This document shows, one piece after another, positions 1 to 47,548 of a stretch of DNA of 47,548 bases. Below the pieces are notes generated by a model. The model was not told the DNA's origin. It saw only the letters and a program-made list of their open reading frames with translations, and ran no database searches. The stretch is from assembly GCA_012145005.1 (NCBI GenBank), contig GCA_012145005.1_3029.1; one strand, given 5' to 3'. This DNA is from a phage. The position numbers were made by a program, and so were the translations under genes. Positions within the stretch are counted from its first letter, which is position 1. Each line of letters opens with the position of its first letter.

Positions 1-210
1 GGCAAGAAATATTTCTTTACTCTTATAGTTGACTCTGAAACAAAATATGAAAATAAACGTATTCTTAGTAAAAAGAATATCTTAACTATTGTTGATGATC
101 TTTTTGATAAATTCGTAGAAAATCCCAATTTTGAAAGCGATTTATTATTAGAAAAATTTGTTAAGGAATGTAGAGAATATGTCAAAACCATCACTATACC
201 TTCCAAGTAA
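1..210 (+). CDS. 3' end of a small membrane-protein paralog (gene continues upstream of window)
   Basis: Frame 1 is open from window edge to TAA 208-210 (69 codons, AT-rich); C-terminus EKFVKECREYVK resembles C-termini of the next three genes. Confidence 0.4.
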   Translation, partial: GKKYFFTLIVDSETKYENKRILSKKNILTIVDDLFDKFVENPNFESDLLLEKFVKECREYVKTITIPSK

Positions 211-571
211 ACCGTTGAAGTATGAATTAAAGCGTCAGATAATTTCTACTGATGTGTTAATAGGTCCTGTGGTAGTTGTATCATTTGTGATTCTGGTGAT
301 TGCTGGAATGGTTATAGACGTTATGACTGATATTGAATCTGGTGCAATATTTGGAGCAACACTAATTCTTCCGTTGGTAGTTCCGCTTTTATTAGTACCT
401 ATAAATTGGATAGGATATTGGTATCAAGGAAGACACTATCGTAAACGTGTACGTGATTGGAAAGCTCAGTGTAAAAAGATTAAAAAGGAACATCAGCTTA
501 AACTTGCTGCGCATGAATTTAATGAAATTATGAAATTTGTTAAGGAATCACGATGCAAAAGCCAAAACTAA
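179..571 (+). CDS. small two-TM membrane protein, tandem paralog family
   Basis: ORF track 158..571, start moved to ATG 179 (MSKPS); two hydrophobic helices; C-terminal FVKESRCK motif; start overlaps end of upstream paralog. Confidence 0.5.
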   Translation: MSKPSLYLPSKPLKYELKRQIISTDVLIGPVVVVSFVILVIAGMVIDVMTDIESGAIFGATLILPLVVPLLLVPINWIGYWYQGRHYRKRVRDWKAQCKKIKKEHQLKLAAHEFNEIMKFVKESRCKSQN

Positions 572-927
572 ATAAAGTCAAATATTCTCTTCCTGAGTCA
601 TTTTTAATTTTTGCTGTAGCGTTGGCTGCAGCTCTTGCGGGTAGTCTTTTTGGATTGTTAATTGACTGTCTTATTTTAAACATCCGTAGTAACGTCAGCG
701 GTATAATAGATATAATAGAAGTTTGGAGTGAACTTCATTATACTATAGCGATTTCATTATTTTCATTCTTTGGTACCATGTTATATTTTCATTATGATAA
801 TTTTAAAATAAATTGGCAAAGAAAAAAAGATTACAAAATACAATTAAAGGAATATAATAGCTACATGTCTTATATTGAAAAAGAATCAATGGAAGAGTTT
901 GTGAGTGATTGTAGGAAAATTAAATGA
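553..927 (+). CDS. small two-TM membrane protein, tandem paralog family
   Basis: ORF track; N-term MQKPK parallels MSKPS of previous gene; two hydrophobic segments; C-terminal FVSDCRKIK. Confidence 0.5.
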   Translation: MQKPKLNKVKYSLPESFLIFAVALAAALAGSLFGLLIDCLILNIRSNVSGIIDIIEVWSELHYTIAISLFSFFGTMLYFHYDNFKINWQRKKDYKIQLKEYNSYMSYIEKESMEEFVSDCRKIK

Positions 928-1408
928 TTTTAAAAACTCGCTGGTATGATTTAGATGATGGGGATGATGGCATTTCAGTTGATAGAGTTGACTGGAATGG
1001 TTGTTCCGAAGATATGAAAAATTTGTTGATTAGGGAGTTTAGAATGGGATATCAAGCAGCTAAGCCATCTATTATAACAGATGATAAATTCGTGTGTATT
1101 CATAATGGTCGCGCTAAGTTAACGAACGCTGATTGGTTCACAGATAAAATTATGATTCTGTGGTATATTATTAGTCTTCCTGTGACATCATTCGTATTTT
1201 ACTTTTTTATAAAAAATCCAATGGACAGAATAGGAGATTGGATTCTTTTAACCATACTTGTTAATATTTTTACTGCAGCAATATTATCTGGGATATGGTA
1301 CACGTTCATTGAAATGCCATGGCGACTACGCAGACAACAAAAGATTTTTGATGAAAAGAAATATACTCAAAATTTAAATAACTTTATCACTGAATGCAGG
1401 AAATTAAA

Positions 1409-1412
<4 letters not shown>
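924..1412 (+). CDS. two-TM membrane protein with N-terminal soluble domain, same paralog family
   Basis: ORF track; C-terminal FITECRKLK; ATGA overlap with previous gene. Confidence 0.5.
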
Positions 1413-2381
<969 letters not shown>

Positions 2382-2385
2382 AGTT

Positions 2386-2415
2386 GTTTACTTTCTCCTA
2401 GAACTGTGATAGTAT
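2386..2415 (+). promoter_or_regulatory. T4-type early promoter
   Basis: GTTTAC, 17-18 bp spacer, TAGTAT; inverted repeat ACTGTGA/TCACAGT flanks the -10. Confidence 0.6.
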
Positions 2416-2440
2416 ATTCACAGTTACTTGGAGGGATAAA

Positions 2441-2857
2441 ATGACTCGTATTAATTTGACTTTAGTATCTGAACTTGCTGATCAACATTTAATCGCAGAA
2501 TACCGTGAATTGCCGCGTGTTTTTGGTATAGTTCGTAAGCATGTGGCAAACGGTAAGCGCGTTAAAGATTTTAAAATATCTTCCGAGTTTATTTTAGGTT
2601 CTGGTCATGTTACGTTCTTTTACGATAAGTTAGAATTTTTGCGAAAGCGTCAATTAGACATTATAACGGAATGCTTAAAACGCGGGTTCAGTATAAAAGA
2701 TACTGAAGTTCCTGACATCAGCGATATTCCAATAGAATGGAAAAATGATTATAATCCATGCAAATCAGCTATTAAATTGAGTCAACAACGACTTGATGAA
2801 AAAATTTTAATGAAACCACATTGGTATAAGTATTACGGTAAAAATATTTACATTTAA
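2441..2857 (+). CDS. denV: endonuclease V, pyrimidine-dimer DNA glycosylase
   Basis: 138 aa; [17 protein letters not shown]...[11 protein letters not shown] matches T4 DenV. Confidence 0.95.
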
Positions 2858-2866
2858 AGGAAACCC

Positions 2867-3340
2867 ATGAAAACATATCAAGAATTTATCACTGAAGCAG
2901 CTATTAATTCTCAAATTATTGCTGAATCTTTTACTGATCTTTTGAAATTTAAAAAAGGTCAAAAAATTACTGCTGTATTGGATGATGGTACAGAAGTTGA
3001 GATGGATGTACAGGGATATAATTATGCAGTAGATGGAAAATTGTATAATAAATCTCATGCTAAATTTGATTCATTTGACGACTTTGTTAATGCAGTTGAA
3101 GATGAAAAAACTCGTCGATCCATTGCAACTGGTGATGCTAAGGTTCTTATGGCACATGGTCATGAACGCATTCGCGCTAAACAGAATAAAATGGGTGAAG
3201 ATAATTTTGCATTAGTTGGTTATCAATCTGGTAAACAAACTTATGGTTATCAGCGTACTGCTACCATGTATAACAAAAATGGTAAAATCGCTTTCGTGAA
3301 TAGTAAAGGTTCTGTTCAGTACGTCAAATCATTCAAATAA
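2867..3340 (+). CDS. internal head protein (IP family) with capsid-targeting sequence
   Basis: N-terminus MKTYQEFITEAA is the T4 internal-protein capsid targeting sequence; 157 aa does not match IPI/IPII/IPIII lengths. Confidence 0.75.
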   Translation: MKTYQEFITEAAINSQIIAESFTDLLKFKKGQKITAVLDDGTEVEMDVQGYNYAVDGKLYNKSHAKFDSFDDFVNAVEDEKTRRSIATGDAKVLMAHGHERIRAKQNKMGEDNFALVGYQSGKQTYGYQRTATMYNKNGKIAFVNSKGSVQYVKSFK

Positions 3341-3493
3341 GCAAATAAGAAATATGGGAACAAGCTGGACCTCATGATTCTATGAGGGATTCCCGCCAAC
3401 CTGTAATAAGGTCGAGCCCAAGTGCGGTAATGGGTAAATACAGAAATGGACAATTCATGCGCCACGGAATGGCCCAAACTTAGAGAGAATAAA

Positions 3494-4033
3494 ATGAGAA
3501 CATTTTTAACTGGTCCTTATCTATCCCTGATGAATGCTTTTACACACCATTCTGATGCTAGAGTAGAAGAAATTTGTAAGAATGATTATCTTCCACCAAT
3601 GGAAGATATGCTCAAACAGTACTGCACACTTCGATTAGATGGTGGACGTCAATCCGGTAAATCAATTGCTGTGACTAACTTTGCTGCTAATTGGCTGTAT
3701 GATGGTGGAACAGTTATTGTTCTTTCTAATACTTCAGCTTACGCTAAAATTTCTGCAGGCCACATTAAAAAAGAATTTTCTCGTTATTCTAGCGATGATA
3801 TTCGATTCCGTTTATTTACCGATTCTGTCCGTAGTTTTATCGGTAATAAAGGAAGCAAGTTCAGAGGTTTATCGCTTTCGCGGATTTTGTATATAATCGA
3901 TGAGCCTGTTAAATCTCCTGATATGGATAAAATTTACGATATTCATATTGAAACTGTGCAACACTGCTGCAATAGTAAATGTTGCATTGGTGGTATTACT
4001 CGTCCACAGTTTTTCATAATCGGAATGCAATGA
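3494..4033 (+). CDS. P-loop NTPase-like hypothetical protein
   Basis: Walker A-like GGRQSGKS and Walker B-like LYIIDEP; start at ATG 3494 preferred over 3446. Confidence 0.45.
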   Translation: MRTFLTGPYLSLMNAFTHHSDARVEEICKNDYLPPMEDMLKQYCTLRLDGGRQSGKSIAVTNFAANWLYDGGTVIVLSNTSAYAKISAGHIKKEFSRYSSDDIRFRLFTDSVRSFIGNKGSKFRGLSLSRILYIIDEPVKSPDMDKIYDIHIETVQHCCNSKCCIGGITRPQFFIIGMQ

Positions 4034-4359
4034 TGACAGACACGCAGCTTTTCGAATATCTTTATTTTTCGCCAAAAACTATTAAAAATAAATTGGTGAA
4101 TCATTTTGAAATTTTGGCAAATAATAACATTTTGAGCGAATTTTATCCCAAGCAATACAAATTACAAAAAGGCGTATTCAAAGGATGCAGAGTTTTGTGC
4201 ACTGCTCCTAACGCGCAGTTAATGAATAAAATTCCATATTTTACCATGGAATTTATTGATGGACCTTTTAAAGGACTAATCACCCAAAGTTTAATGGCAT
4301 ATGATTCTGAGCCATTTTTAATTAAAGAACAATCTTGGATAAATTTATTTTCTAATTGA
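4030..4359 (+). CDS. hypothetical protein
   Basis: ORF track 3979..4359 trimmed to ATG 4030, overlapping stop of previous gene. Confidence 0.45.
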   Translation: MMTDTQLFEYLYFSPKTIKNKLVNHFEILANNNILSEFYPKQYKLQKGVFKGCRVLCTAPNAQLMNKIPYFTMEFIDGPFKGLITQSLMAYDSEPFLIKEQSWINLFSN

Positions 4360-4365
4360 GGTTAT

Positions 4366-4728
4366 ATGAAAGCATATCAAATTCTTGAAGGCACGCATAA
4401 AGGTACTATTTATTTTGAAGATGGTATTCAAGCACGAATTATTGTCTCTAAAACCTTTAAAGAGGACTCTTTTGTAGACCCGGAAATTTTCTACGGTTTG
4501 CATGCCCGTGAAATTGAAATTGAACCACAGCCTACGGTTAAAATTGAAGGTGGTCAACACCTGAATGTTAACGTTCTGCGTCGTGAAACTCTGGAAGATG
4601 CAGTTAAGCATCCGGAAAAATATCCGCAGCTGACCATCCGTGTATCAGGTTATGCAGTTCGCTTTAACTCTCTGACTCCGGAACAGCAGCGCGACGTTAT
4701 CGCTCGTACCTTCACCGAGAGTTTGTAA
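4366..4728 (+). CDS. autonomous glycyl radical cofactor (GrcA/YfiD-like; T4 Y06I-like)
   Basis: C-terminal [25 protein letters not shown] glycyl-radical motif; C-terminal half as recalled is near-identical to E. coli GrcA and uses E. coli-like codons. Confidence 0.88.
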
Positions 4729-4949
4729 TGGCAAAGATAATTATTGAAGGTTCTAAAGATGTGCTAAATGCTTTCGCCGAGTGGTTTAGTAATTCAGGCG
4801 AACAGCAATTTAATGAAGCCTGGAATATGGGTGATATTGATGGAATTTATCCTACGACAGAAATTTCTGTTCAAGGATATGGCATTCATGAACCTATTCG
4901 TTTAGTTGAATATGATTTATGCACTGGTGAGGAAGTCAAATATGATTGA
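4728..4949 (+). CDS. hypothetical protein
   Basis: ORF track; coupled starts/stops. Confidence 0.45.
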   Translation: MAKIIIEGSKDVLNAFAEWFSNSGEQQFNEAWNMGDIDGIYPTTEISVQGYGIHEPIRLVEYDLCTGEEVKYD

Positions 4950-5208
4950 AGACATTAAAGGTTATAAGCCGCATACTGAAGAGAAAATCGGTAAAGTGAA
5001 TGCTATCAAAGACGCTGAAGTTCGTTTAGGACTTATCTTTGACGCTTTATACGATGAATTCTGGGAAGCATTTGATAGCTGTGAAGATGATGAACTCGCG
5101 AAGAATTACGCCGAAAGCCTCGATCAGTTAACTATTGCTAAAACGAAACTCAAAGAAGCCAGTATGTGGGCTTGTCGTGCAGTGTTCCAACCAGAGGAAA
5201 AATACTAA
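4942..5208 (+). CDS. hypothetical acidic protein
   Basis: ORF track 4906..5208 trimmed to ATG 4942 with GAGG RBS. Confidence 0.45.
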
Positions 5209-5486
5209 TGGCTCAATTAAGTGCAGGGTTTGGTTATGAGTATTATACTGCACCTCGTCGTGTATCTGCCGCTCCTAAGAAAATTCAAAGTCTTGATGAC
5301 TTACAGGAAGTAGTCCGTAAAGCTTTCCAGGACTATGCACGTTATCTTAAAGAAGATTCACAGGACTGTCTCGAAGAAGATGAAATTGCTTACTATGAAC
5401 AGCGTCTTGAACAGCTTAAAAACTTGCATGAGGTTCGTGCAGAAGTTTCAAAGTCTATGAATAAATTGATTAGATTTAAAGAATAA
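5208..5486 (+). CDS. hypothetical protein
   Basis: ORF track 5166..5486 trimmed to ATG 5208 overlapping previous stop. Confidence 0.45.
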
Positions 5487-5488
5487 CT

Positions 5489-5518
5489 GTTTACTTTTCC
5501 TCTTGACTGTGGTATAAT
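5489..5518 (+). promoter_or_regulatory. T4-type early promoter upstream of regB
   Basis: GTTTAC, 17 bp, TATAAT. Confidence 0.7.
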
Positions 5519-5545
5519 TTTTCTATCAGTTAAGAGGAGAATAAC

Positions 5546-6007
5546 ATGACTATCAATACAGAAGTTTTTATCCGTCGAAATAAGCTTCGTCGTCATTTTG
5601 AGTCGGAGTTTCGTCAAATTAACAATGAGATTCGTGAGGCATCAAAAGCAGCAGGGGTCTCATCGTTTCATCTGAAATATTCTCAGCATCTTCTTGATCG
5701 TGCAATTCAACGGGAGATTGATGAGACATATGTTTTTGAATTATTCCATAAAATAAAAGACCATGTTTTAGAAGTTAATGAATTCCTGAGTATGCCTCCG
5801 CGTCCTGACATTGACGAGGATTTTATTGATGGGGTTGAATATCGTCCTGGACGTTTAGAAATCACAGATGGAAATCTTTGGCTTGGATTTACAGTTTGTA
5901 AGCCTAATGAGAAGTTCAAAAACCCGTCACTTCAATGCAGGATGGCAATTATCAATAGTCGTCGTTTACCAGGAAAGGCTTCTAAAGCAGTAATTAAAAC
6001 TCAATGA
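5546..6007 (+). CDS. regB: RegB site-specific endoribonuclease
   Basis: 153 aa; MTINTEVFIRRNKLRRHFESEFRQ matches T4 RegB. Confidence 0.9.
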   Translation: MTINTEVFIRRNKLRRHFESEFRQINNEIREASKAAGVSSFHLKYSQHLLDRAIQREIDETYVFELFHKIKDHVLEVNEFLSMPPRPDIDEDFIDGVEYRPGRLEITDGNLWLGFTVCKPNEKFKNPSLQCRMAIINSRRLPGKASKAVIKTQ

Positions 6008-6014
6008 GGTAAGC

Positions 6015-6560
6015 ATGAGAAAAGCACTACTCGCTGGTCTATTGGCCATTTCAATGATGGCACATAGCTCCGAGCATACTTTCAGTAATGTCCAACTCGA
6101 TAACATGCGTTACGCATATCAATTCGGGGAACAATTTTCTAAGGATGGAAAATATAAAACACACAAAAATATCCACAAGAGCGGATTAGGTCATATAATG
6201 GCTGCTATTTTATGGCAAGAAAGCTCTGGCGGAGTTAATTTAAAATCTAAACCAAAGCATCACGCCTACGGAATGTTCCAAAATTATTTGCCTACTATGC
6301 GAGCAAGAGTTAAGGAACTTGGTTATAATATGACCGATGCTGAAATAAAAAGAATGTTGAATAAACGGTCCAATTCAGCTTCCTGGGCGTACATTGAACT
6401 TTCTTATTGGTTAAATATACATAAGGGCGATATAAGAAAAGCAATATCCTCTTATAATTCGGGATGGAATGTTAAAGCAGGTTCTAAATATGCTTCTGAA
6501 GTCCTAGAAAAGGCTAATTACCTTAAAAATAATAAACTTTTGGAAATAGTAAATGACTAA
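6015..6560 (+). CDS. secreted lytic-transglycosylase-like protein (vs.1-like)
   Basis: signal peptide MRKALLAGLLAISMMAHS; SLT-like motifs ESSGG and AYGMFQ. Confidence 0.55.
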   Translation: MRKALLAGLLAISMMAHSSEHTFSNVQLDNMRYAYQFGEQFSKDGKYKTHKNIHKSGLGHIMAAILWQESSGGVNLKSKPKHHAYGMFQNYLPTMRARVKELGYNMTDAEIKRMLNKRSNSASWAYIELSYWLNIHKGDIRKAISSYNSGWNVKAGSKYASEVLEKANYLKNNKLLEIVND

Positions 6561-6894
6561 AATTTTGGTTTTATGTATAGGATTAATTTCATTTTCTGCG
6601 TTAGCAGATACATCATATACTGAAATTAGAGAATATGTAAACCGTACTGCAGCGGATTATTGCGGGAAAAATAAAGCATGTCAAGCTGAATTTGCGCAGA
6701 AATTAATATATGCATATAAAGACGGAGAAAGAGATAAATCAAGCAGATACAAAAATGATACATTGTTAAAACGATATGCTAAAAAGTGGAATACCTTAGA
6801 ATGTTCAGTTGCGGAGGAGAAAGATAAAGCCGCTTGTCATTCAATGGTTGACCGTTTGGTAGATTCTTATAATCGAGGATTGAGTACTAGATGA
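6553..6894 (+). CDS. secreted cysteine-containing small protein (possibly vs)
   Basis: signal peptide MTKILVLCIGLISFSALA; position between vs.1-like and tk region. Confidence 0.45.
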   Translation: MTKILVLCIGLISFSALADTSYTEIREYVNRTAADYCGKNKACQAEFAQKLIYAYKDGERDKSSRYKNDTLLKRYAKKWNTLECSVAEEKDKAACHSMVDRLVDSYNRGLSTR

Positions 6895-7358
6895 TTGTAA
6901 AATATATCAAGGGCGATATTGTCGCCCTTTTCGCTGAAGGTAAAAATATTGCGCATGGATGCAATTGTTTTCATACTATGGGTTCAGGCGTAGCGGGTCA
7001 ATTAACCAAAGCTTTCCCTAAAATTTTGGAAGCTGATAAATTACAGACTGAATGGGGTGATGTAACTAAACTCGGTTCTTACTCAGTCTATGAAAAATAC
7101 TTTAGGACTCATAAAGCGTATTGCTTCAACCTTTATACTCAATTTCAACCAGGGCCAAATTTTGAGTATTCCGCTTTAATGAATTGTATGTTAGAATTAA
7201 ATGAGTTTGGTGAAAATAAACTGATTAAACCTACAATCTATATGCCTAGGATTGGTGCAGGCATAGGTAAAGGAAACTGGGATATTATTGAGGGGATTTT
7301 AGATACATATTCCTCTAAATTAGAAATTGTGATTGTTGATTGGGAACCGTTATTATGA
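6891..7358 (+). CDS. macro domain protein (ADP-ribose binding/hydrolase fold)
   Basis: GCNCFHTMGSGVAG and IGAGIGKG glycine-rich macro-domain motifs. Confidence 0.65.
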   Translation: MIVKYIKGDIVALFAEGKNIAHGCNCFHTMGSGVAGQLTKAFPKILEADKLQTEWGDVTKLGSYSVYEKYFRTHKAYCFNLYTQFQPGPNFEYSALMNCMLELNEFGENKLIKPTIYMPRIGAGIGKGNWDIIEGILDTYSSKLEIVIVDWEPLL

Positions 7359-7567
7359 ATATACATTATCCACATCCGTATGACCCAAAGAATAAGGCAG
7401 TAATTATTCGTCAATGGGAACGCATTTGCCGTACTAAATGTCCAATTAATAGTCCACATGATGTAGATAAAGACTACATTGGAACATTCGTTGAATATAC
7501 CTTTATTGATAAGAAAGGTCGTAAACAGCATGTAGAAGAATACTGCTTAAAGGTGACATGGTTATGA
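7355..7567 (+). CDS. hypothetical protein
   Basis: ORF track trimmed to ATG overlapping previous stop. Confidence 0.4.
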   Translation: MNIHYPHPYDPKNKAVIIRQWERICRTKCPINSPHDVDKDYIGTFVEYTFIDKKGRKQHVEEYCLKVTWL

Positions 7568-7770
7568 GCCAAACTAGTATTCTTAAAAATGCCCACTGTG
7601 AAAAGTGTAAATGGCCGGTTGTTTTTGCTTTATGCAACGATGAAATGGCTTGTGATTTCGATTATTGGTGCTATTGTTCTAATAAAGGATGCATCAATCA
7701 TAAAGGTGAAGGATTTTATTCGGGATTTTATCCTTATCCAGATTTCGTTAAAGAAGGTAAACCGAAATGA
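7564..7770 (+). CDS. cysteine-rich small protein (possible Zn binding)
   Basis: CEKC...C...C...CYC...C pattern. Confidence 0.4.
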   Translation: MSQTSILKNAHCEKCKWPVVFALCNDEMACDFDYWCYCSNKGCINHKGEGFYSGFYPYPDFVKEGKPK

Positions 7771-7940
7771 ATAGTTCTGAGTTACAATATGAAGTGTTAC
7801 GTGAACTTGATAATTTAATTGAACTCGCTGTTAATAAAGGTTTTGCCATTGGAATTGGTCAAAAAGATACTGATCATTTAACTGTGGAAATATTTAAGCA
7901 AAAGCGAATTATTTTAAAACTTTTGGAAATTAATATATGA
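7767..7940 (+). CDS. small hypothetical protein (57 aa)
   Basis: ATGA-coupled ORF below track cutoff, fills the gap between neighbours. Confidence 0.3.
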   Translation: MNSSELQYEVLRELDNLIELAVNKGFAIGIGQKDTDHLTVEIFKQKRIILKLLEINI

Positions 7941-8122
7941 GTTTAAGCAAAGAACAAAAAGACAAACTCTTTTCTCTTATCCACGAAGTTATGGATAAAA
8001 ACAGTGAATTGGAAAAAGTTTGTGATGAATGCGGTCCTTTTAATGCAAATGAATACGAAGAACTTTCTAAAGAATTCGATAATAAAGAACAAGAACTCAT
8101 TGATTATATAAATTCTTTATGA
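7937..8122 (+). CDS. small acidic helical protein
   Basis: ORF track; resembles next ORF (xxEQKxxLFxL...). Confidence 0.4.
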   Translation: MSLSKEQKDKLFSLIHEVMDKNSELEKVCDECGPFNANEYEELSKEFDNKEQELIDYINSL

Positions 8123-8307
8123 TTACTCGCGAACAAAAGAACGAAATATTATTTTTAGTTGGTGAAATTATTAGTTTAGAAAAGGATTTGTCTTTTGAAT
8201 TATCTTCTGATTATGGAGATGCCGAAACATATTACGAATTAGTAAAATCTATCGATAAAGCTGAAAATGATTTAGAAACATATTTAGAAAATTTAACTAA
8301 GGACTAA
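8119..8307 (+). CDS. small acidic helical protein, paralog of previous
   Basis: ORF track; MITREQKNEILFLVGEI. Confidence 0.4.
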   Translation: MITREQKNEILFLVGEIISLEKDLSFELSSDYGDAETYYELVKSIDKAENDLETYLENLTKD

Positions 8308-8308
8308 A

Positions 8309-8890
8309 ATGGCGAGTTTAATTTTTACTTATGCAGCAATGAATGCTGGAAAATCTGCTTCTCTTTTAACTGCTGCACATAATTATAAAGAACGCGGAAT
8401 GAGTGTATTAGTTCTTAAGCCTGCTATTGATACTCGCGATTCTGTCTGTGAAGTTGTTTCTCGCATTGGAATTAAACAGGAAGCGAATATTATTACAGAT
8501 GATATGGATATTTTCGAGTTCTATAAATGGGCTGAAGCACAAAAAGATATTCATTGCGTATTTGTAGATGAAGCCCAATTTTTAAAAACTGAACAAGTAC
8601 ATCAATTGAGCCGAATTGTTGATACATATAATGTTCCTGTTATGGCTTATGGATTAAGGACTGATTTCGCTGGAAAATTGTTTGAAGGTTCTAAAGAACT
8701 TTTAGCGATTGCAGATAAACTTATTGAACTAAAGGCAGTTTGTCATTGTGGTAAAAAAGCGATTATGACAGCTCGATTAATGGAAGATGGAACACCAGTT
8801 AAAGAAGGTAATCAAATCTGTATTGGTGATGAAATTTATGTTTCTTTGTGTAGAAAACATTGGAATGAATTAACTAAAAAGCTCGGTTAG
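8309..8890 (+). CDS. tk: thymidine kinase
   Basis: 193 aa; P-loop AMNAGKSASLL; C-terminal CHCGKKA zinc motif; matches T4 Tk. Confidence 0.93.
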   Translation: MASLIFTYAAMNAGKSASLLTAAHNYKERGMSVLVLKPAIDTRDSVCEVVSRIGIKQEANIITDDMDIFEFYKWAEAQKDIHCVFVDEAQFLKTEQVHQLSRIVDTYNVPVMAYGLRTDFAGKLFEGSKELLAIADKLIELKAVCHCGKKAIMTARLMEDGTPVKEGNQICIGDEIYVSLCRKHWNELTKKLG

Positions 8891-8899
8891 TGCAAAAGT

Positions 8900-8907
8900 T
8901 ATAAATA
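8900..8907 (+). promoter_or_regulatory. T4 late promoter TATAAATA
   Basis: exact TATAAATA about 25 nt upstream of ATG 8933. Confidence 0.5.
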
Positions 8908-8932
8908 GGTTTATCTAACTAAAGGGGTATAT

Positions 8933-9145
8933 ATGCTACAATTAACTGAAAAGCAACTTCGCAATCTTACTGTGCTTCAATTAGATGAAATTCGTAGGGA
9001 AGTTGGAAATATCATTTCAGCTTTGCGTCGAGAAGTATCACTCAACCAATCTCCGGCAGACTATACTAGATTGCGAAATTTTGAAAAATACCTTGATAAA
9101 GTTAAGGCCGTGCATCGGCATAAAGTAAATACAGGACAAAAATGA
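8933..9145 (+). CDS. hypothetical protein adjacent to rI
   Basis: ORF track. Confidence 0.45.
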
Positions 9146-9157
9146 TAGGAGGCCTTT

Positions 9158-9451
9158 ATGGCCTTAAAAGCAACGGCACTTTTTGCCATGCTAGGATTGT
9201 CATTTGTTTTATCTCCATCGATTGAAGCGAATGTCGATCCTCATTTTGATAAATTTATGGAATCTGGTATTAGGCACGTTTATACACTTTTTGAAAATAA
9301 AAGCGTAGAATCGTCTGAACAATTCTATAGTTTTATGAGAACGACCTATAAAAATGACCCGTGCTCTTCTGATTTTGAATGTATAGAACGAGGCGCGGAG
9401 ATGGCACAATCATACGCTAGAATTATGAACATTAAATTGGAGACTGAATGA
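9158..9451 (+). CDS. rI: lysis inhibition regulator RI
   Basis: 97 aa; MALKATALFAMLGLSFVLSPSIEANVDPHFDKF matches T4 RI. Confidence 0.9.
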   Translation: MALKATALFAMLGLSFVLSPSIEANVDPHFDKFMESGIRHVYTLFENKSVESSEQFYSFMRTTYKNDPCSSDFECIERGAEMAQSYARIMNIKLETE

Positions 9452-9834
9452 AATTCAGCGACTTTTCACAAAGTGGAAAACCTTCAAAGGCAGATGAATA
9501 CTTAGGTTTATTAATGGCTGCGCAAGCTTATTTTCATTCTGCGCATTTTGAAACTAAAAGTTATGCTAGACACAAAGCATACGATTTTATTTTCTCTGAG
9601 TTGCCAGATTTGATTGATAAATTTGGTGAGCAATATTTGGGGTATTCTGGTAGAAAATACACACCGTCAATCCCGGATGCCAGTAAACTTCCTACTGATA
9701 CAGTTAAAATGATTGATCGCATACTAGACCAATCTAACAGCATTTACAAAGAAATGCCTCCAGCCATTCAAAGCACGATAGATGATATTACTGGAATGTT
9801 TTACCAGAGTAAATATCTTCTTTCCCTCGAATAA
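9448..9834 (+). CDS. hypothetical protein adjacent to rI
   Basis: ORF track. Confidence 0.45.
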
Positions 9835-9838
9835 CATT

Positions 9839-9861
9839 AGTCTCCTTCGGGAGACTTTTTT
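9839..9861 (+). terminator. UUCG-tetraloop stem-loop with T-tract
   Basis: AGTCTCC-TTCG-GGAGACT followed by TTTTT. Confidence 0.7.
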
Positions 9862-9871
9862 CATTTTACCG

Positions 9872-9901
9872 GTTTACTTTCTATTTGAGCTGTGATACTA
9901 T
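9872..9901 (+). promoter_or_regulatory. T4-type early promoter
   Basis: GTTTAC, 17 bp, TACTAT. Confidence 0.6.
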
Positions 9902-9929
9902 ACAACCATCGGATAAAGAGGAGAACATC

Positions 9930-10118
9930 ATGAAAATTGAAGCACTTAATCAAGAAGGAAATATCTACGTCATCATTAATGGTGATTTTTTCGTCGACAT
10001 GGATGAAGTTACCAGTGAAGAACTTGAAAAACTTCTTAAGAAACGTTATGATATGTGTGATGAAGCTGCAACTCATATGGCGTGTGCAATATTCTCTCTT
10101 TCATATGTGGTGGAATAA
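9930..10118 (+). CDS. small hypothetical protein
   Basis: ORF track trimmed to ATG 9930 with GAGGAG RBS. Confidence 0.45.
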
Positions 10119-10300
10119 TGATTAGTATCGAACAAGCAGATAAAATTAAAGAATTGGTAGCTTTAATTCGCAAAGCAGATGAGGAACGCGTTAACTTTGC
10201 CTTATCAGGTATTGAAGAATTTGAAACTAAGGTTGATAATGCTTTAGAAGCTTTAGATATGTTTCTTGATGAAATTATCGATCATAATACGAGAGTTTAA
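10118..10300 (+). CDS. small acidic helical protein
   Basis: ORF track trimmed to ATG 10118; [13 protein letters not shown]. Confidence 0.4.
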   Translation: MISIEQADKIKELVALIRKADEERVNFALSGIEEFETKVDNALEALDMFLDEIIDHNTRV

Positions 10301-10302
10301 GT

Positions 10303-10497
10303 ATGCTAACACGTGAACAGTTTGAAAAAATCATTAAATTAGCACGTGATGTTGAAATAGATTCATATCAATTGGCAGTTGAGCACTGTGAAGGATATTC
10401 ATACGACGGTATAGAAGCAGCTAAAAAGGATTTAGATAAATCCAAAGCTAAGTTAGTTCAATATCTTGAAATGATTAGGTGGAATAATGAAAACTGA
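10303..10497 (+). CDS. small acidic helical protein
   Basis: ORF track; MLTREQFEKIIKL. Confidence 0.4.
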   Translation: MLTREQFEKIIKLARDVEIDSYQLAVEHCEGYSYDGIEAAKKDLDKSKAKLVQYLEMIRWNNEN

Positions 10498-10660
10498 AAA
10501 GCAGATGTTTTTAATGAAGCTAATTGAAGAATATGCTAATGCAGTTTCTGACTATGAGTGTTCTTCTCGGGAAAGAGGTACAGCTTTCGCAAAGGAAGAA
10601 ATGAAAATCATGGTTGATGCTCACACAAAACTCCAGAATTTTATTGAAAACGTCATTTAA
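10487..10660 (+). CDS. small hypothetical protein (57 aa)
   Basis: below track cutoff; start overlaps previous gene end. Confidence 0.3.
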   Translation: MKTEKQMFLMKLIEEYANAVSDYECSSRERGTAFAKEEMKIMVDAHTKLQNFIENVI

Positions 10661-10662
10661 TG

Positions 10663-10692
10663 GTTTACAAGTTGGCAAGGTTATGGTATAGT
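10663..10692 (+). promoter_or_regulatory. T4-type early promoter
   Basis: GTTTAC, about 18 bp, TATAGT; inverted repeat GTTGGCAA/TTGCCAAC flanks the -10. Confidence 0.55.
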
Positions 10693-10720
10693 AATTTTGC
10701 CAACTGCCAAGGAGAAGAGA

Positions 10721-10825
10721 ATGAAAGTTTTGTTTGTTGTGTATGTGATGATTCAATATAATTACCCAATGTTTACTTATAATTTGGTGAACAATATTAT
10801 TGATATTATTCAAAGGAGTATGTAA
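10721..10825 (+). CDS. possible 34-aa hydrophobic leader peptide
   Basis: AAGGAG-like RBS then ATG; MKVLFVVYVMIQYNYPMF; low confidence. Confidence 0.2.
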   Translation: MKVLFVVYVMIQYNYPMFTYNLVNNIIDIIQRSM

Positions 10826-10827
10826 TT

Positions 10828-11385
10828 GTGAGTGAGTCAAAGAGAATCAATATGAAACGATTAGTATTAGAAGTTAGTCCGCTTTTTGGTGAATTGGCTA
10901 TAGAAAAAGTAAATAATATGTATCGTTTGACGCAAGAAGACGATATGCTATATTTTACGCCCAGTGAAATCATTCGTTTAACCCAAATTGAATATCCTTA
11001 TACTGATAAAATAGTAAGCATCAATGATGAGCACAAAATTCATTTTTATTCTTCATGCCCAGGATTTAATATTAACAGTGAGTCAATGTGTTTATCAGTT
11101 ATCCATTGGGATAGTTTTATAGCTAAGATTAAATATTTTTATTATTCTAATGAAAGAAAACATAGTTTAAAATGGCTCAAAAATTGCAATGCTATTATTA
11201 CTAACGCTTGCAATCAGAATGATGAAACTCTTTTAAATGTATCAAAATGTTATGAAGAGGGAGATGTCTTAACTATTCGCCAAATTGACGATTTTCGATC
11301 ACATATTGTCACATTTACCAAAGACGAAGCTATTGCGCTAAAGACTTATCTTGATTCTGTCATTCCAACTATGATTTCAAAGTGA
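10828..11385 (+). CDS. hypothetical protein, paralog pair member A
   Basis: GTG start 9 nt after AAGGAG; C-terminus KDEAIALKTYLDSVIPTM similar to next gene. Confidence 0.45.
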   Translation: MSESKRINMKRLVLEVSPLFGELAIEKVNNMYRLTQEDDMLYFTPSEIIRLTQIEYPYTDKIVSINDEHKIHFYSSCPGFNINSESMCLSVIHWDSFIAKIKYFYYSNERKHSLKWLKNCNAIITNACNQNDETLLNVSKCYEEGDVLTIRQIDDFRSHIVTFTKDEAIALKTYLDSVIPTMISK

Positions 11386-11391
11386 GGAAAT

Positions 11392-11913
11392 ATGTTTATT
11401 TCAAGTGAAAGTGGTTTAATTCGTGTTGAATTTAAAAATGACATCTTCCTTATTCAAGGAGATGATATTATTAAAATGAGTTATGACGAAATCAAGAAAA
11501 TTTGTCATACTCTTGAAAGTCATGGAAAGGAAAATGCTACTATCGATATAGGTGATTTATGGGTGACGCTTTATGAAGTATCCGAAGGATTTAACATTGA
11601 AGATGAAAACAACATCTTAGCTATTGATAAAAGAAGTGATTTGTTTGATGTGTTAAAAGTTTATGAACAGTCAAACGGTGGAAGAAAAGCCGTATTGATT
11701 TATCAAAAACCGCATTCATGCGGAACTGCTTCAATTATTTCAAATATTGAAGATGAAACTGATACCTATATGTGTGTTTTGAAAGCGGGCGGTGACCGTC
11801 ATCCGGATTTTATTTCTATTCGTCAAAACAATGGAGAAATTTCATTATCAAAATCAGAAGCTGAAGCTATGATTAAGTATTTAACAACCGTTACACCTTC
11901 AATGAAAGGATAA
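11392..11913 (+). CDS. hypothetical protein, paralog pair member B
   Basis: C-terminus KSEAEAMIKYLTTVTPSM parallels previous gene. Confidence 0.45.
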   Translation: MFISSESGLIRVEFKNDIFLIQGDDIIKMSYDEIKKICHTLESHGKENATIDIGDLWVTLYEVSEGFNIEDENNILAIDKRSDLFDVLKVYEQSNGGRKAVLIYQKPHSCGTASIISNIEDETDTYMCVLKAGGDRHPDFISIRQNNGEISLSKSEAEAMIKYLTTVTPSMKG

Positions 11914-11915
11914 TT

Positions 11916-12377
11916 ATGATTATTAATGAAAGCTCTTGGCACTATAAATTATTCAAAATGTTTAATGATGAATGGAAACGACCTAAGACACTATGCGCGT
12001 ATTTTTGGTCTATTGTTATTCCTACATTTTTCGTTTCTTTTTTCGGATGTACTATACTCGCAGGTCTAACTATCATCTGCGCAGAAATCATGCAGAAATG
12101 GCTTATTTTTGGTAGTTTATGGACTCTTATTCCATCAGCATTTATACTTGCCATTTTGCTTGTTTTACTTATTATCGGTTCATTTGTTATTCCTGCACAA
12201 TTGCATGAAAAATATAAAGATTATAAATGGAAAAAGGATTATGCTTTACATGTAGAAAATATTGATAGGGCGTATAAAGGTTTACCTCCTATTCAACCAA
12301 AGAAATCTATTATCGTCGAATTTTTAAAAGCGCGTAAAGCTAAAGTATGTCCTGTTATTGAATATAAGGCTGAATGA
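11916..12377 (+). CDS. two-TM membrane protein
   Basis: two long hydrophobic segments in ORF track protein. Confidence 0.45.
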   Translation: MIINESSWHYKLFKMFNDEWKRPKTLCAYFWSIVIPTFFVSFFGCTILAGLTIICAEIMQKWLIFGSLWTLIPSAFILAILLVLLIIGSFVIPAQLHEKYKDYKWKKDYALHVENIDRAYKGLPPIQPKKSIIVEFLKARKAKVCPVIEYKAE

Positions 12378-13387
12378 TGAAAACAGTAATGAAAAGCTAT
12401 TTTGGCAGTCATCTTTATGGAACTTCTACTCCAGAATCTGATGTAGATTTTAAAGAAATCTTTGTTCCTCCTGCTCGCGATATTCTTATCGGAAATGTTA
12501 AAGAGCATATGAGTAAAAACACTAACAACACATCATCTAAAAACACTAAAGATGATATTGACCATGAACTATACAGTCTTAAGTATTTCTTTAAATTAGC
12601 AGCAGATGGTGAAACTGTAGCATTGGATATGCTTCACACTCCACCTGAGCTAGTGGTTAAATCTGATTTACCTGATGTATGGAAATTTATCCAAGACAAT
12701 CGTTCACGATTTTATACAACTAACATGAAATCCTATTTAGGATATGTCCGTAAGCAAGCTTCTAAATATGGTGTTAAGGGTTCTCGTTTGGCCGCATTGC
12801 GTGATGTATTGAAAGTAGTTAATCAAATCCCCGATCAGTGGGTTGATTATCAAGAAGACGGTTCCATTAAGCAACGTCGCACTAAAGTTGAAGATATTAA
12901 GCATCGTCTTCCAGAGAACGAATTCTGTGAATGGGTATTCCATAATCATGAGAAAACCGGTCCACAAACGTTCTACACTGTGTTGGGTCGTAAATATCAG
13001 ACAACACTTTCTCTTATTGAGCTTAAGCAGTCTTTGAATAAACTTGATGCCGAATACGGTGAACGTGCTCGTAAGGCTGAAGCGAATGAAGGTATTGACT
13101 GGAAAGCATTGAGTCATGCTTGTCGTGGTGGACTCCAACTATTGGAAATTTACAAAACTGGTGACTTAGTCTATCCACTTCAAGATGCTCCGTTTATTCT
13201 CGACGTGAAGCTGGGTAAACATCCATTTAAAACTGTTCAAGAGTTTTTGGAAGATGTGGTCGATCAAGTAGAAGCAGCATCCATTGAAGCTTCTAAGAAC
13301 GGTATGCAGCAAAAAGTAGACATGGGTTTTTGGGATGACTTCCTTGAGAGGGTTTATCTTGAAAACCACCGAAGTTATTATAAATGA
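12374..13387 (+). CDS. Pol-beta-superfamily nucleotidyltransferase-fold protein
   Basis: N-terminal FGSHLYGTSTPESDVDF fits hG[GS]x9-13Dh[DE]h NTase signature; candidate third acidic residue in VALDML. Confidence 0.5.
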   Translation: MMKTVMKSYFGSHLYGTSTPESDVDFKEIFVPPARDILIGNVKEHMSKNTNNTSSKNTKDDIDHELYSLKYFFKLAADGETVALDMLHTPPELVVKSDLPDVWKFIQDNRSRFYTTNMKSYLGYVRKQASKYGVKGSRLAALRDVLKVVNQIPDQWVDYQEDGSIKQRRTKVEDIKHRLPENEFCEWVFHNHEKTGPQTFYTVLGRKYQTTLSLIELKQSLNKLDAEYGERARKAEANEGIDWKALSHACRGGLQLLEIYKTGDLVYPLQDAPFILDVKLGKHPFKTVQEFLEDVVDQVEAASIEASKNGMQQKVDMGFWDDFLERVYLENHRSYYK

Positions 13388-13388
13388 T

Positions 13389-13413
13389 AGGGAGCCTTCG
13401 GGCTCCCTTTTTG
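13389..13413 (+). terminator. UUCG-tetraloop stem-loop with T-tract
   Basis: AGGGAGCC-TTCG-GGCTCCCT then TTTTT. Confidence 0.7.
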
Positions 13414-13435
13414 TTTAAAATGACGTCACAAAGTT

Positions 13436-13465
13436 GTTTACTTCTGCCGCAAAGCATATTATAAT
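13436..13465 (+). promoter_or_regulatory. T4-type early promoter
   Basis: GTTTAC, 17 bp, TATAAT. Confidence 0.65.
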
Positions 13466-13511
13466 ATATGTGTAGTTAATTAATTGCTCTTTAAAAATTG
13501 AGGAGAATACA

Positions 13512-13997
13512 ATGCATATTTTAATGCAATGCCTTGGCAACAAAATTAATGATTTTAATCATAAGCGTGTTAATGATTACATTAAAGACAAACTTGAGAT
13601 TAAAGACACACTTTTTAGAGGACTTACAATAGAGGAAGTGCTATCTTATAAGTTTGAAGTTAATAGGAGAATCAAATTTAAAAGAATAACTTCCTTTAGC
13701 AGTGAGTCTCATATAGCTGAAACGTTTGCGGCAGAACGCTATATGACTAATGTTTTAGTAGTATTAAAAAATGCAAACGTTTTCGACTATTCGACTGCTA
13801 TGATTGACATTTTAGAAAATTTAATCGCAATTGAAGAATCTGGTCAAACTGACGATGATAAGCTTAACAAGCTTTATGATAACCTTTGTATGGTAGATTA
13901 TGAAAGAGAGTTTTTACTGCCAATTAATTCTGAGTTAATAGTTAAAAACATATATTTTGATAGCAAAAAGAACATGCATATAGTAGAAATGGAATAA
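13512..13997 (+). CDS. putative mono-ADP-ribosyltransferase (R-S-E class, C3/ModB-like minimal domain)
   Basis: LFRG (Arg36), TSFSS (STS-like, 60-64), YEREFLLPINSELIV (ExE 131-133 in an ARTT-loop-like context) in canonical order and spacing. Confidence 0.5.
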   Translation: MHILMQCLGNKINDFNHKRVNDYIKDKLEIKDTLFRGLTIEEVLSYKFEVNRRIKFKRITSFSSESHIAETFAAERYMTNVLVVLKNANVFDYSTAMIDILENLIAIEESGQTDDDKLNKLYDNLCMVDYEREFLLPINSELIVKNIYFDSKKNMHIVEME

Positions 13998-14005
13998 ATC
14001 GACAC

Positions 14006-14034
14006 AAAGGGGCCCTAGAGGTCCCCTTTTTATT
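14006..14034 (+). terminator. stem-loop with T-tract
   Basis: AAAGGGG...CCCCTTTT followed by TATTT. Confidence 0.6.
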
Positions 14035-14042
14035 TCAAAAAT

Positions 14043-14065
14043 TTTTTCACAAAACGGTTTACAAG
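14043..14065 (+). repeat. 23-nt promoter-cassette segment repeated at 40319-40341
   Basis: TTTTTCACAAAACGGTTTACAAG identical at both sites. Confidence 0.7.
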
Positions 14066-14086
14066 CATAAAGCTTTATGGTACTAT
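14057..14086 (+). promoter_or_regulatory. T4-type early promoter
   Basis: GTTTAC, 17 bp, TACTAT; shares segments with promoters at 15499 and 40333. Confidence 0.65.
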
Positions 14087-14101
14087 ACAACTATCAACTA
14101 C
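14078..14101 (+). repeat. 24-nt promoter-cassette segment repeated at 15520-15543
   Basis: TGGTACTATACAACTATCAACTAC identical at both sites. Confidence 0.7.
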
Positions 14102-14123
14102 TGATACGGATTTGGAGAATAAA

Positions 14124-15092
14124 ATGAAAACTGTAACTATCAATAAGGGTATCTACTTCGGTAAAGAAATCTCTGGAACTTTTGAGCTCTTAGGCGAATG
14201 GTTCCCAGATAATGCTCCGGTAGATGCACAAGGAGATGGTAAAGTTTTTGTTGAAATTGACGGTAAACGTCGCGGTGTTTGGGTTTACAAATCAGATATT
14301 TCATATGATGGTGTAAAAGTTGAAGAAGTTAAAGAATCATATGAAGATATGAAAACCCGCATTAATAAAAGATTTAATGTTATGGGAATGATGACGAATG
14401 GTATTATTAATGGAAATATTCGTTCATTAATTATCTCTGGCGCAGCAGGTATTGGTAAAACGTATTCTTTAGATAAAGCTTTAAATAAAGCAAATGATAT
14501 TGGATACATTGAATATAAAAGCATTAATGGTAAAATCTCTGGTATTGGTCTTTATGAGCAGCTTTGGAATAATCGTGAAGAGAATTCTGTCCTTTTGATT
14601 GATGATGTGGATGTTTTCTCTGATATGGACATTCTTAATCTTCTAAAAGCCGCTCTGGACACTGGAGAGACCCGTAAAGTCTGCTGGAGTACTGCGTCTT
14701 CTTACTTAGAAGAAAAAGGCATTGACCGTGAGTTTGAATTTAAAGGAACGATTGTTTTTATCACAAACGTTGACATTGACCGCGAATTAGACCGTGGTAC
14801 TAAACTTGCTCCACATTTACAAGCATTGGTGTCCCGCTCAGTTTATTTGGATTTGGGTGTTCACACTAATGAAGAAATTATGGTCAGGGTTGAAGATGTT
14901 ATTCTTTCAACCGACATGATGCAAAAGCGCGGTCTTTCTGATGAAGAAACTTATAAAGCATTATCATGGATGAAAGTTAATGTTAATCGTTTACGCAATG
15001 TTTCACTGCGTACTGCTCTTTATCTTGCTGACTTTATTATGACCGACAAAAACGGTTGGGAAGAAATTGCTGAGGTTACTCTTCTAAAATAA
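14124..15092 (+). CDS. AAA+ ATPase-like protein
   Basis: Walker A ISGAAGIGKT, Walker B VLLIDDVD, sensor-1-like IVFITN; about 100-aa N-terminal domain. Confidence 0.55.
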   Translation: MKTVTINKGIYFGKEISGTFELLGEWFPDNAPVDAQGDGKVFVEIDGKRRGVWVYKSDISYDGVKVEEVKESYEDMKTRINKRFNVMGMMTNGIINGNIRSLIISGAAGIGKTYSLDKALNKANDIGYIEYKSINGKISGIGLYEQLWNNREENSVLLIDDVDVFSDMDILNLLKAALDTGETRKVCWSTASSYLEEKGIDREFEFKGTIVFITNVDIDRELDRGTKLAPHLQALVSRSVYLDLGVHTNEEIMVRVEDVILSTDMMQKRGLSDEETYKALSWMKVNVNRLRNVSLRTALYLADFIMTDKNGWEEIAEVTLLK

Positions 15093-15193
15093 TTCATAAG
15101 AGGACTTCTATGACAAAAAGGCAGTTCAGAAATAGATTATATGGACTGCCATCAAAAAGATGACTAGAATTAAACTGGTAAATGGAGGTAGTG

Positions 15194-15496
15194 ATGTTAT
15201 ACTCAAAGGCTCGTGAAATTTACGAAACTAAAATTAAAGAAGCTGTATTTCAATTCGCAACGACAATGCGATGGACAAATGATTGGGAGTATTCAAAAAA
15301 TCATAAGAAGCCCCTGGTGACAAGAAAGGCTCATATGTTAGTGTTAATAGACCGTGAGCAGATTAAAGCCCGAGAAGCCCTCCAGAATCATAAAAAGGCT
15401 GCCTTTGAATGGTTTATGGATAACACTGCTCCTGAGACTAAGAAAGTAGTGAGCGCTTGGTTCAGTGGAAAAAATTGTGAAAGAAGTTTCTTTTAG
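15194..15496 (+). CDS. hypothetical basic protein
   Basis: ORF track trimmed to ATG 15194 after GGAGG. Confidence 0.4.
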   Translation: MLYSKAREIYETKIKEAVFQFATTMRWTNDWEYSKNHKKPLVTRKAHMLVLIDREQIKAREALQNHKKAAFEWFMDNTAPETKKVVSAWFSGKNCERSFF

Positions 15497-15498
15497 TT

Positions 15499-15528
15499 GT
15501 TTACAAGACCGTTCCTCTGTGGTACTAT
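15499..15528 (+). promoter_or_regulatory. T4-type early promoter
   Basis: GTTTAC, 17 bp, TACTAT; 29/30 identical to promoter at 40333-40362. Confidence 0.65.
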
Positions 15529-15556
15529 ACAACTATCAACTACGGAGGAACACAAA

Positions 15557-16084
15557 ATGAACGCTAAAGATATTTTCAACTTGGTAAATTACAACGATGG
15601 TAAATTTAAATCTGAAGCACAAAGTAAGTTCTTTAATGACATCTCAATCGGAGGTGAAATCACAGTTGACGGAGGACAAATTTACAAATCCCGTTGGAAT
15701 TGGATCGTTATTATCGATGAGATTGGTATTGTAGAAATTTACAAGAATACGAATAAAAATCGTACATTACACTGGTCTCGTGATACTAACGAACAGTACA
15801 AAAGGGATAAAGCATCTAAATTATCTCGTGTAACTCAAGAAGATATTGAGTTCATCAAGAAAGATATTTTGATGTATGATAACTTAATTGCTGAAGAGCA
15901 AGCTGTTATTGATAAATTTGATGAGATTAAAGCTTCTCGTGAAATTCCTGATTTTATGAAAGAATCAGTAAATGAACGATACACTCTCATTTCAGAGCGT
16001 ATTGAAACTTACAAAAAGCAAAGAGCTGAACGCCAAAATACTCTTCGGAAGTTTGAAGAACGGTTAAAGACGGTACTCGCATAA
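15557..16084 (+). CDS. hypothetical protein with C-terminal coiled coil
   Basis: ORF track 15497 trimmed to ATG 15557 because the extension spans the promoter. Confidence 0.45.
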   Translation: MNAKDIFNLVNYNDGKFKSEAQSKFFNDISIGGEITVDGGQIYKSRWNWIVIIDEIGIVEIYKNTNKNRTLHWSRDTNEQYKRDKASKLSRVTQEDIEFIKKDILMYDNLIAEEQAVIDKFDEIKASREIPDFMKESVNERYTLISERIETYKKQRAERQNTLRKFEERLKTVLA

Positions 16085-16139
16085 CCGCTTTATACCAAGG
16101 ATGGTATAATGGTTCTAAGCCCTTTTAATTGAGATTATT

Positions 16140-16547
16140 ATGAAACGGTTGATAATTAAAAGATTGAATTTATTGATATGTTGTTTATGTGTAGTAGTTG
16201 CATATGGTTATTACGCAATTAATGATTATATGCACTATAAAGATTATGATGTTACTGTAGTTAATACCATTACAGGAACACAAGGAAAAGGGTCTAGTTT
16301 ATCGTTTATTGCCGTATATGAACTCAAAGACGGTTATAGATTTAGTGAATATATTTCCCCAGAGATGTATTCTTCAATAGAAAAAGGTGATAATATTACT
16401 GTAAGTTTACGTCCTTTCGACGTAAAACAGACACTGTTTGATAATATTGTTTGGTTCTTTGGGATGGTATTAGTTCAATCTGTGTGTGGTGCTTATGTAG
16501 TCTGTTCAATCATATTCTGTGTATTTAGTAAAATTGAAATTGAGTGA
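16140..16547 (+). CDS. membrane protein
   Basis: N- and C-terminal hydrophobic helices. Confidence 0.45.
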   Translation: MKRLIIKRLNLLICCLCVVVAYGYYAINDYMHYKDYDVTVVNTITGTQGKGSSLSFIAVYELKDGYRFSEYISPEMYSSIEKGDNITVSLRPFDVKQTLFDNIVWFFGMVLVQSVCGAYVVCSIIFCVFSKIEIE

Positions 16548-16554
16548 GGAAAAT

Positions 16555-17445
16555 ATGTCAGTAGTAATTAATAATGTCAATGCAGTAATTAAATCATTAG
16601 TTAATAAAAAAATGATGAATGAATGGACTGTACTTCGTCGTGGAGAGCCAGATAAATTTTTTCATAGATTTAACCCAACTTTGGATTTGAATGTTATCGA
16701 CAAAGATGTTCATGCTGAAATTTTAGATAAGTTTAAAGTTGATATTGGATTTGGATTAGAAAAACATTTACAGCGAACAAATGGATCTGGAATGAGTTTA
16801 TCTAATCGCATTATGAAAGCCCTTAATAAAATTGGAGCGTTGTCTCGTATTAATGCGAGTGAAATTCTTCGTAATTATAATAAAGGATATGACCTTTATG
16901 GTCGACTAATGCCGAAGTTATCATTTGACCAAATGATTGCAGATTTGTGGGAAAATCAGCGACGATTATTAGCATTAGGCGCTCGATTGGCTAAAGGTCT
17001 AGATAAACAAATGATTTTTAAGACCAATAATACAGAAGACCTTAAATGCTTTAAATTTAGTATTCGCGGAGATGATTATTACATCAGAGCTCACTCTACA
17101 GATTATGTTAATATGGGACATCATCTCTGTTTAGCTTTTGAAGTTTTAAAAGAAGCTGGAACATTAGAATATTCATCTGGTGCAAAATGCCCTATTGGTT
17201 CAAGTTGTATTTTAATTTATCGCCCGGATGAATCTAGTTCAACTAAATTGCCTACAAAACCTGTACCAGTTCGTAGTAACGAAAAACATTCTGAACAAAT
17301 TGATTATTTTAATAAGCAAATTGAAGAGCTGAATATTTCTATTCAACAATATGATGATGAAATTTTCAGACTATCTGGACTGAGTAGTAAAGCTAAATCT
17401 GAGCGTGAAAAGTTAATTAAAATTGTTGATTTACTTAAATCTTAA
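16555..17445 (+). CDS. coiled-coil-tailed protein, tandem paralog family member 1
   Basis: start at MSVVINN after GAGGAAAA; C-terminal heptad-rich region. Confidence 0.5.
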   Translation: MSVVINNVNAVIKSLVNKKMMNEWTVLRRGEPDKFFHRFNPTLDLNVIDKDVHAEILDKFKVDIGFGLEKHLQRTNGSGMSLSNRIMKALNKIGALSRINASEILRNYNKGYDLYGRLMPKLSFDQMIADLWENQRRLLALGARLAKGLDKQMIFKTNNTEDLKCFKFSIRGDDYYIRAHSTDYVNMGHHLCLAFEVLKEAGTLEYSSGAKCPIGSSCILIYRPDESSSTKLPTKPVPVRSNEKHSEQIDYFNKQIEELNISIQQYDDEIFRLSGLSSKAKSEREKLIKIVDLLKS

Positions 17446-17453
17446 GGAATACC

Positions 17454-18482
17454 ATGAAAACTCGTTCTCAAATTGAAGATATGGTTCGTAATGCCAGCTA
17501 TACTCGTGATGCTATGACATTTTTGTGTGAAAATAATTTAGACCTTGATAAAGTTAATTGTTCCATTCATGCCTTTAAACATCTGAACAGCAGCGAATGG
17601 GTGCGTAATTTTAGCGAAGCGGGGTATATTACACAAATGACGGCTCGTGAGCAGCTCACCGATTTCTGTAAAACTATTGATTATAAAAATCCTCTATTTG
17701 TTCAAGGCGTTGGTCAAAGTAAGGTTGATTTATCATCTGGATTTTTCAATCCAAATCATTATCGTATTGAATGGAGATTTATTGCTCTGTTCCGTAGACA
17801 ATTAAAGCAAATTTTATCAACTGCGAGTCGATTAAAAGGTTCTGATATTAACTTAAAGAACCTGAAATTTGATGGTTATACTCTTCAGATGGAAGTAAGA
17901 CCATTAAAAGAAAATAACAGAACCGCACGAATTAGCTTTAAACCTAATACAAAAAATTCTCTTTCAATTTGCGAATGCCTTAAATCGCAGTTGACAGAAG
18001 CATTTAAGTATATGGATGTTGTTGCTGCTGTTCAGTCTAAGATTTCACAACATTTCGAACGATTTAAATTAGACACAACAACATATGAACTTGATATGAT
18101 CGTTTCATTTAAATACGATTTTTTGAGAAAGGACGAAGTCACGCAAGAGAAAAAGCAGGAAGTGCAAGATAACTTAAATTTAAATTTATTCAATTACTCA
18201 TCAAACGATCCTAAATTTTGGATGTATAGCTCAAGCAATATAGATGCATGTAAACTTAATAAAGTGAGTTTTCTTCCTACTGAAAATTCAAATTTTAAAC
18301 CTGTAGAAAAATGGCACGCTGACGCGATTGAGAAGTCTCTTAAGGCAGTAGATGATGAACTCGTTAAAGCGACCAATGAAGTGCTAGAAGCTGAAAAGGT
18401 GTTAGAACAAGCTCAGTCAAGGGTTCAAAATCTGACAAAGCAACGTTCTAAACTGAACAATGCACTAAATGCACTGAACTAG
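17454..18482 (+). CDS. coiled-coil-tailed protein, tandem paralog family member 2
   Basis: N-term MKTRSQIEDM; C-terminal coiled coil. Confidence 0.5.
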   Translation: MKTRSQIEDMVRNASYTRDAMTFLCENNLDLDKVNCSIHAFKHLNSSEWVRNFSEAGYITQMTAREQLTDFCKTIDYKNPLFVQGVGQSKVDLSSGFFNPNHYRIEWRFIALFRRQLKQILSTASRLKGSDINLKNLKFDGYTLQMEVRPLKENNRTARISFKPNTKNSLSICECLKSQLTEAFKYMDVVAAVQSKISQHFERFKLDTTTYELDMIVSFKYDFLRKDEVTQEKKQEVQDNLNLNLFNYSSNDPKFWMYSSSNIDACKLNKVSFLPTENSNFKPVEKWHADAIEKSLKAVDDELVKATNEVLEAEKVLEQAQSRVQNLTKQRSKLNNALNALN

Positions 18483-18511
18483 TTTACTTTGCCACAAGGA
18501 TGTGGTATAAT
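18482..18511 (+). promoter_or_regulatory. T4-type early promoter
   Basis: GTTTAC, 17 bp, TATAAT. Confidence 0.65.
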
Positions 18512-18539
18512 GTTCTTACTTTCTACTGAGGAGATTAAT

Positions 18540-19541
18540 ATGACTCGTAACGAATATATCAAATCATTCAATAGTGTTATTGATGATAAAGCTATACCGA
18601 TGTTTGGTCAAAATAGCGTTATTTCTATTATCAATCAATGGCTCAATAGTGTTGATGCAAGTATTGTTTCTTCTACTAAATTTATTCATGAAATTCGTAA
18701 AATTTCTAGCCGTGTAGATAAAGATGTTATCAAAAAAACTTTTAAAGGGTCTCATCTTCTTTCATACTTAGTCAACAGAGATATTCTTAGTAAATTTGGG
18801 AAAGAAATTAAACGAACTAAAGATGTAGTAGGATATAATTGGTTCGGTGATGTTAATTCTTATCATCTTAATAATAAAGAAGACCCTGAGAATATTTTTA
18901 CTCGTCGTTGGATTAGTAATTTCAGACTTTTCAAAGGACAGATTCTAAAATCAGCTTCTAAATTATGTTATGGCGATTATCGTCAAATTCATCCTTTGGC
19001 TTCTGATATGATTATCATAAAAGAATATGAACTTGATAAAAATAAAGTATCTATTTTTGTGAATTATGGATTTTTTACACCAGAAACTAACCAAAAGAAC
19101 ATTAATAAATTTTTCTCAATTGCTAGCACTATAACTCGTCAATTAGAAACCGCATTACTTTGTATGGAAACAGTAGAAAATATTCATACGTATCCTTTTA
19201 AGAATATATGCGGTTGGGAAGGATATAAAATTGTAGTTAGTCTTCGTGAAGTGAAATGTGCTTATTCACTAACTGATAAAGAAATTTACCAACAAAAACG
19301 TGAAGAAATTGTGAATACTCCTAAAGAAGAAACTACACTTGAGGAACTAATGGATAATCTTGACGATTCGCCTGAACCAGTAGAAATTCGTCCAGAAGTT
19401 ATTGCACTAGAAAAAGCTTATAAAGAAGCTCTAGAAATTTCTAATAAAGCACAGAAAGAATATGAGCAGGCTAAAAGGATTTGGGAAGAATCTGTTAATC
19501 GTCTGGATCGTCTTGAACAAGCTTTACAATTAATTAAGTAA
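18540..19541 (+). CDS. coiled-coil-tailed protein, tandem paralog family member 3
   Basis: track ORF 18489 trimmed to ATG 18540 (extension overlaps promoter); C-terminal coiled coil. Confidence 0.5.
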   Translation: MTRNEYIKSFNSVIDDKAIPMFGQNSVISIINQWLNSVDASIVSSTKFIHEIRKISSRVDKDVIKKTFKGSHLLSYLVNRDILSKFGKEIKRTKDVVGYNWFGDVNSYHLNNKEDPENIFTRRWISNFRLFKGQILKSASKLCYGDYRQIHPLASDMIIIKEYELDKNKVSIFVNYGFFTPETNQKNINKFFSIASTITRQLETALLCMETVENIHTYPFKNICGWEGYKIVVSLREVKCAYSLTDKEIYQQKREEIVNTPKEETTLEELMDNLDDSPEPVEIRPEVIALEKAYKEALEISNKAQKEYEQAKRIWEESVNRLDRLEQALQLIK

Positions 19542-19593
19542 TTTAAAGCCAAGGATGGCTCGGAGTATAAATCATTAACTAAGTGAGAAGAAC

Positions 19594-20523
19594 ATGAAAA
19601 CTCGTAAACATTATATTGATTATTTTGACAGTCTTATTACTAAACATCGTAATTATCAGATCGGGCACAGAGCAGTAATCAATAATATTCTTCGTGATTT
19701 CCTTCAATATGTTGGCCAGGAAAATCATATCTGTAAAGATACTCAAAACGCTTATTCTCATTCGTTAGGCAATTTGCTTCAATGGTTTAAACGTTCTCGT
19801 CTGTTATCTTCTACTGTAGCTAGTGATAACATTAAAAACTTTATGAAGCCGAGCTTTATTAAATCTGAGACATCTATAACCGATTTGGTTGAATTTACTA
19901 TTGTTAACGATGTTAAAAAGACTCATTTGGCTGATTGGTTTTCTACCATTCCTGAAACTAAATTTGCTGATAAATTCGCCTGTCAATTCAATGACCAAGT
20001 GAATATGCTTTTTAAGCATGCTCGCAAACTGTTTACCGCGGGTGATGACCGTACAAATACAGTTCATGTTAAGGACTGGGTTATTGCTGATGAAGTAACA
20101 CACAAGCCAGGTGGTTCATCAGTATTAATTAATATCCAGGTTCCTTATTATTACTCACGTAATCTCGGCACCATGACAGCTAGAGAAATTAATAAGCACA
20201 ACAAAACTATTCGTTCGTTGTCTTATAAACTCCGCATGATGTTAAAAATTATGGACGTAGTGGAAATGTATGACGAAACCGAAGATAATGGTTCAATGTT
20301 ATACAGTTCACGCATTCTAATTAAACTGAAGAACCCTAATACATATAAGACAGTTGTAAAAGAGCCTAAAGTAGAAAAGGTTGATAATCTGAGTGAAGAA
20401 CGTGAATATCTCAATGCCCGTTTGATTGAAGTTGAAGCCCAAATTACAGAACACACCAAATTGTTAAAAGCTCTTAATGCAAAAGCAAATGGTTTACGTA
20501 ATGCTATTGAGGTATTGAAATGA
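19594..20523 (+). CDS. coiled-coil-tailed protein, tandem paralog family member 4
   Basis: N-term MKTRKHYIDYF parallels member 2; C-terminal coiled coil. Confidence 0.5.
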   Translation: MKTRKHYIDYFDSLITKHRNYQIGHRAVINNILRDFLQYVGQENHICKDTQNAYSHSLGNLLQWFKRSRLLSSTVASDNIKNFMKPSFIKSETSITDLVEFTIVNDVKKTHLADWFSTIPETKFADKFACQFNDQVNMLFKHARKLFTAGDDRTNTVHVKDWVIADEVTHKPGGSSVLINIQVPYYYSRNLGTMTAREINKHNKTIRSLSYKLRMMLKIMDVVEMYDETEDNGSMLYSSRILIKLKNPNTYKTVVKEPKVEKVDNLSEEREYLNARLIEVEAQITEHTKLLKALNAKANGLRNAIEVLK

Positions 20524-20909
20524 AAAAGCGTTTATTAGAAGACATTGCAGCTTCAAGTAATTCCAGTTTAATTAAAATTATTATGGCTGGTGAGGAAGAT
20601 GATATGGAAATGCGTGGAAAGATTCACGGCTGCGACGATTTAGATTTTAAACCTCCAGCATGGGATGCTATTATGGCTATGGTTGAACGACGTGAAAGAG
20701 CTTCTAAAAACGTTCCTAATTGCCCTGAATGCGGTACTGAACAAGTTCAGTTGATTAACTGGCGTAAACCAGAGCTTGAATATAAATGCCGTCAATGTAA
20801 ACATAAATTCAGTAAGCATGCTCCGGAAATGGTTAAATTGCCTGACTCTACTGAGTTCTTTAAAGAACTTGTGAGTGTTCAACCAATGCCTAATAATATT
20901 TTGGATTAA
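20520..20909 (+). CDS. zinc-ribbon protein
   Basis: CPECG ... CRQC four-cysteine zinc ribbon. Confidence 0.45.
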
Positions 20910-20911
20910 AA

Positions 20912-21154
20912 ATGACCAAGCGTAAAGAATATATGGAAGCTGCTGAAAAGGCAGTCCGTGAATTAGCAATAGCTTATTATAATGAACATGGTAAATTTCC
21001 TGATAGATACAGCGTGCTTAAATCTGCTTTAACTCGTTCATATAAAAATATGCTATCAGAAGTAAGTGATATTATATACAAACATAAAGAACAAACGGGC
21101 CAAAGTCTTGATTACGACGAGACTTTTAAACAAGTACTAGGAATTAAGGAATAA
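20912..21154 (+). CDS. hypothetical protein
   Basis: ORF track. Confidence 0.4.
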
Positions 21155-21155
21155 T

Positions 21156-21419
21156 ATGTTTAAAGTATATGGTTATGATAGCAACATTCATAAATGTGTG
21201 TATTGCGATAATGCAAAACGTCTTTTGACCGTGAAGAAACAGCCGTTTGAATTTATCAACATTATGCCGGAAAAAGGTGTTTTTGATGATGAGAAAATTG
21301 CTGAGCTTCTGACTAAACTAGGTCGTGATACTCAAATCGGCTTGACGATGCCTCAAGTATTTGCTCCTGATGGAAGTCATATTGGTGGATTTGACCAACT
21401 GCGAGAATATTTTAAATGA
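21156..21419 (+). CDS. nrdC: thioredoxin/glutaredoxin NrdC
   Basis: 87 aa; CVYC active site; MFKVYGYDSNIHKCVYCDNAKRLL matches T4 NrdC. Confidence 0.9.
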   Translation: MFKVYGYDSNIHKCVYCDNAKRLLTVKKQPFEFINIMPEKGVFDDEKIAELLTKLGRDTQIGLTMPQVFAPDGSHIGGFDQLREYFK

Positions 21420-21631
21420 TGCTCGAAGGAACTGACTATATTCATGATTACCGCGGAAGCGCGGTATATGTAGGTGATGAAGTTGCAGTTTATTATGGGT
21501 ATGGAACTTTGATGACAGCCAAGGTTATTCAAATTAAAAATAATCGTGCTAAACTCGAAGTTTATTATTCTAATGGTGAAAAGTCTATTTCTAAGTGGAA
21601 ATACGGCGATTGTATGGTTAAATTGGGGTAA
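21416..21631 (+). CDS. hypothetical protein
   Basis: ORF track; ATGA coupling to nrdC. Confidence 0.4.
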   Translation: MMLEGTDYIHDYRGSAVYVGDEVAVYYGYGTLMTAKVIQIKNNRAKLEVYYSNGEKSISKWKYGDCMVKLG

Positions 21632-21633
21632 AT

Positions 21634-21804
21634 ATGATTTACGATATTAATGTATCACGAGCTCCGTCAATGGTTACTATTCCAGCCGAAGAACTAGATC
21701 GTCTTCAGAAAATTGAAGAACTTCTTTGGGAAATTGAATGTGACCTGCCATCAGGACTAGAATCCTGGATTGATGATGAAGAACTTAATAAATTGCGAAA
21801 TTAA
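21634..21804 (+). CDS. small hypothetical acidic protein (56 aa)
   Basis: below track cutoff; fills intergenic gap. Confidence 0.3.
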   Translation: MIYDINVSRAPSMVTIPAEELDRLQKIEELLWEIECDLPSGLESWIDDEELNKLRN

Positions 21805-21814
21805 GTGGTGACAA

Positions 21815-22135
21815 ATGACTATTGAAAATAAATTAGATGTTGATGCAGTTCTGAGCGAAATCATCGAAGACCATGATGCATTTTCGGAAAACTATGATTT
21901 CGATTTTTCCGATTATCTTAAACCTATCGAAATAGAAGACTGGGTGCAAGACGGTAAATGCCAATATCGCCAGTGTGTTTATTTTAGTCCAAAACATAAT
22001 GTGCATGTTTCCGTAAATGAATGCCGTTCAGGTTCTTATCATTCTGACTGGTATTATGCAGTTCCGACTGTTGAACTAGTCGAGCCCCATGAACGTGTAG
22101 TAACTCAGACAGTACGAGAATGGATTACGCTATAA
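21815..22135 (+). CDS. hypothetical protein
   Basis: ORF track. Confidence 0.4.
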   Translation: MTIENKLDVDAVLSEIIEDHDAFSENYDFDFSDYLKPIEIEDWVQDGKCQYRQCVYFSPKHNVHVSVNECRSGSYHSDWYYAVPTVELVEPHERVVTQTVREWITL

Positions 22136-22258
22136 AACCCTGGTGGGCGGCTAGATGGGAAACTGTAGAGCCAGAACCGGAAGAACCGGTTTACACTGAT
22201 GAAGAAACAATATATAATGAACCAACGATAAATGACTTAATTGATATGGAGATGGGAC

Positions 22259-22744
22259 ATGATTACAGTAGATAAGTGGTTTAGAATTAATCGTGCTGAT
22301 AAAGGGCTGTGTAATTACTGGCCGGAACTTAGTGCAGGCACTGTCTTTAAAGTTCGTGAACTTGCAAAAGAATGTGAAGATGATATAGAGCCTGATACTG
22401 GAATTATTGAAATTGAACTTTCTGACGGAAAGATTATTAACATCTACGATAAGCCAATTACGTATTGGTGCTTGTGGAATACTGAATCAGTAGAAAATGG
22501 CGAAATTGAAGAAGTTGTAGATAGAACTAATCAAGTTGTTCAGAAGCCTAAAGCTGATTTTCAAGGTGAACGTATTTCATACGCATTAGCTAAATTAGCT
22601 GCACAAGAAAATAACGATGGCTATGAAGGAAATTTGATGCAAGCTGCGGCAGAATATATTGAATGGCTTGAAACCCAAATTTCTTTTTCTGACCAAAAGA
22701 TTCGGCAATATAAGCGATTGAATCAAATGTTTTACAATACCTGA
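22259..22744 (+). CDS. pin: probable Pin (protease inhibitor) homolog
   Basis: 161 aa from ATG 22259, equal to T4 Pin length; immediately upstream of gene 49; assignment by position and size. Confidence 0.5.
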   Translation: MITVDKWFRINRADKGLCNYWPELSAGTVFKVRELAKECEDDIEPDTGIIEIELSDGKIINIYDKPITYWCLWNTESVENGEIEEVVDRTNQVVQKPKADFQGERISYALAKLAAQENNDGYEGNLMQAAAEYIEWLETQISFSDQKIRQYKRLNQMFYNT

Positions 22745-22755
22745 AAATAATAAAT

Positions 22756-22786
22756 ACCCTTATCTATTTAAGGTAAGGGTTTTATT
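22756..22786 (+). terminator. 10-bp stem-loop plus T-tract directly before gene 49 start
   Basis: ACCCTTATCT/AGGTAAGGGT stem, 5-nt loop, TTTATT; stem contains the SD region of gene 49. Confidence 0.55.
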
Positions 22787-23260
22787 ATGTTATTGACTGG
22801 CAAATTATATAAAGAAGAAAAACAGAAATTTTATGATGCACAAAACGGTAAATGCTTAATTTGCCAACGAGAACTAAATCCTGACGTTCAAGCTAATCAC
22901 CTCGACCATGACCATGAATTAAATGGACCAAAAGCAGGAAAAGTACGTGGATTGCTTTGTAATCTCTGCAATGCCGCAGAAGGTCAAATGAAGCACAAAT
23001 TTAATCGTTCTGGCTTAAAGGGTCAAGGTGTTGATTATCTTGAATGGTTAGAAAATTTACTTACTTATTTAAAATCCGATTACACCCAAAATAATATTCA
23101 CCCTAACTTTGTTGGAGATAAATCAAAGGAATTTTCTCGTTTAGGAAAAGAGGAAATGATGGCTGAGATGCTTCAAAGAGGATTTGAATATAATGAATCT
23201 GACACTAAAACACAATTAATAGCTTCATTTAAGAAGCAGCTTAGAAAGAGTTTAAAATGA
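22787..23260 (+). CDS. 49: endonuclease VII (Holliday junction resolvase)
   Basis: 157 aa; MLLTGKLYKEEKQKFYDAQNGKCLICQRELN matches T4 gp49. Confidence 0.92.
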   Translation: MLLTGKLYKEEKQKFYDAQNGKCLICQRELNPDVQANHLDHDHELNGPKAGKVRGLLCNLCNAAEGQMKHKFNRSGLKGQGVDYLEWLENLLTYLKSDYTQNNIHPNFVGDKSKEFSRLGKEEMMAEMLQRGFEYNESDTKTQLIASFKKQLRKSLK

Positions 23261-25074
23261 CAATTGAAAAAGAAATTGAAGGATTGATTCATAAAACTAA
23301 TAAAGACCTTTTAAACGAGAATGCTAATAAAGATTCTCGTGTTTTTCCAACTCAACGGGACCTTATGGCTGGTATTGTGTCTAAACACATTGCCAAAAAT
23401 ATGGTCCCGTCTTTTATTATGAAAGCGCATGAAAGCGGAATTATCCATTTCCATGATATTGATTATTCCCCTGCTCTTCCATTTACTAATTGCTGTTTAG
23501 TAGATTTAAAAGGAATGCTTGAGAACGGATTTAAGCTTGGTAATGCACAGATTGAAACTCCTAAATCAATTGGAGTTGCTACTGCAATTATGGCACAAAT
23601 TACTGCACAGGTTGCTTCCCATCAATATGGCGGAACGACTTTTGCGAATGTAGATAAAGTACTTTCTCCTTATGTTAAACGCACCTATGCAAAACATATT
23701 GAGGATGCAGAAAAATGGCAAATCGCTGATGCGTTGAATTATGCTCAATCTAAAACAGAAAAAGATGTATACGATGCATTCCAAGCTTATGAATATGAAG
23801 TAAATACTCTCTTTAGTTCAAACGGACAAACGCCTTTTGTAACAATTACATTTGGTACGGGAACTGACTGGACTGAACGAATGATTCAGAAAGCAATTCT
23901 GAAAAATCGTATTAAAGGTCTTGGTCGTGATGGGATAACTCCTATTTTCCCTAAGCTTGTTATGTTCGTTGAAGAAGGTGTTAATCTTTATAAAGACGAT
24001 CCGAACTATGATATTAAACAGCTTGCTCTAGAGTGTGCAAGCAAAAGGATGTATCCTGATATTATTTCAGCTAAGAACAATAAAGCTATCACTGGTTCAT
24101 CTGTTCCTGTTTCTCCAATGGGTTGCCGTAGTTTCTTGAGCGTATGGAAAGATTCGACTGGTAATGAAATTCTTGATGGACGTAATAATCTTGGTGTTGT
24201 AACACTGAATCTTCCTCGCATCGCGTTAGATTCTTATATTGGAACACAGTTCAATGAACAGAAATTTGTTGAATTATTCAATGAACGAATGGATCTGTGT
24301 TTTGAAGCTTTGATGTGTAGAATTAGTTCCTTAAAAGGAGTTAAAGCGACTGTTGCTCCTATTCTTTACCAAGAAGGTGCATTCGGGGTTCGTCTTAAAC
24401 CTGATGACGACATAATTGAGTTATTTAAAAACGGTAGAAGTTCAGTGTCTTTAGGATACATTGGTATTCATGAATTGAATATTCTTGTCGGTCGTGACAT
24501 TGGACAAGAAATTTTAACTAAAATGAATGCTCGTCTTAAACAGTGGGCTGAAAGAACTGGGTTTGCTTTTAGTTTGTATTCGACTCCTGCTGAAAACCTT
24601 TGTTATCGCTTCTGTAAACTTGATACAGAAAAATATGGAAGTGTAAAAGATGTTACCGATAAAGGATGGTACACTAACAGTTTCCATGTTTCAGTAGAAG
24701 AAAATATTACTCCGTTTGAAAAGATTTCTCGTGAAGCGCCATATCATTTCATTGCGACAGGTGGTCACATTTCTTATGTTGAACTTCCTGATATGAAAAA
24801 TAACTTAAAAGGTCTTGAGGCCGTGTGGGATTATGCTGCACAACATTTAGATTATTTTGGTGTTAATATGCCAGTAGATAAATGTTTTACGTGTGGAAGT
24901 ACTCATGAAATGACTCCTACTGAAAACGGATTTGTTTGTTCTATTTGTGGAGAAACTGATCCTAAAAAGATGAATACCATAAGAAGAACATGTGGTTATT
25001 TGGGAAATCCGAACGAGCGCGGATTTAATCTCGGTAAAAATAAAGAAATCATGCATAGGGTTAAACACCAATGA
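23257..25074 (+). CDS. nrdD: anaerobic ribonucleoside-triphosphate reductase
   Basis: 605 aa continuous ORF; C-terminal RRTCGYLGNP glycyl-radical motif; no intron interruption. Confidence 0.93.
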   Translation: MTIEKEIEGLIHKTNKDLLNENANKDSRVFPTQRDLMAGIVSKHIAKNMVPSFIMKAHESGIIHFHDIDYSPALPFTNCCLVDLKGMLENGFKLGNAQIETPKSIGVATAIMAQITAQVASHQYGGTTFANVDKVLSPYVKRTYAKHIEDAEKWQIADALNYAQSKTEKDVYDAFQAYEYEVNTLFSSNGQTPFVTITFGTGTDWTERMIQKAILKNRIKGLGRDGITPIFPKLVMFVEEGVNLYKDDPNYDIKQLALECASKRMYPDIISAKNNKAITGSSVPVSPMGCRSFLSVWKDSTGNEILDGRNNLGVVTLNLPRIALDSYIGTQFNEQKFVELFNERMDLCFEALMCRISSLKGVKATVAPILYQEGAFGVRLKPDDDIIELFKNGRSSVSLGYIGIHELNILVGRDIGQEILTKMNARLKQWAERTGFAFSLYSTPAENLCYRFCKLDTEKYGSVKDVTDKGWYTNSFHVSVEENITPFEKISREAPYHFIATGGHISYVELPDMKNNLKGLEAVWDYAAQHLDYFGVNMPVDKCFTCGSTHEMTPTENGFVCSICGETDPKKMNTIRRTCGYLGNPNERGFNLGKNKEIMHRVKHQ

Positions 25075-25541
25075 ATTATGATAGATTTTATCCTTGCGAT
25101 TTTGTGAATGGCCCTGGTTGCAGGGTCGTTCTTTTCGTTACAGGTTGTTTGCATAAATGCGAAGGGTGTTATAATAAATCAACATGGAATGCTAGAAATG
25201 GTATTCCATTCACTGGAGAGACACTAGAGCAATTAATTGAATGTTTGAATAATGATTATATAGAAGGATTGACTATAACCGGAGGTGACCCTCTCTATCC
25301 TGATAACCGAGATGTTATTCATTGCATTGTTCAAACGGTAAAAAATCTTTATCCCAGTAAAAGCATTTGGTTGTGGACAGGATATAAGTTTGAAGATATT
25401 AAACAACTAGAAATGCTTAAATATGTTGATGTTATTATTGATGGGAAGTATGAGAAAAATCTTCCGACTAAAAAGCTGTGGCGAGGATCAGATAATCAGC
25501 GACTTTGGTCAAATACCGATGGGGTGTGGACACATGATTAA
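25071..25541 (+). CDS. nrdG: anaerobic RNR activating enzyme (radical SAM)
   Basis: 156 aa; CLHKCEGC radical-SAM cysteine cluster. Confidence 0.9.
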   Translation: MNYDRFYPCDFVNGPGCRVVLFVTGCLHKCEGCYNKSTWNARNGIPFTGETLEQLIECLNNDYIEGLTITGGDPLYPDNRDVIHCIVQTVKNLYPSKSIWLWTGYKFEDIKQLEMLKYVDVIIDGKYEKNLPTKKLWRGSDNQRLWSNTDGVWTHD

Positions 25542-25656
25542 ATTGAATTACATTATGGATACTATAAATGATATGATTTTTCATTTTGGTCCAGAATTTT
25601 ATTCGCAATATAGTTTAGTGCTTATCAATGCTTGGTTAATCAATTAAGGGTAAAAT

Positions 25657-25869
25657 ATGTATAAATTTCGTAAAGGTTTAGCTGATTTTCTTACAACTGT
25701 AACGTTCTTTTTGTTTATGGCAGTTGGAGCTATTTTCCTTATTCCTTTTATTGTTGTATTTTTCGTTATTAGTTTAATTTCTCCAGAAAAGGGCTTATCT
25801 TCTAGTGAGTTCAATAAGCGTCTGGATAAAATTACTAACAAGCTGAATGCTGCTCTTAGTAAGGAATAG
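25657..25869 (+). CDS. small membrane protein
   Basis: single long hydrophobic helix. Confidence 0.4.
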   Translation: MYKFRKGLADFLTTVTFFLFMAVGAIFLIPFIVVFFVISLISPEKGLSSSEFNKRLDKITNKLNAALSKE

Positions 25870-25871
25870 TT

Positions 25872-26180
25872 GTGAAACAAAATAAGATTGAAGTCTATGG
25901 AATTCCAGATGAAGTAGGTCGTTGTCCTGGATGTCAATCAGTTACAAAACTTCTAAAGGAGCTTAATGCTCCTTTTACTTTCTATAAAGTTCTTACAAAT
26001 AATGGTAAGATTGAGTATGATCGTCCGCTGATTGTATCTCTTGCTAAACGCGCTGGATTCACATCTCTTAACATTCGTTATCCGGTCATTTTCATTAATG
26101 ATTCTAGACAAAAGAACATTAAACACTTCAAAGAAACTCTCATTTCACTTGGATATGATAAAGATATCATAGAAGACTAA
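25872..26180 (+). CDS. thioredoxin-fold protein (NrdH/glutaredoxin-like)
   Basis: GTG start after AAGGA; CPGC redox motif. Confidence 0.5.
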   Translation: MKQNKIEVYGIPDEVGRCPGCQSVTKLLKELNAPFTFYKVLTNNGKIEYDRPLIVSLAKRAGFTSLNIRYPVIFINDSRQKNIKHFKETLISLGYDKDIIED

Positions 26181-26183
26181 GAC

Positions 26184-26203
26184 GGGCCCTCTGGGCCTTT
26201 CTT
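26184..26203 (+). terminator. GC-rich stem-loop with T-rich tail
   Basis: GGCCC-TCT-GGGCC then TTTCTTTCT. Confidence 0.5.
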
Positions 26204-26278
26204 TCTCACATTCTGTATATTACCATTCTAAGCTATCGTTCCCTTCTTATCATTCCCTAAAATAATTTTCACAAAGTT

Positions 26279-26308
26279 GTTTACAACAAGTTCAAACCGT
26301 GGTATTAT
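26279..26308 (+). promoter_or_regulatory. T4-type early promoter
   Basis: GTTTAC, 17 bp, TATTAT. Confidence 0.6.
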
Positions 26309-26338
26309 TAACATATGAATTGCCTTTGAGGATTTGAT

Positions 26339-26521
26339 ATGGTTGTGGTTGATAAAGAAATTAAAAAGGGACAATATTATTTTATTAATGGTAATGTTGT
26401 TCGTGTTACTTACGTAAATGGTTATGATGTTTATTATCTTATACTTAAGTTACATAAACACATGATTTGTGATCGTGCTGTATTTAGTTCAGTTGCTAAG
26501 GAAATTAAACTCCATGGGTAA
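26339..26521 (+). CDS. small hypothetical protein
   Basis: ORF track. Confidence 0.4.
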   Translation: MVVVDKEIKKGQYYFINGNVVRVTYVNGYDVYYLILKLHKHMICDRAVFSSVAKEIKLHG

Positions 26522-26807
26522 AACGTATCGTCGTAAAGACTTGAAAGTTCGTGATTATGACTATTTCGGAAAGCGTAAAGCTCCTGATGGGATAAGTCAT
26601 AAAGATATGGTTGAAAACATTTTTCGTTCAGATAAATGGCGACGTATGCGAGGTGTTGATTCAGAGGTTAAGAATGAATTGAATCGTCAACTGCGTGGTG
26701 AAGTAAGAAAGTTGAAAAAATCAGTTTACATTGACGATGATTTTGATTATAATACATCTCAACGAGTTGCTAAGCGCAAATCAAACGAATGTTATCGTTA
26801 CAGCTGA
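26514..26807 (+). CDS. hypothetical basic protein
   Basis: track ORF trimmed to ATG 26514. Confidence 0.4.
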   Translation: MGKTYRRKDLKVRDYDYFGKRKAPDGISHKDMVENIFRSDKWRRMRGVDSEVKNELNRQLRGEVRKLKKSVYIDDDFDYNTSQRVAKRKSNECYRYS

Positions 26808-26814
26808 GGAAAAT

Positions 26815-26946
26815 ATGAATATCAAACGAATGCTTTTTAAGCAGGGGTTATACACTTTAAATGTTGCTCCAAAAGGCGATACGACCAAGTGGTCAGTAAA
26901 TGACTGGATTAAATTTATTGATGAAAATGGTAATTGGAAAATTTAA
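26815..26946 (+). CDS. small hypothetical protein (43 aa)
   Basis: GAGGAAAA RBS then ATG 26815. Confidence 0.35.
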   Translation: MNIKRMLFKQGLYTLNVAPKGDTTKWSVNDWIKFIDENGNWKI

Positions 26947-27147
26947 ATGAATCCTGAATCTAAATTATCGCAACGAATTGCTGAAGCTCGTCGCCAGTTC
27001 TTTGAAAATATGATAGCCCAGGGTATTGATGACGAAGTTTTTCTGAACTGGTTTTGGAATCACAAATATTCAAAATGCGCAGGAGCAATATTAATATCAG
27101 CCGCAATGATGTACGAAGGCTGGAAGGGTGCCAAACAGTTTAGCTAA
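26947..27147 (+). CDS. small hypothetical protein
   Basis: ORF track. Confidence 0.4.
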   Translation: MNPESKLSQRIAEARRQFFENMIAQGIDDEVFLNWFWNHKYSKCAGAILISAAMMYEGWKGAKQFS

Positions 27148-27164
27148 GGGCTTCGGCCCTTTTT
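27147..27164 (+). terminator. UUCG-tetraloop stem-loop with T-tract
   Basis: AGGGC-TTCG-GCCCT then TTTT. Confidence 0.65.
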
Positions 27165-27199
27165 GGATAATAAAATTTTAACGCAATTGAGGATAATGT

Positions 27200-27526
27200 A
27201 TGACTATTCAAATTAAAAACGCCATCAATTCTTATGCATATGATAAAGTAGTTTCTTTGCTAGAAAAAGGCGATATTGTAACTCCTCAAAGTTTGGATAA
27301 ATGGGAAAAAGAGCTTCATCAGACGATGAAACAGAATGATCAGAAGATTGGACGCAACACTATCCGCGAATTGTTGGTTCAATATATCTTGTCAGAATTT
27401 GATGTTAAAGCTTTTGGCGTAGAATCTAAAGCTTATCAAAAACATGAAATTTCCGATAAAACTATTCGTCGTATGAAAAATCAACGCAAGAAAAAATTTG
27501 CTGACCTGAAAATTACTAAGGTATAA
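27200..27526 (+). CDS. hypothetical protein
   Basis: ORF track. Confidence 0.4.
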   Translation: MTIQIKNAINSYAYDKVVSLLEKGDIVTPQSLDKWEKELHQTMKQNDQKIGRNTIRELLVQYILSEFDVKAFGVESKAYQKHEISDKTIRRMKNQRKKKFADLKITKV

Positions 27527-27528
27527 TT

Positions 27529-27744
27529 ATGAACGAAGCTCTTATTAACGATTTACGTCTTGCCGGATATGAAGTAAATACAAATGGCATTGGTTTAACT
27601 CAAATTGAAGGAAATGGATTCATCCTTGAGTATGAATTTAGCCAATGGTGGTTATATGCCAATTATGGCGAATTGATTGAATATGTTGACCAATTTGATT
27701 CACTAGATGCAGCTCTTGAAGCGGCTAAGTTGATGAATGTATGA
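27529..27744 (+). CDS. small hypothetical acidic protein
   Basis: ORF track. Confidence 0.4.
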   Translation: MNEALINDLRLAGYEVNTNGIGLTQIEGNGFILEYEFSQWWLYANYGELIEYVDQFDSLDAALEAAKLMNV

Positions 27745-28010
27745 AATTTATTAATATTTCTATTACTATTGAAAATTATGGCATTTTCTATGTTGACCAA
27801 TACATGAAAATTTCATTTTTCCCAAATAAGACTGGTGTTGGATATTGGGAAAGCCATGTTTCTGAATTAAATGAAAGTGAATATGTTAGTACACATGAAA
27901 AGTTTTTAGACTTTTTATATCATGCTGATCTAACTAGTCATTATATAGATATTCATGAATTTAAAAAGATGATGGAAAAAGTATTCCAAGCATACTGTTT
28001 ACTTAGATAA
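27741..28010 (+). CDS. hypothetical protein
   Basis: ORF track. Confidence 0.4.
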   Translation: MKFINISITIENYGIFYVDQYMKISFFPNKTGVGYWESHVSELNESEYVSTHEKFLDFLYHADLTSHYIDIHEFKKMMEKVFQAYCLLR

Positions 28011-28090
28011 CTGATTCATCCTCTGTGCTTTAAGATAGATCTTCAAATATTATGATATAATAGATCTATGAATTGAGCTAAGAGGTGAAA

Positions 28091-28648
28091 ATGTCAGAAA
28101 CTAAGCCTAAATATAATTACGTAAACAATAAAGAGCTTTTACAAGCTATTATTGATTGGAAAACAGAATTAGCAAATAATAAAGACCCAAATAAAGTAGT
28201 TCGTCAGAATGATACTATCGGATTAGCCATTATGCTTATTGCAGAAGGCTTATCTAAGCGTTTCAACTTTTCAGGATACACCCAGTCTTGGAAACAAGAA
28301 ATGATTGCAGATGGTATAGAAGCTTCTATTAAGGGGCTTCACAATTTTGATGAAACGAAATATAAAAACCCACATGCATATATAACTCAAGCTTGTTTTA
28401 ATGCATTCGTCCAACGTATTAAAAAAGAACGTAAGGAAGTTGCAAAGAAATATAGTTACTTCGTTCACAATGTCTATGACAGCCGTGACGACGATATGGT
28501 TGCGTTAGTAGATGAAACTTTTATTCAAGACATCTATGATAAAATGACGCATTACGAAGAATCAACCTATAGAACACCGGGGGCTGAAAAGAAAAGTGTT
28601 GTAGACGATTCTCCTAGTTTGGATTTTTTATATGAGGCTAACGATTAA
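28091..28648 (+). CDS. 55: late-transcription sigma factor gp55
   Basis: 185 aa from ATG 28091; [24 protein letters not shown] matches T4 gp55. Confidence 0.92.
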
Positions 28649-28850
28649 CCTCTCCGGATTCTTGGAAGAAATACCTGAAGTTGAAGCTATTCCCTATTTA
28701 CTTAAAATGTATCTCAGGGAAGTTTTAGCTCTTGACATTGATATTGATCCAGAAAATCCGTATGATACCGCTTTTAAATCTAATGGTGTAGAATTAAACT
28801 ATCGGTATCATTTAACAGATGATGATTTTTATTTTATATTAGAGAAATAA
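28632..28850 (+). CDS. small hypothetical acidic protein
   Basis: ORF track. Confidence 0.4.
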
Positions 28851-28851
28851 T

Positions 28852-29169
28852 ATGACTGATAAACCCGAAATTAATGATGAAGTGGAAAAGCTTATTTCTT
28901 CTATTGAAGAAAAGAACCGTCTTGAAGCAGAAAGAAAAGCAAATAAGTTATTGTCTAAAAACAAACGCGAACTGAACCGTCTTTATAAGCACGCTCAGAT
29001 TGCAGCTGAAAACAATAATTTTGCTCAATACGAATATGCTATCAAGAAAAGTCGGGATATTCTAAAACAGCCATATAACGATGAACTCATCAGTATTCTT
29101 TGGAAGACTACTAGATCGCAGATTGAGGATATGATTGATGCTTACACACGTAAAATTCAAGCGTCTTAA
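28852..29169 (+). CDS. hypothetical helical protein
   Basis: ORF track. Confidence 0.4.
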   Translation: MTDKPEINDEVEKLISSIEEKNRLEAERKANKLLSKNKRELNRLYKHAQIAAENNNFAQYEYAIKKSRDILKQPYNDELISILWKTTRSQIEDMIDAYTRKIQAS

Positions 29170-29341
29170 AATTAATGCAGGATTTACTGAATCTTTGAAT
29201 GGTCATCTTTGTGTGAAAATTTCTGAAAAAGAATACCATGATAGTTCAATTAAAGAAGTTAATCCTCCTATTGTAAGAGCAGACCCTAATATGAAAGTAT
29301 GGGTTGATTCCTATCAAGTCAAAAAATGGTGGCAGTTATGA
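29135..29341 (+). CDS. small hypothetical protein
   Basis: ORF track; start uncertain. Confidence 0.35.
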   Translation: MMLTHVKFKRLKINAGFTESLNGHLCVKISEKEYHDSSIKEVNPPIVRADPNMKVWVDSYQVKKWWQL

Positions 29342-29344
29342 AAG

Positions 29345-29518
29345 ATGAACATCCAGACTTCTGAAATAGATTATAATAAAGTTCGTTCCTCTAAAGAGGA
29401 AATGATGAGACGCTTTAAAGAGTCTCATGATAAAGCTAAAGCAGAAGGAACTATAACATATAAGCGTATAAAATTTAGAAGCTCTAATGAGCCTCTGTAT
29501 GGCGTATTATGCGGATAG
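29345..29518 (+). CDS. small hypothetical protein (57 aa)
   Basis: below track cutoff; ends just before a stem-loop. Confidence 0.3.
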   Translation: MNIQTSEIDYNKVRSSKEEMMRRFKESHDKAKAEGTITYKRIKFRSSNEPLYGVLCG

Positions 29519-29532
29519 GAGCTTCGGCTCCT
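29517..29532 (+). terminator. UUCG-tetraloop stem-loop (no strong T-tract)
   Basis: AGGAGC-TTCG-GCTCCT. Confidence 0.45.
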
Positions 29533-29535
29533 ATA

Positions 29536-29560
29536 TTGCTTTATAAATTTTTGGTAAAAT
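29536..29560 (+). promoter_or_regulatory. candidate T4 middle promoter (MotA box) upstream of alpha-gt
   Basis: TTGCTTTA MotA-box-like, 11 bp, TAAAAT. Confidence 0.35.
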
Positions 29561-29584
29561 AAACCAAAACAAAGAGGATATTAA

Positions 29585-30787
29585 ATGAAAGTATGTATTT
29601 TTATGGCTCGAGGTCTTGAAGGTTGTGGTGTAACAAAATTCTCACTCGAGCAACGTGATTGGTTTATTAAAAATGGTCATGAAGTGACTTTGGTTTATGC
29701 TAAAGATAAATCATTTACTCGTAATTGCGCGCATGATTATAAATCATTTTCAATTCCGGTTTTATTGGCAAAAGAATACGATAAAACACTTAAGCTGGTA
29801 AATGATTGTGATATTCTAATTATCAATTCAGTTCCTGCTACTTCGGTTGAAGAAGACACTATTAATAACTATAAAAAAATTATTGATAACATTAAACCTT
29901 CTGTTCGTGTTGTAGTTTATCAGCATGACCATTCTTCTCTTTCTTTGCGTCGAAATTTGGGATTAGAAGAAACTGTTCGTCGAGCTGATGTTATTTTTAG
30001 CCATTCTGATAATGGTGATTTTAATAAAGTTCTGATGAAAGAATGGTATCCTGAAACAGTTTCTCTGTTTGATGATATTGAAGAAGCACCGACCGTATAT
30101 AACTTTCAGCCTCCTATGGATATTGCGAAAGTTCGATCAACCTATTGGAAAGATGTTTCTGAAATTAATATGAATATCAACCGTTGGATTGGTCGTACGA
30201 CTACATGGAAAGGTTTTTATCAGATGTTTGATTTTCACGAAAAACATCTTAAACCTGCAGGACTAAGTACTATTATGGAAGGTCTGGAACGTTCTCCAGC
30301 GTTCATTCCTATTAAAGAAAAAGGAATTCCATACGAGTATTATCGTCTTCATCAAGTAGACCAAATTAAAATTGCTCCTAATTTGCCAACGCAAATTCTT
30401 GACCGTTATGTAAATAGCGAAATGCTTGAACGCATGAGTAAATCCGGATTTGGTTATCAACTGAGTAAGTTGGACAAAAAATATTTACAACGTTCTTTAG
30501 AATATACTCATCTCGAGCTTGGTGCATGTGGAACAATTCCGGTATTTTGGAAATCTACTGGCGAAAATTTAAAATTCCGTGTTGATAATACTCCTTTGAC
30601 CTCGCATGATAGCGGTATCATTTGGTTTGATGAAAATGATATGGAATCAACATTTGAACGTATTAAAGAACTGTCATCTGACCGAGCTCTTTATGACCGT
30701 GAGCGAGAAAAAGCATATGAATTTTTGTATCAGCATCAAGATTCAAGCTTCTGCTTTAAAGAACAGTTTGACATTATTACAAAATAA
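29585..30787 (+). CDS. agt: DNA alpha-glucosyltransferase
   Basis: 400 aa; MKVCIFMARGLEGCGVTKFSLEQRDWFIKNGHEV matches T4 alpha-gt. Confidence 0.93.
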   Translation: MKVCIFMARGLEGCGVTKFSLEQRDWFIKNGHEVTLVYAKDKSFTRNCAHDYKSFSIPVLLAKEYDKTLKLVNDCDILIINSVPATSVEEDTINNYKKIIDNIKPSVRVVVYQHDHSSLSLRRNLGLEETVRRADVIFSHSDNGDFNKVLMKEWYPETVSLFDDIEEAPTVYNFQPPMDIAKVRSTYWKDVSEINMNINRWIGRTTTWKGFYQMFDFHEKHLKPAGLSTIMEGLERSPAFIPIKEKGIPYEYYRLHQVDQIKIAPNLPTQILDRYVNSEMLERMSKSGFGYQLSKLDKKYLQRSLEYTHLELGACGTIPVFWKSTGENLKFRVDNTPLTSHDSGIIWFDENDMESTFERIKELSSDRALYDREREKAYEFLYQHQDSSFCFKEQFDIITK

Positions 30788-30803
30788 AGGGCTTCGGCCC
30801 TTT
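30786..30803 (+). terminator. UUCG-tetraloop stem-loop
   Basis: AAAGGGC-TTCG-GCCCTTT. Confidence 0.6.
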
Positions 30804-30826
30804 AGCTTTATACGGAGTTTGATATA

Positions 30827-30967
30827 ATGATATTTCTTGGATATGTGATACTTTTTCTTGCATTTTATCTATTCACTAGAGCATGTTGGATTGGGTTCTT
30901 TAGCACTCCAGATGGATTTATTTCAATAATTTTATTTTGCATTTCAATGACGGTTCTTGATATATGA
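30827..30967 (+). CDS. small hydrophobic membrane protein (46 aa)
   Basis: GGAG RBS; two hydrophobic stretches; ATGA overlap with gene 47 start. Confidence 0.35.
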   Translation: MIFLGYVILFLAFYLFTRACWIGFFSTPDGFISIILFCISMTVLDI

Positions 30968-31983
30968 AAATTTTAAATTTAGGTGATTGGCATTTAGGCG
31001 TTAAAGCCGATGACGAGTGGGTTCAATCCATTCAGTTGGATGGAATTAAGCAAGCGATAGAATATTCTAAGAAAAATGGAATTACTACCTGGATTCAATA
31101 CGGCGATATTTTTGATGTGCGAAAAGCAATCACGCATAAAACTATGGAGTTCGCCCGTGAAATAGTTCAAATGCTTGATGATGCTGGTATTACCCTACAT
31201 ACTGTTGTAGGAAACCATGATATGCATTTTAAAAATACTTTAACTCCAAATGCCTCTACTGAGCTTTTGGCTAAATATCCTAATGTTAAAGTATATGATA
31301 AGCCTACTACAGTAGATTTTGACGGATGTTTAATTGATTTAATTCCTTGGATGTGTGAAGAAAATACTAGTGAAATTCTCGAGCACATAAAAACTTCTTC
31401 TGCTTCTTTTTGTGTTGGTCACTGGGAACTGAATGGATTTTATTTTTATAAAGGAATGAAATCTCACGGTCTTGAACCTGATTTCCTTAAGACTTATAAA
31501 GAGGTGTGGTCTGGTCACTTCCATACTATTTCTGAGGCTGCAAACGTCAGATATATTGGGACACCATGGACACTAACTGCAGGTGACGAGAATGACCCTC
31601 GTGGGTTCTGGATGTTTGATACAGAAACAGAACGAATGGAATTTATTCCAAACAACACTACCTGGCATCGTAGAATTCATTATCCATTTAAAGGAAAAAT
31701 TGACTATAAAGATTTTACAAATCTATCAGTACGTGTTATAGTAACTGAAGTAGACAAAAATCTGACGAAGTTCGAATCTGAACTAGAAAAAGTTGTGCAT
31801 TCATTACGAGTTGTGTCAAAGATTGATAACTCTGTCGAGTCAGATGACAGTGAAGAAGTTGAAGTTCAATCTCTTCAGACGTTGATGGAAGAATACATTA
31901 ATGCAATTCCAGACATCACTGATTCTGACCGCGAAGCACTTATTCAATATGCAAATCAGTTATATGTAGAGGCAACACAATGA
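30964..31983 (+). CDS. 47: recombination nuclease subunit gp47 (Mre11-like)
   Basis: 339 aa; N-terminal LGDWHLG phosphoesterase motif; GNHD motif. Confidence 0.92.
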   Translation: MKILNLGDWHLGVKADDEWVQSIQLDGIKQAIEYSKKNGITTWIQYGDIFDVRKAITHKTMEFAREIVQMLDDAGITLHTVVGNHDMHFKNTLTPNASTELLAKYPNVKVYDKPTTVDFDGCLIDLIPWMCEENTSEILEHIKTSSASFCVGHWELNGFYFYKGMKSHGLEPDFLKTYKEVWSGHFHTISEAANVRYIGTPWTLTAGDENDPRGFWMFDTETERMEFIPNNTTWHRRIHYPFKGKIDYKDFTNLSVRVIVTEVDKNLTKFESELEKVVHSLRVVSKIDNSVESDDSEEVEVQSLQTLMEEYINAIPDITDSDREALIQYANQLYVEATQ

Positions 31984-32243
31984 CTTTTGATGAATTTAAA
32001 AATGTTATGATGAGTCAGCATTTTGAATGCGAAGTAAAAGATGATATTGGGCATAAAGAAATTATTGAATATTGGTTTGAACCGCTAGAGGTTGAAGATA
32101 ATTGTATTAAAAAGGTTACGGTCTGCACTGACTGGGCTGTATCTTTTAACTTCAACATTTTAGATAATGACACACCTAAATCATTACGAGATATGGCTGT
32201 ATCTTGTATTAAGGATGCATACTGTGAAGTTTTCGACATTTGA
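31980..32243 (+). CDS. small hypothetical protein
   Basis: ORF track; ATGA coupling to gene 47. Confidence 0.4.
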   Translation: MTFDEFKNVMMSQHFECEVKDDIGHKEIIEYWFEPLEVEDNCIKKVTVCTDWAVSFNFNILDNDTPKSLRDMAVSCIKDAYCEVFDI

Positions 32244-32430
32244 CATTAACGATGAATTCATAGCAAATATTGATTATACCGAAGAAGATTCTAGATATGT
32301 TGGAATAATTTATATTACATCAAAAACAGCACAAGGTGTTGTTTGCATGGCTGAATTTGATGAATACTTTTTAGATTATGATGATATGATAGAATGGTCT
32401 AAAAGATACATTAAAAGGAATCTTTTGTGA
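32215..32430 (+). CDS. small hypothetical protein (start ambiguous: ATG 32215 or GTG 32224)
   Basis: track ORF 32167..32430 trimmed; AAGGA precedes GTG 32224. Confidence 0.3.
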   Translation: MHTVKFSTFDINDEFIANIDYTEEDSRYVGIIYITSKTAQGVVCMAEFDEYFLDYDDMIEWSKRYIKRNLL

Positions 32431-34109
32431 AGAATTTTAAACTAAACCGAGTTAGGTATCAAAATATAATGTCAGTAGGTGGAAATCCTATTGACATTCA
32501 ATTAGATAAGGTTCAAAAAACTCTTATTACTGGCCGAAATGGCGGTGGTAAGTCTACTATGTTAGAAGCCATCACATTTGGGCTTTTTGGCAAGCCATTT
32601 CGTGATGTAAAGAAAGGTCAATTAATAAACAGCACAAATAAGAAAGAACTTTTAGTTGAACTGTGGATGGAATATGATGAGAAAAAGTACTATATCAAAA
32701 GAGGACAAAAACCAAACGTTTTCGAAATCACCGTTAACGGTACACGTCTTAATGAATCTGCCAGCAGTAAAGATTTCCAAGCAGAATTTGAACAGCTTAT
32801 CGGAATGTCATATGCCAGTTTCAAGCAGATTGTTGTCCTTGGTACAGCAGGGTATACCCCTTTCATGGGTTTGTCGACCCCTGCACGAAGAAAGCTTGTG
32901 GAAGACCTGCTCGAGGTAGGAACATTAGCTGAAATGGATAAGCTTAATAAAGCACTAATACGTGAATTAAATTCACAAAACCAAGTGCTTGATGTTAAAA
33001 AAGATAGTATTATCCAACAAATTAAAATATATAATGATAACGTTGAACGCCAGAAAAAATTAACTGGTGATAACCTTACTCGTCTACAGAATATGTATGA
33101 TGATTTGGCAAAAGAAGCTAGAACGCTAAAATCGGAAATAGAAGAAGCTAATGAAAGATTAGTTAATATTGTTTTGGATGAAGACCCGACTGATGCATTT
33201 AATAAAATCGGCCAAGAAGCATTTTTAATTAAATCAAAAATTGACTCGTATAATAAAGTCATTAATATGTATCACGAAGGTGGATTATGTCCAACCTGTT
33301 TGTCACAATTAAGTTCCGGTGATAAAGTTGTTTCTAAAATTAAAGATAAAGTTTCTGAATGTACACATTCATTTGAACAGCTTTCAACACATCGTGATAA
33401 TTTAAAAGTTCTCGTCGATGAATACCGAGATAATATTAAAACCCAACAGACGTTGGCGAATGATATTCGCAATAAAAAGCAATCTCTAATCACGACGGTA
33501 GATAAAGCTAAAAAAGTTAAAGCAGCTATAGAAAAAGCATCATCCGAGTTTATTGACCATGCTGATGAAATAGCACTGCTTCAAGAAGAACTTGATAAAA
33601 TTGTTAAGACAAAAACTAATTTAGTAATGGAAAAATACCACAGAGGAATTTTGACTGATATGCTCAAAGATTCTGGTATTAAAGGTGCTATCATTAAAAA
33701 GTACATTCCATTATTTAATAAGCAGATTAACCATTATCTTAAAATAATGGAAGCGGATTATGTGTTTACATTAGATGAAGAATTTAATGAGACAATTAAA
33801 TCCCGCGGTCGTGAAGATTTTAGTTATGCTTCATTTAGTGAAGGTGAAAAAGCACGAATCGATATTGCTCTTTTATTTACTTGGCGTGATATTGCTTCTA
33901 TCGTATCTGGTGTTAGTATTAGTACATTAATTCTTGATGAAGTGTTTGATGGGTCATTTGATGCTGAAGGTATTAAAGGTGTAGCTAATATTATAAATTC
34001 AATGAAAAATACTAATGTTTTTATAATTTCGCATAAAGACCACGACCCGCAAGAATATGGTCAGCATCTTCAAATGAAGAAAGTTGGTCGATTTACTGTA
34101 ATGGTTTAA
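32427..34109 (+). CDS. 46: recombination ATPase gp46 (Rad50/SbcC-like)
   Basis: 560 aa; Walker A GRNGGGKST; long coiled-coil middle; CPTC zinc hook; C-terminal LILDEVFD Walker B. Confidence 0.92.
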   Translation: MKNFKLNRVRYQNIMSVGGNPIDIQLDKVQKTLITGRNGGGKSTMLEAITFGLFGKPFRDVKKGQLINSTNKKELLVELWMEYDEKKYYIKRGQKPNVFEITVNGTRLNESASSKDFQAEFEQLIGMSYASFKQIVVLGTAGYTPFMGLSTPARRKLVEDLLEVGTLAEMDKLNKALIRELNSQNQVLDVKKDSIIQQIKIYNDNVERQKKLTGDNLTRLQNMYDDLAKEARTLKSEIEEANERLVNIVLDEDPTDAFNKIGQEAFLIKSKIDSYNKVINMYHEGGLCPTCLSQLSSGDKVVSKIKDKVSECTHSFEQLSTHRDNLKVLVDEYRDNIKTQQTLANDIRNKKQSLITTVDKAKKVKAAIEKASSEFIDHADEIALLQEELDKIVKTKTNLVMEKYHRGILTDMLKDSGIKGAIIKKYIPLFNKQINHYLKIMEADYVFTLDEEFNETIKSRGREDFSYASFSEGEKARIDIALLFTWRDIASIVSGVSISTLILDEVFDGSFDAEGIKGVANIINSMKNTNVFIISHKDHDPQEYGQHLQMKKVGRFTVMV

Positions 34110-34164
34110 TTTATAAGAGATTATGCTTTAATTTATTAGAGTATAATCTCTATGGAGGAAAAAC

Positions 34165-34353
34165 ATGGAATATTCAACTGGACAGCATCTATTAACTATT
34201 CCTGAAATAAAACGATATATTCTGAGAAATAATTTTTCTAATGAAGAGCATATAGTTACTGAATCTATGCTTAAGAATGCATTTAAATCAGAATATACGA
34301 AAATAATGTCCAACAGGAATGAAGCTTGGACTGTTACTGATTATTATGACTAA
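34165..34353 (+). CDS. small hypothetical protein
   Basis: ORF track. Confidence 0.4.
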   Translation: MEYSTGQHLLTIPEIKRYILRNNFSNEEHIVTESMLKNAFKSEYTKIMSNRNEAWTVTDYYD

Positions 34354-34362
34354 AGGTGTATT

Positions 34363-34752
34363 ATGACTAAAATTACTGTGAATTATACTGTTGATGTAAA
34401 AGATATTCAGCCAAAACACGTGCGTTCTGAATCAAATCCGCAAAACCAAAATAAAATTCGTCGAGCATGGGTTTTGTCTCTTTCTGATAACGCGATGGAA
34501 GTTATTCAGAGCAAAATTAAATCTGCACCTGCTCGTCATGCGTATTATGAAGCTATCGATCGTGAAGTGAGTGATAAATGGATTGAACTAATGCGCAAAC
34601 ATACGGCAGAATCTCTAAACGCTGGTGCCAAATTTATTATGACTTCATGTGGTGAACGCCTTGAAGATGATTATTGCGGTAATGCAGATGAACGCCTAAT
34701 TGTCGCTGCTCAAATTGTTGCGGAAACAATTGCTGCCGATTTTAATCGTTAA
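34363..34752 (+). CDS. rpbA: RNA polymerase binding protein RpbA
   Basis: 129 aa, position immediately upstream of gene 45; matches T4 arrangement. Confidence 0.7.
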
Positions 34753-34776
34753 TTGCTTTATTAAATTAGTTATAAA
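34753..34776 (+). promoter_or_regulatory. candidate T4 middle promoter (MotA box) upstream of gene 45
   Basis: TTGCTTTA then 10-11 bp then TATAAA. Confidence 0.35.
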
Positions 34777-34807
34777 ATTAAATCTCATTTGAATTGAAGG
34801 AAATTAC

Positions 34808-35494
34808 ATGAAACTGTCTAAAGATACTACTGCTCTGCTTAAAAATTTCGCTACTATTAACTCTGGTATTATGCTTAAATCTGGTCAATTTATTATGACT
34901 CGCGCAGTTAATGGTACAACTTATGCGGAAGCAAATATTTCTGACACTATTGATTTTGATGTAGCAATTTACGATTTGAACGGTTTTCTCGGTATTCTGT
35001 CCTTAGTTAATGACGATGCAGAAATTTCCCAGTCAGAAGATGGAAATATTAAAATTGCTGATGCTCGTTCAACAATTTTTTGGCCAGCAGCCGATCCGAG
35101 TACAGTAGTTGCTCCTAATAAACCGATTCCATTCCCGGTAGCATCTGTTGTTACCGAAATTAAAGCTGAAGACCTTCAACAGCTGTTGCGTGTATCTCGT
35201 GGTCTGCAGATTGATACAATTGCTATCACAGTAAAAGAAGGTAAAATCGTAATTAACGGTTTTAATAAAGTAGAAGATTCTGCTTTGACCCGTGTTAAAT
35301 ATTCTTTGACTCTTGGTGATTATGATGGTGAAAATACATTTAATTTCATTATCAATATGGCAAATATGAAAATGCAACCAGGAAATTATAAACTTCTGCT
35401 CTGGGCAAAAGGTAAACAAGGCGCTGCTAAATTTGAAGGTGAACACGCGAATTATGTAGTAGCTCTTGAAGCTGATTCTACCCACGATTTTTAA
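34808..35494 (+). CDS. 45: sliding clamp gp45
   Basis: 228 aa; MKLSKDTTALLKNFATINSGIMLKSG matches T4 gp45. Confidence 0.95.
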   Translation: MKLSKDTTALLKNFATINSGIMLKSGQFIMTRAVNGTTYAEANISDTIDFDVAIYDLNGFLGILSLVNDDAEISQSEDGNIKIADARSTIFWPAADPSTVVAPNKPIPFPVASVVTEIKAEDLQQLLRVSRGLQIDTIAITVKEGKIVINGFNKVEDSALTRVKYSLTLGDYDGENTFNFIINMANMKMQPGNYKLLLWAKGKQGAAKFEGEHANYVVALEADSTHDF

Positions 35495-35495
35495 T

Positions 35496-35513
35496 AAAGG
35501 GCTTCGGCCCTTT
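35496..35513 (+). terminator. UUCG-tetraloop stem-loop
   Basis: AAAGGGC-TTCG-GCCCTTT. Confidence 0.6.
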
Positions 35514-35545
35514 ATAATTTACACTAAAACTTGAATGAGGAAATT

Positions 35546-36505
35546 ATGATTACTGTAAATGAAAAAGAACACATTCTTGAACAGAAATATCGTCCATCTA
35601 CTATCGATGAATGTATTCTTCCCGCCTTTGATAAAGAAACCTTTAAATCTATTACAAGTAAAGGTAAAATTCCACATATTATTCTTCATTCTCCTTCTCC
35701 AGGAACAGGTAAAACGACTGTAGCAAAAGCATTGTGTCATGATGTAAATGCTGATATGATGTTTGTGAATGGATCAGATTGTAAAATTGATTTCGTTCGT
35801 GGTCCTTTGACTAATTTTGCTAGTGCAGCTTCATTTGATGGTCGTCAAAAAGTAATCGTTATTGATGAATTTGACCGTTCAGGGTTAGCAGAGTCTCAGC
35901 GACATCTTCGTTCCTTTATGGAAGCTTATAGTTCAAACTGTAGTATTATTATTACTGCTAACAATATTGATGGTATTATTAAACCGCTTCAGTCACGCTG
36001 CCGAGTTATTACATTCGGTCAACCGACTGATGAAGATAAAATTGAAATGATGAAGCAGATGATTCGTCGATTGACTGAAATCTGCAAGCATGAAGGAATT
36101 GCTATAGCTGATATGAAAGTTGTAGCAGCTTTGGTTAAAAAGAATTTTCCTGATTTTCGTAAAACTATTGGTGAGCTCGATAGTTATTCATCTAAAGGTG
36201 TTTTGGATGCTGGTATTTTATCACTGGTTACTAACGATCGTGGTGCTATTGATGATGTTCTTGAATCTCTCAAAAATAAAGATGTTAAACAACTCAGAGC
36301 TTTAGCACCAAAATATGCAGCTGATTATTCGTGGTTCGTAGGTAAACTTGCCGAAGAAATCTATACACGCGTAACTCCGCAAAGTATTATTCGTATGTAT
36401 GAAATTGTTGGTGAAAATAACCAGTATCATGGAATTGCGGCTAATACGGAATTACATTTAGCATATCTTTTCATTCAATTAGCATGCGAAATGCAGTGGA
36501 AGTGA
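35546..36505 (+). CDS. 44: clamp loader large subunit gp44 (AAA+)
   Basis: 319 aa from ATG 35546; Walker [11 protein letters not shown]; SRC motif. Confidence 0.93.
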
Positions 36506-36506
36506 T

Positions 36507-37070
36507 ATGAGCTTATTTGAAGATGATATTCAATTAAACGAGCATCAAGTTGCTTGGTATTCAAAAGATTGGACAGCTGTCCAATCTGCTGCTGATTCTT
36601 TTAAGGAAAAAGCTGAAAATGAATTTTTTGAAATAATTGGAGCTATTAATAATAAAACTAAATGCTCTATTGCTCAAAAAGATTATTCAAAATACATGGT
36701 TGAGAATGCATTATCACAATTTCCTGAGTGCATGCCAGCTGTATATGCTATGAATTTAATTGGATCAGGTTTAAGCGATGAAGCCCATTTTAATTATCTG
36801 ATGGCTGCTGTTCCTCGGGGTAAAAGATATGGTAAATGGGCAAAACTGGTCGAAGATTCTACTGAAGTATTGATTATTAAGTTACTTGCTAAGCGGTATC
36901 AAGTTAATACAAATGATGCAATTAACTATAAATCAATTCTTACTAAAAATGGAAAACTTCCTTTAGTTTTAAAAGAACTAAAAGGTTTAGTCACGGATGA
37001 TTTTTTAAAAGAAGTGACTAAGAATGTAAAAGAACAGAAACAACTCAAAAAACTAGCATTGGAATGGTAA
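36507..37070 (+). CDS. 62: clamp loader small subunit gp62
   Basis: 187 aa directly after gene 44. Confidence 0.85.
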
Positions 37071-37071
37071 A

Positions 37072-37440
37072 ATGATTGAAATTACTCTTAAAAAACCTGA
37101 AGATTTTCTGAAAGTAAAAGAAACCTTGACTCGTATGGGAATTGCTAATAATAAAGATAAAGTTCTGTATCAGTCCTGCCACATTCTTCAGAAAAAAGGA
37201 CTATACTATATCGTCCATTTTAAAGAAATGCTTCGTATGGATGGCCGTCAGGTTGAAATGACAGAAGAAGATGAAGTTCGTCGTGATTCGATTGCATGGC
37301 TGTTAGAAGATTGGGGACTGATTGAAATCGTTCCTGGTCAAAGAACTTTTATGAAAGATTTAACCAATAACTTCCGAGTTATTTCTTTTAAACAGAAACA
37401 CGAATGGAAACTCGTTCCTAAATATACGATTGGTAATTAA
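37072..37440 (+). CDS. regA: translational repressor RegA
   Basis: 122 aa; position between 62 and 43; MIEITLKKPEDFLKVKETLTRMGIA. Confidence 0.85.
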   Translation: MIEITLKKPEDFLKVKETLTRMGIANNKDKVLYQSCHILQKKGLYYIVHFKEMLRMDGRQVEMTEEDEVRRDSIAWLLEDWGLIEIVPGQRTFMKDLTNNFRVISFKQKHEWKLVPKYTIGN

Positions 37441-37442
37441 GC

Positions 37443-37464
37443 AAGGGGCTTCGGCCCCTTATTT
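37443..37464 (+). terminator. UUCG-tetraloop stem-loop
   Basis: AAGGGGC-TTCG-GCCCCTT. Confidence 0.6.
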
Positions 37465-37482
37465 GGAGTATAATATATCAAG

Positions 37483-37518
37483 AGCCTAATAACTCGGGCT
37501 ATAAACTAAGGAATATCT
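37483..37518 (+). promoter_or_regulatory. putative gp43 translational operator (hairpin plus SD)
   Basis: AGCCT-AATAACTC-GGGCT hairpin (5 bp, 8-nt loop) followed by AAGGA SD and ATG; resembles the T4 gene 43 autoregulatory operator as I recall it. Confidence 0.45.
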
Positions 37519-40215
37519 ATGAAAGAATTTTATATCTCTATCGAAACAGTCGGAAATAACATTGTTGAGCGCTATATTGATGAAAACGGAAAGGAACGTA
37601 CTCGTGAAGTAGAATATCTTCCGACTATGTTTAGGCATTGTAAGGAAGAGTCAAAATACAAAGACATTTATGGTAAAAACTGTGCTCCTCAAAAATTTCC
37701 ATCAATGAAAGATGCACGAGACTGGATGAAGCGGATGGAAGACATCGGTCTCGAAGCTCTTGGTATGAACGATTTTAAACTCGCTTATATCAGTGATACA
37801 TATGGTTCAGAAATTGTTTATGACCGAAAATTTGTTCGTGTAGCTAACTGTGACATTGAGGTTACTGGTGATAAATTTCCTGACCCAATGAAAGCAGAAT
37901 ATGAAATTGATGCTATCACTCATTATGATTCAATTGACGATCGTTTTTACGTCTTTGATTTGTTGAATTCAATGTACGGTTCAGTATCAAAATGGGATGC
38001 AAAGTTAGCTGCTAAGCTTGACTGTGAAGGTGGTGATGAAGTTCCTCAAGAAATTCTTGACCGAGTAATTTATATGCCATTTGATAATGAGCGTGATATG
38101 CTCATGGAATATATTAATCTCTGGGAACAAAAACGACCTGCTATTTTTACTGGTTGGAATATTGAGGGATTTGACGTTCCGTATATCATGAATCGCGTTA
38201 AAATGGTTCTCGGTGAACGCAGTATGAAACGCTTCTCTCCAATCGGTCGAGTAAAATCTAAACTAATTCAAAATATGTACGGTAGCAAAGAAATTTATTC
38301 TATTGATGGCGTATCTATTCTTGATTATTTAGATTTGTACAAGAAATTCGCATTTACTAATTTGCCATCGTTCTCTTTGGAATCAGTTGCTCAACATGAA
38401 ACCAAAAAAGGTAAATTGCCGTACGATGGTCCTATTAATAAACTTCGTGAGACTAATCATCAACGATACATTAGTTATAACATCATTGACGTAGAATCAG
38501 TTCAAGCAATTGATAAAATTCGTGGGTTTATCGATCTAGTTTTAAGTATGTCTTATTACGCTAAAATGCCTTTTTCTGGTGTAATGAGTCCTATTAAAAC
38601 TTGGGATGCTATTATTTTTAACTCATTGAAAGGTGAACATAAGGTTATTCCTCAACAAGGTTCGCACGTTAAACAGAGTTTTCCAGGTGCATTTGTGTTT
38701 GAACCTAAACCGATTGCTCGTCGATACATTATGAGTTTTGACTTGACGTCTCTGTATCCTAGCATTATTCGTCAGGTTAACATCAGTCCTGAAACTATTC
38801 GTGGGCAGTTTAAAGTTCATCCAATTCATGAATATATCGCAGGAACAGCTCCTAAGCCAAGTGATGAATATTCTTGCTCTCCGAATGGATGGATGTATGA
38901 TAAGCATCAAGAAGGTATCATTCCAAAGGAAATCGCTAAAGTATTTTTCCAGCGTAAAGATTGGAAAAAGAAAATGTTCGCTGAAGAAATGAATGCCGAA
39001 GCTATTAAAAAGATTATTATGAAAGGCGCAGGGTCTTGCTCAACTAAACCAGAAGTTGAACGATATGTTAAGTTCAGTGATGATTTCTTAAACGAATTAT
39101 CGAATTACACCGAATCTGTTCTTAATAGTCTGATCGAAGAATGTGAAAAAGCTGCTACGCTTGCTAACACAAATCAGCTGAACCGTAAAATTCTTATTAA
39201 CAGTCTTTATGGTGCTCTTGGTAATATTCATTTCCGCTACTATGATTTGCGAAATGCTACTGCTATCACAATTTTCGGTCAAGTCGGTATTCAGTGGATT
39301 GCTCGCAAAATTAATGAATATCTAAATAAAGTGTGTGGAACTAATGGTGAAGATTTCATCGCAGCAGGTGATACTGATTCGGTATATGTTTGTGTAGATA
39401 AAGTTATTGAAAAAGTAGGTCTTGATCGCTTTAAAGAACAAAATGATTTAGTTGAATTCATGAATCAGTTTGGTAAGAAAAAGATGGAACCTATGATTGA
39501 TGTTGCATATCGTGAGTTATGTGATTATATGAATAACCGCGAGCATCTGATGCATATGGACCGTGAAGCTATTTCTTGCCCTCCACTTGGTTCAAAGGGT
39601 GTCGGTGGATTTTGGAAAGCTAAAAAACGTTATGCTCTGAACGTTTATGATATGGAAGATAAGCGATTTGCTGAACCGCATTTAAAAATCATGGGTATGG
39701 AAACTCAGCAGAGTTCAACACCAAAAGCAGTACAAGAAGCTCTCGAAGAAAGTATTCGTCGTATTCTTCAAGAAGGCGAAGAGTCTGTCCAAGAATACTA
39801 CAAGAACTTTGAGAAAGAATATCGTCAACTTGACTATAAAGTTATTGCTGAAGTAAAAACTGCGAACGATATAGCGAAATATGATGATAAAGGTTGGCCA
39901 GGATTTAAATGCCCATTCCATATTCGTGGTGTACTAACTTATCGTCGAGCTGTTAACGGTTTAGGTGTAGCTCCAATTTTGGATGGAAATAAGGTAATGG
40001 TTCTTCCATTACGTGAAGGAAATCCATTTGGTGACAAGTGCATTGCTTGGCCATCGGGTACGGAACTTCCAAAAGAAATTCGTTCTGACGTACTGTCTTG
40101 GATTGACTACTCAACTTTGTTCCAAAAATCGTTTGTTAAACCGCTTGCGGGCATGTGTGAATCGGCAGGTATGGACTATGAGGAAAAAGCTTCGTTAGAC
40201 TTCCTGTTTGGCTGA
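37519..40215 (+). CDS. 43: DNA polymerase gp43 (family B)
   Basis: 898 aa; exonuclease and polymerase motifs (DxE, YGDTDS); matches T4 gp43 length. Confidence 0.96.
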   Translation: MKEFYISIETVGNNIVERYIDENGKERTREVEYLPTMFRHCKEESKYKDIYGKNCAPQKFPSMKDARDWMKRMEDIGLEALGMNDFKLAYISDTYGSEIVYDRKFVRVANCDIEVTGDKFPDPMKAEYEIDAITHYDSIDDRFYVFDLLNSMYGSVSKWDAKLAAKLDCEGGDEVPQEILDRVIYMPFDNERDMLMEYINLWEQKRPAIFTGWNIEGFDVPYIMNRVKMVLGERSMKRFSPIGRVKSKLIQNMYGSKEIYSIDGVSILDYLDLYKKFAFTNLPSFSLESVAQHETKKGKLPYDGPINKLRETNHQRYISYNIIDVESVQAIDKIRGFIDLVLSMSYYAKMPFSGVMSPIKTWDAIIFNSLKGEHKVIPQQGSHVKQSFPGAFVFEPKPIARRYIMSFDLTSLYPSIIRQVNISPETIRGQFKVHPIHEYIAGTAPKPSDEYSCSPNGWMYDKHQEGIIPKEIAKVFFQRKDWKKKMFAEEMNAEAIKKIIMKGAGSCSTKPEVERYVKFSDDFLNELSNYTESVLNSLIEECEKAATLANTNQLNRKILINSLYGALGNIHFRYYDLRNATAITIFGQVGIQWIARKINEYLNKVCGTNGEDFIAAGDTDSVYVCVDKVIEKVGLDRFKEQNDLVEFMNQFGKKKMEPMIDVAYRELCDYMNNREHLMHMDREAISCPPLGSKGVGGFWKAKKRYALNVYDMEDKRFAEPHLKIMGMETQQSSTPKAVQEALEESIRRILQEGEESVQEYYKNFEKEYRQLDYKVIAEVKTANDIAKYDDKGWPGFKCPFHIRGVLTYRRAVNGLGVAPILDGNKVMVLPLREGNPFGDKCIAWPSGTELPKEIRSDVLSWIDYSTLFQKSFVKPLAGMCESAGMDYEEKASLDFLFG

Positions 40216-40227
40216 TAGAATAAATCT

Positions 40228-40249
40228 AGGGACCTCCGGGTCCCTTTTT
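40228..40249 (+). terminator. stem-loop with T-tract
   Basis: AGGGACC-TCCG-GGTCCCT then TTTTT. Confidence 0.7.
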
Positions 40250-40332
40250 CATACAAGTAATATAAATCTATACTTAGGAAAAATAGATGATTCTGGACCT
40301 TTGGAATTCATTAAAAAATTTTTCACAAAACG

Positions 40333-40362
40333 GTTTACAAGACTGTTCCTCTGTGGTACTAT
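40333..40362 (+). promoter_or_regulatory. T4-type early promoter
   Basis: GTTTAC, 17 bp, TACTAT. Confidence 0.65.
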
Positions 40363-40396
40363 TACCCTATCAACCAATACAAATTTGGAGAATGAA

Positions 40397-40777
40397 ATGA
40401 AAATCGCTATTTTGGTTATTGCATTGGGTCTTACTGGTTGTGTAGCTCAAGGACCGGTAGTAAATCAATCTGATGTAGGAAAAATTGTAAACTGTTCAAG
40501 CAAATTTTATAATCCTAACGTCAAGTGTTATAAAGAAGCTCCAAAACAGACAGTAGAACAAATGCAGGCGAATTTTGACGAAGCTATTCGTCCAGATGAA
40601 TCTGCTCAAGCATATCGTAATTCAGATGTAATTACACGCGAAGAAAAAATTGAAAACTACTGCGCCGAACTTTGGGCTAATTGGGCTAATAATTACCAAT
40701 GGCGAACTGGTAAAAATGCTCCAATGGAGTATGTAGTGAATTCTTATAATTCATGTGTAAAAAATTTGACTAAGTGA
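40397..40777 (+). CDS. predicted lipoprotein (periplasmic)
   Basis: MKIAILVIALGLTGC lipobox signal peptide; track ORF 40208 trimmed because the extension spans terminator and promoter. Confidence 0.55.
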   Translation: MKIAILVIALGLTGCVAQGPVVNQSDVGKIVNCSSKFYNPNVKCYKEAPKQTVEQMQANFDEAIRPDESAQAYRNSDVITREEKIENYCAELWANWANNYQWRTGKNAPMEYVVNSYNSCVKNLTK

Positions 40778-40784
40778 GGAAAAG

Positions 40785-41036
40785 ATGGAAACTTTAGTAG
40801 CAGGTTCAATTTTTATGGTTTTAGTTTCATGCGTGTTGGCTATTATTATATACATGCTTCCATGGTTCATCGCCTTGATGCGCGGGTCAAAATCGACAGT
40901 AGGAATCTTTTTCACATCTTTACTGTTTAACTGGTCAATTATTGGTTGGTTTATTACATTTATTTGGTCAATTGCGGGTGAAACTAAAAAATCTGTGCAG
41001 CAAAATCAAGTAATTATCATCAGAGAGAAGGAATGA
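40785..41036 (+). CDS. imm: superinfection immunity membrane protein Imm
   Basis: 83 aa, two TM helices, position between 43 and 42 as T4 imm. Confidence 0.75.
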   Translation: METLVAGSIFMVLVSCVLAIIIYMLPWFIALMRGSKSTVGIFFTSLLFNWSIIGWFITFIWSIAGETKKSVQQNQVIIIREKE

Positions 41037-41182
41037 AAAGCAAAATTTTAACAGTATTGCTTTTAATCTTGATGATTATAATAAGTATATACTATAGCGT
41101 AACGGTTCCTTGTATGATTCCAACGCTTATTATAGGGTGGAGTTTATTACTGTTACAAGTTAAATATGAATGTATCAATTGA
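41033..41182 (+). CDS. small hydrophobic membrane peptide (49 aa)
   Basis: ATGA-coupled to imm; MKSKILTVLLLILMIIISIYY. Confidence 0.35.
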   Translation: MKSKILTVLLLILMIIISIYYSVTVPCMIPTLIIGWSLLLLQVKYECIN

Positions 41183-41189
41183 GGTTTAA

Positions 41190-41930
41190 ATGATTAATGA
41201 CTCTTTGACAGTTGAAGAAACTCGTCTTCATTTGGGAATTGCGTTAAAGGAAAAAGATTTCGTAATTGATAAAACTGGCGTTAAAACTATTGAAATTATT
41301 GGCGCATCATTTGTAGCAGATGAACCGTTTATTTTTGGCGCTCTTAATGATGAATACATTCAGCGTGAACTTGAATGGTATAAATCTAAAAGTTTGTTTG
41401 TTAAAGATATTCCGGGCGAAACACCGAAGATTTGGCAACAGGTAGCATCTTCTAAAGGCGAAATTAACTCGAATTATGGTTGGGCCATCTGGTCAGAAGA
41501 TAACTATGCCCAGTATGATATGTGTTTAGCTGAACTTGGTCAAAATCCTGATTCTCGACGTGGTATCATGATTTATACTCGTCCATCCATGCAGTTTGAC
41601 TACAATAAAGATGGTATGTCAGATTTCATGTGTACGAATACAGTACAGTACCTGATTCGTGATAAGAAAGTCAATGCAGTAGTAAGCATGCGTTCAAATG
41701 ACGTGGTCTTCGGATTCCGTAATGATTATGCATGGCAAAAATACGTACTAGATAAATTAGTATCTGATTTGAATGCAGGTGATTCAACTCGTCAGTATAA
41801 AGCAGGTTCCATTATATGGAATGTCGGGAGCCTTCACGTGTATTCCCGTCATTTTTATTTGGTTGACCATTGGTGGAAAACTGGCGAAACTCATATTGCG
41901 AAAAAAGATTATAACGGTGAGTGGAAATGA
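41190..41930 (+). CDS. 42: dCMP hydroxymethylase gp42
   Basis: 246 aa; matches T4 gp42 (thymidylate-synthase-like fold). Confidence 0.93.
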   Translation: MINDSLTVEETRLHLGIALKEKDFVIDKTGVKTIEIIGASFVADEPFIFGALNDEYIQRELEWYKSKSLFVKDIPGETPKIWQQVASSKGEINSNYGWAIWSEDNYAQYDMCLAELGQNPDSRRGIMIYTRPSMQFDYNKDGMSDFMCTNTVQYLIRDKKVNAVVSMRSNDVVFGFRNDYAWQKYVLDKLVSDLNAGDSTRQYKAGSIIWNVGSLHVYSRHFYLVDHWWKTGETHIAKKDYNGEWK

Positions 41931-42769
41931 TTCAATTCGTAATTCCAAGCTATCAACGCGTAGGGGCAGTTTCTGCCCTTGATATGTTTCCGACTGATTA
42001 TGAACCACATATTGTAGTACGTGAACACGAAGAAAAAGCTTATTATGACGCTTATGGGTCTAGAGCTAAAATTATAACTATTCCTGATGATGTTAATGGA
42101 ATTGCTGGTACTCGTAAAGCAATTACTGATATGTATGCAGGTCAACGAATTTGGATGATTGATGATGATACTACTATTCGTATGAGTTCAATGCGAAAGA
42201 AAGATGATCGTCGCTGCGTAGATAAAATTAATCAATTAACCCGTGAACAGTTCTATGAATTGATTCAATACGTTGAAGATGCCATGGATTGCGGGTATTA
42301 TCATGGTCATGCTCGTCTGCCTATTTTTAAAATTACTTCATCTTGGGGTAATTATCGTGAAAATTCATATGGATTCACGAATACATGGTATGACCTTGGA
42401 AAACTTACGACAGAACAAATTGGGTATGGAAAAATTGATTTATGCGAAGATATGTATGCATTTCTCAATTTAATTAATCAAGGTTATCCACATTTGGCCT
42501 TGTTCAAATATCTGGTTGTATCTGGAAAAGCACAGGCTCCCGGCGGATGTAGTTCAATTCGTAGTAATTCAAAACATAATAGAGCTCTTGAGCAAATCAA
42601 TAGAGAGTTTCCAGAGCAAGCTCGTTGGAAAACATCGAATATTGAAAAGAGAAAATCGTTGGGTGAAGAAGATGAGCCATTAAAGGTTCTTCGCATGTGT
42701 GTTTCGCGCAAAGAAAAATCAGAAGCGTTTCATAAGTTTAATGCTATTCATCCAATAGCAGTTGATTAA
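41927..42769 (+). CDS. GT-A fold glycosyltransferase (candidate HMC-DNA glucosyltransferase, not T4 beta-gt)
   Basis: VIPSYQR N-terminal motif and WMIDDDT DxD motif; occupies the beta-gt slot downstream of gene 42 but N-terminus does not match T4 beta-gt as I recall it. Confidence 0.6.
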   Translation: MIQFVIPSYQRVGAVSALDMFPTDYEPHIVVREHEEKAYYDAYGSRAKIITIPDDVNGIAGTRKAITDMYAGQRIWMIDDDTTIRMSSMRKKDDRRCVDKINQLTREQFYELIQYVEDAMDCGYYHGHARLPIFKITSSWGNYRENSYGFTNTWYDLGKLTTEQIGYGKIDLCEDMYAFLNLINQGYPHLALFKYLVVSGKAQAPGGCSSIRSNSKHNRALEQINREFPEQARWKTSNIEKRKSLGEEDEPLKVLRMCVSRKEKSEAFHKFNAIHPIAVD

Positions 42770-42846
42770 TGCCTAAATTTATTGTGTTATAATTACTTTA
42801 TCTTTAACCAGTGAGGAAAATATAATGATGCCTATGGAAAAAATGA

Positions 42847-44028
42847 ATGTCTATTGCAGATTTAAAATCCCGTTTGATTAAAGCTTCCACTTCTAAAATG
42901 ACTGCTGAACTGACTACATCTAAATTCTTTAATGAAAAGGATGTAATCCGTACAAAAATCCCAATGCTTAATATCGCTATTTCAGGTGCGATTGATGGTG
43001 GTATGCAGTCTGGTTTAACTATTTTTGCAGGTCCTTCTAAACACTTTAAATCAAATATGTCTTTGACCATGGTTGCGGCGTATTTGAACAAATATCCTGA
43101 CGCGGTATGTCTATTCTATGATAGCGAATTTGGTATTACTCCAGCTTATTTGCGATCCATGGGAGTTGACCCGGAACGAGTAATTCATACGCCAATTCAG
43201 TCAGTTGAACAGCTGAAAATTGATATGGTGAATCAGCTTGAAGCTATTGAGCGTGGTGAAAAAGTTATTGTATTCATTGACTCAATTGGTAATATGGCTT
43301 CTAAGAAAGAAACGGAAGATGCCTTGAATGAAAAATCTGTGGCAGATATGACTCGTGCTAAATCACTGAAGTCATTATTCCGTATTGTTACTCCTTATTT
43401 TAGTATTAAAAACATTCCATGTGTTGCGGTTAACCATACAATTGAAACAATTGAAATGTTTAGTAAAACCGTGATGACAGGTGGTACAGGCGTAATGTAT
43501 TCGGCTGATACTGTATTCATTATCGGTAAGCGCCAGATTAAAGATGGTTCTGATCTTCAGGGGTATCAATTTGTTCTAAATGTAGAAAAATCTCGTACCG
43601 TTAAAGAAAAAAGTAAATTCTTTATTGATGTTAAATTTGACGGTGGCATCGATCCTTATTCTGGATTGTTAGATATGGCTTTAGAATTAGGATTTGTGGT
43701 AAAACCTAAAAATGGCTGGTATGCTCGTGAATTTCTTGACGAAGAAACCGGTGAGATGATTCGCGAAGAAAAATCTTGGCGTGCAAAAGATACCAACTGC
43801 ACTACATTCTGGGGTCCTTTATTTAAGCATCAGCCATTCCGAGATGCTATTAAACGTGCTTATCAGTTAGGTGCTATTGATAGTAATGAAATTGTTGAAG
43901 CTGAAGTTGATGAATTGATTAACTCAAAGGTTGAAAAATTTAAATCTCCAGAAAGTAAAAGTAAATCAGCAGCTGATTTAGAAACTGACCTCGAGCAGTT
44001 AAGTGATATGGAAGAATTTAATGAATAA
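42847..44028 (+). CDS. uvsX: RecA-like recombinase UvsX
   Basis: 393 aa; Walker A GPSKHFKS; matches T4 UvsX. Confidence 0.93.
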   Translation: MSIADLKSRLIKASTSKMTAELTTSKFFNEKDVIRTKIPMLNIAISGAIDGGMQSGLTIFAGPSKHFKSNMSLTMVAAYLNKYPDAVCLFYDSEFGITPAYLRSMGVDPERVIHTPIQSVEQLKIDMVNQLEAIERGEKVIVFIDSIGNMASKKETEDALNEKSVADMTRAKSLKSLFRIVTPYFSIKNIPCVAVNHTIETIEMFSKTVMTGGTGVMYSADTVFIIGKRQIKDGSDLQGYQFVLNVEKSRTVKEKSKFFIDVKFDGGIDPYSGLLDMALELGFVVKPKNGWYAREFLDEETGEMIREEKSWRAKDTNCTTFWGPLFKHQPFRDAIKRAYQLGAIDSNEIVEAEVDELINSKVEKFKSPESKSKSAADLETDLEQLSDMEEFNE

Positions 44029-44365
44029 AGATGATTTAGATTTAGATCTAGAAATTATCGATGAATCCCCCTCCGAAGAGGGGGAAGAAGAAAGAAAAGA
44101 ACGTCTTTTTAATGAATCTCTTAAGATAATTAAATCTGCCATGGAAAATGTTATCCAGGAGATTGTCATTAAACTAGAAGATGGTTCTACACACATTGTG
44201 TATGTGACAAAATTAGATTGGGTTGATGGAAAGGTTGTAATGGACTTTGCTGTTCTTGACCAAGAAAGAAAAGCTGAGTTAGCTCCTCATGTAGAAAAAT
44301 GTATTACAATGCAACTACAAGATGCATTTAATAAAAGGTCAAAGAAAAAGTTTAAATTCTTTTAA
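44021..44365 (+). CDS. 40: gp40 head vertex assembly chaperone
   Basis: 114 aa from ATG 44021 overlapping uvsX end; position between uvsX and 41. Confidence 0.6.
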   Translation: MNKDDLDLDLEIIDESPSEEGEEERKERLFNESLKIIKSAMENVIQEIVIKLEDGSTHIVYVTKLDWVDGKVVMDFAVLDQERKAELAPHVEKCITMQLQDAFNKRSKKKFKFF

Positions 44366-44374
44366 GGAGTAAGT

Positions 44375-45802
44375 GTGGTAGAAATTATTCTTTCTCATCT
44401 CATATTTGATCAAGCTTATTTTTCAAAAGTTTGGCCATATATGGATTCAGAATATTTTGAAAGTGGTCCAGCTAAAAATACATTCAAATTAATTAAATCT
44501 CATGTTAATGAGTACCATAGCGTTCCATCTATTAATGCGCTAAATGTTGCATTAGAAAATAGTTCATTTACTGAAACAGAATATTCTGGTGTAAAAACAC
44601 TTATTTCAAAACTGGCTGATTCTCCAGAAGACCACAGCTGGTTAATAAAAGAAACAGAAAAATATGTTCAGCAAAGGGCGATGTTTAATGCTACGTCTAA
44701 AATAATCGAAATTCAAACCAATGCTGAGCTTCCTCCAGAAAAACGAAATAAGAAAATGCCAGATGTAGGTGCTATTCCTGACATCATGCGCCAAGCATTA
44801 TCAATTTCATTTGATAGTTACGTTGGTCATGATTGGATGGATGACTACGAAGCACGTTGGCTATCTTATATGAATAAAGCTCGTAAGGTTCCATTTAAAC
44901 TCAGAATTCTAAACAAAATTACGAAAGGCGGAGCTGAAACAGGAACACTGAACGTTTTAATGGCTGGCGTTAACGTTGGTAAGTCATTAGGATTGTGTTC
45001 ATTGGCAGCAGATTATTTACAGCTCGGACATAATGTTCTTTACATTTCCATGGAAATGGCAGAAGAAGTCTGTGCTAAACGTATTGATGCTAACATGCTC
45101 GATGTTTCTCTTGACGATATTGATGATGGACATATTTCTTACGCTGAGTATAAAGGAAAAATGGAAAAATGGCGTGAGAAATCTACTCTTGGTCGTTTAA
45201 TCGTTAAACAGTACCCTACTGGTGGGGCAGATGCTAACACATTCAGGTCTCTCTTGAATGAATTGAAGCTCAAAAAGAATTTTGTTCCAACAATCATTAT
45301 TGTCGACTATCTAGGTATTTGTAAATCTTGCCGCATCAGAGTTTACTCAGAAAATAGTTACACAACTGTTAAAGCTATTGCAGAGGAATTGCGTGCTCTT
45401 GCTGTTGAAACCGAAACTGTTCTTTGGACTGCAGCACAGGTTGGTAAACAAGCTTGGGACTCTTCCGATGTTAACATGAGTGATATCGCAGAATCTGCTG
45501 GTCTTCCAGCAACAGCTGATTTTATGCTTGCGGTCATTGAAACCGAGGAGCTAGCAGCTGCTGAACAACAACTCATTAAGCAAATCAAATCACGATATGG
45601 CGATAAGAATAAGTGGAATAAGTTTTTGATGGGTGTTCAAAAGGGAAATCAGAAATGGGTAGAAATTGAACAAGATTCTACTCCAACTGAAGTGAGTGAA
45701 GTAGCAGGTTCACAACAGATTCAGGCTGAACAGAATCGCTATCAAAGAAATGAATCCACTCGAGCACAGTTAGATGCTTTGGCAAATGAATTAAAATTTT
45801 AG
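44375..45802 (+). CDS. 41: replicative DNA helicase gp41
   Basis: 475 aa, GTG start; Walker A GVNVGKS; matches T4 gp41. Confidence 0.95.
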   Translation: MVEIILSHLIFDQAYFSKVWPYMDSEYFESGPAKNTFKLIKSHVNEYHSVPSINALNVALENSSFTETEYSGVKTLISKLADSPEDHSWLIKETEKYVQQRAMFNATSKIIEIQTNAELPPEKRNKKMPDVGAIPDIMRQALSISFDSYVGHDWMDDYEARWLSYMNKARKVPFKLRILNKITKGGAETGTLNVLMAGVNVGKSLGLCSLAADYLQLGHNVLYISMEMAEEVCAKRIDANMLDVSLDDIDDGHISYAEYKGKMEKWREKSTLGRLIVKQYPTGGADANTFRSLLNELKLKKNFVPTIIIVDYLGICKSCRIRVYSENSYTTVKAIAEELRALAVETETVLWTAAQVGKQAWDSSDVNMSDIAESAGLPATADFMLAVIETEELAAAEQQLIKQIKSRYGDKNKWNKFLMGVQKGNQKWVEIEQDSTPTEVSEVAGSQQIQAEQNRYQRNESTRAQLDALANELKF

Positions 45803-45831
45803 TTTACAAGCTGACAAGACTATGGTATAGT
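45802..45831 (+). promoter_or_regulatory. T4-type early promoter
   Basis: GTTTAC overlapping gene 41 stop, 17 bp, TATAGT; inverted repeat ACAAGACTA/TAGTCTTGT around -10. Confidence 0.6.
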
Positions 45832-45860
45832 AGTCTTGTTGGTTAAATGAGGAGATTGTT

Positions 45861-46043
45861 ATGGAATTGGTAAAGGTAGTTTTTATGGGGTGGTTTAAGA
45901 ATGAAAGCATGTTTACTAAAGAAATCACAATGATGAAAGATGACGTTCAATGGGCTACTGCTCAATATGCTGAAGTTAATAAAGCATTAGTTGAAGCTTT
46001 CATTGATGACAAGAAAGTGTGCGAAGTGGATTGCCGAGGATAA
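45861..46043 (+). CDS. small hypothetical protein
   Basis: ORF track. Confidence 0.4.
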   Translation: MELVKVVFMGWFKNESMFTKEITMMKDDVQWATAQYAEVNKALVEAFIDDKKVCEVDCRG

Positions 46044-46044
46044 T

Positions 46045-46302
46045 ATGCATATTGTTTTATTTAAACCTACTCCGTATAACGTCAGGAAAAATACTCAATT
46101 CAAAGCACTTATTGCAGATACGTGGGAATTGGTGTTAGATATTCCAGCAGAAGAAAGTCCTCCATTTGGTCGAGTGGAATTTATTAAGTTTGTTGTACGT
46201 CCTACGAAGAGGCAGATTCGTCAGTGTAAAAGGCATTTTCGTAAAATCGTTAAGCTAGAGAAACAGTTTGTAACATGTGATTACGCAGAAGTTTTAAAAT
46301 AG
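46045..46302 (+). CDS. hypothetical basic protein
   Basis: track ORF 45991 trimmed to ATG 46045. Confidence 0.4.
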   Translation: MHIVLFKPTPYNVRKNTQFKALIADTWELVLDIPAEESPPFGRVEFIKFVVRPTKRQIRQCKRHFRKIVKLEKQFVTCDYAEVLK

Positions 46303-46304
46303 CT

Positions 46305-46334
46305 GTTTACTTTTGTTGGAAATTGAGATACTAT
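46305..46334 (+). promoter_or_regulatory. T4-type early promoter upstream of sp
   Basis: GTTTAC, 17 bp, TACTAT. Confidence 0.6.
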
Positions 46335-46362
46335 ATAAACATAAACTACTGAGGAGATTATC

Positions 46363-46656
46363 ATGAAAAAATTTATTTTTGCTACAATTTTTACTTTGGC
46401 TTCTTGTGCTGCTCAGCCTGCTATGGCAGGATATGATAAAGATTTGTGTGAATGGTCTATGACTGCAGATCAGACTGAAGTTGAAACTCAAATTGAAGCG
46501 GATATTATGAATATCGTTGAGCGCGATCGTCCTGAAATGAAAGCTGAAGTGCAAAAACAACTTAAGTCTGGTGGTGTAATGCAGTATAATTATGTTCTGT
46601 ATTGCGATAAAAACTTTAATAACAAAAATATCGTAACCGAAATCACAGGCGAATAA
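46363..46656 (+). CDS. sp: Spackle periplasmic protein
   Basis: 97 aa; signal peptide MKKFIFATIFTLASCAAQPAMA; matches T4 Sp. Confidence 0.88.
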   Translation: MKKFIFATIFTLASCAAQPAMAGYDKDLCEWSMTADQTEVETQIEADIMNIVERDRPEMKAEVQKQLKSGGVMQYNYVLYCDKNFNNKNIVTEITGE

Positions 46657-46657
46657 T

Positions 46658-47290
46658 ATGATTTATTATATGCACAAAAATCCACCGTTTAAATACGGTA
46701 AATTTCCTGATGCACAATGTTATAATATAACGCCTGATGAAAATAACCGTGGATATCTTATTGGCACAATTTTTGTAATTGTTAAAGATAACGAAATCGT
46801 TGCCTGGGCAGATTTTAAAGGTACAACATATGATGTTAATCCGGTGCCTTTCACATATTACAATTTAATGGATTTGGCATACGATTATAATTGGTTTAAT
46901 CATGACACTTTGGCTCATATTGAAGGTGTAGGATTTGATATTTCATATTCGGAATACACTTTAAGCCCTATGAGTCGAGCGCATAAAGAACCTGAATATT
47001 TTTCATTTAGGAAACGTGTAAACTTTAAACGCAGCACAGAGTATGTCGGTGGAATCTTTGTTAAAGATAATCGAATTATTCGTATTAATTATCCTTTGAG
47101 CGTTAGTCAAAAAGATATTGATGTTGATTTAGATTTCACTGAAAATAATATTAATAATATTGCTTCTGTGTATTTTGGTATCGATCACAAAATTGTAATA
47201 TGTGGATATGAATTACCGTTTGAAGAACAGCCTAAAGTAAAAGTTTCTATTGACGATCAAATTTTTAATGCTTTTATGAATAAAGGTTAA
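46658..47290 (+). CDS. hypothetical protein (T4 61.2-like position)
   Basis: ORF track, 210 aa. Confidence 0.5.
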   Translation: MIYYMHKNPPFKYGKFPDAQCYNITPDENNRGYLIGTIFVIVKDNEIVAWADFKGTTYDVNPVPFTYYNLMDLAYDYNWFNHDTLAHIEGVGFDISYSEYTLSPMSRAHKEPEYFSFRKRVNFKRSTEYVGGIFVKDNRIIRINYPLSVSQKDIDVDLDFTENNINNIASVYFGIDHKIVICGYELPFEEQPKVKVSIDDQIFNAFMNKG

Positions 47291-47291
47291 T

Positions 47292-47548
47292 ATGTATAGT
47301 TCTGAATTTTCATATTTAAAAATGGAAAAAATTTCATACGATTTTATAGATGAAAAGGTTTATTACAGTTTCCATGAACCGCGTTTTAATAGTGAGGTTG
47401 GGTTTATTGTAGTAAAAGACAATTTCATTTTAAAGATATATTCGGCATTAAAGGATTTTCACTACGAAAATATTAACCTAAAATTTGATAAAGAAAACGT
47501 TCGTAATTGTGCAGTAACAATTACAGGAAATAAAGGTACATGTGTTAT
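47292..47548 (+). CDS. 5' part of hypothetical protein, possible paralog of previous (runs off window)
   Basis: open frame from ATG 47292 to window end; VKDN motif shared with previous gene. Confidence 0.35.
   Translation, partial: MYSSEFSYLKMEKISYDFIDEKVYYSFHEPRFNSEVGFIVVKDNFILKIYSALKDFHYENINLKFDKENVRNCAVTITGNKGTCV

Follow-up and report, generated by a model that had tools for sequence, protein, structure and literature searches.

Gene content of the e.5–nudE region

The stretch of DNA analyzed here (47,548 nucleotides, referred to as the window) belongs to a Tequatrovirus, with bases 1-1900 being 98.9% identical at the DNA level to phages RB51 and RB68 and also more than 90% identical to ~500 Tequatrovirus genomes. 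In RB51, the matching genes are annotated as e.5, e.4, e.3, e.2, nudE, and e, followed by denV and Ip4. Bases 1-1412, the focus of this analysis, comprise the 3' end of e.5 and the complete e.4, e.3, and e.2 genes, with nudE and then the lysozyme gene e located downstream. An initial sequence-only reading of the window had recommended comparison with the e.2-e.8 region of T4, and the locus is indeed that region: e.2-e.5 of T4 and RB51 (ORF133-136 in RB51) are the same genes, arranged in the same order and with the same overlaps. The genes are as follows.

1..210, + strand: 3' end of e.5, 69 codons and stop; frame 1 is stop-free and corresponds to the C-terminus of RB51 e.5
179..571, + strand: e.4, 130 aa, predicted two-TM hairpin (phrog_2604, PF26873 on homologs, hydropathy, charge)
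553..927, + strand: e.3, 124 aa, predicted two-TM hairpin (phrog_2330, AF2 model)
924..1412, + strand: e.2, 162 aa, N-terminal domain, predicted two-TM hairpin, and basic tail (phrog_2203, PF26896, orthologs, AF2 model)
1409..1849, + strand: nudE (e.1), Nudix hydrolase, the last gene in the overlapped string (Pfam NUDIX, E=1.2e-13; phrog_1185)

The coding status of the first 210 bases had been left in some doubt by the sequence-only reading. Frame 1 of this segment reads ...EKFVKECREYVKTITIPSK*, which matches the final 69 residues of RB51 e.5 (202 aa) exactly and hence represents a real coding sequence. Full-length RB51 e.5 matches phrog_2607 (E=2e-108), with the last 69 residues alone contained in the window. 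Furthermore, e.4 matches phrog_2604 over its entire length in hmmscan (E=2.4e-69, 1-130 of 130), and PHROG profile matches were obtained for e.3 (phrog_2330; E=7.5e-63, 1-122 of 122) and e.2 (phrog_2203, ‘membrane protein’; E=4.7e-79). The PHROG collection places e.5, e.4, e.3, and e.2 in four separate families, without an assigned function. All close homologs of e.4 carry the precomputed PF26873 assignment and all homologs of e.2 carry PF26896; local Pfam, NCBIfam, and PDB sequence searches returned nothing for these genes. A sulfurtransferase/rhodanese label, attached to some NCBI records of e.3 and e.4 homologs, was rejected, with no Pfam or NCBIfam match being detected even at E≤1.

In the T4 annotation, e.2-e.4 are listed as ‘conserved hypothetical, predicted membrane protein’, and our literature searches did not uncover any functional work on e.2-e.5. 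All four are already catalogued T4 ORFs, and the window adds no new gene to this set. One difference from T4 concerns e.2, which is intact (162 aa) in the window phage and in RB51, whereas its T4 counterpart is split by a frameshift into e.2a and e.2b.

A C-terminal motif common to e.5, e.4, e.3, and e.2

All four proteins have F[VI]xx[C/S]R close to their C-terminal end. The sequence-only reading had noticed such a motif in three complete genes and the 3' end of a fourth, and the four strings that it quoted are correct. The motif and a related stretch inside e.4 map as follows.

157..174, + strand: e.5 motif, F-V-K-E-C-R (TTT GTT AAG GAA TGT AGA)
455..484, + strand: motif-like stretch inside e.4, D-W-K-A-Q-C-K-K-I-K, similar to the ends of e.3 and e.2 (xFVSDCRKIK)
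536..553, + strand: degenerate motif of e.4, F-V-K-E-S-R, then C-K
898..915, + strand: e.3 motif, F-V-S-D-C-R, then K-I-K-stop
1383..1400, + strand: e.2 motif, F-I-T-E-C-R, then K-L-K-stop

The proposed form of the motif, F[VI]xxCRK at the very end of each protein, needs to be amended. The strict patterns F[VI]xxCR and [FW][IV]xxCR are matched by e.5, e.3, and e.2; e.4 has a degenerate version (FVKESRCK), in which Ser occupies the Cys position and a Cys follows two residues on (C-terminal end KFVKESRCKSQN, compared with EFVSDCRKIK in e.3), and in e.5, the motif sits 11 residues before the protein end. The internal e.4 stretch aligns with the C-termini of e.3 and e.2 in BLASTP searches and is retained in the e.4-like proteins of Jiaodavirus (EWKEQCK) and Mosigvirus (EWKVQCA).

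The sequence-only reading had also allowed for the C-terminal similarity being fortuitous. The per-position chance probability of the strict pattern [FW][IV]xxCR is ~7e-6, and across the 47.5-kb window and 73 kb of T4 (1-50 kb and 146-169 kb), the pattern is confined to these genes, which rules out a chance motif. Among ~590 six-frame ORFs from the window and the fetched phage genome stretches (L001 to L011), all 26 of the 26 occurrences lie on the coding strand, at most 15 residues from the C-terminus; no internal or antisense occurrence was found in the stretches fetched.

With nudE used as a synteny anchor, the corresponding neighborhoods were taken from ten other Straboviridae. Motif carriers were identified in Tequatrovirus, Mosigvirus, Dhakavirus, Mosugukvirus, Jiaodavirus, Karamvirus, and Moonvirus, that is, in at least seven Tevenvirinae genera, and the motif was absent from the nudE neighborhoods of one Slopekvirus and one Morganella phage. 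Ends observed outside the window include NFIKECRGK, RFITECRNLR, SFIKECRK, DFIKNCRR, NFIKSCRK, AWIRSCRK, EFITECRGK, NFISKCRTKR, and NFINSCRIKR. The carriers are small proteins, mostly with hydrophobic segments (usually two), although five are soluble. Among the 22 non-redundant members, with the consensus Phi-E-N-F-I-K-E-C-R-K, the F/W and I/V positions are invariant in type (22/22 each), and Arg and Cys are found in 21/22 and 18/22, respectively. In the e.4-type proteins, the canonical Cys is replaced by S, V, or I, so that Cys is not universally required.

The distribution of the individual genes varies. A Mosigvirus-like contig shares the e.6-e.5-e.4-e.3 block, tails included, and its e.2-like gene lies apart, adjoining nudE; e.2 orthologs are present in both Dhakavirus and Mosigvirus. 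The e.3/e.4 family is very narrow: an HMMER search with an e.3+e.4 profile retrieved 9 matches among 1.84 billion representatives, all of them close relatives or natural deletion forms. A search for the exact pattern ENFIxECRK recovered Mosigvirus-like contigs and one internal match, which is probably due to chance. Overall, the common element is the C-terminal Phi-x-x-F-[IV]-x-x-C-R-basic, which is confined to small early Tevenvirinae proteins.

The motif coincides with the gene junctions. The genes from e.6 to nudE form one unbroken same-strand string, with zero intergenic space from e.5 to nudE. The overlap with the preceding gene is 32 nt for e.4, 19 nt for e.3, and 4 nt each for e.2 and nudE, with the e.3/e.2 and e.2/nudE junctions taking the form of an ATGA stop/start overlap, which bears out the earlier observation that each start, including MSKPS and MQKPK, overlaps the C-terminal motif region of the previous gene. 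The SD-like sequence AAGGAA lies inside the e.5 motif, before e.4, and likewise inside the e.4 motif, before e.3; AGGAAA lies inside the e.3 motif, before e.2, and inside the e.2 motif, before nudE. The e.4 motif even includes the first base of the e.3 ATG. This gene anatomy, with tight overlaps in one orientation and SD-like elements in the tails of the upstream genes, is compatible with translational coupling, which the sequence-only reading had proposed.

Predicted topology and the cytoplasmic tail

In the hydropathy profiles, e.4 and e.2 each have two strong hydrophobic segments, and e.3 has one strong and one weaker segment. The TM segments of e.4 are predicted at residues ~31-49 and ~57-75, followed by a 55-residue basic cytoplasmic tail, and e.2 consists of an N-terminal domain of ~75 residues, predicted TM segments at ~78-96 and ~106-124, and a basic tail. 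The loops between TM1 and TM2 are short and acidic or neutral, and the C-terminal tails have a net charge of +1 to +10, so that, by the positive-inside rule, an N-in/C-in topology is predicted. By the same hydropathy analysis, full-length e.5 (202 aa) has no TM segment (maximum KD19 1.12).

In the single-chain AF2 model of e.3, which is of moderate confidence (pLDDT 70.8), helices span residues 13-45 and 52-123 with a short loop between them; TM2 and the cytoplasmic tail form one continuous helix, and the tail is the most confidently modeled part. The single-chain model of e.2 has the same layout but is poor (pLDDT 51), with an N-terminal domain that is not usable. A Foldseek search of viral structures with the e.3 model yielded uncharacterized small TM proteins only. 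Entropy among natural variants is 0.01-0.28 bits in the cytoplasmic N-terminus, the proximal part of the tail, and the motif, compared with 0.4-1.2 bits in the TM segments and loop. Conservation in these proteins is highest in the cytoplasmic tail, and variability is greatest in the hairpin.

The hydrophobic residues of the motif (positions -3, 0, +1, and +4) lie along the same side of the helix, with K/R coming next. This arrangement raises the question of whether the tip could be a membrane-targeting amphipathic helix that lies on the cytoplasmic leaflet and tethers soluble carriers such as e.5 peripherally, rather than binding a protein. The replacement of Cys by the hydrophobic V, I, or M in degenerate members and the presence of the motif on soluble proteins encoded beside membrane ones would both suit such a role. 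We nevertheless regard it as fairly unlikely, given that the near-invariant Cys-Arg pair (18 and 21 of 22) exceeds the specificity that lipid binding normally requires and that, in the hairpin proteins, the tip ends a ~40-residue helix that is modeled as projecting away from the membrane.

Duplication and shuffling within the gene array

The sequence-only reading described the locus as a tandem array of at least four two-TM paralogs that arose by serial duplication and probably continues upstream. Pairwise BLASTP similarity among e.5, e.4, e.3, and e.2 is marginal (best E=0.005), and with shallow family profiles (Neff 1.2-1.4), the hhalign P values were 0.002-0.06. To deepen the family profiles, cross-genus orthologs from ten other Straboviridae were added. 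With these deeper profiles, e.4 and e.3 aligned over the full length (hhalign 95.6%, P=1.2e-8), also when the motif was trimmed (93.4%, P=2.4e-7), and the alignment is collinear from MxKPxL through to the tail. Of 24 control ORFs, including the Imm homolog of the window, none scored above 25.2 against any family profile, compared with 52 for the e.4-e.3 pair. On the strength of these alignments, e.4 and e.3 are true full-length paralogs derived from tandem duplication.

The evidence for e.2 is of a different kind. Its similarity to e.3 is significant when untrimmed (P=1.4e-4), via TM2 and the tail only, and is lost after motif trimming (P=0.18), and no link to e.4 was detected (motif-trimmed P=0.46). 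Among the other motif-trimmed comparisons, the e2-PM2 pair was marginal (P=1.9e-4) and most were not significant; the family-family scores taken together exceed those of the controls even after motif trimming (MWU 1.5e-8). As judged from these comparisons, what e.2 has in common with e.3 and e.4 is only the hairpin-plus-tail architecture and the motif. The body of e.5 showed no match to e.4, e.3, or e.2, and the bodies of the soluble carriers are unrelated. The array description therefore stands for e.4 and e.3, for which serial duplication is shown; for e.2, duplication is possible, with homology being unsupported outside TM2 and the tail, and for the soluble 202-aa e.5, the body of which is unrelated, it is wrong. 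Nor does the array extend upstream, where only e.5 and e.6 are found, the latter being a soluble helical protein with no TM segment and no motif.

At the DNA level, junctions are significantly similar between neighbors only: e.5/e.4 resembles e.4/e.3, including a 16-nt identity, and e.3/e.2 resembles e.2/nudE (p ~0.002 in each case). Together with the internal motif-like copy in e.4, this similarity fits putative duplication units spanning the gene junctions, which would explain the tail shared with soluble e.5, but not why its residues are kept. A natural in-frame e.4::e.2 hybrid, whose crossover lies in a 7-nt microhomology where TM1 begins, keeps the hairpin and tail, and other natural forms include a truncated 97-aa e.3 without the motif and an e.4 without both TM segments.

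These observations prompt a more austere account, under which the motif is near-functionless and was spread by duplication or recombination units that cross the junctions and carry the tail end, SD, ATG, and first codons of the next gene. Each copy would inherit the tail of its neighbor, and the shared sequence would then favor further in-frame shuffling. The similarity of neighboring junctions, the two motif-like copies in e.4, the soluble e.5 protein having the tail alone in common with the others, and the natural microhomology deletions that fuse paralogs in frame are all in line with such hitch-hiking. However, the motif residues are conserved across genera despite synonymous turnover, including switches between AGR and CGN codons, and no part of e.4 or e.2 varies less than the motif; over such distances, the protein sequence of a neutral passenger would have decayed. 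As a complete explanation, it is therefore unlikely in our assessment. The mechanism accounts for the spread of the motif rather than for its maintenance, and is compatible with the tail tip being a contact module.

The arrangement is reminiscent of the PeSL-mediated modular shuffling of gene cassettes in hyperplastic regions of T4-like phages, where short conserved sequences are described at gene boundaries (PMC2839356, PMC4122927). As in those regions, the gene content around e.2-e.5 differs greatly from one genus to another, and in-frame deletions and fusions are found in nature. PeSL, as described there, consists of an intergenic promoter and a stem-loop; here, in contrast, the conserved element is coding sequence, located 3'-terminally in the upstream gene, and is kept as amino acids and not as DNA.

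Probable early expression and dispensability

A strong match to a sigma-70-type promoter, TTTACA-17-TATAAT, lies just upstream of e.6. The late-promoter motif TATAAATA is found at 1853 and 1866 only, before lysozyme e, and no TATAAATA precedes e.5-e.2. From these promoter-like matches, we infer that e.5-e.2 are expressed early.

In the supplement of a genome-wide knock-down study of T4 (CRISPRi-ART), e.2-e.6 are scored as ‘Not Fit’ with a prior essentiality of ‘UNKNOWN’ (PMC11879866). Combined with the split of e.2 in T4, which we count as evidence of the same kind, this indicates that e.2-e.5 are dispensable in the laboratory. Given the lack of a laboratory phenotype and the natural truncations that remove the motif, the function may be weak or redundant.

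Like class II holins, e.4, e.3, and e.2 are small, with two TM segments, an N-in/C-in topology, and a highly charged cytoplasmic C-terminal tail, all as predicted from hydropathy, charge, and AF2 models, and they are encoded near an endolysin gene, 0.5-1.7 kb upstream of lysozyme e. Hence, holin, antiholin, or pinholin-like proteins, perhaps remnants or accessories of a lysis cassette together with e, were considered, and one weak Foldseek match (E=4.4) is labelled ‘Holin’. However, T4 already possesses a dedicated holin, t. Searches of Pfam, PHROG, and NCBIfam gave no match to a holin family, the Mosigvirus e.5-e.4-e.3 block is located several kb from e, knock-down had no fitness effect, and the conserved element is the tip of the tail instead of the TM segments. 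The promoter context, with an early-type promoter match and no late promoter ahead of the genes, largely excludes a holin-like role, which we consider very improbable.

The small early inner-membrane proteins of T-even phages of the superinfection immunity/exclusion type, such as T4 Imm, offer a further comparison, being likewise small, early, non-essential, and two-TM, and encoded in plastic accessory regions. Imm differs from the e proteins in that it has no long basic tail and no FIxxCR tip, and there is no sequence relationship between them: the Imm homolog of the window (40785-41036) was among the 24 controls described above and stayed within their range, and kinship with Imm was rejected.

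Constraint on the motif at the protein level

The Cys codons of the motif are evenly divided between TGT (9) and TGC (9), and the Arg codons comprise 14 AGR and 7 CGN. Because the Cys and Arg codons vary synonymously, selection acts on the protein: the codon comparisons indicate that the motif is maintained as a peptide, with the SD being a secondary use of some of its codons. The opposite view, that the motif is a by-product of RNA constraints in which the SD and the spacing required by coupled downstream genes are read in the upstream frame, can point to AGG/AGA at 14 of the 21 motif Arg codons and to AGGAAA (as CRK) or AAGGAA (as KE) 5-10 nt before the next ATG, but as the sole explanation it is largely refuted by the codon data and is very improbable, considering that the SD-like element falls on different motif residues (K-E in e.5/e.4, R-K in e.3/e.2), that F and I/V are invariant though irrelevant to the SD, that seven members use CGN codons for Arg, that the distance from motif to stop varies between 0 and 15 residues, that downstream of one carrier (L007:4455-4763) there is an intergenic spacer containing a separate SD, and that the motif is absent from all other closely packed early genes in 120 kb.

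A candidate contact module on early membrane proteins

The explanation that we favor, and to which we would give roughly even odds, is that these genes encode early membrane-anchored accessory proteins, with the tail tip acting as a shared contact module for docking or hetero-oligomerization. Under this model, e.4, e.3, and e.2 would insert into the inner membrane as N-in/C-in hairpins, with TM2 running on into the cytoplasm as a basic helix of ~40 residues, of which the motif would form the amphipathic tip. The selected function would be carried by the tail and not by the hairpin. The tip would most likely provide a protein-protein contact, either by docking onto a single partner, from the host or the phage, or by linking the tails of proteins expressed together into hetero-oligomers. 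Such a contact would keep the variable anchors, along with soluble members like e.5, on the cytoplasmic side of the membrane during early infection. The function would probably be conditional, for instance, in host takeover, exclusion, or counter-defense, rather than part of core replication.

A more far-reaching version of the contact-module model, which we put forward only tentatively and consider rather unlikely as a whole, holds that the tip could be a portable linear motif, present on unrelated early proteins, both hairpin and soluble, that sends all of them to one host or phage partner or builds a Cys-lined hetero-oligomeric bundle in the inner membrane, possibly with a metal-binding or redox-sensing capacity. 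A parallel in these phages is the capsid targeting sequence of the T4 internal proteins, MKTYQEFIAE, which is N-terminal and is cleaved after the Glu. In the window, Ip4 starts with MKTYQEFITE. Both elements contain a short amphipathic core, Phi-[QE]-[EN]-F-I-x-E, as in YQEFITE of Ip4 compared with LNNFITE of e.2 and SEEFITE of a Karamvirus protein, a likeness that may amount to resemblance only. Unlike the capsid targeting sequence, the motif described here is C-terminal and has Glu in 10/22 members, and its defining Cys-Arg pair is absent from the capsid targeting sequence. If the more far-reaching version is correct, the portable tip would constitute a previously unrecognized targeting system, with a logic comparable to that of the capsid targeting sequence.

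Implications for the plastic regions of T-even genomes

The locus cleanly illustrates how small membrane proteins arise and are reshuffled through overlapping gene junctions and microhomology in the plastic regions of phage genomes. In the databases queried, e.2-e.5 belong to separate families and their common tail motif is unrecorded; a link between these families through the tail tip was noted in none of the resources that we queried. One strongly selected cytoplasmic tail tip ties together the four PHROG families of T4 and about 12 more families in other Tevenvirinae genera. Should the tip serve as a signal for docking or assembly, this would be the first function for a whole block of T-even ‘dark matter’ genes.

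Rearrangements within the e.6-nudE string

The overlapped small early genes upstream of nudE differ among related phages, with one gene split and others fused or shortened:

L002:3517-4004 (phage T4T), split e.2, in which a frameshift yields e.2a (102 aa) and e.2b (36 aa)
L003:3684-4004 (phage vB_EcoM-UFV10), naturally occurring e.4::e.2 hybrid joined in frame (protein P0143, 106 aa)

The P0143 hybrid lacks the 3' part of e.4, the entire e.3 and the N-domain of e.2, with the crossover at a 7-nt TCCTGTG where the first transmembrane segment begins. In P0194, a metagenomic 69-aa variant of e.4, both transmembrane segments are precisely deleted, and the conserved tail is fused straight onto the conserved N-terminus. 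Homologs of e.3 and e.4 are labelled 'sulfurtransferase' in some NCBI records and 'DNA primase' in one; neither name is supported by any Pfam or NCBIfam model.

Whereas e.2 is split by the frameshift in T4, it is intact (162 aa) in the window phage and RB51. Its 5' end (924-960) resembles that of nudE (1409-1445) at the DNA level over the first ~35 nt (79%), but the similar stretches, GCTGGTATGATTTAGATGA in e.2 and GCTGGTATTATCTTTATGA in nudE, are read in different frames. This similarity across differing frames suggests that the placing of e.2 involved copying of the junction together with the nudE 5' end.

Hairpins at e.6 and lysozyme e

The region upstream of e.5 comprises two features:

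L001:4967-5560 (a related phage genome), e.6, 197 aa, a highly charged, apparently all-helical, soluble protein
L001:5563-5583, GGGGCTTCGGCCCC, a G+C-rich hairpin between e.6 and e.5 whose loop is a UUCG-type tetraloop

The adjacency of e.6 to e.5 is conserved in Tequatro-, Mosig- and Jiaodavirus, and e.6 itself has no match in Pfam or PDB. The gap that holds the hairpin is the sole intergenic gap within the e.6-nudE string. Because the coding strand carries no T-run at this hairpin, the element looks more like one for RNA stability or processing than a terminator.

A second hairpin is associated with lysozyme e:

Window 1849-1892, hairpin ATACCTCCTA...TAGGAGGTAT, dG -17.8 kcal/mol
Window 1853 and 1866, two late-promoter motifs, TATAAATA, within the hairpin

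This hairpin encloses both late-promoter motifs, and the Shine-Dalgarno sequence of lysozyme e is paired within it. In the classical T4 arrangement, e is not translatable from early read-through transcripts, and the hairpin and late-promoter motifs in the window match that arrangement.

The tail motif and similar sequences outside the string

Sequences identical or similar to the C-terminal motif common to e.2-e.5 were found at other sites:

L015:2593-3342 (IMG/VR contig, 148.7 kb), unrelated 249-aa protein with the one internal occurrence of the exact ENFIxECRK pattern (…ALENFIFECRKQE…)
Window 2867-2896, start of an Ip4-like internal protein, MKTYQEFITE, a capsid-targeting-type sequence
L007:4455-4763 (Jiaodavirus 5N), 102-aa soluble protein ending LFIAKCRAK, downstream of nudE

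The internal L015 occurrence is probably a chance match. The YQEFITE core of the Ip4-like start resembles the tail motif (LNNFITE-CR, SEEFITE-CR), a likeness that could be coincidence or reflect a helix type in common. Since the Jiaodavirus carrier is encoded downstream of nudE and has an ordinary intergenic spacer after it, the tail motif is not confined to the upstream overlapped string.

Follow-up and report, generated by a model that had tools for sequence, protein, structure and literature searches.

Ip4 (ipIV), a conserved internal protein of T4-like phages with a capsid-targeting sequence and a possible anti-defence role, and a conserved RNA element beside its gene

The window, by which we mean the whole stretch of 47,548 nucleotides of phage DNA analysed here (NCBI GenBank assembly GCA_012145005.1, contig GCA_012145005.1_3029.1), contains between denV and vs.8 an open reading frame for a protein of 157 amino acids beginning with MKTYQEFITEAA. 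Its ATG lies 9 nt downstream of the denV stop codon (2855..2857) and 5 nt downstream of the Shine-Dalgarno sequence AAGGA. The genes nudE, e (lysozyme) and denV are found upstream and vs.8 downstream, and the surrounding 12 kb are 96-97% identical to Tequatrovirus phages, e.g. wV7 and RB51. The features of the locus are collected in Table 1.

Table 1. Features in and around the Ip4 gene (coordinates of the window; the arrow marks a predicted protease cut)
Feature	Position	Strand	Remarks
Two perfect T4 late-promoter boxes TATAAATA	1853 and 1866 (1853..1873)	+	Upstream of e
Shine-Dalgarno sequence AAGGA for Ip4	2857..2861	+	Read from the sequence; overlaps the denV stop
Ip4 (ipIV) coding sequence	2867..3340, including stop	+	ATG start, 157-aa precursor; ORF list, DUF7412, PHROG 3155
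Capsid-targeting sequence, residues 1-10 (MKTYQEFITE)	2867..2896	+	Ends in predicted gp21 site I-T-E↓A
Variable linker, residues 11-20	2897..2926	+	Ends in second candidate protease site [I/L/M]-x-E20↓S
Mature domain (predicted), residues 21-157	2927..3337	+	Basic (pI about 9.3), 15.4 kDa, alpha/beta, strongly conserved
Conserved, probably structured RNA element, ~125 nt	3356..3480	+	Right-hand boundary of the cassette site, directly upstream of vs.8
Covariance-model core of the RNA element	3390..3442	+	71.6 bits, single copy in the window

The reading frame is almost certainly the gene of Ip4, a member of an already named family. Pfam DUF7412 matched residues 1-157 over profile positions 1-158 (E = 1.8e-95; 317.8 bits at a cutoff of 27) and PHROG 3155, described as internal virion protein, matched 157 of 157 positions (E = 2e-101). 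These full-length matches, together with the excess of synonymous differences from T2 and RB51 (see below), indicate a real gene rather than a chance open reading frame. With tblastn Ip4 was found in 471 of 50,697 phage records. The copy in phage JLBYU22 is identical to that in the window (100%); the proteins of RB51 (99.4% identity; sole difference V150I) and T2 (98.7%; A76T and V150I) are one or two conservative substitutions away, and that of K3 (UniProt Q38388) is 97% identical. The Ip nomenclature reportedly goes back to a paper by Repoila in 1994. RB51 is annotated with 'Ip4, internal virion protein, similar to T2, RB70 Ip4', the record of phage Kha5h carries the gene name ipIV, and in a preprint of 2025 ipIV is used routinely as the name of the T2 gene. 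From the identity over the full length (97-99.4% for T2, K3 and RB51), the position between e/denV and vs.8 and the targeting sequence in common, the Ip4 of T2, K3, RB51 and RB70 (Q38388; YP_002854082.1; DUF7412; PHROG 3155) is the same gene as the one in the window. An earlier note, made from the sequence alone, had called the protein non-canonical; it is instead the Ip4 of T2, K3, RB51 and hundreds more phages, so that the gene call itself, being already named, annotated and present in Pfam and PHROGs, adds nothing.

What the earlier note had said of the N-terminus was borne out. The first ten residues agree in nine positions with MKTYQEFIAE, the capsid-targeting sequence (CTS) of T4 IPII and IPIII, and no second open reading frame of the CTS type is present in the 47.5-kb window. 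Also correct was that the protein is none of the three internal proteins of T4, whose lengths the note had given correctly (IPI 95 aa, IPII 100 aa, IPIII 193 aa). BLASTP, run because full-length identity to IPII or IPIII would have spoken against a distinct protein, aligned Ip4 with IPIII in residues 2-13 only and with IPII in addition in a weak stretch past the CTS (about 30% identity); PHROG matches to other internal-protein families mostly covered only the first 13-30 residues.

The CTS ends in the motif [L/I]-x-E↓ of the prohead protease gp21, present in Ip4 as I8-T9-E10↓A11 (a match to the motif only). E10 is invariant, with I or L at -2, in 14 of 14 family members. The tetrapeptide ITE↓A is identical to the processing site of T4 IPI, which must be cut after residue 19 (...STITE↓ATL...), since the precursor has 95 aa and IPI* has 76 aa. 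The linker that follows ends in a second glutamate, E20, likewise invariant in 14 of 14 members with I, L or M at -2, whereas the residues in between vary; in the structural model residues 14-20 have a pLDDT below 50 and are modelled as disordered. The invariant E20 behind a variable, disordered linker makes it possible that a second cut occurs at IAE20↓S, which would yield a product of 137 aa.

Remote homologues of Ip4 with only 34-37% identity begin with a variant of the signal, MNFxxFLNE↓S (MNFEQFLNE↓S, MNFKDFLNE↓S), although the rest of their N-terminus has diverged, and this retention argues for a functional targeting signal. We consider it probable that Ip4 is packaged into the head. That the CTS is vestigial, and Ip4 an ordinary cytoplasmic early or late protein that is not packaged, appears very improbable, because the CTS and both glutamate sites have been kept in the homologues with 34-37% identity, which speaks for selection on the signal itself. 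Such a view could draw on the searchable literature, in which we found no paper with data on Ip4 in virions, its cleavage or its injection, and on the lack of a dedicated late promoter directly upstream of Ip4, a lack that counts against a packaged cargo.

There are only three perfect matches to TATAAATA in the whole window. The two upstream of e are the closest ones from which late transcripts could extend over e, denV and Ip4, in that case by read-through; no terminator-like site was found in 2300..3600. Directly upstream of Ip4 there is no convincing promoter. A dedicated late promoter is unsupported, as matches to TATAAATA with one mismatch occur at chance frequency, and a dedicated sigma-70 promoter is unsupported, as the sigma-70 scan stayed at background.

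The order of genes at this site differs between phages. It is e-ipIII-ipII-denV-vs.8 in T4, e-denV-Ip4-vs.8 in the window and in RB51, and e-Ip4-vs.8, without denV, in T2 (locus L002, 3913..4001) and in Klebsiella phage Mineola (locus L005, 3500..3501). Since denV is absent, or stands before Ip4 or after ipII depending on the phage, it also behaves as a movable cassette. We surveyed about 30 T4-like loci by local tblastn. Ip4 was present in 14 loci, the window included, none of which (0/14) contained IPII or IPIII; IPII and/or IPIII were present in 7 loci, none of which (0/7) contained Ip4. Ip4 occupies this site, one of the two ip cassette loci, in Tequatrovirus, in Jiaodavirus and in contigs of Gelderlandvirus size, and it is polymorphic among close relatives: T4 lacks it, T2, RB51 and others have it. 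The interval from e to vs.8 thus serves CTS genes as a cassette site, with Ip4 as an alternative occupant to ipII/ipIII.

Many more open reading frames of 86-198 aa starting with a CTS are found in the same interval in varying combinations, for example MKTYQEFITEAKAP... (99 aa), MKTYNEFIAENVVP... (132 aa) and MKTYQEFIAEAAKH... (149 aa); loci with such additional frames are L007, L008, L009, L016, L019, L049, L072, L074, L095, L108 and L110. Those of 86-132 aa accompany either Ip4 or the IPII/IPIII set. In this respect the interval acts like an array of cassettes.

The mature part of Ip4 is basic (pI 9.1-9.3, net charge +4 to +5), like IPI*, IPII* and IPIII*. In the 14 family members the blocks GYNY, GKLYNKSHAKF, LMAxGHxRI and GEDNFALxGYQSGK are invariant. 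An AF2 model (pLDDT 72.8, pTM 0.65) superposes well on the BFVD model of K3 Ip4, which was made independently (TM 0.90), and a fold search with it gave no informative match, no enzyme fold and no PDB relative. Likeness to the characterised inhibitors IPI*, IPII and IPIII in homology or fold was looked for and not found. That Ip4 is an enzyme was considered because H64, H97 and H99 are conserved in the close family, and rejected because these histidines are lost in the homologues with 34-37% identity; across the extended family there is no invariant His, Cys, Asp or Glu.

Synonymous and non-synonymous differences stand at 13:2 against T2 and at 8:1 against RB51, and dN/dS is about 0.03 within Tequatrovirus, which points to strong purifying selection. 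The Jiaodavirus orthologue, that of Mineola, is 68% identical in the whole protein and 71.5% in the mature part; for the other proteins of the window compared with Mineola the values are 66% (e), 62% (vs.1), 57% (regB), 56% (nudE), 39% (vs.8) and 31% (vs). The hypervariability that the earlier note had ascribed to internal proteins therefore does not extend to Ip4, which is conserved across genera as well as lysozyme e; in Ip4 it is the presence of the gene that varies. A search of 5.8 billion proteins returned only 14 clusters (at 90% identity), all of them DUF7412 and down to 61% identity. When 1.84 billion representatives were searched exhaustively by profile, 8 hits came up, three of which were the full-length remote homologues (34-37% identity), and no cellular relative was evident. 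Carriers of Ip4 infect Escherichia, Shigella, Salmonella, Klebsiella, Yersinia, Citrobacter, Serratia, Erwinia and Proteus.

One of the remote homologues comes from a contig of 381 kb, IMGVR_UViG_3300011242_000001 (locus L011, 3822..5468), in which three adjacent open reading frames of 243, 83 and 157 aa, lying on both strands, all start with the variant signal MNFEQFLNE or MSFTNFLNE; the one of 157 aa is 34% identical to Ip4. This suggests CTS-like delivery and a cargo of the Ip4 type in a very large, distantly related phage.

The Ip4 gene contains two runs of six A (2951..2956 and 2961..2966). A database protein of 39 aa (P0020) is identical to Ip4 up to KFKK and then leaves the frame, as would be expected if a frameshift had occurred at the first of these runs. 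In a preprint on contingency loci the T2 ipIV gene is reported to have a simple-sequence repeat of at least 6 bases, and no variants were seen in five populations.

Between 2022 and 2025 each T-even internal protein whose function was solved turned out to be a specific inhibitor of type IV restriction. Silas et al. (2025, PMC12373910) reported that Ip1, Ip2 and Ip3 of T4 each inhibit one distinct GmrSD type IV nuclease without cross-protection, IPII and IPIII being inhibitors of the GmrSD variants of ECOR21 and ECOR17. According to Srikant et al., IPIII is active in the cytoplasm also when the CTS has been removed. In phage Bas37 the ipI locus encodes a CTS protein, Bas37_0260, that inhibits McrBC (HIDEN-SEQ preprint, bioRxiv 10.1101/2025.11.20.689424); the type IV systems open to attack by CTS cargos are thus not confined to GmrSD. 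For ip4-10, Silas et al. (PMC12373910) saw no reproducible inhibition of the further GmrSD systems that act on T-even phages, the ip4 of that study being equated with the gene in the window by name, not by sequence, through a nomenclature traced to the same 1994 source. Ip4 is the most widespread and most conserved CTS cargo still without a target.

T4 IPI, the GmrS/GmrD inhibitor, is like Ip4 small and basic, comes from an ip cassette locus and has an N-terminal targeting peptide ending in I-T-E↓A, the removal of which, like the injection of the protein, has been shown for IPI; it differs from Ip4 in showing no sequence similarity past the signal, in its locus (57B-tRNA), in the length of the mature protein (76 aa for IPI* versus a predicted 137-147 aa) and in having a known target, where Ip4 has none. 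IPII and IPIII share with Ip4 the near-identical CTS, the site between e and vs.8 and a basic mature protein, whereas their mature parts are unrelated to that of Ip4, they never occur together with it in the approximately 30 loci, and they have an assigned function, which Ip4 does not. Bas37_0260, compared by description only, is a T-even internal protein that has just the N-terminal signal in common with IPI-III; unlike Ip4 it lies at the ipI and not at the e locus.

We propose that Ip4 is a CTS-targeted, protease-trimmed and injected cargo that disarms one of the host's first-line defences, which would probably be a type IV nuclease, and give this reading as a whole a probability of about 0.5. 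By established T4 biology, the CTS would guide the precursor of 157 aa to the prohead and into its scaffolding core, where gp21 would remove it at ITE10↓A and possibly cut again at IAE20↓S; the basic product of 15-16.5 kDa would stay in the head with the DNA and then be ejected into the host. Within the cell, to go by analogy, Ip4 would neutralise a first-line defence against the incoming modified DNA by binding stoichiometrically rather than by catalysis; binding is preferred because of the lack of an invariant His, Cys, Asp or Glu and of an enzyme fold or PDB relative. The target would most probably be a type IV (modification-dependent) nuclease beyond the GmrSD variants already tested, and in the phage of the window Ip4 would take the place that ipII/ipIII have in T4. 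The suggestion of the earlier note that the protein is an injected anti-restriction protein is a reasonable one by analogy, since all CTS cargos of known function (4 of 4) inhibit type IV restriction enzymes. We put the anti-defence step taken by itself at somewhat less than even odds, since it sits uneasily with the strong purifying selection and with the negative GmrSD panel. With an identity of 61-71% across genera Ip4 does not look like an inhibitor in an arms race with fast-diverging nucleases.

An internal role in the phage would fit the purifying selection and the conservation across genera. Ip4 could be a structural or DNA-associated head protein that replaces the abundant IPII/IPIII, where these are missing, as a basic counter-ion or in packing and has no specific host target, as its basic mature part, its mutual exclusion with IPII/IPIII at the site and the lack of a GmrSD target for ip4 in the published panel would allow; lysines of the T4 internal proteins touch DNA phosphates (review PMC3012670). 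We nevertheless regard this as improbable. IPII and IPIII, long held to be bulk proteins, proved to inhibit GmrSD specifically; in a pure counter-ion, extended invariant motifs (GEDNFALxGYQSGK, for instance) would be needless; and Ip4 is dispensable in evolution, being absent from T4 and many relatives.

The breadth of hosts bears on a further possibility, namely that Ip4 is an injected effector acting on a conserved host component other than restriction, be it a non-nuclease defence or a host process of earliest infection. That the gene has been kept in phages of Escherichia, Klebsiella, Salmonella, Serratia, Yersinia, Erwinia and Proteus would indicate a conserved target, the GmrSD panel was negative, and no fold match of Ip4 points to a family of nuclease inhibitors. 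There is, on the other hand, no positive sign of any particular target of this kind, and all characterised CTS cargos act on type IV restriction. T4 Alt is an example of an enzymatic effector, and an effector of that kind is unlikely in view of the lack of conserved catalytic residues. We hold the possibility to be quite improbable.

Conservation, alternation with ipII/ipIII and the lack of a catalytic signature suggest a conserved binding partner that is not GmrSD. Ip4 might be an injected inhibitor of a conserved first-line defence other than GmrSD, or of a host factor, common to Enterobacterales. Although we consider this reading rather unlikely, it would explain why Ip4 is under purifying selection, in which it differs from the cargos presumed to be in an arms race, why phages of at least eight host genera have kept it and why the GmrSD panel was negative. 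If true, it would mean that delivery by CTS serves an anti-defence specificity not known before.

More surprising than Ip4 is an object that lies beside it. Within the 150 nt from the Ip4 stop codon to the conserved start of vs.8 (MRTFLTGP, 3491), which have a G+C content of 49% as compared with 27-40% in the background, there is an RNA element that forms the constant right edge of the internal-protein cassette site. It is far better conserved than the flanking genes and is nearly invariant among the window, T2 and T4; in Mineola its core and 3' part are nearly invariant, while the flanking proteins are 39-68% identical. By blastn 1,117 phage records contain it, over double the count for Ip4. 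A core of 43 nt recurs in Vequintavirus genomes with 86-95% identity (32-43 nt are shared overall), and pattern scans add Klebsiella contigs of siphovirus type of 46-48 kb with the core, so that the element is, as judged from these matches, common to three unrelated phage groups. Scanned against 185,579 species genomes of bacteria and archaea, the long core pattern was never matched, and the viral contig collection yielded just 31 matches to it. An E. coli genome match was likewise not found.

From 22 distinct copies RNAalifold predicted a three-way junction in which an enclosing helix and two short hairpins surround the invariant core ACCUGU-NNNA-AGGUCG-AGCCMAAGYGCGGUAA-NG. One pair of the enclosing helix is C-G in 14 of the 22 and G-C in the remaining 8, another is C-G, G-C, U-A or G-U, and neither is broken in any copy; in the first hairpin A-U is replaced by G-C in two sequences. 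In this structure 93% of the cells are paired, versus 15-42% when the partners are slid, and the covariation score of 0.32 compares with at most 0.12 in the slid controls and was reached in none of 500 shuffles. The G-U pairs occur on the + strand only, which is the coding strand of the neighbouring genes. An alternative inner fold given by RNAalifold for 11 sequences was rejected, because it lacks covariation and its pairing is disrupted in T2 and T4; the fold of the single sequence has no unusual stability (z = 0.13).

The covariance model found a divergent second copy in tandem in two contigs of Karamvirus size and none in the tRNA/small-RNA region of T4. In the phages that are not T4-like the motif lies 200-700 nt from a tRNA gene cluster on the same strand. 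That the RNA is a leader tied to vs.8 was rejected, since the downstream gene in Vequintavirus is unrelated. There was no tRNA or tmRNA call for the element, no Rfam 15 family at E ≤ 1 in the four phage types and no match to the core in the published literature searched. A resemblance to RNase P RNA, twister or guanidine-III motifs, which might be suspected, has no support from Rfam. The element is probably an undescribed structured RNA and, if so, is of wider interest than Ip4.

In one of the siphovirus-type contigs (46 kb; locus L071, 1737..1852) Rfam gave matches to permuted tmRNA below threshold (26.3 bits at a gathering cutoff of 47; E = 0.03), some 200 nt upstream of the motif. They are probably noise; a tmRNA is not called by ARAGORN at this place.

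The RNA element also touches the annotation of vs.8. In T4 the annotated protein (219 aa) starts about 40 codons before the position at which the vs.8 proteins begin to align (MRTFLTGP), and these first ~40 codons do not align with vs.8 of the window. In the T4 genome (NC_000866, locus L003) positions 4794..4913 correspond to 3356..3490 of the window, so that the extra codons coincide with the RNA element; RB51 is annotated with the shorter form of 180 aa. Because the extra codons both fail to align and fall on the conserved RNA element, the start of vs.8 in T4 is probably mis-annotated.

Follow-up and report, generated by a model that had tools for sequence, protein, structure and literature searches.

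Gene vs.6 of the phage DNA analysed here (a stretch of 47,548 nucleotides, referred to as the window) is a mosaic in which most of the 3' half consists of sequence of the host gene grcA. The best explanation, to which we assign a probability of roughly 0.8, is repeated, homology-driven gene conversion from host to phage of the segment encoding the glycyl-radical domain, including its spare-part function in the rescue of PFL. The genes of the window were assigned from open reading frames and blastn searches, and the ORF at 4366-4728 was identified as vs.6 (Y06I) of a Tequatrovirus. The locus comprises the following features:

4358..4361, plus strand: GAGG, a candidate Shine-Dalgarno-like motif ending 4 nt before the vs.6 ATG, taken from the sequence itself
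4366..4728, plus strand: coding sequence of vs.6 (Y06I), an intact ORF of 120 aa encoding an autonomous glycyl-radical (GrcA-type) protein
4366..4543, plus strand: phage-type 5' half, codons 1-59 and the first base of codon 60
4544..4712, plus strand: host-derived conversion tract, gene nt 179-347 (approximately codons 61-116), 168/169 to E. coli grcA
4648..4650, plus strand: GGT codon of Gly95 in RVSGYAV, the predicted radical-bearing glycine, read from the sequence and alignments
4713..4728, plus strand: phage-type-looking 3' end, TTC ACC GAG AGT TTG TAA, with five of the six mismatches of the tail to E. coli
4728..4949, plus strand: vs.5, the downstream gene, from the ORF list and relatives' annotation

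At the DNA level, vs.6 was a 100% match to its counterpart in Escherichia phage JLBYU22 (Tequatrovirus sf22), a gene annotated as 'putative autonomous glycyl radical cofactor'; for the T4 gene, identity was 97%. No differences were observed between the translated protein and T4 Y06I. According to the annotation of relatives, the neighbouring genes are vs.7, vs.5, vs.4, regB, and vs.1, and vs.6 is located between vs.7 and vs.5, the same place as in T4. The stop codon of vs.6 overlaps the ATG of vs.5 (TAATG); vs.5 is predicted to be translationally coupled to vs.6 and appears to mark the end of the host homology, the E. coli sequence past the grcA stop codon being unrelated to the phage beyond a few bases. 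An Rfam scan of the whole window yielded no match at gathering score, and a promoter and terminator scan around vs.6 gave 13 as compared to 10.7 in shuffled controls and thus no excess.

The predicted vs.6 protein is a small (~14 kDa) stand-alone protein with a C-terminal Gly_radical domain (Pfam PF01228, residues 61-101; 66.8 bits, cut-off 22.2), and its RVSG95YAV loop and C-terminal domain mirror approximately residues 693-759 of PFL. Residues 22-120 aligned to E. coli YfiD/GrcA (PDB 6OWR) with E = 9e-42, and residues 58-120 aligned to PFL 697-759, the last 63 residues of the enzyme, with E = 5e-26. Gly95 corresponds to Gly102 in E. coli GrcA numbering (alignment offset 7) and was aligned with Gly734 of PFL, which has been named as the radical site (PMC8683613). 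The original prediction had described a C-terminal stretch virtually the same as that of E. coli GrcA/YfiD, and the alignment bore this out in full, as residues E61-L120 were identical to E. coli GrcA 68-127 at 60 of 60 positions. The score against the NCBIfam equivalog TIGR04365 (spare_glycyl) was 153.3 and remained below the cut-off of 170 (E. coli GrcA, 234) because the N-terminal half is divergent, the profile aligning only from residue 20.

In YfiD, residues 61-127 have the same fold as PFL 693-759, while residues 1-60 are disordered and aid in binding of cleaved PFL and in radical installation (PMC8683613). As summarized in PMC8683613 with reference to Wagner et al. 2001, both YfiD and T4 Y06I restore O2-cleaved PFL after radical installation by PFL-AE. 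We therefore regard vs.6 as the T4-type counterpart of GrcA (YfiD), the 'spare-part' protein of bacteria, and it is expected to work like GrcA as reported for the sequence-identical T4 protein; the function of the gene is already known as that of T4 Y06I/vs.6. The C-terminal domain of vs.6 would copy the last ~65 residues of PFL, radical glycine included. Upon cleavage of the host PFL at its glycine by O2, the small protein would dock on the damaged enzyme, and host PflA would install the radical on the docked spare part, bringing back PFL activity. The phage-specific part of vs.6 corresponds to the disordered half of YfiD, and the proposed conversion starts at the codon equivalent to GrcA residue 68, so that it spans essentially the whole structured, PFL-mimicking domain.

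Within this one intact ORF, composition and codon usage change sharply. The GC content in 90-nt windows shifted from 0.27–0.32 at the 5' end to 0.45–0.50 over 4550-4730. GC3 was 0.254 in codons 1-59 and 0.426 in codons 60-120; the remaining 53 plus-strand ORFs gave a background of 0.252, and a GC3 as high as that of the 3' half or higher occurred in just 0.34% of 1774 windows of 61 codons elsewhere in the window. Among codons for Leu, Arg, and Pro, the share of CTG, CGT, CGC, and CCG was 14 of 15 in the 3' half (binomial p = 3e-8 for the excess), 2 of 7 in the 5' half, and 24.5% in the background. The AT-rich 5' half had thus been correctly described beforehand as following phage codon usage, and uniform usage across vs.6 is excluded by the sliding-window analysis of GC content and codons. 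The maximum chi-square breakpoint fell after gene nt 178 (window 4543/4544; Fisher p = 1.5e-32), within 4 nt of the 'about nt 4540' at which a switch to CTG, CGT, and CCG had been proposed.

The same position separates two different levels of identity to E. coli grcA, 77/178 (43%) upstream and 179/185 (96.8%) downstream, and in a three-way alignment the switch was abrupt, from ...GTTAAAAT to TGAAGGTGGTCAACACCTGAA... In each of 5426 complete E. coli genomes, gene nt 179-363 (window 4544-4728) matched the 3' end of grcA (best match 179/185), whereas vs.6 upstream of nt 179 had no match in the same 5426 genomes. The tract at 4544-4712 codes for the beta-strand, the glycyl-radical loop, and the greater part of the C-terminal helix, and it contained a single mismatch, at nt 201 (168/169). 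The last 16 nt of vs.6, which overlap the start of vs.5, look phage-type and hold five of the six mismatches of the tail; the unconverted genes of RB16 and KP15, and also those of Mosigvirus, end in GAG AGT CTA TAATGGC. The 3' junction varies by lineage, with T4 retaining the host-type GAA, and in the window the host-derived tract probably ends near 4712. A megablast search of the 47.5-kb window against the 5426 E. coli genomes returned 4544-4732 as the only matching region, with grcA as the best match and pflB, at ~80%, as a second and weaker one. No E. coli genome match was obtained for the second half of the window, and no E. coli DNA match for the ORF at 15182-15496, the only other region of comparable GC3. 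In T4, the tract (nt 179-356) agreed at 178 of 178 positions with the grcA gene of certain E. coli strains, and identity reached 99% or more in 5156 records.

Near-identity of this kind might also be expected if the whole gene had been acquired long ago and the 5' half had drifted while selection froze the 3' half. The C-terminal domain is under extreme purifying selection, and the tails of RB16-type phages encode the exact E. coli residues, as this explanation requires. These same tails (L015-L017) nevertheless differ from E. coli grcA by 30 synonymous and no non-synonymous codon differences over the last 60 codons, which indicates that protein-level selection leaves the nucleotides free to change. 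RB43-type tails (L018-L019) differ by 27 synonymous and 2 non-synonymous changes and Salmonella grcA by 24 and 2, as opposed to 6 and 0 for the window and 3 and 0 for T4. In addition, the codon usage of the tail is host-like rather than phage-like, and the tract follows the host species (E. coli or Klebsiella) in phages with related heads. An ancient acquisition is therefore very improbable, and a tail frozen by protein selection was ruled out by the synonymous-site controls. The alignment to enterobacterial grcA that had been proposed as a check accordingly yielded a match at the DNA level, synonymous sites included, and one segment of the gene is host-like at these sites while the remainder is anciently diverged.

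The head of vs.6 aligned weakly but recognizably with the N-terminal half of GrcA (EARCIVAK..ED.. on the GrcA side). It was identical at 129 of 177 positions to the head of Klebsiella phage KP01, and the start MKAYQILEG... also occurs in Jiaodavirus and Pseudotevenvirus. A conserved vs.6 ORF with a Gly_radical match has been listed in six of six T4-like genomes (PMC1524935). In Karamvirus (CC31-like), Pseudotevenvirus (RB16, RB43), Slopekvirus (KP15), Aeromonas phages, and one further phage contig, the tails of the orthologues were 72–84% identical to any sampled bacterial grcA. These tails display the unconverted state, and the host-identical tract is therefore a derived state of some genera. 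The diverged head common to T4-like genera, together with unconverted tails elsewhere, indicates that an older resident phage homologue was replaced in part. Of the original suggestion of a recent capture or gene conversion of the glycyl-radical module from the host, gene conversion was supported (168/169 nt), whereas capture of a new module was not, since a homologue already resided in the phage.

The event is not private to this genome. With E. coli grcA as query, 633 phage records matched at 95–99%, always over query nt 200-384 only, and all taxonomy-checked records among them belonged to Tequatrovirus or Mosigvirus. In Jiaodavirus, a genus of Klebsiella phages, a head with a GC content of 0.35–0.37 is joined at the same codon to a tail with a GC content of 0.56–0.57, and the last ~18 nt are again phage-type. 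Compared to K. pneumoniae grcA (the reference came from a chromosome that PLSDB lists among its plasmids), the tract had 3 mismatches in 163 nt in phage KPV15 and 8 in 163 in KP01. This query matched 106 phage records at 95–99% and 28 at 90–95% (134 in total), in the tail only; those checked among these ~130 Klebsiella-type records were Jiaodavirus. The same 5' junction thus recurs independently with a different host donor, and the tails of E. coli and Klebsiella GrcA differ at 3 residues only. Salmonella grcA had no match above 90% among the phage records, i.e., the collection contains no Salmonella-type tract, and in the E. coli phages RB16 and RB43 the tail is unconverted, indicating that conversion is not universal.

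Phage lysates contain host DNA, and contamination or a chimeric assembly could in principle produce such a junction. A match restricted to the tail and with the same start was, however, present in over 630 records for E. coli grcA and in over 130 for K. pneumoniae grcA, all sequenced independently. Alignment verified the junction in 13 of these phage records, the matching records include the T4 reference AF158101, and the reading frame remains intact into the phage-type 3' end that overlaps vs.5. We consider an artefact to have a negligible chance, and an assembly error was ruled out by the recurrence of the junction.

Near-identity by itself gives no direction, and the 3' halves of E. coli and Klebsiella grcA could have been donated by phages. 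With host codon usage, however, the tract is the outlier in the phage, and the host-like GC3 and codon choice of the tail next to a head at phage background argue for transfer from host to phage. Head and tail of E. coli grcA were about equally diverged from Klebsiella and Salmonella (dS 0.6–1.0 in both halves), and identity of the tail to E. coli dropped with bacterial relatedness, from 98.9% in Escherichia sp. to 92.8% in Citrobacter amalonaticus and 83.9% in Salmonella. Such even divergence and such a gradient indicate vertical descent in bacteria, so that grcA looks vertically inherited and the phage looks like the recipient. The tract sequence is also present at the grcA locus in 5426 of 5426 E. 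coli genomes, adjoining ung in the strain inspected. Phage-to-host transfer was ruled out by codon usage, the even divergence of grcA, and the relatedness gradient, and as an account of the tract it has scarcely any probability left.

The transfer from host to phage appears to be recent, with one mismatch in 169 nt here and none in 178 between T4 and extant alleles; dating by dS, with 3–8 differences, yields a relative ordering at most. For a detailed comparison of E. coli phages, 11 sequences were examined (six of Tequatrovirus, five of Mosigvirus). Between the two genera, fixed differences numbered 12 over the 177-nt head, whereas the 169-nt tract had none (Fisher p = 4e-4; n = 11). Third-position divergence was 21.6% in the head and 5.0% in the tract, and ~1.9 kb around vs.6 was only ~80% identical. 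The fixed differences (12 versus 0) and the ~80% identity of the surroundings therefore suggest that the tract is younger than the split between Tequatrovirus and Mosigvirus, or has been kept uniform.

These data also bear on whether a single capture per host species, one by an E. coli phage and one by a Klebsiella phage, was followed by spread from phage to phage among T-even phages, with no continuing exchange. T-even phages recombine freely in mixed infections. Three differences from the E. coli reference (282C, 354G, and 357T) are common to both genera, the 5' junction was identical in every Tequatrovirus and Mosigvirus compared, with 633 of 633 matches starting at the same point of the gene, and 11 phages, given the very low diversity of E. 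coli grcA, fit either repeated events or one per species. On the other hand, 282C also exists as an allele in E. coli: the reference strain has A at this site, but the strains that T4 matches at 100% have C, and 282C therefore provides no proof of shared phage ancestry. Among the phage sequences compared, the window and L007 carry A at this site and the other nine carry C, a difference that could instead be due to back-mutation. The states 354G and 357T look like phage-ancestral 3' ends, as they are present in RB16 and KP15. Moreover, three different 3' junction patterns occurred among the Tequatroviruses (those of the window, T4, and L007), and the zero divergence of T4 from an extant host allele is more easily obtained by recent or repeated refreshment. 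We therefore consider a single capture per host species unlikely, though the least improbable of the alternatives. Given the identity to host alleles and the sharing of alleles, conversion may be ongoing. A stronger version, in which strictly lytic T-even phages keep replacing a 'live' segment, the 3' half of vs.6, with the grcA allele of the current host, would have about even odds.

Repeated gene conversion could proceed as follows. Strong constraint on the domain would hold the DNA of the phage and host copies at roughly 75–84% identity, and such similarity may let the phage recombination machinery occasionally take fragments of the host chromosome as donor in rare homeologous recombination. 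Crossovers would coincide with the two limits of homology, codon 61 (GAAGGNGGTCA) at its start and, at its end, the last ~15 nt, which overlap the start of vs.5. Once converted, the tract would be nearly identical to the host gene over ~170 nt, which would make repeat conversion in later infections easy; this step resembles marker rescue, a classical phenomenon in T4. The tract might thus be kept equal to the grcA allele of the species currently infected, which would be the E. coli allele for Tequatrovirus and Mosigvirus and the Klebsiella allele for Jiaodavirus. If the segment is indeed live, every infection after the first conversion would be a chance of marker rescue from the host chromosome, and the tract would represent a built-in record of the recent host species of the phage. 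This record would read E. coli-type in phages named after Yersinia, Serratia, Salmonella, or Proteus and Klebsiella-type in Jiaodavirus, and the system would provide a natural, measurable assay of DNA flow from host to virulent phage.

As had been pointed out from the sequence, the same genome carries nrdD and nrdG, and both genes were supported by Pfam:

23257..25074, plus strand: nrdD, anaerobic (class III) ribonucleotide reductase; NRDD 572 bits, Gly_radical 90.5 bits; motif RRTCGYLG
25071..25541, plus strand: nrdG, radical-SAM activase of NrdD; Fer4_12 163 bits, Radical_SAM 31.4 bits

NrdD is the second glycyl-radical protein of the window, and its gene is located with nrdG 19 kb downstream of vs.6. 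PFL produces formate, which most class III RNRs studied use as reductant (PMC4390871). A rescued PFL would benefit the phage by keeping acetyl-CoA and ATP coming, and PFL-derived formate could serve as reductant for the class III enzyme type to which the phage NrdD belongs. Supply of formate to NrdD is a plausible reason for keeping vs.6.

Compared to known systems, E. coli GrcA (YfiD) is likewise a small stand-alone protein with the RVSGYAV radical loop. The N-terminal half of vs.6 is 7 residues shorter, only weakly similar, and devoid of the ANDDLLNSFWLL segment, and the gene is located in the early-gene cluster of a lytic phage while E. coli grcA lies next to ung. Since YfiD's N-terminal half helps in the binding of cleaved PFL and in radical installation, the phage protein with its differing N-terminal half may bind cleaved PFL differently. 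The C-terminal glycyl-radical domain of PflB/TdcE has the same fold and motif as vs.6; PFL, however, is a 759-aa enzyme, and the phage tract is grcA-derived (96.8–100%) and not pflB-derived (80%), as judged by identity. T4 Y06I/vs.6 is the same gene with the same protein, and the new element here is the reading at the DNA level. In the searchable literature, we found no description of the vs.6 DNA mosaic but only citations of Wagner 2001 and the 2006 note of a Gly_radical match; earlier T4 literature may mention the nucleotide identity.

The closest parallel is provided by psbA and psbD of cyanophages, in which intragenic recombination between host and phage, patchy G+C content, and exchange of segments with the host copies have been described (PMC1484495). 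Like these genes, vs.6 is an auxiliary copy carried by the phage, and it supports a host enzyme prone to damage while the infection lasts. It differs in that a single, sharply bounded block of ~170 nt is 99–100% identical to the host gene, the 5' junction is the same across genera and host donors, and the direction appears to be from host to phage only. The phages concerned are T-even phages of enterobacteria rather than cyanophages; the DNA of T4-type phages contains modified cytosine, and these phages break down host DNA at an early stage of infection. Gene and function being known, the host-derived tract and its recurrence represent a new and well-supported example of a known process.

T4, the reference among lytic phages, breaks down the host chromosome, and its uptake of host DNA is commonly regarded as very small. 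The vs.6 mosaic suggests that homologous exchange with the host chromosome nevertheless takes place and becomes fixed when the similarity between a phage gene and its host counterpart remains high enough. The pair of vs.6 and grcA would provide a simple experimental system for measuring host-to-phage gene conversion, and the tract may, as a sequence marker, reveal the actual recent host of a T-even isolate. As an enterobacterial parallel to cyanophage psbA, vs.6 would also be a natural chimera for the biochemistry of spare-part proteins, in which a foreign N-terminal half, the region implicated in binding of cleaved PFL, is combined with an exactly host-matched radical domain.

The tail of vs.6, the gene of the window for a GrcA-like glycyl-radical protein (4366-4728, plus strand), was compared with those of its counterparts in more distant phages. 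The tails of the RB16-like phages (L015-L017) encode exactly the residues of E. coli GrcA, with synonymous differences at 30 of the 60 codons, and those of the RB43-like phages (L018-L019) differ from E. coli GrcA at two residues. The KP15-like tails, found in Klebsiella phages (L020-L021), carry the variant LLDAVEH, which also occurs in grcA of Klebsiella and Salmonella. This pattern could reflect either older conversions or selection for matching the host at the protein level. The vs.6 homologue of Klebsiella phage KPV15 (1501-1862) has a 1-nt deletion within a T-run in its 5' half, leaving only an ORF of 80 aa that covers the glycyl-radical part; the gene is either a pseudogene or affected by a homopolymer sequencing error.

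Outside the T4-like phages, GrcA-like genes are widespread. They were observed in T5-like contigs of 104-121 kb (L045-L071) and in jumbo phages of 345-357 kb (L028, L030, and L031), and none of the GrcA-like genes in either set contains a host-identical tract. An nrdD-like ORF is located immediately upstream of the GrcA-like gene in at least one of the jumbo phages (L030), and L028 and L031 likewise have an nrdD-like ORF at the locus of their GrcA-like gene. This arrangement is consistent with the two glycyl-radical systems being functionally linked.

The nrdD gene of the window (23257-25074) is a single unbroken ORF of 605 aa, and an Rfam scan identified neither a group I intron nor any other Rfam family in the whole window. 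The nrdD gene of T4 contains a group I intron. Therefore, in contrast to T4, the T4 relative in the window would be intron-less at nrdD.

With regard to the remainder of the window, the stretches at about 7031-7352, 7987-8309, and 13420-14114 are absent from Escherichia phage JLBYU22, whose genome is the closest; outside these stretches the two genomes share 93-99% identity. The region 14037-14134 is 87% similar to another part of the window, near 40.1 kb. These segments probably represent small ORFs of variable occurrence or intergenic elements present in more than one copy. A small ORF at 15182-15496 reaches a GC3 of up to 0.44, which equals the level of the vs.6 tail and is the highest value elsewhere in the window; megablast against E. 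coli genomes yielded no match for this ORF.

Among the database records, the K. pneumoniae replicon CP125156.1 in PLSDB (5.37 Mb) is labelled 'plasmid unnamed2', but is evidently the chromosome, as it carries ung and grcA. Several chromosome-sized E. coli records are likewise labelled as plasmids.

The E. coli-type tract also occurs in Tequatrovirus- and Mosigvirus-like phages named after hosts other than Escherichia, as assigned either because they match E. coli grcA directly or because their matching pattern is that of T4:

Yersinia phages PST, PYps14T, PYps32T, and ZN18
Serratia phage PhiZZ30
Salmonella phages pSe_SNUABM_01, SG1, and Jbel
Proteus phage Isf-Pm2

In addition, vs.6 of Pseudomonas phage PsgM02F is 95.9% identical to that of the window. 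The tract may be a better indicator of the usual host of a phage lineage than the strain used for isolation.

Follow-up and report, generated by a model that had tools for sequence, protein, structure and literature searches.

The phage macrodomain Tk.4 (AdfM): a predicted glutamine-type active site, a probable mode of action against DarTG2, and kinship with Adpp

Loss of both adfA and adfN leaves phage T4 resistant to the bacterial defense system DarTG2, from which a further anti-DarTG2 factor was predicted in a Nature Communications paper (PMC11825919). According to the HIDEN-SEQ preprint of November 2025 (bioRxiv 10.1101/2025.11.20.689424), tk.4 is the only significant hit in a T4 transposon screen performed under DarTG2, and a clean T4 tk.4 knockout is DarTG2-sensitive. 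Its authors find Tk.4 structurally similar to M. tuberculosis DarG, name the gene adfM, and, on whether ADP-ribose is taken off DNA enzymatically, write that this “seems likely.” In the passages of that preprint that we searched, we found no Tk.4 biochemical assay and no discussion of catalytic residues, nor any mention of tk.4 complementation, SCO6735, TARG1, or glutamine. A second phage macrodomain, gp104 of PhiKZ, was independently given the name AdfM (Cell Rep 2026, PMC13309987): it removes thymidine-linked ADP-ribose (thymidine-ADPr) from DNA in vitro, its deletion mutants are DarTG2-sensitive, and the protein is imported into the phage nucleus. The portion of that paper available to us holds no mention that we found of tk.4, phage T4, or T-even phages.

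Related macrodomains have been described in other settings. The Streptomyces coelicolor protein SCO6735 reverses the thymidine-ADPr made by DarT, in cells as well as in vitro. Its activity is lost in the Q85A mutant and almost lost in N27S, a conserved Asn holds the catalytic Gln in place with a His nearby, and the mechanism has been proposed to be water-mediated (PMC9411070). A January 2026 preprint (bioRxiv 10.64898/2026.01.28.702374) describes Adpp, a macrodomain encoded by 15% of phage NARP1 operons. The Vibrio phage Gary enzyme, once purified, converts ADPR-1''-phosphate, the product of the aRES NADase defense, into ADP-ribose; anti-aRES activity is lost when any one of the 3 operon genes is inactivated, Adpp is useful only alongside NARP1 (Adps and Namat), and Poa1p is given as its nearest known homologue. 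In the passages searched, no mention of tk.4 or phage T4 was found. A survey of viral NAD and ADP-ribose systems from the Aravind group treats phage macrodomains in general terms and leaves Tk.4 unmentioned (PMC9503650). The functional literature on the role of tk.4 and Adpp consists of recent preprints. The identity and anti-DarTG2 role of the gene discussed below are already known from one of them; we add the assignment of its active site to the glutamine type, the non-orthology of the 2 proteins named AdfM, and the kinship with Adpp.

The DNA analyzed here (the window) is a stretch of 47,548 nucleotides of phage DNA (GCA_012145005.1, contig GCA_012145005.1_3029.1) with a G+C content of about 34% throughout. 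Its region 5500-9000 has matches in 675 phage records, nearly all of them T4-like Tequatroviruses, and the source of the window is a T4-like Tequatrovirus. The best match to this region is Salmonella phage Jbel (99.4%), the phage closest to the window around tk.4, followed by RB14 and RB18 at about 98.7%. The window phage is distinct from T4: like RB14, it carries additional small ORFs separating tk.3 from tk.2, and it has a further Mod-like gene between nrdC.11 and nrdC.10. The plus-strand genes follow the T4 order, in synteny with the annotations of T4, RB14, and Jbel; the ORF at 6891-7358 is therefore tk.4, whose newer name is adfM (anti-DarT factor Macrodomain). Its product is identical to T4 Tk.4 (NP_049723.1) at 155 of 155 residues, over the full length, so the published anti-DarTG2 role applies directly to the gene in the window. 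The features of the locus are as follows.

5490-5518, plus strand: sigma-70-like site TTTACT-17-TATAAT with TG, upstream of regB, from a consensus scan only
5546-6007, plus strand: regB, from T4 gene order
6015-6560, plus strand: vs.1, SLT domain protein
6553-6894, plus strand: vs, directly upstream of tk.4
6875-6879, plus strand: Shine-Dalgarno-like GAGGA, 11 nt upstream of the tk.4 ATG, read from the sequence, with a putative function
6891-6894, plus strand: ATGA shared by the end of vs and the start of tk.4, from sequence and ORF coordinates
6891-7358, plus strand: tk.4 (adfM) coding sequence, single-domain macrodomain protein of 155 aa plus stop, from the ORF list
7355-7358, plus strand: ATGA in which the tk.4 stop codon overlaps the tk.3 ATG, from sequence
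from 7355, plus strand: tk.3, DUF7202 (Pfam, 2e-38)
between tk.3 and tk, plus strand: 2 small ORFs, then tk.2 and tk.1, from gene order
8309-8890, plus strand: tk, from gene order
13512-13997, plus strand: ModA/ModB-like transferase ORF, between nrdC.11 and nrdC.10

The gene sits in a tightly packed run, regB-vs.1-vs-tk.4-tk.3. The vs/tk.4 overlap has the same layout in the RB14, T4, and Jbel annotations, and in all 3 the annotated start of tk.3 lies 4 nt before the end of tk.4. The ATGA shared by vs and tk.4 suggests translational coupling; because such overlaps would couple tk.4 to its neighbors, a polar effect of the published tk.4 knockout is conceivable. A promoter scan of the region returned no more sigma-70-like sites than expected from shuffled sequence; for this reason a single site, the one ahead of regB, was retained, as a weak lead to a possible early promoter for the regB-vs.1-vs-tk.4 run; tk.4 is presumably expressed early. 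A hairpin at 6909-6929, inside the 5' end of tk.4, was set aside: folding of the 86 nt around it was no better than that of shuffled sequences (z -1.6), and the terminator-like call is on the minus strand, where no gene exists.

A sequence-only reading of this DNA had called the product a macro domain protein and had pointed to a profile search for MacroD/Tpp1-type families and to a macro-fold match in structure prediction. The fold is borne out. Pfam Macro (PF01661) matches residues 22-132 at 27.7 bits, above its cut-off of 22, and an AlphaFold2 model made from a 61-sequence alignment (pLDDT 94.9, pTM 0.90) contains a six-stranded mixed sheet and five helices in the three-layer alpha/beta/alpha arrangement of a macrodomain. 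Foldseek agrees, and a search of PDB sequences with the family profile recovered the same set of structures, with E-values from 1e-11 to 6e-18. The proposed class is not: the closest structural neighbors are TARG1, DarG, Poa1p, SCO6735, and BT1257, and not MacroD, PARG, or viral Mac1, whose structures score clearly below the TARG1-like set. Tk.4 is a stand-alone macrodomain of the ALC1/TARG1-like class, and a MacroD-type assignment was rejected. Among other profiles, PHROG 335, annotated “phosphatase,” matches at 1e-65; the PADLOC DarG profile matches at 1.3e-9, in its N-terminal macro part only; and the NCBIfam DarG profile (NF048014) matches at 2.5e-7, with 30.3 bits against a cut-off of 250 and over profile positions 2-146 of 338 only.

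For the active site, the Tk.4 family was aligned by MAFFT with reference sequences recovered from the PDB search alignments; the sequence of PhiKZ gp104 was taken from the PhiKZ genome record. Both glycine-rich motifs that had first drawn attention to the ORF occur in it, one at aa 23-36 and the other at aa 121-128, and they fall among the following features.

6954-6965, plus strand: codons of H22-G23-C24-N25, from the MAFFT alignments
6957-6998, plus strand: motif GCNCFHTMGSGVAG (aa 23-36), within which G31-S-G33 forms the first glycine loop and lines the ADP-ribose cleft
7140-7142, plus strand: codon CAA of Q84, the Gln that defines the family, at the position of the catalytic Lys in DarG, TARG1, and PhiKZ AdfM, from the alignments
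7245-7274, plus strand: P119-R-I-G-A-G-I-G-K-G128, the second (diphosphate-binding) glycine loop, which contains IGAGIGKG (7251-7274)

The glycine loops of the macrodomain ADP-ribose cleft were found in Tk.4 as G31-S-G33 and G122-A-G124; G33 and A35 in the first region, and P119, I121, G122, and G124 in the second, are invariant in the Tk.4 family. H22 aligns with Adpp H24, Poa1p H23, SCO6735 H24, and the TARG1 His, and N25 with DarG N22, SCO6735 N27, and PhiKZ AdfM N23. Q84 is part of the invariant motif Y-T-Q, located where a beta-strand ends, and it takes the place of the catalytic Lys (T. aquaticus DarG K80, TARG1 K84, and PhiKZ AdfM K78) and aligns with SCO6735 Q85 and the equivalent BT1257 Gln; the position of TARG1 D125 is G126 in Tk.4. 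Q84 is kept in 118/118 database relatives and in a further 138/138 representatives of 50%-identity clusters (256/256 together), N25 in 117/118 and 138/138, and H22 in 113/118 and 131/138. The combination that marks SCO6735 and BT1257, a Gln with a conserved Asn and a nearby His, thus recurs in Tk.4 as Q84, N25, and H22. The predicted catalytic center of Tk.4 is of this SCO6735-like glutamine type, not of the lysine type.

Comparison with the described proteins sets Tk.4 apart from each of them. DarG, the DarTG2 antitoxin (PDB 5M31/5M3E/5M3I; NF048014), shares 18-21% identity with Tk.4; it has a catalytic Lys where Tk.4 has Gln84, and a C-terminal DarT-binding domain that the 155-aa phage protein lacks. 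No darT-like gene adjoins tk.4, whose neighbors are vs and tk.3. Tk.4 was accordingly rejected as a DarG proper, for want of the catalytic Lys, the C-terminal domain, and a darT neighbor. SCO6735 (PDB 5E3B) and BT1257 (PDB 2FG1/2AFC) are 21-30% identical to Tk.4, SCO6735 itself 21%. These are cellular proteins, whereas Tk.4 is a phage protein; their “mobile loop” after the catalytic strand is 5-6 residues longer, with a gap in Tk.4 in both the MAFFT and the HMMER alignments, and the DNA-contact lysine K34 of SCO6735 is S32 in Tk.4. Human TARG1 uses the dyad K84/D125, the corresponding Tk.4 residues being Q84 and G126, and yeast Poa1p has a Ser at the Q84 position and an insertion of about 40 residues relative to Tk.4.

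The 2 proteins named AdfM are both stand-alone phage macrodomains with a DarTG2-countering role, and they differ in active site: PhiKZ gp104 is of the Lys type (K78) and Tk.4 of the Gln type (Q84). They share 17% identity, and BLASTP aligned only 23 residues, at E 0.005. Two neighbor-joining trees were built, the first with 200 bootstraps and the second, to which NARP1-linked macrodomains from Table S1 of 10.64898/2026.01.28.702374 were added, with 100. In these trees, both small and distance-based and therefore indicative only, the Tk.4 family was monophyletic in 96% of the first set of replicates and grouped with SCO6735 and BT1257 in 90%, against 9.5% for Tk.4 with DarG; the Gln-type supergroup was supported in 81% of the second set; and PhiKZ gp104 joined DarG in 100% of replicates in both. 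On account of the 23-residue match and these groupings, T4 AdfM and PhiKZ AdfM appear to come from different macrodomain subclasses and to be non-orthologous.

We consider it probable that Tk.4 shields the phage from DarTG2 by ADP-ribose removal at a Gln-type macrodomain site. According to this model, the DarTG2 toxin DarT2 of the host would use NAD+ to place ADP-ribose on thymidines of single-stranded phage DNA, and replication would be blocked. The 2 glycine loops of Tk.4 would bind the ADP-ribose, and H22, N25, and Q84 would catalyze hydrolysis of the ribose-thymine bond as in Streptomyces SCO6735, releasing free ADP-ribose and restoring the DNA. That the macro protein might counter a host defence based on ADP-ribosylation had been raised in the sequence-only reading, and it matches the published T4 genetics for the identical protein, namely the screen hit and the sensitized knockout. 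By analogy with characterized macrodomains, protection probably comes about through enzymatic removal of thymidine-linked ADP-ribose. Since SCO6735 reverses thymidine-ADPr and its Q85A mutant is dead, a Gln-type site is compatible with the proposed activity. Some features may count against action on thymidine-ADPr: Tk.4 is without the Lys and the C-terminal domain of DarG, and also without the longer mobile loop and K34 of SCO6735.

Protection by Tk.4 could also arise in other ways. One, which we regard as quite improbable, is that the protein neutralizes DarT2 noncatalytically, by attaching to the toxin or to the DNA that the toxin has modified, much as direct binding to DarT has been reported or proposed for AdfA and AdfB (PMC11825919; PMC11481870). 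Catalytically dead SCO6735 Q85A does still inhibit DarT in vitro through interaction (PMC9411070). Yet Tk.4 has no counterpart of the DarT-binding C-terminal domain of DarG, and H22, N25, Q84, and both glycine loops show little or no variation among 256 diverged relatives, which belong to many phage groups; this near-invariance favors conserved chemistry over a single toxin-binding surface. A catalytic alternative, somewhat better placed but still unlikely, is that Tk.4 is mainly an ADP-ribose-1''-phosphate phosphatase of the Poa1p/Adpp kind, acting for instance on ADPR-1''-phosphate derived from aRES; such an activity could also coexist with activity on DNA, a single site carrying out both. 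The RefSeq T4 record labels Tk.4 “phosphatase; contains A1pp phosphatase motif,” in agreement with the PHROG label, and by sequence Gary Adpp is the closest biochemically tested relative of Tk.4 (35% identity over 140 aa, E 2e-23), far nearer to it than DarG (18-21%), SCO6735 (21%), or PhiKZ AdfM (17%). The essential His of Adpp and Poa1p (H24 and H23) is kept as H22; an H24A construct of Adpp, which turns ADPR-1''-phosphate into ADP-ribose, is listed in the primer table of the preprint and is tied to a lost anti-defense effect. Equivalents of H22, N25, and Q84 are found in 9/9 aligned NARP1-neighbor macrodomains, and one protein, from Acinetobacter phage phiAbaA1, nests inside the Tk.4 family in the neighbor-joining tree, with Gary Adpp on a neighboring branch. 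That the closest characterized homologue acts on free ADPR-1''-phosphate and not on DNA may count against our model. On the other side, a phosphatase for a free metabolite leaves the DarTG2 sensitivity of the T4 knockout unexplained. In Poa1p the residue equivalent to Q84 is a Ser rather than a Gln, and Adpp needs NARP1: no NARP1 gene (Adps or Namat) lies within 2 genes of tk.4, which is flanked by regB, vs.1, and vs on one side and by tk.3, the small ORFs, tk.2, tk.1, and tk on the other, and the table of NARP1-linked macrodomains (Table S1 of 10.64898/2026.01.28.702374) contains no Escherichia or Klebsiella phages. De-ADP-ribosylation of DNA is kept as the main model because NARP1 neighbors are absent and a free-metabolite phosphatase would not account for the DarTG2 phenotype.

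A third alternative links Tk.4 to ADP-ribosylation by the phage itself: Tk.4 would be the eraser for a phage ADP-ribosyltransferase (the ORF at 13512-13997 or Alt/ModA/ModB) and would tune the modification of host proteins. The sequence-only reading had proposed both the transferase and a writer/eraser pair. Its transferase holds up well. The ORF is 30% identical to T4 ModB (E 3e-15) and matches PHROG 832 at 7e-24; R36, S61, and E131-x-E133 are invariant in a three-way alignment with ModA and ModB, so that R, S, and ExE are intact, and the N-terminus is about 36 residues shorter. Searches of Pfam, NCBIfam, PADLOC, and PDB sequences gave no matches, the evidence coming from PHROG 832 and the direct ModA/ModB comparison. 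By these comparisons the ORF is credibly an active, genuine ModA/ModB paralogue, and it shares the strand and early-gene region of tk.4. For the pair, in contrast, distribution, distance, and chemistry are all unfavorable. The ORF is a variable insertion that T4, RB14, and Jbel lack; in these phages the nrdC.11-nrdC.10 gap is empty (about 115 bp) and tk.4 is retained. At this junction, 44 of 491 matching phage records contain the ORF (copies at 90% identity or more; T2 is a carrier), compared with 383 records that encode a Tk.4 of at least 80% identity. The 2 genes lie about 6.2 kb and some 20 genes apart and do not share an operon-like block. ExE-type transferases such as ModA, ModB, and Alt modify arginine, and Arg-ADP-ribose is removed by DraG/ARH enzymes and not by TARG1-like or MacroD-like macrodomains, which cleave Asp/Glu esters, O-acetyl-ADPr, and nucleic-acid-linked ADPr (PMC8120803). 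Finally, the depletion of tk.4 in the T4 screen was specific to the presence of DarTG2. An eraser role for Tk.4 is thus highly improbable; a functional link between tk.4 and the Mod-like gene is not supported, and annotation of tk.4 should not tie it to the transferase. The proper annotation is tk.4/adfM, anti-DarTG2 macrodomain, in place of “phosphatase” or “hypothetical protein.”

The relation between removal of ADP-ribose from DNA, the activity we favor for Tk.4, and the chemistry of Adpp deserves separate comment. Adpp and Tk.4 belong to the same phage Gln-type macrodomain family, with H22, N25, Q84, and the glycine loops in common; they differ in that Adpp stands between Adps and Namat in the NARP1 operon and has a free-metabolite substrate, and the phenotype of Tk.4 is against a DNA-modifying toxin. 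One family therefore now has 2 roles to its name: against DarTG2, from the genetics of T4, and as an ADPR-1''-phosphate phosphatase, from the biochemistry of NARP1-AP phages. Since its closest tested relative is the ADPR-1''-phosphate phosphatase Adpp, Tk.4 may more generally remove substituents from the ribose C1''. We tentatively extend this to a proposal that we regard as less likely than not: that the Tk.4 family consists of phage-wide, general C1''-substituent hydrolases, in which one site (H22, N25, Q84) takes ADP-ribose off thymine in ssDNA, against DarTG2, and, where NARP1 is present, dephosphorylates ADPR-1''-phosphate, against aRES, and that T4 AdfM and PhiKZ AdfM were recruited independently from the Gln-type and Lys-type subclasses. 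If this is true, T4 “AdfM” and “Adpp,” published separately, are one enzyme family acting against 2 unrelated defenses; and if the enzymes are bifunctional, one small, very common phage gene blunts both a DNA-ADP-ribosylating toxin and an NAD-depleting defense, and the mechanism without lysine that was proposed for SCO6735 gains another, phage-borne case.

The family is widespread. Of 50,697 phage records, 2751 carry a Tk.4 homologue of any kind. Searched against 1.84 billion representatives of 50%-identity clusters, the family profile recovers 1215 clusters with E-values no higher than 1e-30 and 9112 with E-values no higher than 1e-10. The hosts of these phages include Escherichia, Klebsiella, Salmonella, Pseudomonas, Vibrio, Acinetobacter, and Aeromonas, among others. 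A cellular origin with a DarT-linked context was considered for 2 homologues labelled as bacterial MAG proteins (P0072 and P0118), which proved uninformative: both lie on T4-like phage contigs, which carry Rnl1, PNKP, dCMP deaminase, and spanin genes.

The macrodomain gene tk.4 (adfM) shares the window with other genes that touch on ADP-ribose or on counter-defence, and these are listed here together with two local features of the tk.4 region.

1394-1849, + strand: nudE, NUDIX hydrolase gene (Pfam NUDIX, 1e-13)
6909-6929: perfect 9-bp inverted repeat, AAGGGCGAT-ATT-GTCGCCCTT, in tk.4 codons 7-13
7558-7940, + strand: small ORFs of 70 aa and 57 aa, between tk.3 and tk.2
12374-13387, + strand: nrdC.11 (Pfam RlaP match, 3e-11)
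13512-13997, + strand: ModA/ModB-like ADP-ribosyltransferase (161 aa), inserted between nrdC.11 and nrdC.10
14112-15092, + strand: nrdC.10 (weak AAA/STAND-type NTPase matches, under cut-offs)
46658-47290, + strand: candidate gene 61.2, a 210-aa ORF (position; PHROG 3781 at 2e-134)

The 210-aa ORF directly follows sp (46363-46656) and gene 41 (44375-45802) and, judged by this position, is gene 61.2. An eLife paper (PMC9391042) identifies 61.2 as adfA, an anti-DarT1 factor; with this assignment, the window would hold two distinct anti-DarT genes, adfM and the candidate adfA, next to the dmd/tifA "anti-TA island".

The nudE gene lies about 5 kb upstream of tk.4. ADP-ribose is among the substrates of T4 NudE, and the enzyme could therefore dispose of the ADP-ribose that Tk.4 would release.

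The Mod-like ORF conserves R36, S61, and E131-x-E133; its N-terminus is about 36 aa shorter than those of ModA and ModB. It is a variable insertion: of 491 related phage records only 44 carry it, including that of T2, and T4, RB14, and Jbel lack it. Of its two neighbors, nrdC.11 matches RlaP, a nucleotidyltransferase of an RNA-repair pathway. For nrdC.1, located in the same block, the HIDEN-SEQ preprint (10.1101/2025.11.20.689424) describes inhibition of the Septu defence; on this basis, counter-defence genes may be abundant across the nrdC.x block.

In the literature, the name AdfM stands for two phage macrodomains that are not orthologous and were named separately: the Gln-type T4 Tk.4 and PhiKZ gp104, a DarG-like protein of the Lys type. 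Proteins named Adpp (ADPR-1''-phosphate phosphatase) overlap with the Tk.4 family. Both the double use and the overlap are potential sources of annotation confusion.

Within tk.4, the inverted repeat lies 18 nt past the start codon and was called terminator-like on the minus strand, which carries no gene there; an 86-nt RNA around the repeat folds no better than its shuffles (z -1.6). Between tk.3 and tk.2, T4 has no genes, in contrast to the two small ORFs of this phage, which are common to RB14 and Jbel (RB32ORF111c/110c-like). Several small indels, this one included, set the phage apart from T4.

Follow-up and report, generated by a model that had tools for sequence, protein, structure and literature searches.

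The region between positions 9839 and 20523 of the phage DNA analysed here (a stretch of 47,548 nucleotides, hereafter the window) is very probably a portion of the T4-type hyperplastic region, in which promoter early stem-loop (PeSL) elements serve as punctuation. The promoter/stem-loop elements of this region are PeSL elements, which have previously been described for T4 and PST, and the phenomenon itself is already known. Beyond the published PeSLs, our analysis adds a six-state cassette hotspot between nrdC.11 and nrdC.10 that is variable over many T4-like lineages, module-level promoter mosaics that link loci 25 kb apart, and covariation support for a hairpin spanning the -10 box.

The window belongs to the genus Tequatrovirus and is 97.4% identical to phage UFV-AREG1, whose annotation, together with that of T4, backs the gene names from rI to nrdC used in the original prediction. 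The region carries 18 genes, from mobD.5 to nrdC.3 (9930-20523, + strand; gene model with Pfam and PHROG matches); nine of its intergenic spacers are 50 bp or longer. The view that these genes encode the least-characterised proteins of the window is broadly right, as mainly domains of unknown function are found, along with a nucleotidyltransferase and a weak P-loop NTPase. Three sets of paralogues stand in tandem, i.e. mobD.4/.3/.2a (DUF7438), mobD.1/orf173 (y05I-like) and nrdC.4/nrdC.3 (phrog_1435).

Promoter and stem-loop elements

The largest direct-repeat family of the window (D1 in our repeat search) is the GTTTAC promoter family. The pattern GTTTAC-N18-TAnnnT has 15 matches in the window, all on the + strand, against 0.66 expected, and seven of them fall in the region, which makes up 22% of the window; a generic sigma-70 scan of the window showed no enrichment (67 matches vs 54.9 +/- 7.5). 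The match at 10771 lies inside the 34-aa mobD.2 ORF and was discounted as a promoter. Promoters of this type occupy six spacers of the region (at 9872, 10663, 13436, 14057, 15499 and 18482), and PeSLs account for ~73% of its intergenic DNA. It had been claimed that almost every gene or gene pair is bracketed by a GC-rich stem-loop and an early promoter, which is overstated: there are six promoters in nine spacers, and the units between promoters comprise one to five genes rather than one or two. A GC-rich hairpin with a T-tract precedes the promoter only at 9839, 13389 and 14009, i.e. at three of the six; at two others the hairpin spans the -10 box instead, and one is weak. The spacers without a GTTTAC promoter are 15093-15181, 19542-19593 and 16085-16139. 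The last contains a MotA-type middle promoter 5' of nrdC.7, which is not a PeSL (GCTTTA at 16087-16092 and TATAAT at 16105-16110, + strand). The T4 middle promoter PnrdC.7, with its start site at 53325, is given in Table 1 of PMC2988021, and in the T4 annotation nrdC.7 ends at 53302.

All six elements are on the + strand. PeSL 1, between rI.-1 and mobD.5 (9839-9901; terminator-like match, pattern match and fold z -2.17), consists of the hairpin AGTCTCC-TTCG-GGAGACT followed by T6 (9839-9856) and the early promoter GTTTAC-N18-TACTAT (9872-9901); its position is kept in 14 of 14 relatives, and a terminator and a promoter were marked at this place by the depositor of phage Lutter. PeSL 3 (nrdC.11/cassette A, 13389-13465; terminator-like match, fold and pattern match) bounds cassette A on the left, and has the hairpin AGGGAGCC-TTCG-GGCTCCCT with a T-tract after it (13389-13408), unchanged in an alignment of eight genomes, and the promoter GTTTAC-N18-TATAAT (13436-13465). 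PeSL 4 (cassette A/nrdC.10, 14009-14123; terminator-like and pattern matches) is the right boundary, and contains the hairpin GGGGCC-CTAGA-GGTCCCC with its T-tract (14009-14025), an AT-rich upstream element (14037-14056), the promoter GTTTAC-N18-TACTAT (14057-14086), and a leader with a Shine-Dalgarno sequence that runs to the ATG at 14124.

The two elements with a hairpin over the -10 box are PeSL 2 and PeSL 5, and in neither case did any of 200 shuffles fold equally well. PeSL 2 (mobD.2a/mobD.2, 10663-10705; fold z -4.25) lacks an upstream hairpin and has the promoter GTTTAC-N18-TATAGT (10663-10692) with a hairpin of 14-15 bp (arms 10670-10683 and 10692-10705). PeSL 5 (nrdC.9/nrdC.8, 15499-15551; fold z -3.46) has the promoter GTTTAC-N18-TACTAT (15499-15528) and a 13-bp hairpin (arms 15511-15523 and 15539-15551) that also covers the likely start site. 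PeSL 6 (nrdC.5/nrdC.4, 18482-18511), found by pattern match, is the weak case, with a fold z of only -0.93, the promoter GTTTAC-N18-TATAAT and a small hairpin, GCCACA-AGGA-TGTGGT, in the spacer; it is kept in all the relatives compared. Outside the region, a paralogue of PeSL 2 (45802-45844, + strand; repeat family D4, fold z -4.09) has the promoter GTTTAC-N18-TATAGT and a 15-bp hairpin over the -10 box, the stem letters of which are unlike those of PeSL 2 while the pairing is retained.

A cassette hotspot between nrdC.11 and nrdC.10

In the window and 18 Tequatrovirus relatives, the nrdC.11/nrdC.10 spacer holds zero to three promoter-bounded cassettes and occurs in six states: none, A, B, A+B, B+C and A+B+C; in other phages, cassettes B and C are inserted at PeSL 4. 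Related genomes thus differ in gene content, and the breakpoints fall within the elements, as the original prediction required: genomes with a single PeSL align to both of the PeSLs flanking cassette A, with an overlap of 22-53 bp. The direct repeat around cassette A is a perfect 35 bp in FT and 19 bp in T2; in the window it is degenerate, sharing only 8 bp exactly, and this copy of the cassette may by now be close to fixation. Across many T4-like lineages (34 IMG/VR loci), the gap between the two genes ranges from 108 to 2277 bp, holds from zero to several small ORFs, and contains a sigma-70-like promoter in 28 cases. Among the six promoter spacers of the region, this is the only active cassette hotspot in the sampled relatives, in which four of the six show no cassette indel.

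The cargo of cassette A is a 161-aa gene (13512-13997, + strand), annotated by others as a ModA/ModB-like ADP-ribosylase. Its product matches PHROG 832 in a profile search (E 7e-24), and has no match in Pfam and no sequence match in the PDB. The gene is present in 44 phage records and absent from T4, Lutter, RB9, RB68, teqhad, Pu-Krd-SF2 and EC121. It shows 94% nucleotide identity to copies in Moonvirus and Gelderlandvirus, while the flanking genes show 68-75%. Between FT and Moon, cassette A is 94.1% identical over 665 bp, compared with 67.6% for nrdC.11 and 75.5% for nrdC.10, with one edge of the block in the first hairpin and its T-tract and the other in the AT-rich element of the PeSL that follows. 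Similarly, Tequatrovirus FT and Mosigvirus G53 share cassette C at 94.6% identity over 334 bp, from the -35 GTTTAC to just past the -10 region of the next promoter, with different neighbours; in Mosigvirus JN02 it lies ~12 kb away from the nrdC-region match. Judged from these alignments, the results show transfer of cassettes A and C between genera, with boundaries inside the promoter/stem-loop elements.

Exchange of promoter modules

Three segments had been proposed to be shared among promoters. We found that 14043-14065 and 40319-40341 are identical over 23 nt, as are 14078-14101 and 15520-15543 over 24 nt, and that 15499-15528 and 40333-40362 agree at 29 of 30 positions. Of the exact direct repeats in the window that reach 18 nt, four in all, three come from these modules (24, 23 and 18 nt), the fourth being a 22-nt terminator hairpin (30783/35493); the longest repeat in 30 first-order Markov simulations was 15-19 nt. 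The third locus is a related promoter outside the region, 3' of gene 43, which is predicted to drive imm.1 (40313-40396, + strand; repeat comparison). The promoter at 40333 has the upstream module of 14057, the spacer of 15499 and a downstream module of its own, TACCCTATCAAC, and the downstream module of 15499 is common to 14057. The three promoters thus show three pairings of modules, which are mutually incompatible and cannot be explained by any single tree.

The modules are also polymorphic between loci in close relatives, which bears out the suggestion of recombination between promoter modules. The nrdC.8 promoter of EC121 bears the alternative downstream module, and in STML-198 the T4-type nrdC.10 leader precedes a different gene. 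A second cassette indel site lies outside the region, at 40333: 3' of gene 43, the promoter of UFV-AREG1 has the other downstream module and a leader, both of the nrdC.10 type, a 233-bp indel adds a gene of 78 aa, and the span at the 43/imm.1 site is 369 bp in the window vs ~615-637 bp in many records. By these sequence comparisons, promoter modules have been swapped between loci 25 kb apart. The nrdC.10/nrdC.8 mosaic is common to T4 and the other relatives sampled, and is therefore old and not particular to the genome of the window.

Covariation of the hairpins over the -10 box

Across 14 orthologues and paralogues of PeSL 2, including 45802-45844, 91.4% of cells are paired, compared with at most 59.5% in slid controls. 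Both sides of the stem were changed in 9 of 15 pairs, and the observed value was reached by none of 500 shuffles; this class of hairpins thus shows compensatory changes.

In the T4 genes e, 49 and I-TevI, a hairpin sequesters the ribosome-binding site, and this is relieved by a late promoter within the hairpin. PeSL 5 is similar, as the Shine-Dalgarno sequence of nrdC.8 (GGAGG) sits in the 3' arm and the -10 box in the loop (15511-15551); however, its promoter is early. Transcripts begun at its own promoter would lack the 5' arm, and read-through transcripts would fold. Unlike PeSL 5, the hairpins at 10670 and 45809 cover no Shine-Dalgarno sequence.

Other indels and alternative explanations

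In our judgement, the PeSL mechanism is likely to cover the nrdC.11/nrdC.10 hotspot and the 43/imm.1 site, and the remaining plasticity of the region can with good confidence be ascribed to homing endonucleases, to deletions at gene starts that use short homology, and to tandem duplication of paralogues. Six of the nine distinct indel events in the region are not PeSL-mediated. In T4, RB9 and Pu-Krd-SF2 the mobD endonuclease gene stands in place of orf173 and orf153, with T4 retaining the first 16 nt of orf173, and in RB9, RB68 and L025 a segE-like endonuclease gene is inserted between nrdC.10 and nrdC.9. The others are a 440-bp insertion with two ORFs amid tightly packed genes, a deletion in ELT1 at a 14-bp gene-start homology (AATAATGAAAACTG), a replacement in EC121 (10826-11250), and a deletion of nrdC.4 in ELT1 and EC121, which begins ~50 bp 3' of PeSL 6 and joins the paralogous starts of nrdC.4 and nrdC.3 at ACTCGTAA.

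Could the elements be transcriptional punctuation only, with indels arising anywhere by illegitimate or short-homology recombination, surviving where they hit non-coding DNA, and with promoter likeness reflecting selection? Strong selection acts on T4 early promoters to keep a common extended UP/-35/TGn/-10 consensus (PMC2988021), so part of the promoter similarity is functional rather than recombinational. Several indels of the region do use just 8-14 bp of gene-start homology, four of the six promoter spacers have no indel, and breakpoint position alone proves little, since with so much of the intergenic DNA being PeSL, intergenic survivors would fall there by default. Nevertheless, we regard this explanation as unlikely, because the identity also takes in stretches for which no role in promoter function is known, namely the 18-nt spacers and 12-40 nt of the leader that is transcribed, and because the combinations of modules are incompatible. 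Moreover, the repeat around cassette A in FT is perfect over 35 bp, the homology of both cassette A and cassette C stops inside promoter elements in different genera, and cassette C is found in a different genomic context.

The mobD and segE-like genes would fit a model in which endonucleases cut nearby and repair from a co-infecting genome co-converts the flanks. As an account of the cassettes this is very improbable, since none of cassettes A, B and C encodes an endonuclease (a scan of 17 window proteins and three proteins of cassettes B and C matched no nuclease or HNH/GIY-YIG domain), they are bounded by promoter repeats rather than by the edge of an endonuclease gene, and all six combinations occur across genomes with and without mobD. 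Still less credible is that the region grows and shrinks through tandem duplication and unequal crossing-over of paralogous genes and not through regulatory elements. Its three paralogue sets, the fusion of the 5' ends of nrdC.4 and nrdC.3, and the extra ORF of RB9-type genomes, placed in the mobD.4 orthologue group by an annotation note, speak for such duplication; yet in profile searches the cassettes are related neither to their neighbours nor to one another, and their junctions lie in promoters, not in coding repeats. Paralogue duplication complements the PeSL process, and offers no alternative for the hotspot.

Proposed mechanism and relation to known systems

In RB49 and phi1, PeSLs, their promoter and terminator activity and the formation of mini-circles have been demonstrated (Arbiol 2010, PMC2839356), with crossovers mapped to the AT-rich region, to the loop of the hairpin and to the sequence from the -10 box to the ATG (PMC2839356). 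PeSLs were later extended to T4/PST, with the consensus TTTACW-N17-TAYWAT, and to nt-1/KVP40 (Comeau 2014, PMC4122927). The predicted resemblance to these cassettes is borne out at the sequence level: the elements of the region fit the T4/PST definition, matching this consensus and sharing the AT-rich region, the sigma-70-like early promoter, the stem-loop and the Shine-Dalgarno sequence with ATG. Like the published PeSLs, they lie in spacers of a hyperplastic region, with hairpins that either precede the promoter, as in PST, or lie over the -10 box, as in RB49, and in indels between close relatives the crossovers fall either within the AT-rich region or somewhere from the -10 box to the ATG. 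At the level of sequence there is no essential difference between the two, although most PeSL spacers of the region are without an indel in the sampled relatives.

We propose that a PeSL, composed of a stem-loop, an AT-rich upstream element, a strong sigma-70 early promoter and a leader with a Shine-Dalgarno sequence, probably stops or attenuates incoming early transcription and then restarts it, and that the gene or genes downstream would form a self-expressed cassette. As scattered one-strand repeats of 30-100 bp in phages with highly active T4-type recombination, PeSLs would provide portable homology. A crossover between two of them, presumably by ordinary homologous recombination, would either insert a cassette or delete the one in between, the latter probably as a small circle; such crossovers may also exchange cassettes among co-infecting phages and convert one promoter copy using segments of another. 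PeSL 3 and PeSL 4 are homologous along ~85 bp, as expected if a circle with one PeSL integrated into a resident PeSL.

Cassette A resembles the morons of lambdoid phages in being a single accessory gene between conserved genes, with its own predicted promoter and terminator-like hairpin. Morons (Hendrix and colleagues) are believed to be acquired by illegitimate recombination and often run opposite to their neighbours (PMC2839356), whereas the cassettes of the region are co-oriented, and the regulatory sequences themselves would give the homology for movement. The hotspot also resembles integron arrays, in that a single conserved site collects a varying row of cassettes, all small, co-oriented and unrelated to each other, with hairpin-forming repeats at their boundaries and a proposed circular intermediate. 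Unlike integrons, the proteins of the region include no integrase or other recombinase detected by profile searches. Integrons use one promoter for all cassettes and a structure-defined attC site, whereas here each cassette has its own promoter and the boundaries are marked by extended sequence homology.

Gene content and early promoters of the region

The 10.7-kb region extending from mobD.5 to nrdC.3 (9839-20523) matches 767 phage records, the best of which is Escherichia phage UFV-AREG1 (97.4%), and the top hits all belong to Tequatrovirus. The sense strand of the T4 early genes is the + strand of the window, and, based on the UFV-AREG1 and T4 annotations, the gene order starts at the end of rI.-1 and continues with mobD.5-mobD.1, a pair of ORFs in place of mobD, nrdC.11, a 161-aa extra gene, and nrdC.10 down to nrdC.3. 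The original prediction, that this region is built from reshuffled cassettes of a stem-loop plus an early promoter, was partly confirmed. The three repeats on which it was based are exact on checking and non-random, as the promoter modules concerned account for three of the four exact direct repeats of 18 nt or longer in the window, while simulated sequences reach only 15-19 nt; furthermore, the cargo is indeed poorly characterized, consisting mostly of domains of unknown function. The proposed recombination between promoter modules, and their likeness to the promoter-early stem-loops (PeSLs) of T4-type phages, are also supported, the elements having all the sequence-level features of PeSLs. 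On the other hand, the statement that such elements bracket almost all genes or gene pairs was overstated, since the 18 genes are separated by nine spacers of at least 50 bp with six credible promoters, and the GC-rich stem-loop expected at each cassette is found as a T-run hairpin upstream of only three promoters (hairpins starting at 9839, 13389 and 14009). Tandem paralogues are also present (three DUF7438, two y05I-like and two phrog_1435 genes), thus duplication has built the region as well.

The pattern GTTTAC-N18-TAnnnT has 15 matches in the window, all on the + strand, where 0.66 are expected, and the region, 22% of the window, holds seven of them. Predicted early promoters found by this pattern scan in intergenic spacers start at 9872, 10663, 13436, 14057, 15499 and 18482, all on the + strand. 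The match at 10771 was rejected as a promoter because it falls within the mobD.2 ORF, and that at 22189 lies in what looks like coding sequence, conserved in all relatives. A generic sigma-70 scan was not enriched (67 matches versus 54.9 +/- 7.5), so only the T4-specific pattern is informative. The spacer at 16085-16139 holds the known MotA-type middle promoter PnrdC.7.

Comparison with known PeSLs

In phages RB49 and phi1, PeSLs have been demonstrated to possess both promoter and terminator activity and to give rise to mini-circles, whose formation between flanking elements has been shown only for these two phages; their crossovers lay in the AT-rich region, in the loop, or between the -10 box and the ATG (PMC2839356). 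A later study extended PeSLs to T4 and PST, gave their promoter consensus as TTTACW-N17-TAYWAT, and connected them with indels in hyperplastic regions (PMC4122927). The PST indel coordinates of that study appear to correspond to the part of the genome considered here, and no nrdC or mobD gene is named in its main text (Comeau 2014; PMC4122927).

Judged by sequence, the elements of the region have every feature of PeSLs. Promoters of the T4/PST form are present at the six intergenic sites, that at 10663 having a -10 box, TATAGT, that differs from TAYWAT at one position. AT-rich elements can be read at, for example, 14031-14056 (TTTATTTCAAAAATTTTTTCACAAAACG), 9857-9871 and 13409-13435, and are less distinct at 10663, 15499 and 18482, where the preceding gene extends as far as the -35 box. 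A stem-loop adjoins or overlaps the promoter, weakly so at 18482 (z -0.93), and each of the six spacers has GGAG or GAGG 5-9 nt upstream of the ATG. The elements lie in a hyperplastic region of non-essential, poorly known genes whose content varies across relatives, and indels whose crossovers fall within the element occur at the nrdC.11/nrdC.10 spacer and at 40333, a related promoter outside the region between gene 43 and imm.1. Among the sampled relatives, no crossover indel was found at 9872, 10663 or 15499, and a deletion adjoins 18482 but is not inside the element. The depositors of the Lutter and G4500 genomes annotated predicted promoters and terminators at matching places.

A cassette hotspot between nrdC.11 and nrdC.10

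The region was fetched from 14 annotated relatives, and their BLAST alignments against the window were joined by dynamic-programming chaining; four Tequatrovirus-like IMG/VR loci (L023-L026) were also included in the comparison of cassette states. The clear breakpoint hotspot among these relatives is the nrdC.11/nrdC.10 spacer, which accommodates three promoter-bounded cassettes: A, a 161-aa gene (13512-13997 in the window); B, a pair of genes encoding a 49-aa and an 87-aa (DUF4031) protein; and C, a 66-aa gene. None of them is present in T4, Lutter, RB9, RB68, teqhad, Pu-Krd-SF2, EC121, L023 and L026, while A alone is found in the window, UFV-AREG1 and T2; B alone in ELT1, UAB_60 and L025; A+B in G4500; B+C in slur08 and L024; and A+B+C in FT.

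Genomes with a single PeSL in this spacer align to both PeSLs flanking cassette A, with an overlap of 22-53 bp. The direct repeat flanking cassette A spans the T-tract to the -35 box; it is perfect over 35 bp in FT and measures 19 bp in T2, and the window has a degenerate version in which only 8 bp are exact. The two PeSLs around this cassette are homologous along ~85 bp, as would be expected if a PeSL-carrying circle had integrated into a resident PeSL. The promoters that bound cassettes B and C have no upstream hairpin, and the junctions of these cassettes lie at the segment formed by the -10 box, a CTATCAA motif and the leader. This motif stands four bases after the -10 box at 14081-14097, 15523-15539 and 40357-40373 (three matches at this fixed distance versus 0.03 expected), as well as in cassette promoters of the relative loci L006, L019 and L020, and marks the place of the cassette B and C junctions; to our knowledge, it has no described function.

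Two of the cassettes have clearly moved between genera. Cassette C of FT is 94.6% identical over 334 bp to that of Mosigvirus G53, in which the neighbours differ, and the homology runs from the -35 GTTTAC to just past the -10 region of the next promoter. Cassette A of FT is 94.1% identical over 665 bp to that of Citrobacter phage Moon, with nrdC.11 and nrdC.10 at 67.6% and 75.5%, respectively, and the edges of the block are the first hairpin/T-tract and the AT-rich element of the next PeSL. In Salmonella phage STML-198, an unrelated 59-aa gene now follows the T4-type nrdC.10 leader; there (3040-3095 of the fetched locus, L021), the terminator hairpin after cassette A is truncated and joined directly to the T4-type -10 box and this leader, and the junction resembles a degraded half PeSL of the kind described for PST. 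Among the records of the phage collection, 44 have cassette A, 158 full-length B and 140 C. Across 34 IMG/VR loci representing many T4-like lineages, nrdC.11 and nrdC.10 lie 108 to 2277 bp apart, with zero to several small ORFs between them, and 28 of the 34 gaps contain a sigma-70-like promoter.

Several records name the product of 13512-13997 (cassette A) an RNA polymerase ADP-ribosylase or a ModA/ModB-like protein. Its sole match here is to PHROG 832 (E 7e-24) and lies at the far end of that profile, which has 1480 positions; the protein has no Pfam family and no sequence relative in the PDB, so the label, supported by a PHROG match only, is weakly founded.

Mosaic structure of the promoter modules

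Three promoters can be described by an upstream element (X or W), a spacer (Y1 or Y2) and the initial bases of the transcript (Z1 or Z2), the promoter at 14057 being X-Y1-Z1, that at 15499 W-Y2-Z1, and that at 40333 X-Y2-Z2. As all three pairings are present among them, no single tree fits; and since we know of no promoter role for the spacer and the leader, their identity is not explained by a shared consensus. The nrdC.10 and nrdC.8 promoters are made of the same modules in T4 and, with the exception of EC121, in every relative sampled, which makes this part of the mosaic old. Module exchange nevertheless continues: the nrdC.8 promoter of EC121 has Z2, and the promoter downstream of gene 43 in UFV-AREG1 is X-Y2-Z1 with an nrdC.10-type leader, driving an extra 78-aa gene that the window does not have.

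The gene 43/imm.1 spacer (40333-40410) is a second cassette site, located outside the region. In the window the promoter leads straight into imm.1, while UFV-AREG1 and many other phages have the extra 78-aa gene (a 233-bp indel) and a different downstream module. When this spacer is used as a query, four to six matching places are found per genome.

Hairpins at the promoters

GC-rich hairpins followed by a T-run, as in intrinsic terminators, were recovered by consensus scan at 9839-9856, 13389-13408 and 14009-14025, and a terminator-like scan of the whole region gave 15 matches versus 6.0 +/- 2.2 in shuffles. Hairpins across the -10 box, at 10670-10705 (fold z -4.25) and 15511-15551 (fold z -3.46), both on the + strand, have no T-run and hence do not qualify as intrinsic terminators.

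The former hairpin belongs to a class of TATAGT promoters in which the -10 box is enclosed by an 11-15 bp stem, the stem sequences differing between copies while the pairing is kept. Members are located at 10670-10705 and at 45809-45844 in the window, and in the relative loci L019 (6548), L020 (1146 and 2710), L027 (3989), and L047 and L048 (8969). Among 14 orthologues and paralogues, 91.4% of the cells are paired and nine of 15 pairs have changed on both sides, counts that lean towards structure because three sites of the class that did not fold were left out of the alignment; the observed values were reached in none of 500 shuffles, and slid controls pair at most 59.5% of the cells. The many G-U pairs in these stems suggest folding in the + strand transcript and not in duplex DNA. 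The covariation support covers this TATAGT class.

The hairpin at 15511-15551, with a 13-bp stem, lies over the -10 box and likely start site of the nrdC.8 promoter, and the Shine-Dalgarno sequence of nrdC.8, GGAGG, is contained in its 3' arm. Transcripts reading through from upstream might therefore hide the nrdC.8 ribosome-binding site, while those started at the local promoter would leave it exposed. At 40345, the copy of the same promoter spacer lacks a partner arm and does not fold (z +1.33).

Mechanism and significance of cassette exchange

Homologous exchange between dispersed promoter/stem-loop repeats would move both cassettes and promoter modules, and we consider it a quite probable mechanism for the nrdC.11/nrdC.10 hotspot and the promoter mosaics, though not for the whole region. 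PeSL junctions are found in three of the nine distinct indel events of the region, namely cassettes A, B and C only, and four of the six promoter spacers have no indel within the sampled relatives. Two of the other indels, mobD in place of orf173 and orf153 and a segE-like gene after nrdC.10, involve homing endonuclease genes as annotated in the relatives; domain searches found no nuclease domain in cassettes A, B and C, which argues against the same explanation for the hotspot. The remaining events are an insertion of 440 bp with two ORFs between mobD.2 and mobD.1, which are tightly packed; the loss of 1.9 kb at gene-start homology (AATAATGAAAACTG) in ELT1; a deletion of nrdC.4 at ACTCGTAA, between the start of this gene and that of its paralogue nrdC.3; and a replacement in EC121 at 10826-11250. 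An apparent 518-bp insertion between nrdC.4 and nrdC.3 in L026 was an artefact of a partial tblastn match, the locus being colinear by blastn. Since ~73% of the intergenic DNA of the region is PeSL, position alone cannot separate a mechanism from a survival filter; a test of breakpoint positions against PeSLs was dropped for this reason, and junction homology is the stronger evidence.

The nrdC.11/nrdC.10 spacer could be a dedicated, conserved cassette-acquisition site of T4-like phages, resembling an integron without an integrase, at which hairpin PeSLs would not just supply passive homology but be recognized in folded form by a phage enzyme, e.g. a junction- or hairpin-specific nuclease. This would explain why the spacer varies in every sampled lineage, unlike other PeSL spacers, and it is compatible with a deep hotspot, hairpins under selection and a helper protein, which the PeSL authors left as a possibility (PMC2839356), but is required by none of these, and we hold it to be very improbable. 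Unlike in an integron array, there is no adjacent tyrosine recombinase here: no recombinase or integrase domain was found in 17 window proteins and three cassette B/C proteins searched against Pfam, ten of them also against PHROGs.

Exchange between homologous PeSLs is an already known phenomenon, and no new principle emerges from the window. PeSL-type elements have been proposed as one of the routes for the gain and loss of small accessory genes in T4-like phages, with neighbouring genes left undisturbed, and many genes so moved probably serve host takeover or counter-defence. The window provides a well-resolved natural example, with three independent cassettes in six combinations at one spacer. 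Besides this six-state hotspot and the transfers between genera, the graded repeats, from 35 bp in FT to degenerate here, form a length series with which the effect of repeat length on the rates of excision and acquisition could be measured in T-even phages amenable to genetics. As the cassette genes, encoding an ADP-ribosyltransferase-like, a DUF4031 and a 66-aa protein, have recently been mobile, they are probably adaptive.

Additional observations

Segment 11392-12377 of the window is occupied by orf173, a mobD.1 paralogue whose product is a y05I-like putative transcription factor, and orf153, the corresponding place in T4 by the mobD homing endonuclease gene. Since the initial 16 nt of orf173 survive in T4, the T4 state looks derived. 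Inside nrdC.2 (20803-20909), the window and some relatives (Lutter, G4500, RB68, FT and others) have ~105 bp where UFV-AREG1, T4, T2, RB9, ELT1, teqhad and Pu-Krd-SF2 have 17 bp, giving proteins of ~129 or ~105 aa.

A family of terminator-like hairpins (AAAGGGCTTCGGCCCTTT) occurs at 27142, 30783, 35493 and 37440, in the replication-gene part of the window, and the identical 22-mers at 30783 and 35493 constitute its fourth longest exact repeat. A small hairpin built on CCA(C)AAGGATG(T)GG lies just upstream of a -10-like box in three consecutive spacers, before nrdC.7 (16095-16104), nrdC.4 (18492-18505) and nrdC.3 (19549-19558). The recurrence of CCAAGGATGG in three consecutive spacers, with two exact copies (10-mers), is not significant, as 19 of 100 shuffles reach the count when one mismatch is allowed. 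The nrdC.4/nrdC.3 spacer (19542-19593) is without a GTTTAC promoter and contains GTATAAATC, which is close to the T4 late-promoter motif TATAAATA.

Follow-up and report, generated by a model that had tools for sequence, protein, structure and literature searches.

The characterized enzymes closest to the phage protein described here are the RlaP nucleotidyltransferases (Pfam PF10127) of Pseudomonas. In the enzymes studied, from Pseudomonas fluorescens and P. aeruginosa, one or two NMPs (or dNMPs) are joined to the 3'-OH of RNA, and not to DNA or protein; Mn2+ is the preferred metal ion, and the 5' half is the preferred strand of a nicked tRNA mimic (PMC12776372). They also partly rescue the aminoacylation of a tRNA that has lost one anticodon-loop nucleotide, and the RNA they produce ends in a 3'-OH, as 5'-phosphate ligases (T4 Rnl1, for example) require (PMC12776372). 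Three Asp residues are strictly conserved in RlaP (PMC12776372). The same study, a December 2025 preprint, explicitly placed T4 NrdC.11, function unknown, in cluster 5 of a PF10127 sequence similarity network, the Pseudomonas RlaPs being in cluster 1a (PMC12776372). RloC's excision of the wobble nucleotide has been proposed to be a countermeasure to repair by the phage (PMC3458546), and phage RlaPs have been predicted to restore the nucleotides that RloC-type nucleases remove before ligation takes place (PMC7824862). T4 tolerates a deletion spanning nrdC.11 to mobD.3 in the laboratory (PMC9825161), and we found no experimental work in the literature on nrdC.11 or any NrdC.11-type protein.

The window that we analyzed, a stretch of 47,548 nucleotides (GenBank assembly GCA_012145005.1), is an AT-rich segment (~34% GC) of a T-even phage genome. 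It carries a 337-codon open reading frame at 12374..13387 on the plus strand, which begins with MMKTVMKSYFGSHLYGTSTPESDVDF in the program-made list of translations and ends in a TAA stop codon at 13385-13387; the limits and length given for it by an earlier, sequence-only reading of this DNA were exact. The first ATG overlaps the stop codon of an upstream ORF for a 153-aa membrane protein (ATGATGA). The second ATG, at 12377, would give a protein of 336 aa and is the annotated start in T4 and in phage UFV-AREG1. Compared with T4 NrdC.11 (NP_049709, formerly the [quoted passage not shown]), it shows 98% identity over the full length; the figure is 99% for the T2 counterpart and 100% for that of Shigella phage SH-1. 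These identities mark the ORF as the ortholog of phage T4 nrdC.11 in a sister Tequatrovirus.

The gene is widespread. It was found at 80% or higher nucleotide identity in 699 phage records, and 1514 phage records encode a protein homolog. In a library of 1.8 billion proteins, NrdC.11 matched 3421 clusters (50% identity) at an E value of 1e-3 or below, 828 of them at 1e-30 or below. The dN/dS ratio, calculated by the Nei-Gojobori method against eight orthologs, was 0.04-0.09. From the breadth of the homologs and this low ratio, we conclude that nrdC.11 is a real gene under strong purifying selection. It is also a known one. The sequence-only reading had called the locus unusual and had entertained a phage-encoded signaling enzyme, but nrdC.11 has long been annotated in T4 and other T-even phages, and its family is in the literature as RlaP, cluster 5 (PMC12776372); it is not a new signaling enzyme. 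In RefSeq, the protein of T4 and that of UFV-AREG1 bear the name "nucleotidyltransferase." NrdC.11 is mislabeled "thioredoxin" in many GenBank records, apparently after the gene name.

NrdC.11 is an RlaP-family (PF10127) nucleotidyltransferase of the Pol-beta superfamily. The superfamily had been recognized from the letters of the sequence, and that assignment was borne out by the RlaP profile, by PHROG 388, by the structural model and by the fold matches. Against PF10127 the protein scored 43.7 bits (cut-off, 23; E = 3.4e-11), in a match that covers residues 7-135 only, corresponding to profile positions 23-142 of 249. PHROG 388, "nucleotidyltransferase," matched over the full length (6.8e-137). 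We also aligned 63 diverse homologs, 34-55% identical to NrdC.11, and every one of the 63 matched PF10127. In NCBIfam the single match was to MntA, below threshold, and searches of PDB sequences with the protein alone and with the 63-sequence profile found no relative.

The relationship to canonical RlaP was significant in the N-terminal domain. Alignment of NrdC.11 with canonical RlaP by hhalign gave a probability of 95-96% and an E value of ~1e-8 over this domain, and comparison of long and short RlaP profiles was likewise significant over the N-domain only (probability, 95%; E = 2e-8). NrdC.11 is ~80 aa longer than Pseudomonas RlaP, contains an inserted beta-subdomain, and shares ~28% identity with it, over the N-domain only. 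When a C-terminal fragment and a deletion construct were compared with canonical RlaP by BLASTP, the alignment did not extend. The C terminus of NrdC.11 contains a KxxxHxxR...TGD pattern that resembles KxxxYxxR...TG/SG of canonical RlaP, with an insertion of ~100 aa between, but the alternative hhalign alignment that pairs them was not significant (E = 0.28), and homology of the two patterns is at this point a lead only. Judged by sequence, the NrdC.11-type or "long" RlaP is a subfamily distinct from the canonical short RlaP.

An AlphaFold2 model of NrdC.11 (pLDDT, 94.1; pTM, 0.82) was examined for the beta-sheet core expected of a nucleotidyltransferase, and the core was present. The N-terminal Pol-beta-type domain occupies approximately residues 1-118 (12374..12727, plus strand, like all features of the gene given below) and is delimited by the PF10127 match, the model and hhalign. 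Its alpha/beta core consists in the model of strands 3-10, 24-31, 45-49, 62-68 and 94-96, separated by helices. A long helix (residues 119-150) then leads to a beta-rich inserted subdomain of approximately residues 151-212 (12824..13009), defined by its DSSP strands (155-159, 165-169, 185-192, 196-203 and 206-209) and by its variability among orthologs. This insert is the most variable block among the T-even orthologs and has no significant alignment to canonical short RlaP. The C-terminal domain, approximately residues 213-337 (13010..13384), is helical across residues 214-336 of the model and ends in a terminal helix at 317-336. The earlier expectation of a helical C-terminal half therefore holds from about residue 214 onward and fails for residues 155-209, which belong to the beta-rich insert. 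In the crystal structure of P. fluorescens RlaP, an N-terminal NTase domain is followed by a helical C-terminal domain whose final helix packs back on the NTase domain. The NTase domain, helical C-terminal domain and terminal helix of the NrdC.11 model may correspond to these, although the C-terminal halves gave no significant sequence alignment. The G[SA]...DxD...D residues are conserved between NrdC.11 and Pseudomonas RlaP.

We used a canonical RlaP (L119:6979-7743) as the reference for aligning residues by BLASTP and hhalign. The hG[GS] motif of NrdC.11 is G11-S12 (12404..12409), at the start of helix 12-15, and the metal-binding DxD dyad is D23-V24-D25 (12440..12448), at the start of strand 24-31. 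G11-S12, D23xD25 and D63 align with GA, DYD and IDL, respectively, of the canonical enzyme. All five residues, G11, S12, D23, D25 and D63, are invariant across the 63-homolog alignment, so that the GS and DxD signature noticed in the sequence was correctly identified. The same cannot be said of its proposed third acid, D85 in VALDML (12626..12628). D85 lies on a helix (residues 81-87), occurs in 90% or more of the 63 homologs without being invariant, and aligns with the Glu of VLEQL in canonical RlaP. D63 (12560..12562) is invariant, lies on strand 62-68 and is aligned with the Asp of canonical QIDLV, and for these reasons it is probably D63, not D85, that serves as the third catalytic carboxylate; D85 would then be a conserved accessory acid. 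Five invariant basic residues, R231, K244, H248, R251 and K279, all fall in the C-terminal domain and are candidate phosphate or RNA binders.

Searches with the model returned weak matches only among PDB structures (Foldseek; best E value, 4e-3). The best of them were the nucleotidyltransferase-like protein 3c18, kanamycin nucleotidyltransferase, Hailong HalB, AadA, Tam41 and MNT, and the nearest solved folds were HalB, 3c18, and the kanamycin and lincosamide nucleotidyltransferases. Poly(A) polymerase and CCA-adding enzyme were absent among the fold matches listed. In BFVD, 34 viral proteins had the NrdC.11 fold at an E value of 0.001 or below, and those with names were mostly called "nucleotidyltransferase."

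Gene order around nrdC.11 is as in T4 and UFV-AREG1, with the rI/mobD.x block upstream and nrdC.10, nrdC.9 and nrdC.8 downstream, except for one inserted ADP-ribosyltransferase (ART) cassette. Directly upstream, T4 has the mobD homing endonuclease gene, whereas the window has two y05I-like genes and the gene for the 153-aa membrane protein. Downstream, nrdC.11 and nrdC.10 are separated by 114 bp in T4, while in the window an extra ModB-like ART cassette lies between them. Immediately after the nrdC.11 stop codon, at 13389..13416 on the plus strand, there is a strong intrinsic-terminator-like hairpin, AGGGAGCCTTCGGGCTCCCT, followed by the T-run TTTTTGTTT, which ends the nrdC.11 transcription unit. 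A T4-early-type promoter (TTTACT-17-TATAAT; 13437-13465) then precedes the 161-aa ART-like ORF (13512..13997), and a second hairpin terminator follows that ORF at 14009-14025.

The 161-aa protein is a ModB paralog. It has 30% identity to T4 ModB (E = 4e-15), retains R36, S61 and E131-x-E133, lacks the first ~38 ModB residues, and matches PHROG 832, "RNA polymerase ADP-ribosylase" (7e-24). At 90% or higher identity its gene occurs in only 44 phage records, and it is next to nrdC.11 in only 4 of 78 viral loci. The sequence-only reading had called a nucleotidyltransferase beside an ART-like gene unusual. Because the ART-like gene is its own promoter and terminator unit, is sporadically distributed and is absent from T4, we conclude that it is a sporadic cassette insertion and not an operon partner, and that the adjacency is incidental. 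On the strength of the transcription-unit structure and the sporadic distribution, a functional link between the two genes was considered and rejected.

We then looked at the genes that surround relatives of NrdC.11 in cells, using 80 loci that encode full-length homologs with 32-54% identity, from Desulfobacterales, Nitrospirota, Alphaproteobacteria and some archaeal MAGs. In an unsupervised clustering of the neighboring ORFs, the families seen most often included RtcB, Pnkp and Hen1, and Pfam confirmed the identities of these three. A tblastn census within 6 kb across the 80 loci found RtcB at 11, Pnkp at 8, Hen1 at 7, T4-type Pnk at 3, RtcA at 2 and Rnl1 at 1; 18 of the 80 had at least one of these six, mostly co-directional and abutting the long RlaP gene. 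In one locus (L136) the order is Hen1, Pnkp, RlaP, with overlapping ends. Another (L119) runs from RtcB and RtcA through the long RlaP and a short RlaP to Hen1 and, farther along, Pnkp, and a 4-kb contig (L087) carries RlaP, Pnk (HAD_PNKP) and Rnl1, each separated by one gene. By our own estimate, as distinct from a computed control, 12 kb is ~0.3% of a 4-Mb genome; with each repair gene present about once per genome or less, well under one locus per family would be expected by chance. Since the repair genes exceed this estimated chance level, the linkage to RNA repair by which RlaP is defined extends to the NrdC.11 clade itself, whose cellular relatives lie, as do those of PF10127 RlaP, in RtcB/RtcA or Pnkp/Hen1 operons.

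The census also brought out a pairing. At ~19 of the 80 cellular loci, a canonical short RlaP is encoded immediately downstream of the long one. The short partner is 250-290 aa long and matches PF10127 over the full length at 210-265 bits, and in one locus (L161) the long and short forms are joined in a single 601-aa ORF. The pairing suggests a two-enzyme arrangement, which the published biochemistry of short RlaP leaves unaddressed.

The phage loci looked different. Our viral set comprised 78 loci, mostly from T4-like phages of 160-250 kb. NrdC.10 lies downstream in most of the phages whose RlaP is at least 61% identical, and not in the distant ones. Within 6 kb of the gene, no RNA-repair gene was found in the window, and 76 of the 78 phage loci, which were also searched for homologs of T4 pseT, rnlA and rnlB, likewise had none; the two exceptions had an Rnl1 homolog (L065) and RtcB (L074). 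A second RlaP was found neither in the window nor in the phage loci. T4 carries pseT and rnlA, ~80 kb from nrdC.11. The numbers of phage records with NrdC.11 and Rnl1 homologs, respectively, were 609 and 637 for Escherichia, 286 and 287 for Klebsiella, 83 and 83 for Shigella, 75 and 77 for Aeromonas, and 69 and 69 for Acinetobacter, although these near-equal counts per genus may reflect shared Straboviridae ancestry alone.

Reasoning from the characterized RlaPs and from gene neighborhoods, we infer, with a probability of roughly 0.6, that NrdC.11 adds nucleotides to RNA 3' ends in concert with the T4 repair enzymes Pnk and Rnl1. Binding of an NTP and two divalent metal ions, probably Mn2+, would fall to G11-S12 and three carboxylates (D23, D25 and D63), and R231, K244, H248, R251 and K279 of the C-terminal helical domain would line a cleft for RNA and NTP. 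A damaged RNA would be extended at its 3'-OH by one or two untemplated nucleotides. This RNA would most likely be a tRNA 5' half, left behind when RloC or another host anticodon nuclease has cleaved and trimmed the anticodon loop. During T-even infection NrdC.11 would act after Pnk, which would have provided 3'-OH and 5'-phosphate ends, and before Rnl1. With the excised nucleotide restored, ligation would yield a usable tRNA.

Several points speak against this repair role. The biochemistry comes from cluster-1a enzymes only, to which NrdC.11 is ~28% identical and only in the N-terminal domain, and phage nrdC.11 is not beside a ligase gene. No homology to canonical RlaP was detected in the last 200 residues, the part that would be expected to govern substrate choice, and the substrate may therefore differ. 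Furthermore, because the short RlaP partner is absent in phages, the solitary phage enzyme may work differently. The laboratory deletion across nrdC.11 that T4 tolerates (PMC9825161) also weighs against the role.

RNA 3' tailing might also serve another purpose, whether the rebuilding of trimmed tRNA 3' ends or the addition of short tails that alter the stability of host or phage RNA. This would suit the lack of linkage between phage nrdC.11 and ligase genes, the position of nrdC.11 in an early block of host-takeover-type genes, and the finding that RlaPs label rRNA, full-length tRNA and single-stranded RNA, using all four NTPs with little specificity (PMC12776372). We nevertheless consider it doubtful, given that the cellular neighbors (RtcB, Pnkp and Hen1) are ligase and end-healing genes and not genes of RNA decay or CCA maturation, and that the characterized RlaPs stop after one or two nucleotides and favor a nicked-tRNA 5' half (PMC12776372). 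Nucleotidylylation of a small molecule or protein, for instance AMPylation of a host factor or toxin, in the manner of aminoglycoside and lincosamide nucleotidyltransferases, MntA, DrrA or GlnE-like enzymes, is decidedly less probable. Antibiotic-type enzymes are among the nearest folds, but those matches are weak (Foldseek E values of 4e-3 or worse) and no sequence-family membership accompanies them. Pfam NTP_transf_2 and NCBIfam MntA were far below their cut-offs, and NrdC.11 lies outside NTP_transf_2, KNTase_C and the related families of the kanamycin, lincosamide and streptomycin enzymes (ANT(4'), LinB and AadA/AadK). The acceptors of ANT(4'), LinB and AadA are small molecules, whereas that of the RlaP family is RNA, and the P. 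fluorescens and P. aeruginosa enzymes left Escherichia coli proteins unlabeled (PMC12776372). The cellular gene neighborhood, too, is one of RNA repair.

A signaling enzyme of the cGAS/DncV or OAS type, which would make cyclic or 2'-5' oligonucleotides, had been thought to fit the size of the protein, and the presence of HalB among the closest folds might point to an oligodeoxyadenylate decoy against Hailong-type defense. We regard both as highly improbable. No cGAS, CD-NTase or OAS structure appeared in the top 50-60 fold matches, and neither PADLOC, including its CBASS models, nor Pfam SMODS, Mab-21 and OAS1_C gave a match at an E value of 0.1 or below. cGAS/DncV-like CD-NTases and OAS have the Pol-beta superfamily core alone in common with NrdC.11. 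The neighbors of nrdC.11 are the membrane protein, the ModB-like ART on its own promoter and NrdC.10, with no adjoining effector or sensor partner and not the makeup of a CBASS-type operon. As for HalB (PDB 9dbh and 9dbj; 14% identity; 217 aa), the beta-insert and the large helical domain are both missing from it, HalA is not encoded with nrdC.11, and the likeness is that of a generic minimal nucleotidyltransferase core. Linkage to RNA repair, moreover, is what defines the family to which NrdC.11 belongs.

Within the preferred reading of NrdC.11 as an enzyme of RNA 3'-end repair, we tentatively offer a more specific proposal, which is possible but which we hold with much less assurance. The long RlaP may be a subfamily with a function of its own, acting in cells as the partner of the short RlaP in RtcB or Pnkp-Hen1 operons. 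T-even phages would have kept the long form alone, as the third enzyme of Pnk-Rnl1 tRNA repair, re-adding the nucleotide that RloC-type nucleases excise.

As a sequence feature nrdC.11 is ordinary, a core accessory gene of T-even phages. What is added here is that the phage enzyme belongs to a long RlaP subfamily whose cellular members belong to RtcB and Pnkp-Hen1 operons and frequently form a pair with a canonical RlaP. NrdC.11 is the obvious candidate for a phage answer to nucleotide-excising anticodon nucleases of the RloC type. If the proposed role is true, NrdC.11 would be a counter-counter-defense against such "smart" anticodon nucleases.

In T4, the homing endonuclease gene mobD sits immediately upstream of nrdC.11, whereas the orthologous RlaP gene of the window (12374..13387, + strand) is instead preceded by two tandem paralogues encoding T4 y05I-like putative transcription factors (10828..11385 and 11392..11913, both + strand; Pfam T4_y05I_N and T4_y05I_C, with E values of 1e-21 to 1e-39), followed by a gene for a 153-aa membrane protein (11916..12377). 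Two in-frame ATGs occupy positions 12374-12379, within ATGATGA, and the RlaP start is therefore ambiguous. The first ATG overlaps the TGA stop codon of the upstream ORF, an arrangement for translational coupling, and the second is the start used in database records.

Downstream of RlaP we found a self-contained cassette (13389-14025) made up of a first hairpin terminator (13389-13408), an early promoter (13437-13465), a single ORF (13512..13997, + strand) and a second hairpin (14009-14025). The ORF encodes a 161-aa paralogue of the ADP-ribosyltransferase (ART) ModB of T4 (30% identity, E value of 4e-15) that retains R36, S61 and E131xE133 and lacks the N-terminal ~38 aa of ModB. T4 itself has no ModB-like ART cassette at the corresponding site, and the ART of the window was present at an identity of at least 90% in only 44 phage records. 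Beyond the cassette lies the gene for NrdC.10 (14112..15092, + strand; 326 aa), whose Pfam matches, all to P-loop/AAA/STAND-NTPase families, fell below threshold (the best, AAA_14, scored 23 bits against a cutoff of 27). NrdC.10 is encoded downstream of RlaP in most phages with an RlaP at least 61% identical to that of the window, and not in more distant phages.

Many GenBank and UniRef entries for the RlaP orthologue are labeled "thioredoxin," and one is labeled "HNH homing endonuclease" (the mislabeled records include database matches H3-H5, H15, H54, H55 and H59, among others). The thioredoxin label is an error that apparently spread from the locus name nrdC.11; the protein has no similarity to thioredoxin.

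Among related loci, recurrent neighbors of ~498 aa and ~355 aa flank the RlaP gene (L057-L063, L072, L074, L084, L085 and L135). By eye, the ~498-aa protein resembles a nicotinamide phosphoribosyltransferase and the ~355-aa protein a fusion of NMN adenylyltransferase with Nudix, which would make them putative phage NAD salvage enzymes. Conserved gene order among related large phages is the probable reason for their recurrence beside RlaP.

Long RlaP also occurs in RNA-repair clusters. A contig of 4 kb, assigned by binning to a Bathyarchaeota MAG and possibly of viral origin, carries on one strand genes for long RlaP, a 130-aa ORF, a T4-type polynucleotide kinase-phosphatase (AAA_33 plus HAD_PNKP), a further ORF of 143 aa and an RNA ligase of the Rnl1 type (L087:62-3803), a T4-like heal-and-seal set that includes RlaP in a single cassette. 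A large co-directional cluster on a Nitrosospira contig (L119:3712-13383) unites the RtcB and Pnkp/Hen1 systems in one locus, in the order RtcB, RtcA, long RlaP, short RlaP, Hen1, two more ORFs and Pnkp.

The adjacency of long and short RlaP seen there recurs. A canonical short RlaP lies directly 3′ of the long, NrdC.11-type RlaP, on the same strand, in ~19 of the 80 cellular loci (L088, L090, L098, L105, L107, L111, L114, L119, L133, L136, L137, L142, L150, L152, L153, L159 and L160, at ~6000-7800 in most, plus L161). The stop codon of the long gene and the start codon of the short one often overlap, and the short partners match PF10127 over their full length (210 to 265 bits). No short partner was found in the phage loci, and at L161 (5979-7784) the two forms are joined in a single 601-aa ORF. 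This pairing suggests that long and short RlaP form a two-subunit or two-step arrangement.

Follow-up and report, generated by a model that had tools for sequence, protein, structure and literature searches.

A third, shortened Mod-family ADP-ribosyltransferase predicted in an exchangeable early cassette of T-even-like phages

Introduction

The three ADP-ribosyltransferases (ARTs) of phage T4, namely Alt, ModA and ModB, are a classic model of host takeover. ModA modifies Arg265 of the RNA polymerase α subunit, and the targets of ModB are ribosomal protein S1, EF-Tu and trigger factor. ModB, through which protein RNAylation recently came to light, also RNAylates S1 and L2. In the R-S-E clade of ARTs, the ExE motif is associated with arginine specificity (PMC2988021, PMC9503650).

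The window analysed here is a stretch of 47,548 nucleotides of DNA from a T2-like phage (contig GCA_012145005.1_3029.1), the first 24 kb of which is ~96% identical to Tequatrovirus genomes. Between its nrdC.11 and nrdC.10 homologues lies a gene for a 161-aa protein related to ModA and ModB. The identification of this protein as an ADP-ribosylase is already known, since public annotation and a Pfam family cover it. Several GenBank/RefSeq records and UniProt give the exact protein the name "RNA polymerase ADP-ribosylase", "ADP-ribosylase (ModB)", "ModA" or "modB_2"; the first of these labels is a transfer by homology only. Our literature search turned up neither a description nor a test of this paralogue, and no biochemical or expression data for it. 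As the ADP-ribosylase label is public, what the present analysis contributes is context and not a discovery, namely the status of the gene as a paralogue, the truncation of the N-terminus, the precise empty site in T4, and the transfer of the cassette across genera.

Sequence motifs and family membership

A preliminary description of this DNA, made from the letters alone, had read the three R-S-E hallmarks in the translated ORF, and they are present exactly in the order and with the numbering it gave. The motifs are L34-F35-R36-G37, T60-S61-F62-S63-S64, and E131-R132-E133, the last continuing as F-L-L-P. The G+C content of the gene is 29.4%, compared with 34.4% for the window. We also considered whether the ORF call is truncated at its 5′ end, and rejected this possibility: the ORF list already takes the earliest start codon that follows a stop, with no in-frame upstream extension possible, the promoter and the Shine-Dalgarno site are immediately upstream, and the homologues in other contexts share the start position.

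In BLASTP comparisons, T4 ModB matched the 161-aa protein with 30% identity (residues 3-139, E 4e-15) and T4 ModA with 28% identity (E 3e-10). A profile search, which the preliminary description had proposed as a check, returned PHROG 832, "RNA polymerase ADP-ribosylase", at 7e-24. The Pfam family PF26816 (Mod_ADP_RT) is precomputed on the homologues of 93% (P0001), 61% and 52% identity. Local Pfam-A, NCBIfam and PADLOC scans and a search of PDB sequences gave no match for the 161-aa protein. The local Pfam copy gave nothing relevant for T4 ModA or ModB either; its negative result is therefore uninformative, and the PF26816 model appears to be missing from that copy. A word-indexed protein search recovered three relatives only, and a profile seeded with ModA and ModB reached more. 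An exhaustive HMMER search added further short proteins of the family, 175-189 aa long. In an approximate NJ tree, which is weak evidence, the clade of the 161-aa protein grouped with other proteins of 157-189 aa, apart from the ModA and ModB clades.

The catalytic motifs align throughout. LFRG pairs with LWRG of ModA and LYRG of ModB, so that R36 is opposite ModB R73, the residue whose exchange for alanine abolishes ModB activity (PMC10468400). S61 aligns with the ModA and ModB serine, and E131-R132-E133 (ERE) with EQE of both enzymes. Only R36, G37, S61, Y77, E131 and E133 were invariant in an alignment of 23 sequences that took in ModA-like, ModB-like and other family members. With five of the six invariant columns falling in the motifs, and with significant full-length homology to ModA and ModB, the pattern is not a product of chance. 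Moreover, R-G, S-F-S and ExE are kept in the metagenome-contig homologues at 61% and 52% identity. When the family profile was compared with PDB sequences, YRG, TSxS (TSFS) and ExE came into register with Vis (TSTS) at a sub-threshold E of 0.11, which serves as illustration only.

ARTs commonly show NADase side activity. It is conceivable, and in our estimate quite unlikely, that the main substrate of the 161-aa protein is non-protein or non-canonical, for example that it is chiefly an NAD+ glycohydrolase or takes NAD-capped RNA as its donor (RNAylation); ModB, the closest characterised relative, does accept NAD-capped RNA (PMC10468400). Nothing in the sequence, however, distinguishes RNAylation or NADase activities, and the comparison of pI and charge with ModA and ModB is uninformative on RNA use (the pI of the 161-aa protein is 5.3, ModB-like).

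Predicted structure

The AlphaFold2 model of the 161-aa protein, built on a 13-sequence alignment, had a mean pLDDT of 90.2 and a pTM of 0.83, with no low-confidence segments. It shows the ART core fold, a split β-sandwich. R36 is located at the end of strand 1 (residues 29-37), and S61-F62-S63 lies on strand 2 (residues 60-63). E131 and E133 are placed where helix 115-131 ends and strand 133-136 begins, a region that corresponds to the ARTT loop and strand 5. The last motif had been likened to the [QE]xE catalytic loop of ART toxins, and its position in the model, together with the invariance of both glutamates, bears this out.

All 50 matches listed by Foldseek against the PDB were R-S-E ARTs with a probability of 1.00; they include C3, Tre1, ExoS, XopAI, VIP2, Vis, SpvB and Certhrax. 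Against BFVD, an ACG-C40 orthologue named "ADP-ribosylase" (TM 0.97) was followed by a ModB-annotated model (TMq 0.87) and a ModA-annotated model (TMq 0.79). Structure prediction, the second check that had been proposed, thus gave a confident ART fold with the three motifs at the canonical positions of the clade rather than on unrelated elements, and the ART interpretation therefore stands. By homology, fold, motif placement and conservation, the 161-aa protein is a predicted ART of the R-S-E clade.

The main departure from ModA and ModB is at the N-terminus. In a ModB-like model (P0005, pLDDT 89.0), strand 1 is preceded by four helices (residues 5-14, 18-31, 34-45 and 50-62), of which only the last two have counterparts in the 161-aa model. 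The first residue of the protein corresponds to residue 38-39 of ModA/ModB, and the protein does not share the four-helix architecture of ~200 aa. The word "minimal", applied to it in the preliminary description, is fair.

A third Mod paralogue

Phage UFV-AREG1 encodes a 100%-identical protein and, in addition, modA and modB_1 at the canonical srd-modA-modB locus. The gene described here does not share that locus, as an ortholog of modA or modB would, and is found between nrdC.11 and nrdC.10. The presence of the identical protein beside modA and modB_1 means that we are dealing with a third Mod paralogue, and not with a displaced ortholog; counting Alt, it is the fourth ART, in agreement with the suggestion that it is additional to the three known transferases.

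A paralogue may nevertheless be redundant, and an active enzyme that provides an extra dose or allele on the same targets as ModB or ModA is a possibility that we take seriously but consider doubtful. ModB is its closest characterised relative, the structural match to the ModB and ModA models is good, and annotators have given ModA and ModB names to the protein. On the other hand, the identity to either enzyme is only 28-30% and two N-terminal helices are missing, for which reasons the substrate is probably unlike that of ModA or ModB. The separate NJ clade with the 157-189-aa proteins points, weakly, in the same direction. Coexistence with modA and modB also suggests a different substrate and, with the gene under purifying selection (see below), argues for a non-redundant role.

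Cassette anatomy

The features of the locus are collected in Table 1. A stem-loop followed by a T4-type early promoter was found on both flanks of the gene, so the proposal that it is bounded on each side by a terminator and an early promoter proved correct. Both promoters fit the PeSL consensus TTTACW-N17-TAYWAT given for the PST/T4 phage pair (PMC4122927).

Table 1. Features of the ART cassette and its neighbours in the window
Feature	Position	Strand	Basis
nrdC.11 homologue (RlaP-type nucleotidyltransferase), left neighbour	12374..13387	+	
Stem-loop terminator after nrdC.11, AGGGAGCC-TTCG-GGCTCCCT and T-run, upstream PeSL half	13389..13408	+	8 pairs, 6 GC
Early promoter of the ART gene, TTTACT-17-TATAAT, T4-type	13437..13465	+	consensus scan
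Shine-Dalgarno GAGGAG, 6 nt before ATG	13500..13505	+	sequence read
CDS, 161 aa, short Mod-family R-S-ExE ADP-ribosyltransferase (predicted)	13512..13997	+	ORF list, homology, model, conservation
Stem-loop terminator of the ART gene, GGGGCC-CTAGA-GGTCCC and T-run, downstream PeSL half	14009..14025	+	consensus scan
Early promoter of nrdC.10, TTTACA-17-TACTAT, downstream PeSL half	14058..14086	+	consensus scan
nrdC.10 homologue (AAA-like protein), right neighbour	14112..15092	+	

The promoter half of the downstream PeSL (14037-14098) recurs elsewhere in the window, at 15479-15540 and 40313-40374, with 66-79% identity. These copies fit a dispersed family of early-promoter cassettes and might act as sites of recombination.

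The empty site in T4 and cassette transfer

The window does not come from T4, in which the spacer between nrdC.11 and nrdC.10 measures only 114 bp. Alignment of the flanks indicated that its single element is a chimera, in which the upstream stem-loop of the window is joined to the downstream promoter. The T4 stem-loop is identical to the one that follows nrdC.11 in the window, and the T4 promoter half matches the window downstream promoter at every aligned position, with short indels nearby only. The terminator stem-loop of the ART gene is absent from this intergenic region of T4. The junction of the chimera falls in an AT-rich stretch between the stem-loop and the promoter. Such a topology is explained by tandem-PeSL recombination with excision or insertion of a mini-circle (Arbiol et al. 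2010, PMC2839356).

Nucleotide identity between the window and Citrobacter phage Moon, a Moonvirus, is 93.8% in the ART gene, 67% in nrdC.11 and 71% in nrdC.10, and the block of high identity sets in with the -35 element of the ART gene's own promoter. The sharp contrast in identity, together with the start of the block at the -35 element, is strong evidence for a recent exchange of the promoter-gene unit across genera. The preliminary description had regarded this organisation as typical of horizontally shuffled accessory genes; the contrast with Moon and the empty site in T4 both support that view. In Moon (L010 913-1376) and in a metagenome contig (L009 2952-3421), nrdC.11 and the ART cassette are separated by two small ORFs of 63-93 aa, which the window lacks and which fall outside the transferred block.

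More distant homologues occur in other contexts. The 61%-identical one is found at a different site, between regA and the DNA polymerase gene 43, and the 52%-identical one is downstream of an nrdC.11 homologue. Both are preceded by a promoter-like sequence and a conserved 5′ leader and are followed by a terminator. The cassette with the 61%-identical homologue (P0002; L007 5001-5546 and L008 2946-3491) belongs to an uncultured T4-like phage. We must note that the 181-aa call for this homologue extends across its own promoter-like sequence and has probably been drawn too long: judged by the conserved leader and by how the other homologues align, the likely true start is Met25, giving 157 aa.

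Distribution and selection

Megablast with the CDS alone identified 44 phage records that carry the gene. They include all T2 isolates, SV76, UFV-AREG1, HY01 and ACG-C40, as well as Salmonella phages and the Citrobacter phages Moon and CF1. T4 is not among the 44 carriers, although it is present in the collection searched. For comparison, at least 80% of the window's first 24 kb is present in 427 records.

This patchy distribution, brought about by horizontal transfer, could be explained by a counter-defence enzyme that ADP-ribosylates and inactivates an immunity or toxin protein of the bacteria that T2-like, Moon-like and Salmonella phages infect. Besides the accessory character of the cassette (44 records vs 427), its recent move across genera and its early promoter agree with such a role, and there is a precedent in the phage ART AcrIF11, which inactivates CRISPR (PMC12421852). 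The 161-aa protein, however, resembles none of the known families of anti-defence ARTs and drew no match in PADLOC, and accessory status is typical of many genes of unrelated function in the T4 hyperplastic regions. We therefore regard a counter-defence enzyme as unlikely.

Between the two main allele groups, window-type and T2-type, dN/dS is 0.13-0.19, and the gene is under purifying selection. Within the group formed by the T2/SV76 (L002), Moon (L010) and ACG-C40 (L011) alleles, nearly all differences are nonsynonymous (Sd 0.5-2.5 vs Nd 7.5-10.5); dN/dS is ~1-3 there, based on ~8-13 changes, which are too few to separate from neutrality or to call positive selection. In phage BW-1 (OR125554.1, 147325-147809), a copy that aligns over 485/486 nt is annotated as two CDSs. 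This copy is apparently frameshifted and inactivated, which implies that the gene is dispensable, as expected of an accessory gene.

The frameshifted BW-1 copy, the neutral pattern of changes in one allele subgroup, and an N-terminus shorter than that of ModA and ModB are the observations that would fit a dead or decaying Mod remnant, either a truncated pseudo-enzyme or a binding decoy. Such a remnant is hard to reconcile with catalytic residues that are invariant down to 52% identity, with a dN/dS of 0.13-0.19 between the main groups, or with a compact model that is confident and lacks low-confidence segments. Moreover, in three divergent contexts the gene has kept its promoter, its Shine-Dalgarno site and its terminator, and the other members of 175-189 aa share short N-termini. 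A remnant is the least probable of the explanations weighed here.

Proposed function

Taken as a whole, the evidence makes it likely that the gene encodes a third, shortened R-S-ExE mono-ADP-ribosyltransferase of the Mod family, expressed early from an accessory PeSL cassette and acting on a substrate that is probably unlike those of ModA and ModB. According to this model, host σ70 RNA polymerase would use the gene's own T4-type early promoter to transcribe it as soon as infection has taken place, and the mRNA, ended by its own terminator, would be translated from a strong Shine-Dalgarno site. NAD+ would most likely bind in the cleft formed by R36 of strand 1, S61-x-S63 of strand 2 and E131-x-E133 of the ARTT loop and strand 5. 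ADP-ribose would then be transferred to arginine residues of one or more host proteins. The promoter-gene-terminator unit as a whole would be gained or lost by recombination between the flanking PeSL elements. The catalytic activity and the early timing are inferred, and a target distinct from those of ModA and ModB is likewise presumed. Arginine specificity is suggested by analogy, from the general ExE rule of R-S-E ARTs and from the behaviour of ModA and ModB.

A bolder version may be put forward, in which the protein is a non-redundant short Mod paralogue that ADP-ribosylates or RNAylates a host protein different from the targets of ModA and ModB, perhaps one that belongs to an immunity or toxin system, and in which the gene is a horizontally traded determinant of host range or counter-defence that separates T2-type phages from T4. 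We hold this version to be rather improbable.

Under the likelier model of a third Mod-family transferase, T2 and ~40 other sequenced T-even-like phages would have a compact enzyme of the Mod type as their fourth transferase, one that is missing from T4. Since the gene is conserved, has its own signals for early expression and was exchanged recently between phage genera, it makes an easy experimental target in the search for new ART substrates. The 161-aa protein is also a natural minimal scaffold of the Mod family, and the cassette cleanly illustrates PeSL-mediated exchange in which the cargo is a recognisable enzyme.

Other features of the window

A second gene connected with ADP-ribose lies ~6 kb upstream of the ART gene, in the same early region. 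The tk.4 homologue (6891-7358, + strand) encodes a protein of 155 aa with a Macro domain (PF01661; its 27.7 bits exceed the gathering score), a fold that serves in ADP-ribose binding or as a hydrolase. As tk.4 is present in T4 too, it is not specifically coupled to the 161-aa ART.

The window differs from T4 at two further positions. Its nrdD (23257-25074, + strand) is a single uninterrupted ORF of 605 aa with NRDD and Gly_radical domains, whereas T4 nrdD is split by a group I intron carrying I-TevII. Directly upstream of nrdC.11, T4 has the homing endonuclease gene mobD. In the window, its place (10828-12377, + strand) is taken by tandem y05I-like paralogues (10828-11385 and 11392-11913) and an ORF of 153 aa (11916-12377), for which there was no Pfam match.

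Comparison with known systems

The organisation of the locus follows that of published PeSL cassettes (Arbiol et al. 2010; Comeau et al. 2014; PMC2839356, PMC4122927), with the same two-sided brackets and a single chimeric PeSL at the empty site. The published cassettes mostly carry ORFans, whereas the one in the window carries a recognisable enzyme.

Among characterised enzymes, T4 ModB (NAD-protein ADP-ribosyltransferase, 207 aa) has the same R-G, S and ExE residues and a similar predicted fold, and it is also encoded by an early gene of a T-even phage. The 161-aa protein is 46 aa shorter, with ~36 residues missing at the N-terminus, where the first two helices of the ModB-like model are located. 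It also forms a tight two-helix hairpin (residues 93-131) in a region that is a low-confidence loop in the ModB model. Its gene, at the nrdC.11/nrdC.10 locus, has its own promoter and terminator, in contrast to T4 modB, which resides in the srd-modA-modB cluster. T4 ModA (RNA polymerase α Arg265 ADP-ribosylase, 200 aa) has the same motifs and belongs to the same family, but it is more distant than ModB. ModA has S-A-S in place of S-F-S, and the differences in N-terminus and locus are as for ModB.

The bacterial R-S-E ART toxins (C3 exoenzymes, VIP2/iota-type toxins, Vis and Tre1) share only 10-19% identity with the 161-aa protein, with no significant match at the sequence level, and the best-matching C3 and Vis toxins have 200-222 aa. 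C3 enzymes carry QxE and are Asn-specific, whereas the 161-aa protein has ExE. Unlike these toxins, it contains a Mod-specific helical hairpin before ExE. Finally, the toxins are secreted, whereas the 161-aa protein is predicted to be a cytoplasmic early protein of the phage.
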